Positions 1-64,000 are shown, counted from the first letter of the stretch. The stretch: DNA of 64,000 nt from Amoebidium appalachense (GCA_963693365.1 CAVNZM010000001.1:62001-126000); one strand, 5' to 3'. Notes: generated by a model from the letters alone, not told the origin. Numbers and translations: made by a program.

Positions 1-2147
1 TGGTGCACAAAAGGCATGTAATAAAGTCGATGCAGAACTTTTGTTCATGCATGTGAAAAACAAAGAAGGTGTTGGGTACGAATTTTAAGGTGAATGCCCG
101 TCTGTGGCAATACTGTGTAACATACCAATTACACTGTCAAGCCTTGCACTAGCTGCCGGCACACCCCCACCAGAACAAAAGAATGTGGTATGGGCACCGT
201 TCCCTCACAACCCCAGCATACAGTGTCAGTATTTTGGCTGGAAGCCTTTCAGTTTCGAATTACGAATACCCTCCTTCACTACTGAAGAAAGTGACGTGGA
301 AGACGAATACGAATACGAATGCAAGGTGTTGTTGACTAACACATCGGACCATCATGTGTACCTACTAGGCCCTGGTACGGAGGTGACCATGTTATTCCCT
401 TGCAATATGATGACACTGTAACAATTTAGCACGTGCATACCCCACCAATGGGCACATGCGGGAGACAACCCCACAAGCTGCCTTATTGGGCACCTCTGCT
501 AAAACGAATATTCTTCTCACGAAGGAACAGAAGAATGCCACGAACACGAACCACACACCCCCCAGGCAGCTACTTACGTCTGATGTATGAAAGTAGTAGG
601 TGTGTGAATGGGGTAACTTCATGAACACCAACACGAAAGCAAGCACAGCACAAAGCAGTTCCACGAATACGAATGGTTTTGGTATTCCACACAACGAACA
701 GAACCTACAGTAGGGCCACCTACAAATGAAGCAGAGGATGGGGCACCATCCAGACCTGCACTGGAGGATATGAAGATACGAAGCGCGCTCACGAAGTTGC
801 TTACAAAAGAAAGGGCGACTGCGACGACTTTTCTTTTTAGGCCAAGCCTCCAGAAGAATGTATTATGCCTGGAATCCCCCTGCTCAACGAAAATGGCTGG
901 CAAATGGGATACGAAAACTGCTCACGAATGGAAGCATGTGTTTTCTGAAGGAGGCTTGCTTTGCCTACCCTCTTCTTATGAATTATGAACCGGGCTTTTA
1001 CTGGTTCTGACGGGTGATATATTTCTTTATGTCGCCCAACGAAGAACACTTGGGCATTTTTATTCTGTTTTTCCCAGCTCCGATGATGCAGGGTTAAAGC
1101 TGAAAGGAAAGAAGTGCTCTTTGTTCATGAAAGAAGTGGCTTTTCCGGCCATGGTGACTCGCCTTACAGTCTTAAGGTAGAACCGGGATAAGGAGCAGCG
1201 GCTAAGCCTTGAAGCTATCCACCACTACCTGAGCTACGAAGTGACCTAAGGCTCGAGTTATATTCATTATCGAATGTTTGGTATGATCATTCATCCACAC
1301 AACCAAATTACTCGCAATTGAAAACGAATCTGCGGGAGTATCCTAAAAAGGAAAAATTCCCAAAAAGGAAAATACTACTTCTACAGAAAAGCCAAGCACA
1401 GAGACGAAGGCTTAGCGAATTATTCGCACGCACACTCTGCAACAATCTTCGCCACGAAAATGAAATCACAGAAGAATGCTGCATGAATTTACGTTTTGGC
1501 AAATGAAGAAGTGCTCATAGACGTGCACAACTCTATTCCACCGTCCTTGCTCTGTTCTGTCCAGCAGCTCGGCACACACAAGAATTCTCGCTGAAGGTTG
1601 TTTATCGCCTCTCAGCCTGGTGGTTTGCTTGTCTAACGACACCACCAGGCTCCCGACAAGGGGGGAGTGTAAACAACTGTACACATGAACTGTACATGTT
1701 TACTAAAGAATGTGATCTACTAGCACACGATTCGTGCTTTGTCATGAATATCACATAAATATTATGTCCGCACCAATAGGACTCACTCTGACCTAAGAAT
1801 TGAACCATATATGGTTCTTCCGCTGCATACCACATAAACGAAGTGAACCAATAAGAGGTTTGCATAAATAGGACAAAGGTCTGACTGGCTCGGACCGCAC
1901 CAGAATCACGAATGGCATGTTGCCACCCGCGCTGGCCGCGGATGAACCAATCCTGGGCCTTGATCCGAAACCTGGGGGCTATATAAGAAAGCCGTCCCAG
2001 TACGGGGATCACATCAGTGAAGTCTGAGACAGACTGAGTCGGCCCATAGTAAAAGCAACCTGGCCGCGTGTGCCTTTCTACCCGTTCTCTGTCTTTATTT
2101 TGATTCAGTTGTACTCTGCCTTATCCTAACTAGTCCAACTGTTTACA
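1..2147 (+). mobile_element. Non-autonomous Ty3/gypsy-derived LTR element, copy 1 (5' part outside window); 3' LTR 1668-2147
   Basis: Near-identical to the internal region and LTR of the complete copy at 36393-39947. PPT AAGGGGGGAG precedes the LTR TGTAAACA...TGTTTACA (480 bp). Eroded RT remnant AGLKLKGKKCSLFMKEVAF near 1090-1150. Abuts Ngaro pol at 2148. Confidence 0.9.
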
Positions 2148-3631
2148 GCCCTTCCACCTCTCGGGTGGGCCCCAACCTACCCACCACCCCGGAGGCAGCT
2201 GCCGCTATCACGGTGGATATTGCCAAAGAAGTCGCCCTCGGCCACCTGCGCGGCCCCCTCTCCCCGGCCCAATTCTTTGCCGAATTTCCGGTCCACCGTT
2301 CCTCTCCCATCGGCGCCGTTACCAAGAAAGGGAACCCCCCCAAGTACCGTCGAATCCACCACCTCTCCTGGCCCTGGGGTAGCAGTGTCAATGACAGCAT
2401 CACCTACCCCGACGAACTTCAGTACATTCGCGCCCGGGATGTCACCCAACTCATTCTCGACGCAGGCCCCGGCTGCTACATGGCCGTGGCAGATGTACAG
2501 GCTGCCTTCCGGCACATGCCCATCCGACCGGAAGACCACCACTTACTGGCATTCAAATGGCAAGGGCATTTTTACGTTGAAACCAGACTGCCCTTCGGCC
2601 TGAAATCTAGCCCAGCCATCTGGGAACGGATCGCGTCCACCCTACAGTGGCTGGCACACCAGCACGGTATTACCCTCATCCGCCACTACGTAGACGACTG
2701 GATTATAGTCGCCCCCACACAAGAGCAGTGCCAACGTCACCTATCCACCTTCCTGCAACTCTGCCGAGAGCTGCACATTGCCATCTCCGAAGACAAGATG
2801 CAGGGCCCGGCTACCCGTGTCGTCTTCATCGGTATCGAATTCGACTCCATCGCCATGGAGGCACGGATCCCGGCTTCCAAGCTCTCGGCCCTACTCGACC
2901 TCACTTCCCACCCAAAGCCCACCATCACCATTCGGGACCTCCAGTCCCTCCTCGGCAAACTCACCTGGTGTGCCCAGCTGGTTCCCCCCGGGAGGGCCTT
3001 CTCTCAGCGCCTATGGGCCCTTCTCCGGACCCACCCGCACCTTGCCGGCCACCACCACATACGACTGACTGCTGCCGCCCGGGCCGACATAGCCGAATGG
3101 CACCAGTTCCTCACATCATGGAATGGGGTGCACCTCATCACACCCCCCACATACACCACCCTGGCCACTGATGCTGCCGGATCGGTGGGTCTAGGAGGCC
3201 ACTGGCTCGACCAATGGTTCTTCATGCCCTGGTCCCCCTCCACCCAAGCCCTCTTTGCTCATGAGGGTAAACTCGGTTCTTCCGTCATCGAACTCCTGGC
3301 CATCGCAGCCGCCGTGGCCCTCTGGGCCCCCTCCTGGTCCACCCACCATGTCCGTATTTTATGCGACAACACGGGTGCTGTGTCTGACCTGCACTCCCGG
3401 TCTTCCCCCCACCCCGTGATGGCCAAACTTATTCGGTTCATCACCCGCATGGAAATGCAATACCAATTTACGTTACAGGCATCCTACCTACCAGGACCCC
3501 TCAACCATCTGGCCGATGCCATTTCTCGTAACCAACTTCCCCGGGCCCGACGACTCCGACCTTCCCTGCAACCGGAGCCCTGCACCTTCCCCTCCTGGGT
3601 CCACGAGTTCCTATCCCTTCCCTTGGGCTAA
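2148..3631 (+). CDS. pol: Reverse transcriptase / RNase H of DIRS/Ngaro type (5' end displaced by the LTR insertion)
   Basis: Motifs YRRIHHLS, DVQAAFRHMPI, LPFGLKSSP, YVDD; RNase H TDAAG, ELLAI, CDN, NHLADAISR. The 'M' in the ORF track is a GTG. Confidence 0.93.
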
Positions 3632-3656
3632 CCCCCCCCCCCCCCCCCCCCCCCAG

Positions 3657-4717
3657 ATCTCCCGTTCCGGAGCAACACTGGCAGATTGGCCCCCCACTTT
3701 GCTCCGGCCGAGCTGCTTCGAGCCACCACTACCCTGCAGGAATGCCAGGCCCTGAGTCTCAACCTCGACTCTCGGGCCTTTTACTCCCGGGTGCAAAAAG
3801 TGTTCATCGATTTCTGTGTGGCATCTCGGCTGCAATCCTCCTCCGGGTCCTCCCTCCCGGCCTCCCCACACACCGTGCAACTTTTTCTCGCCTGGTGTGC
3901 CCAACGAGGGGTACAGGCCTCTTCCTTAACCGGCTACAATTCGGCCATCACCAGGCTCCACCTCGACATGGGCCTCCCTGCTCCCTACCCCCACGACAAG
4001 TCCCTGGCCTGGTTCCTACGGGGGGTGGGCCGATGGCAGCTTTCTCACAACATCCGACCCCGCTCATCTACCAGGGAACCCCTCCTCCCCTCCCACCTCC
4101 GCCTACTCCAGGGCCAGTGCCCCACCACGGCCTCCTCGGCCAATCTCCGGCTATGGACGGCCCTCATCGTCGGTTTCTGTGGTCTCCTCCGTTCAGGGGA
4201 ATTTACCTCCAAAACCCTGACTTCTTTCGACCCGTCCCGTCACGCTAAACGGAAGGACGTGACCTTCAGCTACACCCCCACCGGTACTTTGTCCCATGCC
4301 ACCCTCCACCTGCCAACCTCTAAGACGGATGTACAGGCCCGAGGTGTCAACGTCACCCTAGCTGCCCTGCCCCTCACCCACTTCTCCCCAGCCCATCTCC
4401 TCCGGCAGTTCCTGGATACAACGTCCGGTCAACCCGACGACCCCCTCTTCAGTCTCGGTGGCATCCCCTACACCAAGAGTGCTTTCTCTGCCGATTTCCG
4501 TGCCCTCCTCTCCCGGGCAGGCCTCTCACCCTCCCGGTTTGCCGGACACAGCCTCCGCATCGGGGGGGCCACAGCACTGGCTGAGGCCGGGGTCGACGAC
4601 TCCCGGATCAAACAACTCGGCAGGTGGTCCTCCGACTGCTTCCTGATCTATACCCGACTTCGTCCGGCCTCCATTGCTGCCACCACCACACGTGTATTCG
4701 CCTCTCTTCTTAAGTGA
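3657..4717 (+). CDS. Tyrosine recombinase (phage-integrase family), intact catalytic set; probably a spliced second exon
   Basis: Catalytic R (GLLRSGE), K (SKTD), HxxR (GHSLRIGGAT), GRWSS...Y. No ATG near the start; preceded by CTAAC-(C)n-CAG ending at 3656. Confidence 0.92.
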
Positions 4718-4903
4718 AACCTTTGGAGCAAGCATACTGCTCTCGTGCCGTGGTTTACAACCATTGCAGGTTCACTTTCGTCCAAGGGGATGTCCCCCTA
4801 GAGGCAACACACGTCCCGGAGTAGTTTTCATAGAGGTTTTATTTGTGGAAATTATTGACATAAATATTTTTCTGGGTAAACACGTAGGATGGGTGTTCGA
4901 TAC

Positions 4904-7253
4904 AGGACATAAGGTGCTGTGAAAGTAGTTTTGCATGCATGCTTCGAATTTCTTGCTGTTTTCGAATACAGCATGCCCCATAGTTTAGCGCACAGGATGC
5001 ACAACATGCGCATGAATGTATGCTGGCATGCCTAAACACATTACGAACATATGCCTCATGTATGGCGGCCCTTCCTGGTGCCACGCCCTAACGAATTTGC
5101 ACTCTTGGTGCACAAAAGGCATGTAATAAAGTCGATGCAGAACTTTTGTTCATGCATGTGAATAACAAAGAAGGTGTTGGGTACGAATTTTAAGGTGATT
5201 GCCCGTCTGTGGCAATACTGTGTAACATACCAATTACACTGTCAAGCCTTGCACTAGCTGCCGGCACACCCCCACCAGAACAAAAGAATGTGGTATGGGC
5301 ACCGCTCCCTCACAACCCCATCATACAGTGTCAGTATTTTGGCTGGAAGCCTTTCAGTTTCGAATTACGAATACCCTCCTTCACTACTGAAGAAAGTGAC
5401 GTGGAAGACGAATACGAATACGAATGCAAGGTGTTGTTGACTAACACATCGGACCATCATGTGTACCTAGGCCCTGGTACGGAGGTGACCATGTTATTCC
5501 CTTGCAATATGATGATACTGTAACAATTTAGCACGTGCATACCCCACCAATGGGCACATGCGGGAGACAACCCCACAAGCTACCTTATTGGGCACCTCTG
5601 CTAAAACGAATATTCTTCTCACGAAGGAACAGAAGAATGCCACGAACACGAACCACACACTCACCAGGCAGCTACTTACATCTAATGTATGTAAGAAGTA
5701 GGGTGTGTGAACGGGGTAACTTCATGAACACCAACACGAAAGCAAGCACAGCACAAAGCAGTTCCACGAATACGAATGGTTTTGGTATTCCACATAACGA
5801 ACAGAACCTACAGTAGGGCCACCTACAAATGAAGCAGAGGATGGGGCACCATCCAGACCTGCACTGGAGGATATGAAAACACGAAGCGCGCTCACGAAGT
5901 TGCTTACAAAAGAAAGGGCGACTGTGACGACTTTTCTTTTTAGGCCAAGCCTCCAGAAGAATGTATTATGCCTGGAATCCCCCTGCTCAACGAAAATGGC
6001 TGGCAAATGGGATACGAAAACTGCTCACGAATGGAAGCATGTGTTTTCTGAAGAAGGTTTGCTTTGCCTACCCTCTTCTTATGAATTATGAACCGGGTTT
6101 TTACTGGTTCGAATTCTGACGGGCTGATATATTTCTTTATGCCGCCCAACGAAGAACACTTAGGGCATTTTTATTCATGTTATTCCCGGCTTCGATGATG
6201 CAGGGTTAAAGCTGAAAGGAAAGAAGTGCTCTTTGTTCATGAAAGAAGTGGCTTTTCCGGCCATGGTGACTCGCCTTACAGTCTTAAGGTAGAACCGGGA
6301 TAAGGAGCAGCGGCTAAGCCTTGAAGCTATCCACCACTACCTGAGCTACGAAGTGACCTAAGGCTTGAGTTATATTCATTATCGAATGTTTGGTATGATC
6401 ATTCATCCACACAACCAAATTACTTGCAATTGAAAACGAATCTGCGGGAGTATCCTAAAAAGGAAAAATTCCCAAAAAGGAAAATATTACTTCTACAGAA
6501 AAAGCCAAGCACAGAGACGAAGCGAACAATTCGCACGCACACTCTGCAACAATCTTCGCCACGAAAATGAAAGCACAGAAGAATGCTGCATGAATTTACG
6601 TTTTGGCAAACGAAGAAGTGCTCATAGACGTGCACAACTCTATTCAACCATCCTTGCTCTGTTCTGCCCAGCAGCTCGGCGCACAAGAATTCTCGCTGAA
6701 GGTTGTTTATCGCCTCTCAGCCTGGTGGTTTGCTTGTCTAACGACACCACCAGGCTCCCGACAAGGGGGGGAGTGTAAACAACTGTACACATGAACTGTC
6801 CATGTTTACTAAAGAATGTGATCTACTAGCACACGATTCGTGCTTTGTCATGAATATCACATAAATATTATGTCCGCACCAATAGGACTCACTCTGACCT
6901 AAGAATTGAACCATATATGGTTCTTCCGCTGCATACCACATAAACGAAGTGAACCAATAAGAGGTTTGCATAAATAGGACAAAGGTCTGACTGGCTCGGA
7001 CCGCACCAGAATCACGAATGGCATGTTGCCACCCGCGCTGGCCGCGGATGAACCAATCCTGGGCCTTGATCCGAAACCTGGGGGCTATATAAGAAAGCCG
7101 TCCCAGTACGGGGATCACATCAGTGAAGTCTGAGACAGACTGAGTCGGCCCATAGTAAAAGCAACCTGGCCGCGTGTGCCTTTCTACCCGTTCTCTGTCT
7201 TTATTTTGATTCAGTTGTACTCTGCCTTATCCTAACTAGTCCAACTGTTTACA
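4904..7253 (+). mobile_element. Gypsy-derived non-autonomous LTR element, copy 2 (5'-truncated); 3' LTR 6774-7253
   Basis: Matches 37600-39947; PPT plus 480-bp LTR; abuts the 3' end of the P-type transposase ORF. Confidence 0.9.
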
Positions 7254-8223
7254 CTGCCCCCGCGGCGGCCTCGCTCGCCGCCAAAGCGGCCGCCTGCACT
7301 GTTTTGGCTTTCCGGTTTGCTTTGTTGGGTGCTTTCTTCGCTTGTTCCTTGCGTTGACGCACATACGCGCTCAGGTGGCAGTTGGTTGCAACGGGTATCA
7401 GTCGTTCCACTAGTGCTCTCTTTTGCGTGCCGCACACCCCACACTCGTCCATAAGTGCCTTATCGGTATTGTACCTTTTGACTGCATGTTCGCTGAGTAG
7501 CACAGCCACCGTTCTATGGCTGCCCCCCGGAAGGTACGTGTTGACCAGTGGCTTTAGCAGTGCCTCCACCACACAGTAGACCAATGTGACAATGCTCACT
7601 GCTGGTGGTGAAGGGAAAGTCAGGCCCCCCCGATTGGCGGCGCGGATGAGTCGGTAGTGATCGTCTATGGCTCTTCCGGCCGTAGTGGTGGCTGTTTCGG
7701 TAGCTGTGGTGCTTGTTTCAGTGGGTGTGTTGGTGTTTTTGTTGGGTGTGGTGATTTCGAGATGTGCACGACATGTGTTGCAGGCTCCAACACCGCGCAC
7801 GTGATGCGCGTGCACACAGAACCCTGCCCGGTAGGTTAGCACCTCTGGCTTTCTGATGTCTTCGCTGATTTTATAGAGGTGGCCCCAGATGGTGTTGTTG
7901 TAGAGTGGGAGAATGGTCTCGATGGTGATCGTTTTGCGTTTGCTGTTGAGCGCTGTGTTCATGTTGTCGAACAGCTGTGTTACACTTGTGCCCGTCTGCA
8001 CTGCCAGCTTTGCCAGCTTCTGCACCCGTATCCTTTTGACGGCCTGGAGAGTCTGTTCATAGAGGTGAGTTTATTGTGTGATTTGTGTATATATAGATGG
8101 CACGTGGCTATAAAAGTTTAATATGACACACTATGGCGCGGGCGCGCAAGCAGTGTATCATAGCATATCTTCGTGTGTACACAAGCATGGTTTAGGTATA
8201 TCTGCATGGGGTTGTGTATGTAT

Positions 8224-8292
<69 letters not shown>

Positions 8293-8791
8293 TATGGTGT
8301 GTGTGTGTGTGTGTGTGTGGTGTTTGGTGTATGTGTGTCTGTCTGTCTGTGTGTCTGTGTGTGTGTGTGTGTGTGTGCGTGTACGTGTGTGCATTTTTGT
8401 GGTTTGAGTTCAACAGCCCCCCCCCCCCCCTCCCCCCCCACCCCCTAATTTTATTTTTCGTTCAGTTTTCTTTGCACCCTTTCTTTTCACCACACTCCTT
8501 TTATCCTGATACCCCCCCTCCCCCTCCCCCTCCTCCTCCAACCCCTTCTTCCGTCCCTGCCTCTCTCGCTATCCCCCCCCCCCCCTCCCCTTTTTTTTTC
8601 TCCTGATTATTTTATTCCCCGGGGCCACCATGTCATGACACCACTATCCCATTATTAAGGTGAATCACCAAATCATCCTATATCTGTTCTGTCTCTGTTC
8701 TTTGTAATGCTGTATGAATCGTGTGTGTGTGATGTATCTCTTGTGTTTCATTGTTGCAGGCAGTGGGTGGGTGGCTGAGTAGGGTAGGTGT

Positions 8792-8822
<31 letters not shown>

Positions 8823-9133
8823 GGGGGGGGGGCGGGGGATCCAGGAGGGGAGGTACCCACCTGTGCTGTCCCAACGTTGTAGTTCCCACCGCTGTACTGT
8901 CGGATTGTGCCAAAGGCACCCTCAAGGGGGTCGGTTTGAAACTTTCTGGTGAGCACAAAGTTGAGCTTCTCGCCGCTCACGCCGCTGTCCAGGAGATAGC
9001 GGATGAGACTGGCCTGCAAATTAAAAGTCAGCAAAATCTGTGTGGCACCACATTTGACTACGCTTGGCATGTGAAAAACCATATGGAAAAGCCCCCCCCC
9101 CCCCCCCCCCCCCCCTCCCCACCCACCCATCCC

Positions 9134-9199
<66 letters not shown>

Positions 9200-9288
9200 C
9201 ACACAAACACACTGATGCGGCGCGCACACACACCCGTGTCACACACACACACACACACACACACAGTGTCACACACAGACACACACAA

Positions 9289-9324
<36 letters not shown>

Positions 9325-11715
9325 TTCATGCCGGTCGACTCCTCATGTGACCTTGTGTGTTGGGGGGGTGAGGGGGTGAGGGGGCGAGGGCATGAGGACA
9401 GGACATTGGTGGGGATTTTGAGGGGGGGGGGGGGGGGGGGGTACCATTGTCTTGCTCGTAAACGCCAGCGACCACTGTGTTTCCTCCGTAAAACCCCCCT
9501 CGCCAGTAGGCATGCTCACCACCCACTCAGCGAATTTCTCCAGCCAAATCAGCCGCTGGTCACTGCTGCTGGTGAATGCAGCACACCATGGGTCCAATTT
9601 GCGCGCCGCATATGTGGTGGTACCGATGTTCATAAGCTTCCACCACCGTGCGATTTGTTTTAGGAAGTTTGCGGTGAACTTAAACAGGGGTTCATCAACC
9701 ACGTGGTTGTTGAGCGCAGCAATGGTGGACTCGTGGAACACAGCCAAAGCTGGCCCCACCTTCTGCTTGTCGAAGTTGTTGGGCCAGAGAACGGTGGGTG
9801 TGAGTTTGAAGGCCTCCTTGAGTGCCTCCTCTCCCGGGCAGGCCTCTCACCCTCCCGGTTTGCCGGCCACAGCCTCCGCATAGGGGGGGCCACAGCACTG
9901 GCTGAGGCCGGGGTCGACGACTCCCGGATCAAACAACTCGGCAGGTGGTCCTCCGACTGTTTCCTGATCTATACCCGACTTCGTCCGGCCTCCATTGCTG
10001 CCACTACCACACGTGTATTCGCCTCTATTCTTAAGTGAAACCTTTGGAGCAAGCATACTGCTCTCGTGCCGTGGTTTACAACCATTGCAGGTTCACTTTC
10101 GTCCAAGGGGATGTCCCCCTAGAGGCAACACACGTCCCGGAGTAGTTTTCATAGAGGTTTTATTTGTGGAAATTATTGACATAAATATTTTTCTGGGTAA
10201 ACACGTAGGATGGGTGTCCGATATCAACAGGCTTCGTTTCATGTTTTAGCAGTTCGCGTTCGGCTGCCCGCATACGGGCACCTATTAGCCGATCAAAACA
10301 TCAGATTCCACAGATCACTAGACCGAGTTTGATTGGCTCAGGATCAGATTTCACATAACACTAGATCGATTTTGATTGGCTCAGTTCGGTAGCCTTAGGT
10401 ATATAAGCACGACAGTTTTTAGCAGATCAGCAAGCAACAAACACATCTTCTGTGTTTAGCACCTACAGCTTTACAGCTATATTTTCTTTTTCACCCACCC
10501 ACCTACACCCTACACTCAACCCCCATTGATCCCCACATACGTGCTGTTTTTTCACGGGGCGAAGACTTCCCCTTTTTTTGGGCACAAGGACCTCACGGAT
10601 CAATAAAATGATGACTGGGGGCTTGCCGTGGTTTACAACCATTGCAGGTTCACTTTCGTCCAAGGGGATGTCCCCCTAGAGGCAACACACGTCCCGGAGT
10701 AGTTTTCATAGAATAGTCGTGTTGTGACAGCCCGGTTGCCCTATAATAATGCTGACCCCTACAGTCTTCCTCTCGAGGCACCGGCAGAGGATCAGCATTA
10801 TCTTGGTCAAACACCAACAAGGGAGGAGAGAGGGAAGGGTGTGTGGACAAAGGCTCGATGCACCGAGTAAGATCGTTCCATGTGTCCAGTGTGCCTGTCG
10901 CCTGACAATGCTCTGTCGCCACCCACGTTATGTTGCCTACTGCTAGAGTCAGGTAATTGGAAGGAAGCACGGTTGGGGTGTGGGAGTAAACTGTTGAACG
11001 AAAAGTCGAGTCACTATTGATCATTACTGACGCTCGCATGGTAACGCTGAATGATGGTTTGCATAGAAGCATGCCTGGAAGCCAGAAAACCACCGATTTC
11101 CCCTCGCCTATTTCCGTTCCGACGCTTTGAACCCTCCAGCCGGCGTGCCGCTCCGCTATTTCCAGGGCACGGACAACAAGCTGGCCGAACACGAACATCT
11201 CCTTCTGGCGCTTCCTCGCTACTGCCCCTTCCTCTTGCCTTGTCCGAACCTTCTCCATCTTTGCGGCTCTCTCTTCCGGGTCCGTACGAGGAGGCGCGGA
11301 AGGGGCGCTCAGGTAACTGGGGCAGTTGGGAAAAATGCTCGGGACGGCGCCTGGCCTAGGCCACGTTTTGCCACCTTTTTTTAAGGTTGCCTTGGGCGGG
11401 AAAGTGACGGCAGCAGACCCGCGCAACACCGTGCGGGTCGAAGTTCTCAGGCCACTGCCTCGGCACAGCACGTAGCCACGCACTGAGAAGGTTCCGTGTT
11501 TCTTTGCGTAGCGTCTCGCTTTTAATGCGCCCGTCGTTTGGGTTGGGGAATTTGTAAACGAAAACCTTGTTTTGGTCGTCGTAGTTGCCTCTGCAGCCTG
11601 GAACACTGCATATGTTACCGATTTTGTTGCTACGCAGACTGTTACTCCTCTTCTTATCCATCCCAGGCTCGGGAGGAGCAGCTCCCTTCATAAGGCCAGT
11701 CCCGCCGTCAGCCAT
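7254..11715 (-). pseudogene. THAP-domain P-element/THAP9-like transposase, disrupted. Segments 11715-10713 (frameshift ~11395), 9821-9445, 9013-8861, 8052-7254
   Basis: THAP C2CH finger (CSVPGC...FP...WLRAV...VCCRHF...AVPSIF). GTP-binding-region-like KLTPTVLWPNNFDKQKV. Catalytic-E motif TRKFQTDPLEGAFGTIRQYSGGN. C-terminal YRAGF..CxxC..RGGLTFPS. Two phase-0 GT-AG introns join the frames. Middle replaced by an Ngaro fragment; 3' end hit by a gypsy LTR. Confidence 0.88.
9822..10712 (+). mobile_element. Ngaro copy 2: YR 3' end, B1, A2, spacer, B2
   Basis: GHSLRIGGAT...Y YR terminus and a complete 3' split-repeat end (…GTAGTTTTCATAGA). Confidence 0.9.
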
Positions 11716-12279
11716 GTTACCGATGTCTCCGTCTTTGAACCAAAAAATGCGAGACGTAAACGAAAAACAACAACATACATGTTCTGTGCCGACATCTCGT
11801 TTTAGGGCCGGAATCCAGTGGATCGAAATACCACGAGCACAATGGAATGCGATTTTATGACGTAGTGTATGCAGGCCGTCTCTTTTTCAGAGGGCCGTGG
11901 TTCCGTTCCCACTTTCCTGATATCTGTTGTCGACGATGTAGGCACCGGTGTAATCCTGATCTGGCACTAGTGTATTCTGGCTAGCAGCTTCTTCTTCTAC
12001 ATTGTCCTGATTCCGTGGAGGCTTGAACCGGGCTGAGCGCACCGTACCCTGCCTGCCCCGACTGCTAGTTTTCCAAGGCGCCCGTCTGCTATAGCCAATT
12101 CCGCCACTTCTTCTCCATTGTCTCGACCTGACGGATTTATCTTCCACATCGTCCGAATCGTCAGCCCGTTCTGTCATCATGGCATATTTCTCAATTACTC
12201 ATCCTGTGTTCACTGGGTCGAATTGGCCCACTTTTGCCTGGGAGTTTATGCTGTTCGCTGTCCCCTGCTGTTCGCTTCC

Positions 12280-15930
<3,651 letters not shown>

Positions 15931-16073
15931 GGTTTTATTTGTGGAAATTATTGACATAAATATTTTTCTGGGTAAACACGTAGGATGGGTGTTCGATACC
16001 AACATAACCATGTAGGCTTCATTTTTCGTGTTTTAGCAGTTAGCGGTTGGCTGCCCGCACACGGGCACCAATT

Positions 16074-16193
16074 AGCCAATCAAAACATCAGATACCACAG
16101 ATCACTAGACCGAGTTATGATTGGCTCGGATCAGATTTCACATATCACTAGATCGATTTTGATTGGCTCAGATCGGTAGGCTTAGGTATATAA
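16074..16193 (+). promoter_or_regulatory. Putative Pol II promoter inside the Ngaro A repeat (CCAAT/ATTGG boxes plus TATATAA at 16187)
   Basis: GCCAATC, two GATTGGCT and TATATAAG about 120 bp upstream of the gag ATG. The ATTGG boxes and TATA recur in the other full-length A copies. Confidence 0.55.
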
Positions 16194-16310
16194 GCACGAC
16201 AGTTTTTAGCAGATCAGCAAGCTACAAACACATCTTCTGTGTTTAGCATCCACAGCCTTACAGCTATATATTCCTTTTCACTCTCCCTATCTTTCCCTAC
16301 GCCGGTCAGC

Positions 16311-17481
16311 ATGCCGCCGAAAAAGCGCCAGGCCGCAGCCGCCGCCCCTGCCGCGGCACCTAAGTGCCTGACCCGCAGCGACCTCCGCCACAGGCTGACC
16401 AACGCTCCCGCGGACACTGACGCGCCTCCAGCGGCCCATACCACCACGGACCCGGACCGGCCGGCTACTCTCCCCTCCACTCCTGAAGTCCCCCCTCAGG
16501 CCCCGCCGTCCCCGCAGATGACTTCTCAAGACGCCGTCCTTGCCGCCCTCACCGCCATCAGCACCCAGATGGCTGGCGTCCTGGCTGCTCTCACCAACCG
16601 CGACGCTCCCGCGCTCCCCGCCGCGCCCTCCACACCCGGGGAGGTTTCCCCGGGGCTGCATCTCGGCCCTGACCTAGACCTACCTGCCCTGCCCGCGCCC
16701 CCCATCACAGGTGAGAACACTGGCGACATTCAGCCGGGCACACTCCCGCTTCCCCCCGCGGATGTGCTGGCAGATTTGCGCGCCAATCGTTTCGTCGACC
16801 TGTATAAGTTCACCCCCGCCGCCCTCCTGGCCCCATCCAAGAAAGGTCAGCATCTGCGCATGGCCGACGACGACAGCATCGAGACTTTTCGCCAAGACAA
16901 ACCCGTTCCCCTGCTTTCACTCGTCATTTGGATCCAAGCTTGGACCCATTACATGGCCGCCAAGCACCACCTCGGCCTCCCCACGGACAGAGACGTACTT
17001 TGGACTCAGCACATCACTCGCCTCAGCACCCGATACCCGTGGGCCCAGATCCACAACTATGACGTATACGCCCGCACCGTTGCCCATCAGCAGGGTCGGG
17101 TTCCGATCGAATGTCCCAACCTGCTTGCCCAACTCCACCAGGATCTCATCCTGCCACCCACTCTGCTCATCCCGGACGCATGTCAGCGCTGTGGCTTCCC
17201 CGACCACCCTAGCGCGGCCTGCCCCATGTACCCCAAGCCCGGATGTGGTCTTGACGGCTTTAAGCCGCCCCACAAGCCCGACGGGGGTCAAACCCCTAAC
17301 CGCCCTGGCCCCGCAACCCGGCCCGGCAAAACCGGCCCGACCCGTGGATCTACCCGCGACGCACTGCAGGAATTTCCACATTAACGGTCGGTCCTGCGCT
17401 AAGCAGCCCTGCCCCTTCTCCCACGTGTGCCCGCTCTGCTCTGGCACACCCCCCCGCAAAGACTGCAAGCACAATGCCTAG
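16311..17481 (+). CDS. gag: Ngaro Gag-like ORF1 (one frameshift ~17312)
   Basis: ATG CCG CCG AAA AAG (MPPKKR). CQRCGFPDHPSAAC knuckle and CRNFH..C...C...H / CPLC...C fingers. The homologous copy at 46074-47065 shows the reading frame across the break. Confidence 0.85.
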
Positions 17482-17873
17482 TCTACGCGCACACCCACAC
17501 ACACAGCTAGAACATAGGGGTTAGGAGCTAGGACACACGAGTACAGGGAAACGGAGCTCGGGAGCACGGGCCAATAGGGCTGAGTACAAATTTCGCAGGC
17601 CAACTACGGCGCCCGCGCGCGTCAAGAATAAATGTCCCTACACAAAGACGTTTATTCTGGCCACTGCACATAATTTTACTCCCCCCCCCCCCCCATCCCA
17701 CGAGCCTCCCCCCCCCCCCCTTACACTCACCTAGCACTCCCTCCCCCCCCCCCTTCTTCTACCTCTGTGTCCGCCCACACCCCCGCGTGCTCGGGCACAT
17801 TCCCCTGCACAGGGCCCCGCTGCCCTCCCTGCATCACCTGGGCCCAGCTGCTCTACTCTGACCCCCGGGGCCC

Positions 17874-17925
<52 letters not shown>

Positions 17926-17987
17926 CCTGCCGGGATCTCCCCAAGGGTGCCCCACCCTTGCTAACCACCCCTTCCCCCGAGGCTCAG

Positions 17988-19612
17988 ACCCGGAGGCCCG
18001 CCCGCTGCCCCAGCACCACATTGACACCTCCCGCCTCCGGGAACTGCTGGCCTCCTACCCAGACCAATCATTCGCCGCACAACTCCTCCACGATGTCGAA
18101 TTCGGCGTCGACATCGGCTATCGCGGCCCCTCCACCTCTCGGGTGGGCCCCAACCTACCCACCACCCCAGAGGCAGCTGCCGCTATCACGGCGGATATTG
18201 CCAAAGAAGTCGCCCTCGGCCACCTGCGCGGCCCCCTCCCCCCGGCCCAATTCTTTGACGAATTTCCGGTCCACCGCTCCTCCCCCATCGGCGCCGTTAC
18301 CAAGAAAGGGAACCCCCCCAAGTACCGTCGAATCCACCACCTCTCCTGGCCCCGGGGTAGCAGTGTCAATGACAGCATCACCTACCCCGACGAACTTCAG
18401 TACATTCGCGCCCGGGATGTCACCCAGCTCATTCTCGACGCAGGCCCCGGCTGCTACATGGCCGTGGCAGATGTGCAGGCTGCCTTCCGGCACATGCCCA
18501 TCCGACCAGAAGACCACCACTTAATGGCATTCAAATGGCAGGGGCATTTTTACGTTGAAACCAGACTGCCCTTCGGCCTGAAATCTAGCCCAGCCATCTG
18601 GGAACGGATCGCGTCCACCCTACAGTGGCTGGCACACCAGCACGGTATTACCCTCATCCGCCACTACGTAGACGACTGGATTATAGTCGCCCCCACACAA
18701 GAGCAGTGCCAACGTCACCTATCCACCTTCCTGCAACTCTGCCGAGAGCTGCACCAATTTGCCATCTCCGAAGACAAGATGCAGGGCCCGGCTACCCGTG
18801 TCGTCTTCATCGGTATCGAATTCGACTCCATCGCCATGGAGGCACGAATCCCGGCTTCCAAGCTCTCGGACCTACTCGACCTCACTTCCCACCCAAAGCC
18901 CACCATCACCATTCGGGACCTCCAGTCCCTCCTCGGCAAACTCACCTGGTGTGCCCAGCTGGTTCCCCCCGGGAGGGCCTTCTCCCAGCGCCTATGGGCC
19001 CTTCTCCGGACCCACCCACACCTTGCCGGCCACCACCACATACGACTGACTGCTGCCGCCCGGGCCGACATAGCCGAATGGCACCAGTTCCTCACATCAT
19101 GGAATGGGGTGCACCTCATCACACCCCCCACATACACCACCCTGGCCACCGATGCTGCCGGATCGGTGGGTCTAGGAGGCCACTGGCTCGACCAATGGTT
19201 CTTCATGCCCTGGTCCCCCTCCACCCAAGCCCTCTATGCTCATGAGGGTAAACTCGGTTCTTCCGTCATCGAACTCCTGGCCATCGCAGCCGCCGTGGCC
19301 CTCTGGGCCCCCTCCTGGTCCACCCACCATGTCCGTATTTTATGCGACAACACGGGTGCTGTGTCTGACCTGCACTCCCGGTCTTCCCCCCACCCCGTGA
19401 TGGCCAAACTTATTCGGTTCATCACCCGCATGGAAATGCAATACCAATTTACGTTACAGGCATCCTACCTACCAGGACCCCTCAACCATCTGGCCGATGC
19501 CATTTCTCGTAACCAACTTCCCCGGGCCCGACGACTCCGACCTTCCCTGCAACCGGAGCCCTGCCCCTTCCCCTCCTGGGTCCACGAGTTCCTATCCCTT
19601 CCCTTGGGCTAA
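17988..19612 (+). CDS. pol: Ngaro RT/RNase H, uninterrupted from the putative splice acceptor
   Basis: Same motifs as copy 1 (YVDD, TDAAG, CDN, ADAISR). The frame is open from the CAG at 17985-17987. Confidence 0.92.
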
Positions 19613-19640
19613 CACCCCCCCCCCCCCCCCCCCCCCCCAG

Positions 19641-20450
19641 ATTTCCCGTTCCGGAGCAACACTGGCAGATTGGCCCCCCACTTTGCTCCGGCCGAGCTGC
19701 GTCGAGCCACCACTACCCTGCAGGAATGCCAGGCCCTGAGTCTCAACCTCGACTCTCGGGCCTTTTACTCCCGGGGGCAAAAAGTGTTCATCGATTTCTG
19801 TGTGGCATCTCGGCTGCAATCCTTCTCCGGGTCCTCCCTCCCGGCCTCCCCACACACCGTGCAACTTTTTCTCGCCTGGTGTGCCCAACGAGGGGTACAG
19901 GCCTCTTCCTTAACCGGCTACAATTCGGCCATCACCAGACTCCACCTCGACATGGGCCTCCCTGCTCCCTACCCCCACGACAAGTCTCTGGCCTGGTTCC
20001 TACGGGGGGTGGGCAGATGGCAGCTTTCTCACAACATCCGACCCCGTTCATCCACCAGGGAACCCCTCCTGCCCTCCCACCTCAGCCTACTCCATGGCCA
20101 GTGCCCCACCAAGGCCTCCTCGGCCAATCTCCGGCTATGGACGGCCCTCATCGTCGGTTTCTGTGGTCTCCTCCGTTCAGGGGAATTTACCTCCAAGACC
20201 CTGACTTCTTTCGACCCGTCCCGTCACGTTAAACGGAAGGACGTGACCTTCAGCTACACCCCCACCGGTACTTTGTCGGCCACAGCCTCCGCATCGGGGG
20301 GGCCACAGCACTGGCTGAGGCCGGGGTCGACGACTCCCGGATCAAACAACTCGGCAGGTGGTCCTCCGACTGCTTCCTGATCTATACCCGACTTCGTCCG
20401 GCCTCCATTGCTGCCACCACCACACGTGTATTCGCCTCTCTTCTTAAGTG
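19641..20450 (+). pseudogene. Ngaro tyrosine recombinase with ~240-bp frameshifting deletion
   Basis: ACTTTGTC is joined to GGCCACAGCCTCCG, removing the SKTD region that is present in copy 1. Confidence 0.85.
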
Positions 20451-21137
20451 AAACCTTTGGAGCAAGCATACTGCTCTCGTGCCGTTGTTTACAACCATTG
20501 CAGGTTCACTTTCGTCCAAGGGGATGTCCCCCTAGAGGCAACACACGTCCCCGGGAGTAGTTTTCATAGAGGTTTTATTTGTGGAAATTATTGACATAAA
20601 TATTTTTCTGGGTAAACACGTAGGATGGGTGTTCGATACCAACATAACCATGTAGGCTTCATTTCGTGTTTTAGCAGTTAGCGGTTGGCTGCCCGCACAC
20701 GGGCACCTATTAGCCAATCAAAACATCAGATACCACAGATCACTAGACCGAGTTATGATTGGCTCGGATCAGATTTCACATATCACTAGATCGATTTTGA
20801 TTGGCTCAGATCGGTAGGCTTAGGTATATAAGCACGACAGTTTTTAGCAGATCAGCAAGCTACAAACACATCTTCTGTGTTTAGCATCCACAGCCTTACA
20901 GCTATATATTCCTTTTCACCCACCCACCTACACCCACACTCAACCCCCATTGATCCACACATACGTGCTGTTTTTTCACGGGGCGAAGACTTCCCCCGTT
21001 TTTTGGGCACATGGACCTCACGGATCAATAAATTGATGACTGGGGGCTTGCCGTGGTTTACAACCATTGCAGGTTCACTTTCGTCCAAGGGGATGTCCCC
21101 CTAGAGGCAACACACGTCCCGGAGTAGTTTTCATAGA

Positions 21138-21490
21138 TAGAGACGAACATAAATATATATGTGAGTTAATAGTGACTAGATGTATAATTACTTAATTTAT
21201 TCAAGTAAGAGTTTCTAAACTTTAGTTTAATCGAAAGTTGGAATGCGTATGCTCTGTCGGAATGTGTTTTTCTATCTTCTGATAGAACCGATTGGTTCTC
21301 CCTCTTTAGTTGTGATAAGGTGATAAGTCGCAAGTACAAAAGGAACCGAGAGCACAATAAAGAATTAGTTGTTGTTTGAAATCGTTCAATGTCTCGTGAA
21401 CAACTCCGATTGCCCTCTCATTAATGTGTTAGTCGTGTTTTACATGACACCTCTGTGCACTCTGCTCCCTTAGACCCGTACAAAACAACA
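21138..21490 (-). mobile_element. Probable LTR fragment, family D (starts TGTTGTTTTG on the minus strand), inserted into LTR C
   Basis: LTR C homology stops abruptly at GAAATAT and is followed by TGTTG. AT-rich and single-copy in this window. Confidence 0.4.
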
Positions 21491-21867
21491 ATATTTCCTA
21501 ATAGTCGACACTCTCAAAGTGAAGACACTTTGCAATAAACCGAATTCCATATATATCTATTGTCCAATCACAACACACATATATTAATAGACTGGAATGC
21601 ACAACACAATCTACAGATGTACTCGCTCGCGACTATTGGCGAGCCATCCTTTTGAGAACAAAACTAAGCCATTTTGAAATAAAGGAAAGACAACGAGTGA
21701 GGCTAGCCAATCACGCTACCTCTCAGATAAACAGAGGAGAGCAAACAGAAATAAAAACACAATAAGTTCTTATCAGGCAAGAGAGCCAGGTGTGCACAGA
21801 TCTACAGATATCTGTGCTCACAGAAACAAGGGAGTGAGAGATACGGGGGGGGGGGGGGGGGGGGGGG

Positions 21868-21925
<58 letters not shown>

Positions 21926-22017
21926 ACAAAGAAGGAAAGCAGACACGAATACAAACAAGCTAAGACACATACATACTTCAAGGCTCTTGCTGTCATACAT
22001 GGTGACGTATTCCAACA
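21491..22017 (-). mobile_element. LTR family C, second copy (contains (CT)n and poly-C), inserted in a gypsy LTR
   Basis: Reverse complement of 12561-12841 + 15643-15907; begins TGTTGGAATACG at 22017. Confidence 0.8.
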
Positions 22018-25000
22018 CCGACTCAGTCTGTCTCAGACTTTACTGATGTGATACCCGTACCGGGACGGCTTTCTTATATAGCCCCCAGGTTTCGGATCAA
22101 GGCCCAGGATTGGTTCATCCGCGGCCAGCGCGGGTGGCAACATGCCATTCGTGATTCTGGTGCGGTCCGAGCCAGTCAGACCTTCGTTCTATTTATGCAA
22201 ACGTCTTATTGGTTCACTTCGTTTATGTGGTATGCAGCGGGGTGCGGACATAATATTTATGTGATATTCGTGGCAAAGCACGAATCGTGTGCTAGTACAT
22301 CACATTCTTTAGTAAACATGTACAGTTCATGTGTACAGTTTTCACTCCCCCCCCTTGTCGGGAGCCTGGTGGTGTCGTTAGACAAGCAAACCACCAGGCT
22401 GAGAGGCGATAAACAACCTTCAGCGAGAATTCTTGTGCGCCGAGCTGCGGGGCAGAACAGAGCAAGGACAGTGGCATAGACTTGTGCAAGTCTATGAGAA
22501 CTTCATGTTCCAAAAACACAACATAGTCATGCAGCATTCTTCTGAGTTTTTGTTTTCCGTGGCGAAGATTGTTGCAGAGTGTGATTGCGAATTAATCGCT
22601 TCGTCGCTGTGCTTGGCATTTTCTGTAGAAGTTTGTACTTTCCTTTTTATGAAATTTTTTCCTTTTTAGGATACTCCCGCAGATTCGTTTTCAATTGCGA
22701 GTAATTTAGTTGTGTGGATGAATGATCATACCAAACATTCGAAAATGAATAAAACTCAAGCCTTAGGTCACTTCGTAGCTCAGGTAGTGCTGGATAGCTT
22801 CTTAGCCGCTGCCCCTTATGGTTCTACCTTAATATTATAAGGCGAGTCACCATGGCCAGAAAAGCCACTTCTTTCACGAACAAAGAGCACTTCTTAAAGT
22901 TTCCTTTCAGCTTTAACCCTGCATCATCGGAGCTGGGAAAAACATGAATAAAAATGCCCTAAGTGTTCTTCGTTGGGTGACATAAAGAAATATATCAGCC
23001 CGTCAGAACCAGTAAAAACCCGGTTCATAATTCATAAGAAGAGGGTAGGCAAAGCAAACCTTCTTCAAAAAACACATGCTTCCATTCGTGAGCAGTTTTC
23101 GTATCCCATGAGCCAGCGATTTTTGTTGAGCAGGGGGATTCCAGGCATAATACATTCTTCTGGAGGCTTGGCCTCAAAAGAAAAGTCATCACAGTCGCCC
23201 TTTCTTTTGTAAGCAACTTCGTGAGTGCGCTTCGTGTTTTCATATCCTCCAATGCAGGTCTGGATGGTGCCCCATCCTCTGCTTCATTTGTAGGTGGCCC
23301 TACTGTTGGTTCTGTTCGTTGTGTGGAATACCAAAACCATTTGTGTTCGTGGAACTGCTTTGTGCTGTGCTTTCTTTCGTGTTGGTGTTCATGAATTTAC
23401 CCCGCTCACACACCCTACTTCTCACATACATCAGATGTAAGTAGCTGCCTGGTGAGCGTGTGGTACGTGTTCGTTGGACCCTTCCATTACTTCCTAAGAA
23501 GAGCATTTCGTTTTAGCAGAGGTACCCAATAAGGCAGCTTGTGGGGTTGTCTCCCGCCTGTGCCCATTGGTGGGGTGTGTACGTGCTAAAGGGTTACAGT
23601 GTCATCGGATTTTGCAAGGGAATAACATGGTCACCTCCGTACCAGCGCCTAGGTACACGTGATGGTCTGATGTGTTAGTCAACAACACCTTGCATTCGTA
23701 TTCGTCCTCAATCACACTTTCTTCCCTACTGGAGAGGTGGGATTCATTATTCGAAATTCGAGCTAAACTGGTGACACTGCATGCTGGTGTTGTGCGGGAC
23801 GGTGCCCTTGCAACATTATTTATTCTTTTATTCTGGTGGGGGTGTGCCGGCAGCAATTTTATTTTGCATGCCGGTATTCAAGGCTTTACCGCATAGTTCG
23901 TATGTTATAGTATTTATACAGTATTGCCACACACTGGCAGTTACCTGTAAATTCGTACTCCACAGCTTCGTTTGTTTCACATGCACGAACAAAAGTTCTG
24001 CATCGACTTTATTACATGCCTTCTGTGCACCAAGAGTGCAAGTTCGTTGGGGCATGGCACCAGGAAGGGCCATACATGAGGCATACGTTCGTAACGTGCT
24101 TAGCCTAAGGCATGCAGGCATAAATTCGTGAGCATTTGTGCATCCTGTGCGCTAAACTATGGGCATGTGGTATTCGACAAGAGCAAGGGATTCGAAGCAT
24201 GCATGCAACACTACTTTCATAAGATCTTAGGTCCTACATGCTATAGCAACAGCGACGGTGCATTCATGCTGTGAGTGGCCGTGCATATAGTTGCAAGTGT
24301 GGACGTGCTCGCGGTGGCATGGACACGATGACTGTGTGCAATAGCGTAATGCACTTAAGGGCAACAGTTTTCTTTCTTCGTAACTGTCATCTTCACTTGA
24401 TTCTCAGCAAGACTTAGAAGTTGAGTTTTGTATTTATTTATTAGTTGTTGTAGTTTGTTTCCTTTTCCTTTCTTCATTTCTTTCTTTCTTTCCCGTTTCC
24501 GTGTACACGACATCTTAGATCTGTGTACGTATCGACATACTTAGCTCGCGCACACGTATTGTCGTTTGCGTCAAAATCTATATATGTCATCCAATCATAT
24601 CTCGTTTGTATTTTCCCAAATATAGTAACTTACATTCCTTTCTCATTCCTTTCCCACGACGTAGCATTGTGCTATGTTCTTCAACTATTAGGAATAATTA
24701 TATTTAGACGTGTTATGATAAGAACATGTATAAATGTATGTTATGAATTAATAGTAATATAAGTGGTTTCATTTTGTTAAATGTTTCCGTGCTTTTATTA
24801 GAAGTTTCTTTCATTAGAGGATTGAGTTTTATATTCTATGTGTCGACAGACATTTTAATCGATATATTTTACACTCATAGTTTTCGTTCTTTTGATTGGT
24901 TTATCGTTTCACATTCCCAAGTATAAAAGGGACCTCATCTTGAAATAAATCGTAAGCAGTCGTATTCATTTCCTATGGTTCCAGAAATCGTTCCACCTCT

Positions 25001-26117
25001 CCGGTTGTGCTTCTCCCGTGTGTCTCTGTGTTGTGTATTACATAACATCCATCTGTGCTCTCTGCTTCTCCGTTTACCCACACAAAATAACAGTAACATA
25101 GAGGGGGCTGTGTGCATTGCAACCCACGCAGTGTTGTGCAGTCGTTCTTTTCATTTTCGTATTTCCATTTCATTTTGCTTTCGTTTTTCGTTTTTCGTCG
25201 TATGATAACTTCGTTACTTCGTTTTGTTTTCGTGAATGCATTCATTTCGTATTTCCTCTATGCATTCGTTTGTCGTTGATTCGTTATTTCGTTGTGTATT
25301 CGTGATGGTTCGTTTTTCGTTAGTTCATTGCTTCGTTAGTAATTCTTTATTCGTTTGTTCGTGTATTCGTTGTTTCGTTGTGTTTTCGTTTTTCTTCACA
25401 TTTTTTATGTGTCGTAGCAAAAGAAGATTTTCATGCTTTCGATTCTTTCCGTGTTCTTCGAGGTGGGCTGGCCACTTCAAACTTTTCGGTGTATATTCTA
25501 AGCCGGAGAAGGAAAGATGTGCCTATCATCGTGGTAAAAAGGATTGTGATCGGCCATGGGAGATTCTTGAGCTGATTAAAAGATCTGAGATTCTTGAACT
25601 GATTGAAAGATGTGAGATTCGAGGGATGCGAGATTCTTGAACTGCGCGGTCGCCAATGTAAACAGTTGGACTAGTTAGGATAAGGCAGAGTACAACTGAA
25701 TCAAAATAAAGACAGAGAACGGGTAGAAAGGCACACGCGGCCAGGTTGCTTTTACTATGGGCCGACTCAGTCTGTCTCAGACTTCACTGATGTGATCCCC
25801 GTACTGGGACGGCTTTCTTATATACCCCCTAGGTTTCAGATCAAAGTCCAGGATTGGTTCATCCGCGGCCAGCGCGGGTGGCAACATGCCATTCGTGATT
25901 CTGGTGCGGTCCGAGCCAGTCAGATCTTCGTCCTATTTATGCAAGCATCTTATTGGTTCACTTCGTTTATGTGGTATGCAGCGGTAGAATCATATATGGT
26001 TCACTTCTTATGTAAGATTGATTCCTATTGGTGCGGACATAATATTTATGTGATATTCGTGACAAAGCACGAATCGTGTGCTAGTACATCACATTCTTTA
26101 GTAAACATGTACAGTTC
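22018..26117 (-). mobile_element. Gypsy-derived non-autonomous LTR element, copy 3 (older); LTRs 26117-25657 and 22344-22018
   Basis: PBS TGGCGACCGCG and PPT are present. The two LTRs have diverged and both are interrupted. Carries a copia solo LTR. Confidence 0.88.
24385..25092 (+). mobile_element. Copia solo LTR (family B, 708 bp)
   Basis: TGTCATC...AATAACA; 5-bp TSD GTAAC; matches 40093-40801. Confidence 0.93.
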
Positions 26118-26731
26118 GGTTTTATTTGTGGAGTTTTATTGACATAAATATTTTTCTGGGTAAACACGTAGGATGGGTGTCCGATATCAACATAACCATG
26201 TAGGCTTCGTTTCGTGTTTTAGCAGCTCGCGTTCGGCTGCCCGCATACGGGCACCTATTAGCCGATCAAAACATCAGATTCCACAGATCACTAGACCGAG
26301 TTTGATTGGCTCAGGATTAGATTTCACATAACACTAGGTCGATTTTGATTGGCTCAGATCGGTAGCCTTAGGTATATAAGCACGACAGTTTTTGGCAGAT
26401 CAGCAACCAACAGACACATCTTCTGTGTTTAGCACCTACAGCTTTACAGCTATATTTTCTTTTCATTCTCCCTATCTTTCCCTACGCCGGTCAGCAGGCC
26501 GCCGAAAAAACGCCAGGCCTCAGCCACCGCCCCTGCCGCGGCACCTAAGCGCCTGACCCGCAGCGACCTCCGCCACAGGCTGTCCAACGCTCCCGCGGGC
26601 CCTGACGCGCCTCCCGAGGCACATACCACCACGGACCCTCCGGCTACTCTCCCCTCCACTACTGAAGTCCCTCCTCAGGCCCCGCCGTCCCCGCCGATGA
26701 CTTCTCAAGACGCCGTCCTTGCCGCCCTCAC
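26118..26731 (+). mobile_element. Ngaro copy 5: A1 and 5' gag (ATG mutated to AGG)
   Basis: A repeat starting GGTTTTATTT, then gag homology up to the copia insertion. Confidence 0.88.
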
Positions 26732-27890
26732 TGTCATCTTCACTTGATTCTCAGCAAGACTTAGAAGTTGAGTTTTGTATTTATTTATTAGTTGTTGTAG
26801 TTTGTTTCCTTTTCCTTTCTTCATTTCTTTCTTTCTTTTCCGTTTCCGTGTACACGACATCTTAGATCTGTGTACGTATCGACATACTTAGCTCGCGCAC
26901 ACGTATTGTCGTTTGTGTCAAAATCTATATATGTCATCCAATCATATCTCGTTTGTATTTTCCCAAATATAGTAACTTACATTCCTTTCTCATTCCTTTC
27001 CCACGACGTAGCATTGTGCTATGTTCTCCAACTATTAGGAATAATTATATTTAGACGTGTTATGATAAGAACATGTATAAATGTATGTTATGAATTAATA
27101 GTTATATAAGTGGTTTCATTTTGTTAAATGTTTCCGTGCTTTTATTAGAAGTTTCTTTCATTAGAGGATTGAGTTTTATATTCTATGTGTCGACAGACAT
27201 TTTAATCGATATATTTTACACTCATAGTTTTCGTTCTTTTGATTGGTTTATCGTTTCACATTCCCAAGTATAAAAGGGACCTCATCTTGAAATAAATCGT
27301 AAGCAGTCGTATTCATCTCCTATGGTTCCAGAAATCGTTCCACCTCTCCGGTTGTGTTTTTCCCGTGTGTCTCTGTGTTGTGTATATCATAACACCCATC
27401 TGTGCTCTCTGCTTCTCCGTTTACCCACACAAAATAACAGGTTTACGGCCCCTTTGCACGCTAACACACAATCTCGTTACAACCGCGAAATTCCTCAGTC
27501 TAACTGCTTCAATCATGACTGACAAACCGTCGTATATCAACCTTCCAATATGGAATCCGTCCGAGAAACGAGACGAGAAACGTCTTAATTATTTCGAGTG
27601 GGAGCCACTCATTCACCGGTTCATTAGAACAACCATTGCCGAGAAATTCGTTGACGCTATCAAGAGGCCACAGTGGGTTGACGGCGCTGAAGCCAACCAG
27701 TGGCTAGGCTACACCACCAAGGACTCCTACAAGAAAGCTTCCGACGTCCTCGACCAGATCCTCAACCAGTCCGTCCACCCGACCGAGCTCTACGACTCCG
27801 GCCGGATGCAAGACGGTGTCCACGGTGGTGAAGTCTTCCACAACCTACGTATGGCGTATGTAGCAGAGAAGGAGGCCCGAGTCACTCAGA
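26732..27890 (+). mobile_element. Copia 5' fragment: LTR 26732-27439, PBS-like GGTTTACGGCCCC, truncated gag from 27514
   Basis: Matches 40093-41250; homology ends at ~27890. Confidence 0.9.
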
Positions 27891-28559
27891 CACCATCTGA
27901 TGTGATTGGATGTTATTATGTCACCATTCTTATAGTCCTGCGGCCGCAGAACACAAACCGTTGACGTACTCTCGCGGCAAACTTTGTTTTGGGGAACAGA
28001 ATCATCGTTACTTTGAACTGTTAAGGCTATCTTCTTTTTTGCCAGCCTGAAATGCAGGTGCTTGGACTAGTGCTACGTGGGGCCTGGGTCTCTCTTCGAC
28101 ACGACCTATTAGTACACCACGCCTGTCTGGATCTGGTGGCTGGTATGTGCTTATATAGGTTTCCTGTCTTACAGTTAACACGTACGTCGATAACAAAACA
28201 AAAAAGAACGGAGAAAGAGAGGGGTGCGTAGAAGAATAAACGAGGGAGGTTAGGAGGTTTTTTGAAAGAGAACGTACAGTACTGTAGCTGTCCACAGTTA
28301 CCGGATGTTTTCATTTGGCTTTGCTTATAAGTAGTCGTGGGGTCAGCTGCAGTTTTTAGGAAATTTGCTTTTTGTTCGCAACTATGTTCCCAAGTGTCAC
28401 ACGATTTGTTTCAGGAGCTTGAAACCCTGGTTCCAACCCACCACCACTTTCTGTGGAGCTTATCACGCTGTTGTGATTTAAGCATCACCAGCATCATCTT
28501 GATGTTTTCAAACCTACATTATGGGCATCACTTGCACAACAGTACCCAGGGGTTCTGTT

Positions 28560-32890
<4,331 letters not shown>

Positions 32891-33949
32891 CTTGTTTTAG
32901 TGTTAAACGTGTTTCCCAATGGCATGACGTGGCTGAAAATGCACGAGATTTTTATGGACTCCACGAAATGCAACCATTGATGATTATCTTCCAGGCATGT
33001 CCCATAGTTTAGATACAGATCTAGTTTTCACTAGATCCTTTGTTGCTGGGTGTTTTGTTTAAAAAACACAAAAATCCATTTTTTTTTTTGGATGGCATTA
33101 GTAAGCTATGAAGTTTCTAACTAGATGCTCTACCATCTAGAACTGATTAGAATCAGAGGGCATGGGAGAGTAACATATTGTTTACATGTCTGAAATTTAT
33201 ATTCTTGTTGGACTTCGTATGGGCAAAGCTAAACAACCACTAGAAAATGTAAGATCTGGATGTACCTAGATGTAACAAACATATTTATCTTCAATGAAAC
33301 TCCCTTCTCTGTGCATTTCGACAGTGTGTTGCCTTTGGTACGTTGCATCTATCTTGATTAAAAATACTGAAGTTTATGAATAAAATTGTATGTGGAAGAG
33401 AGCTTTCAGAGTTAGGTTATGAGGCTTGGCTTAGTTGTTGAATCTTGAGTGGATTGATATTTTTGCCTAATCCACGAGCCAACAATCGTACCCTAAATGA
33501 GGTTATAGTATACCGTACTATGTGTAAGATGAACGGAAGAACGAAGATACCATACGGCCCCAGGCTCACTGCGTGGGTTTATGATAATGCACTGTGCATA
33601 TGTTAACAACATACACTGGACCCCGATTTGTGGGCCAGAAATAAAGGAGGTCGTGCTTCAGCGATGCTCCAAGGACCTGAAGCCAAGACAGAAATATGAT
33701 AATGCCGGCAAGCAGAGTTGAAGCTGAAATATATGTGTGACACAAAAAATCAAAAACACTAATGCCCAAACATGCCGGAAATCTAGTTGCACACTCTAGC
33801 AGATATACTGTTTCACACCTTTATTCAGAACCATAAATATTCAGTAATAATCGTCATTTTGCACAGAAATGTGAGATACCCCAGAAATCGGAAGCAACCT
33901 CCTTTGACATGTGTGATCAGACTTCATTAATTTACTTTAGTTTTCATGT

Positions 33950-34367
33950 GTTGCCGGGCTTTAACCAATCATCAAGGATAAGTGTGATATGTCTGAGTCT
34001 TTGCAGTGTATCATAGGTTAGAACTTCCTTGATAATGACACGAGTTGATCTTAACTAGTGTCTGTGTCCTATCGTGTGCGTCTCCGCGTACCAGATCTCT
34101 CTGAAAGCAATTGGTTCTTAGTGATTGGTTTCTATTAGAAACAGATCTGATTTCCGACTGGTCGGAAATCATGTATGGATTAGACTTAAGGGAATTTCAG
34201 GTATTTATTCGAGATCAAAATAAATTGAGTTTAGTCGTGTCTAAACATTGATGTCTGTTGTGTACACTGCTCCGATCGTTCCGTGTTTTGTTGTTGTGTG
34301 TCTGTGGTGTTTTCACACTGCACCACTGTGTCTCTGCTTCCATCCCAAACACTTATATAATTTTACA
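33950..34367 (+). mobile_element. Possible LTR 3' end (family F) inserted into copia RNase H; 5' boundary unknown
   Basis: TG/CT-rich U5-like sequence ending TTTTACA, directly abutting copia RH sequence at 34368. Confidence 0.35.
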
Positions 34368-35975
34368 CTAACTGCCCCAACACCCGTCGTTCAACCACCG
34401 GATACGTCATCTTCTTCAAGGGGATCCCCATCACATGGTATTCAAAGCTGCAGTCCATCACGGCAACATCCACCACCGAGGCTGAGCTTCTGGCCATCAA
34501 TGCTGCTGTTCAAAACGTCACCTGGCACCGTGATCTCCTCCGTGAACTCGGCTACCCGATGACCGACCCCACCCCCGTCCACTGTGACAACCAGTCCACC
34601 ATTGCCCTCCTGCACACCAACAGCATCAAGCACCGGACCAAACACATTGCCGTCCGGTACCACAACACGAAGGACTACATCAAGAGTGGGGATGTGGTCG
34701 TCACCTACGTGTCCACCAAGGACAACGTGGCCGACATCTTCACCAAGGCCCTGCCTGGGCCCTCCCACGAGCAGCACCGTGCTTCCCTCAGTCTTCGTGA
34801 CTGAGTGTGCCCCCCCCCCCCCCCCCCCCCTCCCCCGTTCATCTACAGTGGTCTTCAAGTAGGTTGGGGCCCCGGCCAGTGGTCTACACATCACCGTGTA
34901 GAGACACCTCCCAACGAAAGTCTACTGCTGTCTTCATCAATCTTCAGTGTGTGCATCTTCAGTGGGGAATTCCTTCTCCACCATCCGTCGTTTTTTTATA
35001 TACCACCATATCTATTGGTTTTCTTTTATATTCGACTTATGTATATGTCGAACTGGGATGGCGTCCCAGTATAAATAATTATCTATAGCCATGGCGTGCT
35101 GGTTGACTGCCAGTCTAAACCTAGTCCTCGGGATGTACCTTCCCCGTGTCTTAACTGGTTGACCACCAGTCTATAAATCAGTCCACAAGATGTTCATGCC
35201 TTGTGTGTATCTGGGTGAGCCCCAGTATAAAACATTAGCCACCAACACGTCACACATACACTAGTGTTTTCTTCTATATATGTATCGTTGATTGGCTACC
35301 GTCATGTTCCGAGTCTTCCGAGGCAACCGTCGTTGTGTGCTTCCTCCGTTTTGGTTTTCTTCCCCGGCTTGCCACTTCAAGTCTTCTCCAATTGTCTTCT
35401 CGAGTGGGGAAACTTGACTGTGACGTCACAGCACCTGCTTCTACAAGTGTGAGAGTATTGACATCAACAGTCACATCAACAAACTTCACGAGAACCCAAC
35501 TTCCAACCCTTGAGTGGGGATGTCATCTTCCCATGATTAATGGCAAGACTTAGAAGTTGAGTTTTACATTTGTTTATTAGTTTGTTGTTGTTTGTTTCCT
35601 TTTCCCTTTTCCTTTCTTCCTTCCTTTCTTTCTTTCCTTTCCGTTTCCGTGTGCACAGATATCTTAGATCTGTGTACACATCGAGCTATTTGGCCCGCGC
35701 ACACGTATTGTTGTTTGCGTCAATGTCTAAATAAGTTGTCCAATTAGATCTGATTATATTTTCCCAAATATAGTAACCTACATTCCTCATTAATTCTATT
35801 CGATTCCTTTCCCATTCCATTCCTTTCTATCCTCATTCCTTTTCCTTCTTTTCCCATGACGTAGCATTGCTCTATGTTCCCCAACTATTAGGAATACTTA
35901 TATTTAGACGTGTTATGTTAGGAACATGTATAAATATATGATGTGAACTAATAGATACATAAGTGGTTTCATTTT
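34368..35975 (+). mobile_element. Copia 3' fragment: RNase H end (to 34804), 3' UTR, PPT, variant LTR B' from 35521 (cut by Ngaro)
   Basis: TTEAE, CDNQS, KHIAVRYH and ADIFTK motifs; GAGTGGGGA|TGTCATC. Confidence 0.9.
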
Positions 35976-36392
35976 GGTTTTATTTGTGGAATTTATTGAC
36001 ATAAATATTTTTTCTGGGTAAACACGTAGGATGGGTGTTCGGTATCAACATAACCATGTAGGCTTCATTTCGTGTTTTAGCAGTTCGCGGTTGGCTGCCC
36101 GCACACGGGCACCTATTAGCCAATCAAAACATCAGATTCCACATATCACTAGACCGAGTTTTGATTGGCTCGGATCAGATTTCACATATCACTAGATCAA
36201 TTTTGATTGGCTCAGATCGGTAGGCTTAGGTATATAAGCACGACAGTTTTTAGCAGATCAGCAAGCTACAAACACATCTTCTGTGTTTAGCACCCACAGC
36301 CTTACAGCTATATATTCCTTTTTCATTCTCCCTATCTTTCTCTCCGCCGGTCAGCATGCCGCCGAAAAAGCGCCAGGCCTCAGCCACCGCCC

Positions 36393-39300
36393 TGTAAACA
36401 ACTGTACACATGAACTGTACATGTTTACTAAAGAATGTGATCTACTAGCACACGATTCGTGCTTTGTCATGAATATCACATAAATATTATGTCCGCACCA
36501 ATAGGACTCACTCTGACCTAAGAATTGAACCATATATGGTTCTTCCGCTGCATACCACATAAACGAAGTGAACCAATAAGAGGTTTGCATAAATAGGACG
36601 AAGGTCTGACTGGCTCGGACCGCACCAGAATCACGAATGGCATGTTGCCACCCGCGCTGGCCGCGGATGAACCAATCCTGGGCCTTGATCCGAAACCTGG
36701 GGGCTATATAACAAAGCCGTCCCAGTACGGGGATCACATCAGTGAAGTCTGAGACAGACTGAGTCGGCCCATAGTAAAAGCAACCTGGCCGCGTGTGCCT
36801 TTCTACCCGTTCTCTGTCTTTATTTTGATTCAGTTGTACTCTGCCTTATCCTAACTAGTCCAACTGTTTACATTGGCGACCACGCAGTTCAAGAATCTCG
36901 AATCCTTCGAATCTCACATCTTTCAATCAGTTCAAGAATCTCACATCTTTCAATCAGCTCAAGAATCTCCCATGGCCGATCACAATCCTTATTACCCCGA
37001 TGATAGGCACATCTTTCCTTGTCCGGCTTAGAATATATACACCGACAAGTTTGAAGTGGCCAGCCCACCTACACGGAAAGAATTGAAAGCATGTAAAACT
37101 TCTTTTGCTACGACACATCAAAAATGTGAAGAAAAACGAATACACAACGAAACAACGAATACACGAACAAACGAATAAAGAATTGCTAACGAAGCAATGA
37201 ACCAACGAAAAACGAACCATCACGAATACGCAATGAAATAAAGAATTAACGACAAACGATTGCATAGAGGAAATACGAAATGAATGCAACACGAAAACAA
37301 AACGAAGTAACGAAGTTATCAAACGACAAAAAACGAAAAACGAAAGCAAAATGAAATGGAAATACGAAAATGAAAGAACGAATGCACAACACTGCTTGGG
37401 TTGCAATGCACACAGCCCCCTCTATGTTACGAAGAAAAGAAAACCGTTGCCCTTGCGTGCATTGCGCTATTGCACACTGTCATCGTGTCCATGCCACCGC
37501 ATGCACGTCCACACTCGCAAGCCAGATCATCATGATGCACGGCCACTTTCAGCACGAATGCATTTAAAGAAGAAGATAGTCGCTGTTCCTATAGCATTGA
37601 GGACATAGGGTGCTGTGAAAGTAGTTTTGCATGCATGATTCGAATTTCTTGCTGTTTTCGAATACAGCATGCCCCATAGTTTAGCGCACAGGATGCACAA
37701 CATGCGCATGAATGTATGCTGGCATGCCTAAACACATTACGAACATATGCCTCATGTATGGCGGCCCTTCCTGGTGCCACGCCCTAACGAATTTGCACTC
37801 TTGGTGCACAAAAGGCATGTAATAAAGTCGATGCAGAACTTTTGTTCATGCATGTGAAAAACAAAGAAGGTGTTGGGTACGAATTTTAAGGTGAATGCCC
37901 GTCTGTGGCAATACGGTGTAACATACCAATTACACTGTCAAGCCTTGCACTAGCTGCCGGCACACCCCCACCAGAACAAAAGAATGTGGTATGGGCACCG
38001 CTCCCTCACAACCCCATCATACAGTGTCAGTATTTTGGCTGGAAGCCTTTCAGTTTCGAATTACGAATACCCTCCTTCACTACTGAAGAAAGTGACGTGG
38101 AAGACGAATACGAATACGAATGCAAGGTGTTGTTGACTAACACATCGGACCATCATGTGTACCTAGGCCCTGGTACGGAGGTGACCATGTTATTCCCTTG
38201 CAATATGATGACACTGTAACAATTTAGCACGTGCATACCCCACCAATGGGCACATGCGGGAGACAACCCCACAAGCTGCCTTATTGGGCACCTCTGCTAA
38301 AACGAATATTCTTCTCACGAAGGAACAGAAGAATGCCACGAACACGAACCACACACTCACCAGGCAGCTACTTACATCTAATGTATGTAAGAAGTAGGGT
38401 GTGTGAATGGGGTAACTTCATGAACACCAACACGAAAGAAAGCACAGCACAAAGCAGTTCCACGAATACGAATGGTTTTGGTATTCCACACAACGAACAG
38501 AACCTACAGTAGGGCCACCTACAAATGAAGCAGAGGATGGGGCACCATCCAGACCTGCACTGGAGGATATGAAGATACGAAGCGCGCTCACGAAGTTGCT
38601 TACAAAAGAAAGGGCGACTGCGACGACTTTTCTTTTTAGGCCAAGCCTCCAGAAGAATGTATTATGCCTGGAATCCCCCTGCTCAACGAAAATGGCTGGC
38701 AAATGGGATACGAAAACTGCTCACGAATGGAAGCATGTGTTTTCTGAAGGAGGCTTGCTTTGCCTACCCTCTTCTTATGAATTATGAACCGGGCTTTTAC
38801 TGGTTCTGACGGGTGATATATTTCTTTATGTCGCCCAACGAAGAACACTTGGGCATTTTTATTCTGTTTTTCCCAGCTCCGATGATGCAGGGTTAAAGCT
38901 GAAAGGAAAGAAGTGCTCTTTGTTCATGAAAGAAGTGGCTTTTCCGGCCATGGTGACTCGCCTTACAGTCTTAAGGTAGAACCGGGATAAGGAGCAGCGG
39001 CTAAGCCTTGAAGCTATCCACCACTACCTGAGCTACGAAGTGACCTAAGGCTCGAGTTATATTCATTATCGAATGTTTGGTATGATCATTCATCCACACA
39101 ACCAAATTACTCGCAATTGAAAACGAATCTGCGGGAGTATCCTAAAAAGGAAAAATTCCCAAAAAGGAAAATACTACTTCTACAGAAAAGCCAAGCACAG
39201 AGACGAAGGCTTAGCGAATTATTCGCACGCACACTCTGCAACAATCTTTGCCACGAAAATGAAATCACAGAAGAATGCTGCATGAATTTACGTTTTGGCA

Positions 39301-39947
39301 AATGAAGAAGTGCTCATAGACGTGCACAACTCTATTCCACCGTCCTTGCTCTGTTCTGTCCAGCAGCTCGGCACACACAAGAATTCTCGCTGAAGGTTGT
39401 TTATCGCCTCTCAGCCTGGTGGTTTGCTTGTCTAACGACACCACCAGGCTCCCGACAAGGGGGGGAGTGTAAACAACTGTACACATGAACTGTACATGTT
39501 TACTAAAGAATGTGATCTACTAGCACACGATTCGTGCTTTGTCATGAATATCACATAAATATTATGTCCGCACCAATAGGACTCACTCTGACCTAAGAAT
39601 TGAACCATATATGGTTCTTCCGCTGCATACCACATAAACGAAGTGAACCAATAAGAGGTTTGCATAAATAGGACGAAGGTCTGACTGGCTCGGACCGCAC
39701 CAGAATCACGAATGGCATGTTGCCACCCGCGCTGGCCGCGGATGAACCAATCCTGGGCCTTGATCCGAAACCTGGGGGCTATATAACAAAGCCGTCCCAG
39801 TACGGGGATCACATCAGTGAAGTCTGAGACAGACTGAGTCGGCCCATAGTAAAAGCAACCTGGCCGCGTGTGCCTTTCTACCCGTTCTCTGTCTTTATTT
39901 TGATTCAGTTGTACTCTGCCTTATCCTAACTAGTCCAACTGTTTACA
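36393..39947 (+). mobile_element. Complete non-autonomous gypsy-derived LTR element (3.55 kb); LTRs 36393-36872 and 39468-39947
   Basis: TSD CGCCC; LTR termini TGTAAACA/TGTTTACA; PBS TGGCGACCACG (complementary to a tRNA-Arg-type 3' end); [14 protein letters not shown]. No long ORF; RT remnant ~38810-38960. Confidence 0.95.
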
Positions 39948-40092
39948 CGCCCCCTGCCGCGGCACCTAAGCGCCTGACCCGCAGCGACCTCCGCCACAGG
40001 CTGACCAACGCTCCCGCGGGCCCTGACGCGCATCCGGAGGCCCATACCACCACGGACCCTCCGGCTACTCTCCCCTCTACTCCTGAAGTCCC

Positions 40093-43000
40093 TGTCATCT
40101 TCACTTGATTCTCAGCAAGACTTAGAAGTTGAGTTTTGTATTTATTTATTAGTTGTTGTAGTTTGTTTCCTTTTCCTTTCTTCATTTCTTTCTTTCATTC
40201 CCGTTTCCGTGTACACGACATCTTAGATCTGTGTACGTATCGACATACTTAGCTCGCGCACACGTATTGTCGTTTGCGTCAAAATCTATATATGTCATCC
40301 AATCATATCTCGTTTGTATTTTCCCAAATATAGTAACTTACATTCCTTTCTCATTCCTTTCCCACGACGTAGCATTGTGCTATGTTCTTCAACTATTTAG
40401 GAATAATTATATTTAGACGTGTTATGATAAGAACATGTATAAATGTATGTTATGAATTAATAGTTATATAAGTGGTTTCATTTTGTTAAATGTTTCCGTG
40501 CTTTTATTAGAAGTTTCTTTCATTAGAGGATTGAGTTTTATATTCTATGTGTCGACAGACATTTTAATCGATATATTTTACACTCATAGTGTTCGTTCTT
40601 TTGATTGGTTTATCGTTTCACATTCCCAAGTATAAAAGGGACCTCATCTTGAAATAAATCGTAAGCAGTCGTATTCATTTCCTATGGTTCCAGAAATCGT
40701 TCCACCTCTCCGGTTGTGCTTCTCCCGTGTGTCTCTGTGTTGTGTATTACATAACACCCATCTGTGCTCTCTGCTTCTCCGTTTACCCATACAAAATAAC
40801 AGGTTTACGGCCCCTTTGCACGCTAACACACAATCTCGTTACAACCGCGAAATCTCTCAGTCTTACTGCTTCAATCATGACTGATAAACCGTCGTATATC
40901 AACCTTCCAATATGGAATCCGTCCGAGAAACGAGACGAGAAACGTCTTAATTATTTCGAGTGGGAACCACTCATTCACCGGTTCATTAGAACAACCATTG
41001 CCGAGAAATTCGTTGACGCTATCAAGAGGCCACAGTGGGTTGACGGCGCTGAAGCCAACCAGTGGCTAGGCTACGCCACCAAGGACTCCTACAAGAAAGC
41101 TTCCGACGTCCTCGACCAGATCCTCAACCAGTCCGTCCACCCGACCGAGCTCTACGACTCCGGCCGGATGCAAGACGGTGTCCACGGTGGTGAAGTCTTC
41201 CACAACCTACGTATGGCGTATGTAGCAGAGAAGGAGGCCCGAGTCACCCAGATCCAAGTCACCTTCGAGGAGCTTGAACTACGAGACTACCCCAACGTCA
41301 CAGCATACCTCACCCGTCTCCAACGTCTGGCTACGACACTTGCCTGCCTCGACGAGCCCGTCCAGCACAAGGATGTCGTACGTAAGTTCTTCCTTCACCT
41401 CAGGAAGAACACGGCCCTGGTCTGCTCCGACATTGACCGTCTCTGCTCCGACTACTGGATGAACAACAAGGCCTACCCGTCCTTCAACCAGCTCATCAGT
41501 GACATCCGAGGAGCTGAAATCCGTGCCGGCCTCATCGACGCAGGCACAGGTGCAACCGTCAACAACCGTCCCCTCCGTGCACTCCAGAGCAGAGTGCTTC
41601 CCCCCGGTGACCTCCGTAACCGTCAATGCCAAACAACGTGGCATCATCAACATGACACTGCACTACAACGGCAAACCAACACAGTGCAGCATCAATGCTT
41701 ACTACGTACCCGAGGCACCGTCTTTCCTCGTGTCTACCTCCATGGCCTCAGCTGCCGGCCTCCTAGGTCATTGTGACGATACAGACAACCACCCGTCGTT
41801 CCTCTACAGCCGTAATGGTGACATCATTACAGATCTCACCCCCCTCGACGGTCTCTACTACATCACTGACTATGTGATTGAGACTCCTAAACACCCGGGG
41901 GTCCAAGCCTACACAGCAAGGACTCAACCACCCGCCGACCTCACCCTTTGGCACAACCGTCTCGGCCACCGTGCCCTCTCCACCGTCACCAGGATGGCCA
42001 AAGATGAGCTTGTCATCGGCATGCCCCCCTCCCTCAAGTCACCCGACAACAGTGACTGCTTCGGCTGCATGTCTGGCAAGACCACCAAGGCCCCCTTTCC
42101 CGGCACCCGTTCCAAGTTCACCATTCCCGGTGCTAAGTGGCACCTGGACTTCTTCGAATCTCCCTGTACTTCCTACGGAGGCTACAAGGTTGCTCTGGTG
42201 TGTGTTTGTGATGCCACCGGTTACACCACCGTGTTCCCCCTCTACAACCGTGGTGAAGCCCTCAGCCACATTCAGTCTCTCGTTGAAACCATTGAACGTC
42301 AGACACCTGAGATCGTCACCCATCTTCGGTTTGACTCCGGCTCTGAGTTCACCTCCAAGGACACCGAGGCCTACTGCAAGCAGAAAGGCATCATCATGGA
42401 GTTTGCCCCCGTCGACACACCACAACACAACGGTGTTGTTGAACGGAAGATGAGAGAACTGCAAGAGACAGTCCGTTGCTTCCTCCATGCCGACAAGGAC
42501 CAACCTCTCTCTCCCAAGTTGTGGGTTGCTGCTCTCAAGCATGCAGGCTACATCATCAACGTCACACCGTCATCTGCTGCCAACGGCAACACTCCCTTCG
42601 AGGCCTTTCACGGCTTCAAACCCGACGTCTCCCAGCTCCACGTGTTCGGCTCCCCTGCCTATGTGCATGTTCCCCGGTCAAAGAGGAACAAGCTGGCATC
42701 AACCGTCAGAGTCGGCACCTACGTCGGCTGGGACCTGCCCTCCAAGGCACACAAGATCCTTGCCCGTGCCAGCAACCAAATCAAGATCTGCCGTGATGTG
42801 ATCTTCGACGAGTCAAAATTCACGAGCAGCACCAATCAGGTCCCCGTTCCCCCCAAACCCGATCTGCCGACATTGGACCCCCCCTCCGACGACGACGATG
42901 AAACTCCGTCTGTGGTCATCTCCCAACCGTCCTGGCACAACCAACCAGCCCCGGTTGAACCCGTGTCTCCCCCGAGCCCCCCCCCCCACTGGCCAACAAC

Positions 43001-44843
43001 CCTTGCTGCCGGCCCCCCCCCGTTGCTGTACATCAACCCGGCTACATGACTCCGGTTCGTCCTGGGTCCCCCACCTTCCACTCGGCCTCGAGCAGCCCTG
43101 TGGACACCGATGCCCCCCTCACCACCGGTCCTATTCCTGGCTTCCATGCCCCTATCCCGGCCTCCACCACCTACCCGGCCACCACCCCCCTCAAGGACCC
43201 CCCCAAGCCCAACCTTCGTCGGTCTACACGTCTCACCAAGACTCCAACGGCACTGGTCAGCATCATGGCACCGACCATCAACATTGACCAGCTCCCCAAG
43301 GGCATTCAAAAGCTTTGCAACGGTCCCAACGGTGATGCCGTCATAGCTGCCCTCACCTCCGAGTACCAAGCCTTCATCACCAAGGATGTCTTCACCATTG
43401 TTGATCCTCCCCCTAATGCCAACATCATCAAGTTCAAGTGGATTGTGACTGAGAAAGTCCTCAACTCAGCCGGTGACACCAAGATCAAAGCTCGTGGTGT
43501 TACAAAGGGCTTCACTCAAGTCTACGGTGTTGACTACGGTGACACCTCTTCCCCCGTGGTGATGTCCTCCTCCGTCCGTGCCCTCCTTGCCATCGGTGTG
43601 GACGGCAACCATGAGATTCATCAACTCGACGTCTCAACTGCCTTCCTCAACAGTCCTCTTCAAGAAGACATCTACATTGAGCCACCACCTGGCTTCATCA
43701 CCCCCGGCAACGAACACAAGGTCTGGAAACTTAAGAAGGCGCTCTACGGCCTCAAGCAAGCATCACTGGCCTGGTATGACTACTTCGACAAGGTCCTCCT
43801 TGCCCACGGTCTCGAACGTCTCCGTTCAGATCCATGTGTCTACATCAAGACCTTCCCCAACGGTGACATCATCCTCACTGGCAACTATGTGGACGACGTC
43901 ATCATCATCTGCACGGCCAACTCTTCCCACACCAAGGATCTAGTAGACCACATTATGAAGTCAGCTCTCTGCAAGGTTGACCTTCCCGACATCTTCCTTG
44001 GCACCCAGCTCATCCACACCCCCGGTCACCTCAAGCTGCTTCAACAATCCTACATCAACGACATCGTCAGAGACTTCAACCTCAACGATGCTCACCCCAA
44101 GGCTACTCCCATTCCCGTCGGCACCGTCATCACCATCAACGAGAACGACTCACCACCCATCAAGGTTCCCTACCGTGAACTACTCGGCCGTCTTTTGTGG
44201 GTTGCTCGTTGTTCCCGGCCCGACATCTCCTTTGCCATCGGCTACCTCGGTAGATTCAGTGCCAACCCCACCAAACTTGCATGGGAATGTCTACTCCGTG
44301 TAGTTCGGTACCTCATCGGCACTTCCAACCTCGGCCTTCACTACGACAAGTCTGCATCCGATGACAACACCCCCTTGCTGGAGTGTTATTCTGATGCTGA
44401 CTTTGCCAACTGCCCCAACACCCGTCGTTCAACCACCGGATACGTCATCTTCTTCAAGGGGATCCCCATCACATGGTATTCAAAGCTGCAGTCCATCACG
44501 GCAACATCCACCACCGAGGCTGAGCTTCTTGCCATCAATGCTGCTGTTCAAAACGTCATCTGGCATCGTGATCTCCTCCGTGAACTCGGCTACCCGATGA
44601 CCGACCCCACCCCCGTCTACTGTGACAACCAGTCCACCATTGCCCTCCTGCACACCAACAGCATCAAGCACCGGACCAAACACATTGCAGTCCGGTACCA
44701 CAACACGAAGGACTACATCAAGAGTGGGGATGTGGTCGTCACCTACGTGTCCAGCAAAGACAACGTGGCTGACATCTTCACCAAGCCCCTGCCCGGGCCC
44801 CCCCACGAGCATCACCGTGATTCACTCAGTCTTCATGACTGAG

Positions 44844-44883
<40 letters not shown>

Positions 44884-46073
44884 TTTCATCTACAGTGGTC
44901 TTCAAGTAGGTTGGGGCACTGGCCAGTGGTCTACACATCACCGTGTAGAGACACCTCCCAACGAAAGTCTACTGCTGTCTTCATCCATCTTCAGTATGTG
45001 CATCTTCAGTGGGGATTTCTTCTCCACCATCCGTCGTTTATTTATATACCATCATATATATAATGTATAGATCATTAGCCACCAACACGTCACACATACA
45101 CTAGTTGTTTTCTTCTATATATATTTATATATCGTCATTGGCTACCGTCATCTTCCGAGTCTTCAGAGGCAACCGTCGTTGTGTGCTTCTTCCGTTTTGG
45201 TTTTCTTCCCCGGCTTGCACCTTCAAGTCTTCTCCATTGTCTTCTCGAGTGGGGAAACTTGACTGTGACTTCACGGCACCTACTTCTACATGTGTGAGAG
45301 TCTTAACATCAACAGTCACATCAACAAACTTCACGAGAACCCAACTTCCAACCCTTGAGTGGGGATGTCATCTTCACTTGATTCTCAGCAAGACTTAGAA
45401 GTTGAGTTTTGTATTTATTTATTAGTTGTTGTAGTTTGTTTCCTTTTCCTTTCTTCATTTCTTTCTTTCTTTCCCGTTTCCGTGTACACGACATCTTAGA
45501 TCTGTGTACGTATCGACATACTTAGCTCGCGCACACGTATTGTCGTTTGCGTCAAAATCTATATATGTCATCCAATCATATCTCGTTTGTATTTTCCCAA
45601 ATATAGTAACTTACATTCCTTTCTCATTCCTTTCCCACGACGTAGCATTGTGCTATGTTCTTCAACTATTAGGAATAATTATATTTAGACGTGTTATGAT
45701 AAGAACATGTATAAATGTATGTTATGAATTAATAGTTATATAAGTGGTTTCATTTTGTTAAATGTTTCCGTGCTTTTCTTAGAAGTTTCTTTCATTAGAG
45801 GATTGAGTTTTATATTCTATGTGTCGACAGACATTTTAATTGATATATTTTACACTCATAGTTTTCGTTCTTTTGATTGGTTTATCGTTTCACATTCCCA
45901 AGTATAAAAGGGACCTCATCTTGAAATAAATCGTAAGCAGTCGTATTCATTTCCTATGGTTCCAGAAATCGTTCCACCTCTCCGGTTGTGCTTCTCCCGT
46001 GTGTCTCTGTGTTGTGTATTACATAACACCCATCTGTGCTCTCTGCTTCTCCGTTTACCCACACAAAATAACA
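40093..46073 (+). mobile_element. Ty1/copia retrotransposon; LTRs 40093-40801 and 45366-46073
   Basis: TSD GTCCC; near-identical LTRs; domain order gag-(PR)-IN-RT-RH; PPT GAGTGGGGA. Confidence 0.96.
40877..44842 (+). pseudogene. gag-pol: Copia gag-pol in three frames (breaks ~41600-41620 and at poly-C ~42980-43020)
   Basis: UBN2-like gag; YYVP..LVS protease C-half; LWHNRLGH..CxxC; integrase HLD, FDSGSEF, PQHNGVVER; RT KGFTQVYGVDY, LYGLKQA, YVDD; RH YSDAD, TEAE, CDN, ADIFTK. Confidence 0.9.
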
Positions 46074-47457
46074 GTCCCTCCTCAGGCCCCGACGTCCCCG
46101 CCGATGACTGCTCAAGACGCCGTCCTTGCCGCCCTCACCGCCATCAGCACCCAGATGGCTGGCGTCCTGGCCGCTCTCACCAACCGCGACCCTCCCGCGC
46201 CCCCTGCCGCACCCCCTCCACCCGGGCAGGTTTCCCCGGGACTACATCTCGGCCCTAACCTGGACCTACCTGCCCTGCCCGCGCCCCCCATTACAGGTGA
46301 GAACACTGGCGACATTCAGCCGGGCACACTGCCGCTTCCCCCCGCGGATGTGCTGGCAGATTTGCGGGCCAATCGTTTCGTCGACCTGTATAAGTTCACC
46401 CCCGCAGCCCTCCTGGCCCCATCCAAGAAAGGTCAGCAGCTGCGCATGGGTGACGACGGCAGCATCGAGGCTTTTCGCAATGACAAACCCGTTCCCCTGC
46501 GTTCACTCGTCATTTGGATCCAAGCTTGGACCCATTACATGGCCGCCAAGCACCACCTCGACCTCCCCACGGACAAGGACGTACTTTGGACTCAGCACAT
46601 CACTCGCCTCAGCACCCGATACCCGTGGGCTCAGATCCACATCTATGACGTGTACACCCGTACCGTTGCCTACAGCAGGGTCGGGCTCCGATCGAGTGTC
46701 CCAACCTGCTCGCCCAACTCCACCAGGATCTCCTCCTGCCACCCACTCTGCTCATCCCGGACGCATGTCAGCGCTGTGGCTTCCCCGACCACCCCAGCGC
46801 GGCCTGCCCCATGTACCCCAAGCCCGGCTGTGGTTTTGACGGCTTCAAGCCGCCCCACAAGCCCGGCGGGGGCCAAACTCCCAACCGCCCTGGCCCGCAA
46901 CCCGGCCCGGCAAAACCGGCCCGACCCGTGGATCTACCCGCGACGCACTGCAGGAATTTCCACATTAACGGTCGGTCCTGCGCTAAGCAGCCCTGCCCCT
47001 TCTCCCACGTGTGCCCGCTCTGCTCTGGCACACACCCCCGCAAAGACTGCAAGCACAATGCCTAGTCTACGCGCACACACACAGATAGAACATAGGGGCT
47101 CGGAGCTAGGACACACGGGTACAAGGAAACGGAGCTCGGGAAAGCGGGCCAATAGGGCTGATTACAAATTTTCGCAGGCCAACTACGGCCGCGCCCGCGC
47201 GCGCCAAGAATAAATGTCCCTACACAAAGACGTTATTCTGGCCACTGCACATAATTTTACTCCCCCCCCCCCCATCCCACGAGCCTCCCCCCCCCTGGCA
47301 CTCACCTAGCACTCCCTCCCCCCCCCTCCTTCTACCTCTGTGTCCGCCCACACCCGCGCGTGCTCGGGCATCCCCTGCACAGGGCCCCGCTGCCCTCCCT
47401 GCAAACCTTCCCTCGGGCCCAGCTGCCCTACTCTAACCCCCCCCGGCCGGGGCCCTG

Positions 47458-47488
<31 letters not shown>

Positions 47489-49191
47489 GCTTCCGGGACC
47501 TCCCCGAGGGTGCCCCACCCTTGCTAACCACACCTTCCCCCGAGGCTCAGACCCGGAGGCCCGCCCGCTGCCCCAGCACCACATTGACACCTCCCGCCTC
47601 CGGGAGCTGCTGGCATCCTACCCAGACCAATCATTCGCCGCGCAGCTCCTCCACGATGTCGAATTCGGTGTCGACTACCGCGGCCCCTCCACCTCTCGGG
47701 TGGGCCCCAACCTACCCACCACCCCGGCTGCTGCCGCCGCTATCACGGCGGATATTGCCAACGAAGTCGCCCTCGGCCACCTGCTCGGCCCCCTCTCCCC
47801 GGACCAATTCTTCGCCGAATTTCCGGTCCACCGTTCCTCCCCCATCGGCGCCGTTACTAAAAAAGGGAACCCCCCAAGTACCGTCGAATTCACCACCTCT
47901 CATGGCCCCGGGGCAGCAGCGTCAACGACAGCGTCACCTACCCCGACGAACTTCAGTACATTCGAGCCCGGGACGTCACCCAGCTCATTCTCGACGCAGG
48001 CCCCGGCTGCTACATGGCCGTGGCAGACGTGCAGGCTGCCTCCCGGCACATGCCCATCCGACCAGAAGACCATCACTTAATGGCATTCAAATGGCAGGGG
48101 CATTTTTACGTTGACACCCGACTGCCCTTCGGCCTGAAATGTAGCCCAGCCATCTGGGAACGGATCGCGGCCACCCTCCAGTGGCTGGCACACCAGCACG
48201 GTGTTACCCTCATCCGCCACTACGTAGACGACTGGATTATAGCTGCCCCCACCCAAGAGCAGTGCCAACGTCACCTATCCACCTTCCTGCAACTCTGCCG
48301 AGAGCTGCACATTGCCATCTCCGAAGACAAGATGCAGGGCCCGGCTACCCGTATTGTCTTCATCAGTATCGAATTCGACTCCGTCACCATGGAGACACGG
48401 ATCCCTGCTTCCAAACTCTCGGACCTACTCGACCTCACTTCCCACCCAACACCCACCATCACCATTCGGGACCTGCAATCCCTCCTCGGAAAACTCACCT
48501 GGTGTGCCCAGGTGGTCCCCCCCGGGCGGGCCTTCTCCCAGCGCCTATGGGCCCTTCTCCGAAAACACCCACACCTTGCCGGGCACCACCACATACGGCT
48601 GTCTGCTGCCGCCCGGGCAGACATAACCGAATGGCACCAGTTCCTCACATCATGGAATGGGGTGCACCTTATCACCCCCCCCCCACATACACCACCCTGG
48701 CCACCGATGCTGCCGGATCCGTGGGTCTAGGGGGCCACTGGCTCGACCAATGGTTTTTCATGCCCTGGTCTCCCCCCACCCAAGCCCTCTATATGATAAG
48801 GGTAAACTCGGTTCCTCCGTCATCGAACTCTTGGCCATCGCAGCCGCCGTGGCCCTCTGGGCCCCCTCCTGGTCCACCCACCATGTCCGTATTTTACTAA
48901 TTGTATGCGACAACACGGGTGCTGTGTCTGACCTGCACTCCCGGTCTTCCCCCCACCCCGTGATGGCCAAACTTATTCGGTTCATCACCCGCATGGAAAT
49001 GCAATACCAATTCACATTACAGGCCTCCTACCTACCGGGACCCCTCAACCATCTAGCCGATGCCATTTCTCGTAACCAACTTCCCCGAGCCCGACGACTC
49101 CGACCTTCCCTGCAACCGGAGCCCTGCCCCTTCCCCTCCTGGATCCACGAGTTCCTATCCTATCCCCTGGGCTAACACCCCCCCCCCCCCC

Positions 49192-49949
49192 TGTTGGAGT
49201 ACACTGGTACTCCCGGCTAGCAATGTCTGTTAGAGAAAGTTTCTGAGCAATTGAATAATTGTTTCACTCGAGTGCATAGAGCTTTTGTTTACGGTCATAT
49301 TCATATATGGTAGTTATATGTTTGAGCCAAAACTGTACCAATGACGAGCTTCACCAGCAACGTGCTAATTGTGCTCATTAATTAATATTCCCGGTTCAGA
49401 TGATGTCATGTCTATATTTGCCACAGGATTCTATTCTTAGAGTGGTAGTGTGCTTTATTCCCGGATCTTCGCAGAATATTTTTAGTTGTGTGAAGAAAGA
49501 TTTACGTTTAACTGCAATTGGTGTGTTAAACACGTTTATTTGTGTGCTTTAGTGCAAGTTAACTAGCCACTCAACGTGCACAGTTAACTTTTATATCTTT
49601 AACGACTTGTTTTCATTGTGCTCTCTTTTCGGCCATGCTGTACATGGCCCACCACCAGGGTGCACACGAGGCCACCATGAGGTGGCCAACGACTATATAA
49701 AGCAGTGCCTCCCATGTCACAAACATGGGAAGCAGAACGTTTGATTTACACTTTTCTACTGTCGTTTTCAGTGCACAAAACACATAGACTAGTTACCCAT
49801 CATACACGACACTATGTCTGACAACTTACAGTTGCAGCAACTAGTCCAACTACTGGCGCAGAGGTTGGCCTCACAAGATGCAATCATTTATGACTTACAG
49901 AAGGAACAACGTGCACTAGAACTAGCTTCTATGAACACAATGTCCAACA
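49192..49949 (+). mobile_element. Solo LTR, family E (758 bp), inserted in the Ngaro poly-C tract
   Basis: Termini TGTTGGA...TCCAACA flanked by C runs; TATATAAA ~49694; ORF from ATG 49814 runs off the LTR end. Confidence 0.8.
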
Positions 49950-50229
49950 CCCCCCCCCCCCCCCCCCCATCTCCCCTTCCGGAGCAACGCCGGCAGATTG
50001 GCCCCCCACTTTGCTCCGGCCGAGCTGCTTCGAGCCACCACTACCCTGCAGGAATGCCAGGCCCTGAGTCTCAACCTCGACTCTCGGGCCTTTTACTCCC
50101 GGGTGCAAAAAGTGTTCATCGATTTTTGTGTGGCATCTCGGCTGCAGTCCTCCTCCGGGTCCTACCTCCCGGCCTCCCCACACACCGTGCAGCTCTTTCT
50201 CGCCTGGTGTGCCCAACGAGGGGTACAGG

Positions 50230-50961
50230 TGTCATCTTCCCATGATTATCGGCAAGACTTAGAAGTTGAGTTTTATATATGTTTATTAGTTTGTTGTAGT
50301 TTGTTTCCTTTTCCCTTTTCCTTTCTTCCTTTCTTTCTTTCCTTTCTGTTTCCGTGTACACCGATATTATCTTAGATCTGTGTACACATCGAGATATTTA
50401 GCTCACGCACACGTATTGTCGTTTGTGTAAATATCTAAATATGTCGTCCAATCAGATCTCGTTGTATTTTCCCAAATATAGTAACTTACATTCCTTTCCC
50501 ATTCCTTTCCCTTCTTTTCTCACGACGTAGCATTGTGCTATGATGTTCCCCAACTATTAGGAATACTTATATTTAGACGTGTTATGTTAAGAACATGTAT
50601 AAATGTATGATGTGAACTAATAGTGACATAAGTGGTTTCATTTTGTTAAATGTTTCCGTGCTTTTATTAGAAGATTACTTTCATTAGACGATTGCGTTTT
50701 GTCTTCTATGTGTCGACAGACATTTCGATCGATATATTTTACACTCATCATTTTGTTACTTTGATTGGTTTATCGATTTCACATTCCCAAGTATAAAAGG
50801 GACTTTATCTTGAAATAAATATCAAGCAGTCGAATCATTTCCTATGGCCCCAGTAATCGTTCCACCTCTCCGGTTGTGTTTCTCCCGTGTGTCTCTGTGT
50901 TGTGTGTAACATAACACCCATCTGTGCACTCTGCTTCCCCGTTTACCCACACAAAACAACA
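50230..50961 (+). mobile_element. Copia solo LTR, variant B'
   Basis: TGTCATC...AACAACA; TSD ACAGG within the YR ORF. Confidence 0.92.
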
Positions 50962-52723
50962 ACAGGCCTCTTCCTTGGCCGGCTACAATTCGGCCATCAC
51001 CAGACTCCACCTCGACATGGGCCTCCCTGCTCCCTTCCCCACGACAAGTCTCTGGCCTGGTTCCTACGAGGGGTGGGCAGATGGCAGCTTTCTCACAACA
51101 TCCGACCCCGATCATCCACCAGGGAGCCCCTCGTGCCCTCCCACCTCAGCCAACTCCATGGCCAGTGCCCCACCAAGGCCTCATCGGCCAATCTCCGGCT
51201 ATGGACGGCCCTCATCGTCGGTTTCTGTGGTCTCCTCCGTTTGGGGGAATTTACCTCCAAGACCCTGACTTCCTTCGACCCGTCCCGTCACGTTAAACGG
51301 AAGGACGTGACCTTTAGCTACACCCCCACCGGTACTTTGTCCCATGCCACCCTCCACCTGCCAACCTCCAAGACAGATGTACATTCCCGAGGTGTCAACG
51401 TCACTCTAGCTGCCCTGCCCCTCACCCACTTCTCCCCAGCCCATCTCCTCCGGCAGTTCCTGGATACAACGTCCGGTCAACCCGACGACCCCCTGTTCAG
51501 TCTCGGTGGCATTCCCTACACCAAGGGTGCGTTCTCTGCCGACTTCCGTGCCCTCCTCTCCCGGGCAGGTCTCTCACCCTCCCGGTTTGCCGGCCACAGC
51601 CTCCGAATAGGGGGGGCCACAGCCCTGGCTGAGGCCGGGGTCGACGACTCCCGGATCAAACAACTCGGCAGATGGTCCTCTAACTGTTTCCTGATCTATA
51701 CCCGACTTCGCCCAGCCTCCATTGCTGCCACTACCACACGTGTATTCGCCTCTATTCTTAAGTGAAACCTTTGGAGCAAGCATACTGCTCTGGTGCCGTG
51801 GTTTACAACCATTGCAGGTTCACTTTCGTCCAAGGGGATGTCCCCCTAGAGGCAACACACGTCCCGGAGTAGTTTTCATAGAGGTTTTATTTGTGGAGTT
51901 TTATTGACATAAATATTTTTCTGGGTAAACACGTAGGATGGGTGTCCGATATCAACATAACCATGTAGGCTTCGTTTCGTGTTTTAGCAGCTCGCGTTCG
52001 GCTGCCCGCATACGGGCACCTATTAGCCGATCAAAACGTCAGATTCCACAGATCACTAGACCGATTTTGATTGGCTCAGGATCAGATTTCACATAACACT
52101 AGATTGATTTTGATTGGCTCAGATCGGTAGCCTTAGGTATATAAGCACGACAGTTTTTAGCAGATCAGCAAGCAACAGACACATCTTCTGTGTTTAGCAC
52201 CTACAGCTTTACAGCTATAATTTCTTTTCACCCACCCACCTACACCCAACACTCAACCCCCATTGATCCACACATACGTGCTGTTTTTTCACGGGGCAAA
52301 GACTTCAAACGTTTTTTGGGCACAAGGACCTCACGGATCAATAAATTGATGACTGGGGGCTTGCCGTGGTTTACAACCATTGCAGGTTCACTTTCGTCCA
52401 AGGGAATGTCCCCCTAGAGGCAACACACGTCCCGGAGTAGTTTTTCATAGAACAAAAAAAAACCGGGAACCCCATTTAATTGATTTTTCTTAGTCTTTAT
52501 GGTGTCTCACGAGAAAGTAAACCCTTATATATAATCATCACCCGACAGCTATGTACGTGATCATGATATACCGCTAAGGGGATATTCCGAGCAAAAACCC
52601 CCCATACCTGAGACTGGTCTCTCTTTGCCTCGAGTAAACAGCGTAAACCCCTTTCAAACCTCATATATGTATATGTGCTAATAGTTCACACAATGTATTC
52701 ATTTCTCATAAAGAAACACGTCA

Positions 52724-52773
<50 letters not shown>

Positions 52774-53870
52774 CTGCGTACATGTACATGTGTGTGTACG
52801 TGTACATGTGTGTGTCCGCACTCGTTTGGGCATGCGTGTTTTTGTGTGTTTGGGCAAGTTGTTCCTCAGTGCCGTCTAATATGGTCCATTTTGGTAAACG
52901 GTGGATCCGGATGTACACGCATCTTCAGCATTTCAATGTGGGCATGCTTTACCACCATTTTTAATATTTGCATGTTCATTTAATTTCACGTTGACATCAC
53001 ATGATATCCGAGCAATACTGGTGGTATGAATTGTTGAGAGTCAAGGTTTACAAGCACTCGCCATGGCTTTTGGCGGCTGCACGGAGCTCACTTAGAAAAT
53101 TGATGTGAGCCATGGAAATGCACAATACTGAGGTAATATATTTGGCCATACTGAGCATGGAAATATGTCGGGCTAAGAAAAAAGAAAAACCAATGGCGTT
53201 GGAAAAGAAGGAAGGCTTAACGGGAAAGGAAAGAAAGAACAGGTAGGGTGAAATGAGCGAGTATGGGCTGTTAGTTTGCAACCATGGCTCATAAAACAAA
53301 AGGGAGCCATAAACATAGCCTTTTTGCATGTCCACACATTGTAGCATTCCAAATGTACGACCCCTTAGAAAGCACTCGGGATAGATCTCGGTCAGGAGGG
53401 TGTTTGCACAGTCACCTACTGCTGGAATCGCTACACGTCATCAGCTTCATCCCTCAACACTGACGGCTTACTTAGACCTTCCAGACACTCCTGCGGGGTC
53501 CAGCCATGAGTCCAATCAGTCAAGACCAGTCGTGGGTACCGTAAAAATTACAATGAACAGCAGGTTAGCCCACGTGACCTTACGTTTGGGAACACCAAAC
53601 TATTGCTAGCATTTGGAATTGTTCAGTGACCATTCAATGAATGTCAAATCTTTATGTACACACATATACTTAAACGTGATCGTTGCGCTCCACATTTCAG
53701 TAGGAAAATGCACCGCCTCCTTGTAGAGGAACTAACCAAAGATGGAACATCTCGATGTCACACCTTATAAAGTAATGTCCACCAACAGGAAGCCGCAAAT
53801 ATGGGAATAACAAGCCAACATGCTCGATTAAAAAAGCGACCCAAAAGCAGAACAAAGTCAGTAACTTACG

Positions 53871-54388
53871 GTAACTTAGGGGGTGGATTTTCGCTACAAA
53901 TTGGGGGGGCCCAATCGACCAGATCAACCAATTAACGTCTGCTGGTGGTCTAAAATGACGGATTCGAGGTTTTTTTGCTAAACTGTCAAATTCTCAACGC
54001 TAGTTTCTCAGAGAGCGAGGTAGACAACCCGAGATGAAAATAAAAACTCAATAACAAAGTAGGGGGTGTTTGGTTAATTTGAAAAGGTTGCATCCTTTAT
54101 AATTGATTCTACCCTCTGTATAATTGCTCATGCTAAGAAGGGCAGAAAGGGTAAAACGAAAATTTCCCAGGGAGCCTCCTTTTCAAATGACCCCCACTTT
54201 ATAATAGAAATCCCAATCCCTTCTTCGGTTCTCCACCTCGTTCTCTGAGGAACTAGCATTGAAAATCTGACAGTTTGGGACAAAAGCCTCGAATCCGACA
54301 ATTTCAGTCCAATTGCAGATTTGAATTTGGTCGATCTGTACGATTCGATCCCCCCAAATTTCTAGCGAAAATCCATCCCCTGAGTTAC
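53871..54388. mobile_element. Foldback/MITE-like element with long imperfect inverted arms
   Basis: GTAACTTAGGGGGTGGATTTTCGCTA pairs with TAGCGAAAATCCATCCCCTGAGTTAC. Complementarity continues inward for roughly 200 bp. No clear TSD. Confidence 0.65.
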
Positions 54389-54903
54389 ATTAACTGACCA
54401 CGTCAATCCTGACGTCATAATGAGGTCTGAGGGTCATTATGACGTCACGTGCGAAATGCCGGCTTCGGCCATAAAAGTTTTGCCCCCACGACAATGAATA
54501 GATCGTGGCTTGCTGAGATTTAAACATTTCTTGATTGGGCCCACATGTGCTAACATGGGTGAGATCTGCAAAGTAAGATGTCTCCAACAGGGCATGGCGG
54601 TGATTGATTTATTATATGCATGATCTTGGCTAAATTAGCGCCCCTTTGCAGAGCAATGGTTGTCTCCTATGGTAACGCCACCTCGATTCGGATAGGTGAA
54701 AACTAGCACAGGAAAGACGAACCACACAGACCACTCAACACGGTCCCTTTTGATTAATCCCTGAAAGTCCACATTGGACGCATCCACATAGAACACTCAA
54801 TTTCACAGGTACACATATTACAGAGATGACCTTCTTTTCTTATTAATCAATGTCGATTTCATGTTCTTTGTGAGGGCGGGGGGGGGGGGGGGGGGGGAGA
54901 GAG

Positions 54904-55004
<101 letters not shown>

Positions 55005-55108
55005 GGAAAACAAGTTTTCTTGTTTTTTTTTCTTTTTTCTTCTCTCTCCTTTTTTTTTTGCGCGGGGGTTGTTGTTGTGGTGGTTGTAGTGGGGTGTGTG
55101 GGTGTGTG

Positions 55109-55145
<37 letters not shown>

Positions 55146-55370
55146 GATGGATGCATTAGAGGATAGGAATTATAAATGTGGAGACACCAAAACACAAACC
55201 ACAACGTCACTAACATACAGAAACCAGGGAGAACAAAGAAAAAAACGGAAAAAAGGGCAAGAGACACATGGGACTAGAGCTCCATAGCCAATCGTCAAGT
55301 TTCAAGCAACCACACACAGTTCTCAAGAGATGCTGCAACAGATAAGGCTGTGGCAGGCAGGAACACATAC

Positions 55371-57734
55371 CCTGACGGCCTGCATGGCTTTCTTGCCCAA
55401 GTCGTTGTTGGACAGGTCCAGCAGCTTCAGCTGTGGCTTCGTGGGCAGCATGCCAACCAGCGGACGTTTGACCCCTCGCTCGGCATCATTGCCGGATAGA
55501 TTCAGCTCCTGTGACCAGCAAATGTGGTTACCGCATGACAAAACAAGGGCCACGGGAAGGAAAAGAGGGAGGGTGTAAGGGGGGGTGTAGACACGTAATG
55601 GTGTTACGTCCCGTTTAAGTGATCTACTTGAAAATACCTCCTCTGCTGATGTATCAAGATGTAATAAGGTGATACAAGGCCCAAGCCTGCATGCCCGCAA
55701 GCATACATACATGCATACATGCAATCATACACACGATTAAGCATGCCCACATGCCTGCATGTATGCATTCATGCATGCATGTACGACACATGCATATGCA
55801 TGCATGCACAAACACAATGACATAAAAGATTGTAGAATGTGGAGAAAGAGGGGGTGCCGCGGGAAGGGGGGGGGGGGGGGGGGGGGGTACCTCCAGGGCA
55901 GTATGTCCGGTACTGAGGGCTCGGCAGACCGCTGCAGTGCCATCAGTCTCCATCAGGCAGTCGCCAAAGTCAAGCCGCCTGAGCTGCTGGCATGCAGGCA
56001 ACGCTGCAGACATAGCCTCAGCCCCCTCGACGTTGAACACATTGTCGTTGAGATCAAGCACGCACAGAGAGGGGTTGGCCCCTACTGCTTGTGCAAGCGC
56101 GGATATGCCCTTTCCACGAATACCATTTTGCGGCATGGCAATTTCCTGATTGTATGTTTGTACGTGCATGTGTGTATAAGGGCATGCTTACATGTGTGTG
56201 TATGTGGTGAGTGATCGTGTGCATGTGCATGTGCGTGTGCGTGTGCATGTGCGCATGTGTGTGTGTGAGTGGGAATGCATGTGTGTATGTGTGTGTTTGT
56301 AAGTATGTGTGTGTGTGTCTGTGTGTGATGTGTTGCACTTGTGTGTGCGCGTTTGCGCGCACGTGTGTGTGTGTGTGTCCGTATGTGCGTAAGCATGCGC
56401 GGGGTGTGCTTTATGTGTGCATGGATGTGGATATGTGGGGATGTGTGGTGTATGTGTGTGTGGCGTGATGACGCGCATCCTAGTCAACGTGGGCTTTCAC
56501 CCGTGTGTATGCTTGCCAGGGCGCTCGGGTTTGTGTATGTTAGTGTGTGGGTAGGTAATATTTGCCTGCCTACAACTAAATGAGGGGTTGTTAGTTTTAT
56601 ACAGTTGATATGGTCCCGAGGAATCCATTATTGAATTCTTACTTGGACAAAACATGAGCAAGCCAAGCTGTCGGCAAGCAGCCGCCATGCCTCAAGGCAG
56701 TCATGTGTTCCTAGGAATAATCCTAGAGTGCAAACACATTGTTCCGAGCCTCCTGGCCAGTTTATGAGGTCATATATATCTGGATCTGAGCCAATAATCA
56801 GTTGCGATCGCTCGAAACTCGGTGCTCAGCTGACACTCAACCTAGTTTTAGCCAAACAGTGCTCATTGTCATGAGTTCATTTGTCGTACACTCTTCCTAT
56901 CAACCAAAAATAGGGTACATCACCACGACCTGTAGTGCAAGATAACCTGTGATCACAATATTCATGCAAACAACACATCCTGTGCAGGTCGTGTGCATAG
57001 TGAGCATGCCCATCTGGACCATGCCACTCACCTTCAGTGTGCCGATAGTCTTGAATGCCCCTGCAAGTGCCTCGGCACCCTCCGCCTCCAGGCGGTTGCG
57101 TCCAGCATGGAAGGCCTGCAGGTAACGGTTCGGTGTGCAATTATTAATATAAGCAGAAAAATATTTTTTCCTTTCCTTTTTTTTTTTTTTTTTTTTTTGG
57201 GGGGGGGGGGGGGGGATGTTGGTGCGCATCTTGCCAATCACAAAGCACAAATTGCTTTCGGGTCTGACCCGACACAGATTTCTAAAAGAATGAGGAAGGT
57301 TGGCAGCTTATGCATGTGTAAGGGCGCATGTGGGCCAGTGTGTTCTTGTGTGAGTGCGGCGCTTGGGTGTTGTTTTGAGTGTGTCGGTGCATGTGTCAGT
57401 ATGCTGGCGGCCACATCTGCAGGAAGAGCAGGGGCTGCCTGTCCATGGGCAGGTGTGTGTTTTTGTGTGTGCATTGGGGGGAGAGAGGGGGAGGGGGGAG
57501 GGGGGGGGGGGGGGGGGGAGGGGGTATGCATCAAAGGGTTGGAAATATGGAGGAGACATCAAAAGACAAAACACAAAATCTCACAAAACCCGGAGATAAA
57601 CCTCAAAACAAAACTTGCAGGTACATAGAAGACAATCGAGCAGCGCCCATCATCAGCGGGTTCCTATGCCTCCAAAAAAAATGGGTGTCGACTCATATTC
57701 TTGTGTGTGGTTCCCAACCCATCCTTTGTTTCAT

Positions 57735-57768
<34 letters not shown>

Positions 57769-58895
57769 GGGGGGGGGAGGCATTTGTAATCCATTCTCCT
57801 GTGGTGTTTGTTGGCACATACGTGAGCAAATCGAAGATCAAAAACAAAAAAAAAGGTCAGCCTACTTCAAGTTTGCACTGTTGCCCGTCTGCCCTTGCCT
57901 TTTCAACTGCTCGATGAAGCGCCACTGTGTGTCATGGTGTCATTATAGAAACATTCAGTATAGAAACATTAACGATTGTTATTATGATCACATAAAAAAG
58001 AGCATGCAACAATTGTTGGCTGTTGGCACTGACTGCCCTGCCACTCGCACTGAGCAGCAGCCATGCAGCAGGCACATTTAGACAACCTCCATTACTGTGC
58101 TTCAACAACTAGCTGCACATCAAGTGTTTGTGTGCGCGACTGAATGAGGGCACATGAGCACCCGAATTGCTGCAAGGAGTGTGATGGTAAAAAAACGACA
58201 ATCAAGGTGTGCTGTATGTGTGCGTGCATCATTGTAACCGTGCTCAAGTCAGCACTGTGTGTGAACGATTAGTATGCACTGACGTGTGCATCTTGTGTTC
58301 CCATTGTCTGTTCATCATGCATTTATGTGGTGTATAAGACACAGCATGCATCGTAAACATGTGTGCATGCGTAAACCTTTTAATTTAAAACTTGTAAAGC
58401 TGTTTAACAAATGAAAAGAGTTGTTCATTTTCCTAAGTGCTGATGTATCAGTATGTGGTGATTTTAACATCAGTGTCTGCACACATATTGTGCTCATGTG
58501 AGCATGGAAATGTCAGGTCACAGTATCTACATTAGTAAACATGTATCTTTAATCCCGCTTACTTATGCATTTCGGTGGCTGTGACATTGCACACAAGTAT
58601 ATGTATAACTGCCGCTCTTGCCTGTCTGAATGTATGGTGCAATGTTTTGTGCACATGTATGTGCCGGCGTGTATGTGCCATCATCTGCATCTGTCAAAGT
58701 ACGTGTGCTTGGGTTGGTCCATAAAGGGGTGTTGGCCAGGGAACCCTTACGGTTCCCCAAGCCTGCAAGCAAAGGAAGCTGGGGGGGATGGGTGGATGAA
58801 GGGATGACGGGATCAAGGGATGAAGGGATGAGAAGGGTGGGTGGGTGGTGGTGGTGGTGGTGGCGGCGGCGTGTGTGTTTGTGTGTGTGTGTGTA

Positions 58896-58943
<48 letters not shown>

Positions 58944-59179
58944 AAATACTTGCAAGGTGCTTGCCACCAGCGATTCCCAAGCCATTGTTTACGAATCTGA
59001 GGACCTTGGTTTTTATGGATTAGTGAGCATAGGGTCTCCTGATGACTGAAACAGAGGTGCATGTGGTGACTGAAACAGAGGTGCATGAGGAGTGGCTCGG
59101 TGTTGAGTTCAACCTCTAAATGCAGCCATGCTTCTTTCTGTGCTGTGTGGCCGGGGGACGGGGTGGGGCTTGGGTGGTT

Positions 59180-59227
<48 letters not shown>

Positions 59228-60096
59228 TAGCAGGAAAGGCGGAGCAACATTATGACACATCAGTTCTTTTAACAGAAGGATTGATCTTCGGTACAGGGTG
59301 AAAAACACTTGAGGCTCTCAAGGGGACGGAGGCCACTCATAAAAAGCTGAAGAGAAAAGGCTGGGATGTAGCCGATCCAAGGGCCTGGTGCATGCGCAGA
59401 GTGGCAAAGGTACACAGAGTAATCGGGCAGCAACTCTGGTGTTCTGGCGATGTATGAGATAGATAGAGGACAGAGGGTGCCCCAGGGGGGGAGGGGGGGG
59501 GGGGGGGGGGGGGGGGATGTGTTAAAAAGTACGAAGTACATATTTATGACGGACAGCACAATGCAGAGTGCAAAGCCACACAGAAACAGCAGGCATCATA
59601 CGGAGAACCCATTCTGGAAGGGGGGGGGGGGGGGGGGGGGGGGGGGGTTTCGAGATATGCAAAATACATGTGGGTGGGAGGGCTGATGTGTGCATTAGAG
59701 GGTTGGAATAATGGAAGAGAGACACAAAACACAAAAGGGGGGAGGGGATAGAGGGATAATTCTATTGGGTGCAGTTGGCACATGGGTTGGTCTCGCAGCA
59801 GAAGTTATATATGTTGTAAAAGGGTTGATTTGAAGAGATGGGGGGAAGAGGGCAAGTATACATACCCGAATGTGATAGTTGTGGGAAATGAGTGCAGAGA
59901 TTGCTTCGGCACCTGTTGGGCTGAAGGCATTGTCGCTGAAATCCAGCACCCGCAAATTGCACATCCCCCTGTGAGGGGAGGGAAGGTCAGTGGGCTGCTA
60001 CCAAGATGACACACGAACCACACCCGACCCATGGCACTCCTTTCCATTTTCGTGAACGAGAAACTAACCTTCCTCGTCTCTTACAACCGATCCCCC

Positions 60097-60127
<31 letters not shown>

Positions 60128-60349
60128 ACACCCACCCACCCAAATTAATCCCCTATTCCAGATACTCATGTACCATCCTTTGCTCTGTTCCCTCATGCCT
60201 GGCAATCATTTCTTGCTGTGGTCTAGCATAAAGTTGCGACAGCATCTACCATACCCCTTCCTCGGTGACTTTGTTAGCACCAAACACACCTCATCACCAG
60301 TATACTTACAGGTAGTTTACGAGCTTGTTTGCAACAGATGATATGGTGT

Positions 60350-60380
<31 letters not shown>

Positions 60381-61271
60381 GGGGGGGGGGATATATGCAT
60401 CAGAAGGTTGTAAGTATGGAGGAGGAAACACTAAAGAGAAAACACAAGACGTACGGGCGCGCAGGGGGAGGGGGGGGGGGGGGGGGGGGGGGGAGGGGGG
60501 AGGGGGGAGGGAGTATGCGTTAGAGGGTTGGAAATATGGAGGAGACACGAAAGGACATAATCCAAAAAATCACAAAAATGAAAAAAAGGCCCGGAAAGCA
60601 TAACAATTTGAGCGTGCAGGCAGAAGACACTTGAACAGAGCCCATTGTCGGGGGGTTCCTATTCCTCCACAAAAGAATGGGTTTCGGGGGAGGTTCCAAG
60701 GGAAGAGCTGCACACATGAATGCGTCACCAAATGCTGAGACTGACTGGGGAATTTCAAGAAGCAGGCGACCCGTGAAGATGTCGCTTAGATCGGCAACCT
60801 GTGGAGAATGACGTCAGCAATGGGTACATGAAGTATGCAAGTGGTGCATGCAGAGAGGAACACATACTACCTAGTGAAAATGTGAGTAGGAAAGAGAACA
60901 TAAGAAAGGCTACACAGGAGATGCGTGATTGTTAGATTACCTGGAGCGTGTGGGATGTGCATGCATCGATGCAGAGTGTTACAATGGCCAGTGCAATGAC
61001 AAGAAAGCAATGTCCTGGTGTTCATTGAGCATGAGAGGTGTGGGCCCCCTTGAGCAAGTTTGACCATAAAATCATTAGATGAACCTATATATGGCCATAG
61101 CTTCTGTTTTTTTTTTTTTTTTTTTTTTTTTTTCTTTTTTTTTGGGGGGGGGGGGGGGGTAGTTAAGAACGTGGGAGAGAGTGCCGATTTTTAAATTTTT
61201 TTTTCTCGCACAAGGGGGCATAATGAATCAAGAATTTTGCTACATAAATGTAGCGCCTTTTTGTTTTTTTT

Positions 61272-61312
<41 letters not shown>

Positions 61313-63343
61313 CATGTGGCAGGATTTAGGGTGGTGGGGGGGGGTTGTAGAACCGGTATCGAGTCGGGGTTTCAATTTTATGTGGTTGCCGTAAAAAGGG
61401 GGGAGGGGAGGTTTGGGAGGGGGAAGGGGGTAATCGTTAAAAAGCCGGAGGTGCATTGGTGGATTGGTGGTGGGAGGGGTGGTGGGTAGGCAAGTAGAAG
61501 GGTGTGTGTGTGTGGGTGGGTGTGGGTGGGTGGTGGGAGGGTGGTGGGTAGGCAAGTAGAAGGGTGTGTGTGTGTGAGCGTGTGTGTGTGTGGGTGGGTG
61601 TGGGTGGGTGGTGGGAGGGGGTGGTGGGTAGGCAAGTAGAAGGGTGTGTGTGTGTGTGCGTGTGTGTGTGTGGGTGGGTGTGGGTGGGTGGTGGGAGGGT
61701 GGTGGGTAGGCAAGTAGAAGGGTGTGTGTGTGTGTGCGTGTGTGTGTGTGGGTGGGTGTGGGTGGGTGGTGGGAGGGTGGTGGGTAGGCAAGTAGAAGGG
61801 TGTGTGTGTGTGTGCGTGTGTGTGTGTGGGTGGGTGTGGGTGGGTGGTGGGAGGGGTGGTGGGTAGGCAAGTAGAAGGGTGTGTGTGTGTGTGCGTGTGT
61901 GTGTGTGGTTGGGTGTGGGTGGGTGGTGGGAGGGGTGGTGGGTAGGCAAGTAGAAGGGTGTGTGTGTGTGTGCGTGTGTGTGGGTGGGTGGGTGTGGGTG
62001 GGTGGTGGGAGGGTGGTGGGTAGGCAAGTAGAAGGGTGTGTGTGTGTGTGCGTGTGTGTGTGTGGGTGGGTGTGGGTGGGTGGTGGGAGGGTGGTGGGTA
62101 GGCAAGTAGAAGGGTGTGTGTGTGTGTGCATGTGTGTGTGTGGGTGGGTGTGGGTGGGTGGTGGGAGGGTGGTGGGTAGGCAAGTAGAAGGGTGTGTGTG
62201 TGTGTGCGTGTGTGTGTGTGGGTGGGTGTGGGTGGGTGGTGGGAGGGGTGGTGGGTAGGCAAGTAGAAGGGTGTGTGTGTGTGTGCGTGTGTGTGTGTGG
62301 GTGGGTGTGGGTGGGTGGTGGGAGGGTGGTGGGTAGGCAAGTAGAAGGGTGTGTGTGTGTGTGCGTGTGTGTGTGTGGGTGGGTGTGGGTGGGTGGTGGG
62401 AGGGTGGTGGGTAGGCAAGTAGAAGGGTGTATGTGTGTGTGCGTGTGTGTGTGTGGGTGGGTGTGGGTGGGTGGTGGGAGGGTGGTGGGTAGGCAAGTAG
62501 AAGGGTGTGTGTGTGTGCGTGTGTGTGTGTGGGTGGGTGTGGGTGGGTGGTGGGAGGGTGGTGGGTAGGCAAGTAGAAGGGTGTGTGTGTGTGTGCGTGT
62601 GTGTGTGTGGGTGGGTGTGGGTGGGTGGTGGGAGGGTGGTGGGTAGGCAAGTAGAAGGGTGTGTGTGTGTGTGCGTGTGTGTGTGTGGGTGGGTGTGGGT
62701 GGGTGGTGGGAGGGTGGTGGGTAGGCAAGTAGAAGGGTGTGTGTGTGTGTGCGTGTGTGTGTGTGGGTGGGTGTGGGTGGGTGGTGGGAGGGTGGTGGGT
62801 AGGCAAGTAGAAGGGTGTGTGTGTGTGTGCGTGTGTGTGTGTGGGTGGGTGTGGGTGGGTGGTGGGAGGGTGGTGGGTAGGCAAGTAGAAGGGTGTGTGT
62901 GTGTGTGCGTGTGTGTGTGTGGGTGGGTGTGGGTGGGTGGTGGGAGGGTGGTGGGTAGGCAAGTAGAAGGGTGTGTGTGTGTGTGCGTGTGTGTGGGTGG
63001 GTGGGTGTGGGTGGGTGGTGGGAGGGTGGTGGGTAGGCAAGTAGAAGGGTGTGTGTGTGTGTGCGTGTGTGTGTGTGGGTGGGTGTGGGTGGGTGGTGGG
63101 TAGGCAAGTAGAAGGGTGTGTGTGTGTGTGCGTGTGTGTGTGTGGGTGGGTGTGGGTGGGTGGTGGGAGGGTGGTGGGTAGGCAAGTAGAAGGGTGTGTG
63201 TGTGTGTGCGTGTGTGTGTGGGTGGGTGTGGGTGGGTGGTGGGAGGGTGGTGGGTAGGCAAGTAGAAGGGTGTGTGTGTGTGTGCGTGTGTGTGTGTGGG
63301 TGGGTGTGGGTGGGTGGTGGGAGGGTGGTGGGTAGGCAAGTAG

Positions 63344-63387
<44 letters not shown>

Positions 63388-63787
63388 GGGTGGGTGGTGG
63401 GAGGGTGGTGGGTAGGCAAGTAGAAGGGTGTGTGTGTGTGTGCGTGTGTGTGTGTGGGTGGGTGTGGGTGGGTGGTGGGAGGGTGTTGGGTAGGCAAGTA
63501 GAAGGGTGTGCGTGTGTGTGGGTGGGTGGGTGTGGGTGGGTGTGGGTGGGTGGTGGGAGGGTGTTGGGTAGGCAAGTAGAAGGGTGTGCGTGTGTGTGGG
63601 TGTGGGTGGGTGTGGGTGGGTGGTGGGAGGGTGTTGGGTAGGCAAGTAGAAGGGTGTGCGTGTGTGTGTGTGGGTGGGTGTGGGTGGGTGTGGGTGGGTG
63701 GGGGGAAGGGGGGTGGGTATTTTACCTCAAGACGTGACTGTGGGCGAAGAGCCTCGGCAAGGGCTTTGCATGCCTCGACCCCAAAAC
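55371..63787 (-). CDS. RANGAP1: Ran GTPase-activating protein-like LRR gene, partial. Exons 63787-63726, 60798-60716, 59968-59866, 59004-58950, 57924-57866, 57115-57032, 56145-55891, 55508-55371
   Basis: All introns are GT-AG with compatible phases. Spliced protein reads [74 protein letters not shown], the RanGAP/Rna1 LRR signature. Confidence 0.92.
61465..63700. repeat. Intronic minisatellite, ~78-bp unit (GGGAGGGTGGTGGGTAGGCAAGTAGAAGGG(TG)n...), about 29 copies
   Basis: Recurrent CAAGTAGAAG at ~78-bp spacing; 26-aa periodicity in the spurious ORFs. Confidence 0.95.
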
Positions 63788-64000
63788 CTATGCCCCCAGA
63801 TTAGCGCAGTGCTTGGGCAATGTAGGTAGTTTGGGGAGAGATCCCCCATTCCCCCCAACCCAAACCCCCACGCCCACGCCCCTACACACAAACACCAACT
63901 GCACCGACCGTACCTTCCAAAAACAACACCTGCACCATTCTTTGTGGACTCCTGTCATCCGTGTGTCCAAAAATGGCCCTATTCTAACTACTCTCTGTAA

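Follow-up and report, generated by a model that had tools for sequence, protein, structure and literature searches.

Tyrosine-recombinase (YR) retrotransposons of the Ngaro group, within the order DIRS, are described in the covered sections of three papers as carrying gag, reverse transcriptase/RNase H (RT/RH) and YR in that order, with split direct repeats and no methyltransferase (PMC3783388, PMC13465315, PMC4157794). Dictyostelium DIRS-1, as far as the covered parts of its accounts go, is a YR retrotransposon with three ORFs (PMC7192593, PMC5633606). In YR retrotransposons the downstream ORFs often lack an ATG, and the literature covered leaves their translation unexplained. Splicing is used by other retroelements: in the covered portion of work on foamy virus, a single 5' splice site is shared by pol and another gene downstream (PMC3705302), and in plant Ty1/Copia elements such as EVD, alternative splicing and premature termination together set the ratio of structural to catalytic protein, according to the part covered of PMC5580714. 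No description of YR or Pol being expressed by splicing in a Ngaro or DIRS element was found in the portions of the literature covered (including PMC6681497, PMC5941688, PMC9341512 and bioRxiv 10.64898/2026.05.21.726589), with key older papers such as Goodwin and Poulter 2004 lying outside that coverage. A prior description of spliced expression may exist. The abstract of the 2004 paper reportedly mentions spliceosomal introns in some YR retrotransposons.

The window analysed here, a 64-kb stretch of Amoebidium appalachense DNA, contains a 5.2-kb YR retrotransposon (15930-21137, plus strand) between split direct repeats in the order A1...B1 A2 B2. A1 (15930-16287, +) is 98.6% identical to 20570-20925, and the 3' repeats (20480-21137, +) comprise B1 (20480-20570), A2 (20570-20925), a spacer with an AATAAA at 21027, and B2 (21049-21137). 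A TATATAA at 16187 inside A1 is a putative promoter element. In contigs of runs X1, X8 and X2 the site is empty, with 15929 joined directly to 21137. Flanking the element, and outside it, is a 265-nt inverted repeat pair (15643-15907 and 21491-21755) that has very high depth in run X1 and is joined in the empty-site contigs; it probably represents a non-autonomous DNA transposon that was the insertion target of the element.

The element encodes a gag-like ORF, an RT (Pfam RVT_1) and a tyrosine recombinase (Phage_integrase in intact copies). Pfam scans found no DDE integrase family in the element ORFs scanned and no methyltransferase family in five other-frame ORFs, and pol ends just past the RNase H-like region. 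Three features of its sequence place the element in the Ngaro type, namely an RT/RNase H accompanied by a tyrosine recombinase and no DDE integrase, the split direct repeats on either side of the coding region, and the absence of a methyltransferase domain; the relatives in the RT/RH tree are all unnamed, with no named Ngaro references among them. A PAT-like element, which would combine split direct repeats with a methyltransferase, was ruled out by the absence of the latter, and a DIRS1-like element, with inverted terminal repeats, an internal complementary region and a methyltransferase, by the direct orientation of the repeats. This copy is not intact: its gag is frameshifted and its YR carries a deletion.

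Three further copies lie in the window. One (2148-4903, +) retains the 3' part of pol and an intact YR with the same acceptor, its 5' part being cut off by another repeat. A decayed copy at 46 kb (46073-52451, +) keeps the splice donor and pol acceptor described below and has two insertions; one of these, LTR-like, lies in the YR poly-C tract, and the YR acceptor AG is lost. The segment inside that tract (49192-49949) is 758 nt long, is bounded by TG...CA and resembles a solo LTR. The last copy (12842-15647, -) has no gag; it was considered as a spliced retrocopy and rejected, because its A repeat is joined to mid-pol by microhomology, as in a microhomology deletion, and not at splice sites. 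No spliced retrocopy was found within the 64-kb window, where the remaining fragments end at insertions. Other repeats are frequent. A 710-nt repeat occurs five times (24385-25093, 26732-27440, 40093-40802, 45366-46074 and 50230-50961), several times inside Ngaro copies, and a 2.3-kb family (1-2151, 4904-7269, 22018-24384 and 37426-39963), also inserted into Ngaro copies, gave no Pfam match in the one ORF tested. A Ty1/Copia-type element (40658-44842, +) has gag-pre-integrase, rve, SH3 and RVT_2 domains spread across several frames, and a long tandem array of a CA-rich unit of ~60 nt on the minus strand (61500-63720) yields spurious 800-aa ORFs.

The gag ORF (16311-17481, +) has Cys/His knuckles at its C-terminus, matches the zinc-knuckle gag-like protein P0179 weakly, and begins at the only ATG within 16200-16313. 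Its frameshift is due to an extra base near 17309 that is absent from the 46-kb copy and from runs X1 and X2. The first 133 codons plus one base (16311-16710, +) would form a shared 5' coding exon opened by this sole ATG and closed, 400 nt further on, by a predicted phase-1 splice donor, CAG/GTGAGA (16708-16716, +; cut at 16710/16711). This donor, and its repetition at 46296 in the 46-kb copy, had been proposed in a first-pass annotation of the same DNA and both were confirmed. GTRAG occurs once on the sense strand of the element, at the donor (16711), as against 11 times on the antisense strand and 2.97 times in approximate shuffles.

Two ORFs downstream of gag are each preceded by predicted acceptor signals. 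Pol (17982-19612, +; Pfam RVT_1, E=6e-18; 73 homologues) comprises an RT and a region that we take, from its motifs, to be RNase H, and has no methyltransferase. Ahead of it are a predicted branch point, GCTAAC, and tandem in-frame acceptors (17960-17987, +; CTAAC at 17961, AGs at 17980-81 and 17986-87, phase 1), which are kept at 47523-47550 in the 46-kb copy. The YR ORF (19641-20451, +) follows a second predicted GCTAAC branch point, a poly-C run and a CAG (19608-19640, +); as previously claimed, the CTAAC at 19609 overlaps the TAA stop of pol and the CAG (19638-40) is in phase 1. The same signals are present at 3628-3656 and 14605-14576(-), and all three acceptors, two for pol and one for YR, are phase 1 and open. 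The observation that neither ORF has an upstream ATG also held, the first in-frame ATGs (18458 and 19952) lying inside RT and YR, respectively. GCTAAC is found twice on the sense strand of the element, both times at an ORF start; as it is also found twice on the antisense strand (0.76 in shuffles), it is the position of these sites that matters and not their count. Similarly, runs of at least 20 C or G occur 35 times in the window, such that the poly-C run alone is no evidence for an acceptor. Poly-C is a weak pyrimidine tract.

From these signals the following mode of expression can be proposed. A single transcript from A1 would serve, unspliced, as genome and as Gag mRNA. The AATAAA at 17627, one of only two on the sense strand of the element, is a possible polyadenylation signal, and an alternative end there would give a short gag mRNA. 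Splicing from the phase-1 donor at 16710/16711 to the acceptor at 19640/19641, just past the pol stop, would produce Gag133-YR (486 aa in intact copies), and splicing from the same donor to the second acceptor, at 17981/17987, would produce Gag133-RT/RH. The length of about 486 aa given earlier for the first product applies to the intact copy, in which YR (3656-4717) matches Pfam Phage_integrase (E=4e-8); in the copy at 15930 a deletion of ~245 nt relative to that YR, at 20277/20278, puts the HxxR region out of frame and shortens the product to 379 aa. For the second product, computed splicing gives 674 aa, the length first suggested, or 676 aa, depending on the acceptor used. Splice choice would set the amounts of the two fusions, whose common 133-residue leader, with its putative nuclear localisation signal, could bring the enzymes into particles. 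Spliced RNAs, with both ends retained, could also return to the genome as non-autonomous copies.

Of 152 metagenome matches, the best 80 (30-41% identity) were used to assess conservation of these signals; clustering at 65% pol identity puts them in 30 families. The family of the window brings the number to 31, and 26 of these have a testable region before YR; kin share traits, and hence the family counts given here are not independent events. With acceptors scored by generic textbook weights, the AG ranked highest before YR is phase 1 and open in 18/26 families (23/26 in a 130-nt window). Control windows inside ORFs are themselves rich in phase 1 (8/24 to 23/29), and acceptor phase was therefore rejected as a stand-alone test. 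A CTRAY 12-40 nt before the best AG is found ahead of YR in 14 of the 26 families, compared with 19 of 266 control windows. Two layouts are seen, with the predicted YR acceptor either in an RNase H motif of pol or in the spacer after the pol stop (L022:3861; L030, region before YR). In ten families it is written into the motif ADxLSRxQ. Of the 11 families with Gln at this position, 10 encode it by CAG (background 0.48), as do 20/20 distinct sequences of the ten; the eleventh has CAA, and its acceptor is a separate one located past the pol stop. Upstream of the Gln site the codons read xCT GAY in the ten families (19/20 sequences), as opposed to 20/63 other AD pairs. This motif contains a TGA that terminates the YR frame, so the codon choice is not accounted for by overlap coding. 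The ten families are 31-61% identical, do not form one clade and interleave on the tree with the after-pol-stop families (two short families left out), which suggests that the YR acceptor has relocated repeatedly with its phase kept.

A comparable pattern is seen at the donor. Among 21 aligned gag sequences, 13 from eight families carry [GR]E[FY], with Gly or Arg as first residue, at the start of the gag core, and in every one of them (13/13 sequences, 8/8 families) the codons are xGT GAG T in phase 1. By comparison, GGT GAG encodes the same residues in 1/10 families in YR and at 6/16 other GE pairs. The other eight gags include that of the window, whose donor precedes the gag core by ~17 codons, the donors of relatives being at the core itself; in 7/8 of these gags the best-scoring donor is phase 1. 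A check of relatives, suggested with the first-pass annotation, thus upheld the gag donor and the YR acceptor and failed to extend to the pol acceptor (see below), and one copy in the window has lost its YR AG. Searches of viral contigs found no relatives, and genome contigs yielded one unspliced relative (L081) and one weak match. The former (L081:1-4356) is a eukaryotic-type Ngaro element in a bacterial metagenome-assembled genome, where it is probably host contamination.

Proteins joining the two predicted exons were sought using the gag N-terminal region of L003 as query. Three of the 32 proteins returned (P0150, P0164 and P0171) run from Gag-N into a full or near-full YR and not into the gag core. 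All three switch exactly at the predicted donor, resume at the predicted acceptor and carry a hybrid His codon (C from the donor, AT from the acceptor) at a position that is Asp in unspliced YR frames. The product predicted from L001-L022 shares 93-94% identity with P0150. The family of these fusions is only ~36% identical in pol to that of the window, and P0175, a named relative in their group, is from the coral Oculina patagonica. The fusions derive from ENA contigs of 1.2-3.0 Mb, and P0150 is extended upstream and frameshifted in its tail, as would be the case for a simple ORF call on a decayed copy in a genome. It is likely that these proteins represent spliced RNAs that were retrotransposed, although they could instead be intron-aware gene models. 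A gag search of 50% representatives returned two weak matches and no fusion. In a separate case, an NCBI sponge gene model (P0071) joins pol to YR via a predicted intron that apparently ends near the YR start. Gag-N/YR splicing is well supported as a prediction, given that conservation of its donor and acceptor signals extends to synonymous positions and that exact fusion proteins exist, and the junction 16710^19641 is very probably real.

Runs X1 and X8 are identified as RNA by a RanGAP1-like host gene (52819-61000, -) with long introns, five splice joints of which are found in these runs. The branch points of the element had been likened to those of other introns in the window; a CTRAY lies at most 45 nt from the acceptor in three of the five RNA-supported joints, whereas GCTAAC does so in none. 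Contigs from X1 span gag, continue unspliced through the donor and reach part of the spacer. No splice joint of the element appears in X1 or X8 contigs, which cover neither acceptor, and assembled contigs drop rare forms.

This last result fits splicing as well as an absence of splicing, in which YR would be made as a Pol-YR polyprotein, through either a frameshift or readthrough at the stop codon of pol, pol itself would use non-AUG initiation, and the splice-like motifs would be by-products of coding. YR is indeed in frame with pol in two of the three copies (2148 and 15930), and in relatives the motifs overlap conserved protein motifs. The frame relation differs, however, in the third copy and in the close relative represented by P0001 and P0074 (53% and 55% identical), both from a 4326-nt contig and taken as one and the same. 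There, a single overlap is possible, and it again places the pol stop within CTRAC; next come Pro/Leu-rich codons and a Pro-Asp pair that would accommodate a phase-1 AG. YR and pol are in different frames there, a point against readthrough. In this relative YR may also be initiated at an ATG, since one lies in frame ahead of it. Coding by-products also do not account for synonymous positions that are fixed at the splice-like motifs and not at the same residues elsewhere, or for the precise Gag-N/YR fusions, and expression without any splicing is therefore quite improbable.

The position of pol requires a separate judgment. Were it translated from the ATG at 17474, which overlaps the end of gag and is in the pol frame in this copy, the gag-pol spacer (17482-17981, +) would be decayed coding sequence. 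In-frame stops follow at 17522 and 17732, each of the three frames of the spacer contains stops in the two copies compared (15930 and 46-kb), and this ATG is altered in an X1 contig. The two copies differ by 10 indels over the 500 nt of spacer, of which six are not multiples of 3 and several fall in C runs, whereas the coding sequence has 8 in 2626 nt (gag, 2 in 995; pol, 6 in 1631). The non-coding character first ascribed to the spacer is thereby confirmed, and a start at 17474 is largely refuted, to the point of being barely credible. A stronger competitor has only YR spliced to the gag leader, pol being expressed otherwise, for example from an internal promoter or by internal ribosome entry and non-AUG initiation close to 17990. 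A general pol acceptor was not found in relatives (best AG phase 1 in 10/25, CTRAY in 2/25), in-frame ATGs lie upstream of pol in 12 of 15 elements examined, with gag overlapped in many, and precise Gag-N/Pol fusions number 0/32 among the matches to the gag N-terminal query. Before the pol of the window, moreover, the generic score ranks a different AG, in phase 0, at the top. Splicing to pol therefore draws on the sequence of the window's family, for which it is plausible: its closed spacer and lack of a pol ATG before 18458 speak against YR-only splicing, as does the GCTAAC before two in-frame AGs at the boundary of homology, which begins at most about 12 codons 3' of the predicted acceptors, and its retention in the 46-kb copy. 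The pol splicing first proposed thus stands on its signals, phase and second-copy conservation and does not generalize to relatives. We consider YR-only splicing unlikely and the pol junction (16710^17982/17988) likely to be real; that both junctions are real and share the gag donor has a probability of roughly two in three.

A broader reading joins these points and seems to us about evenly balanced. Splicing of a gag exon to YR would be ancestral and group-wide, though undescribed in Ngaro; the motifs G-E-F/Y and ADxLSRxQ would double as donor and acceptor; spliced RNAs would have been retrotransposed as Gag-N/YR copies; and the family of the window would have extended the use of the donor to Pol, such that one ATG gives three proteins. 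If this is true, the real Ngaro recombinase has a Gag-derived N-terminus, which matters for studies of its expression and target choice; ORF1 has been linked to integration preference in the covered part of PMC8547959. Two conserved protein motifs would be explained as splice signals, and intron-less non-autonomous copies would be expected in genomes. The exact junctions named here are open to test by RT-PCR or long reads.

In gene order, A1...B1 A2 B2 repeats and absence of a methyltransferase, the element is like the Ngaro group as presented in the sections covered. Those sections (PMC3783388, PMC13465315, PMC4157794) describe the Ngaro YR as in frame, or as frameshifted and overlapping, and give no splicing route to YR or Pol, whereas in the window gag and pol lie 500 nt apart. 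DIRS-1, from the parts of its accounts covered, is similar as a YR retrotransposon with three ORFs and differs in its inverted repeats, methyltransferase and overlapping ORF2 and ORF3, with no native splicing described there. In the covered part of the EVD account, the spliced short RNA yields Gag and the unspliced RNA the enzymes; the element of the window would do the reverse. The likeness to foamy virus, within the portion covered, is the single 5' splice site for pol and another downstream gene. Foamy Pol, however, has its own start codon and no Gag sequence, while the products predicted here would share 133 Gag residues and the second of them would be a recombinase.
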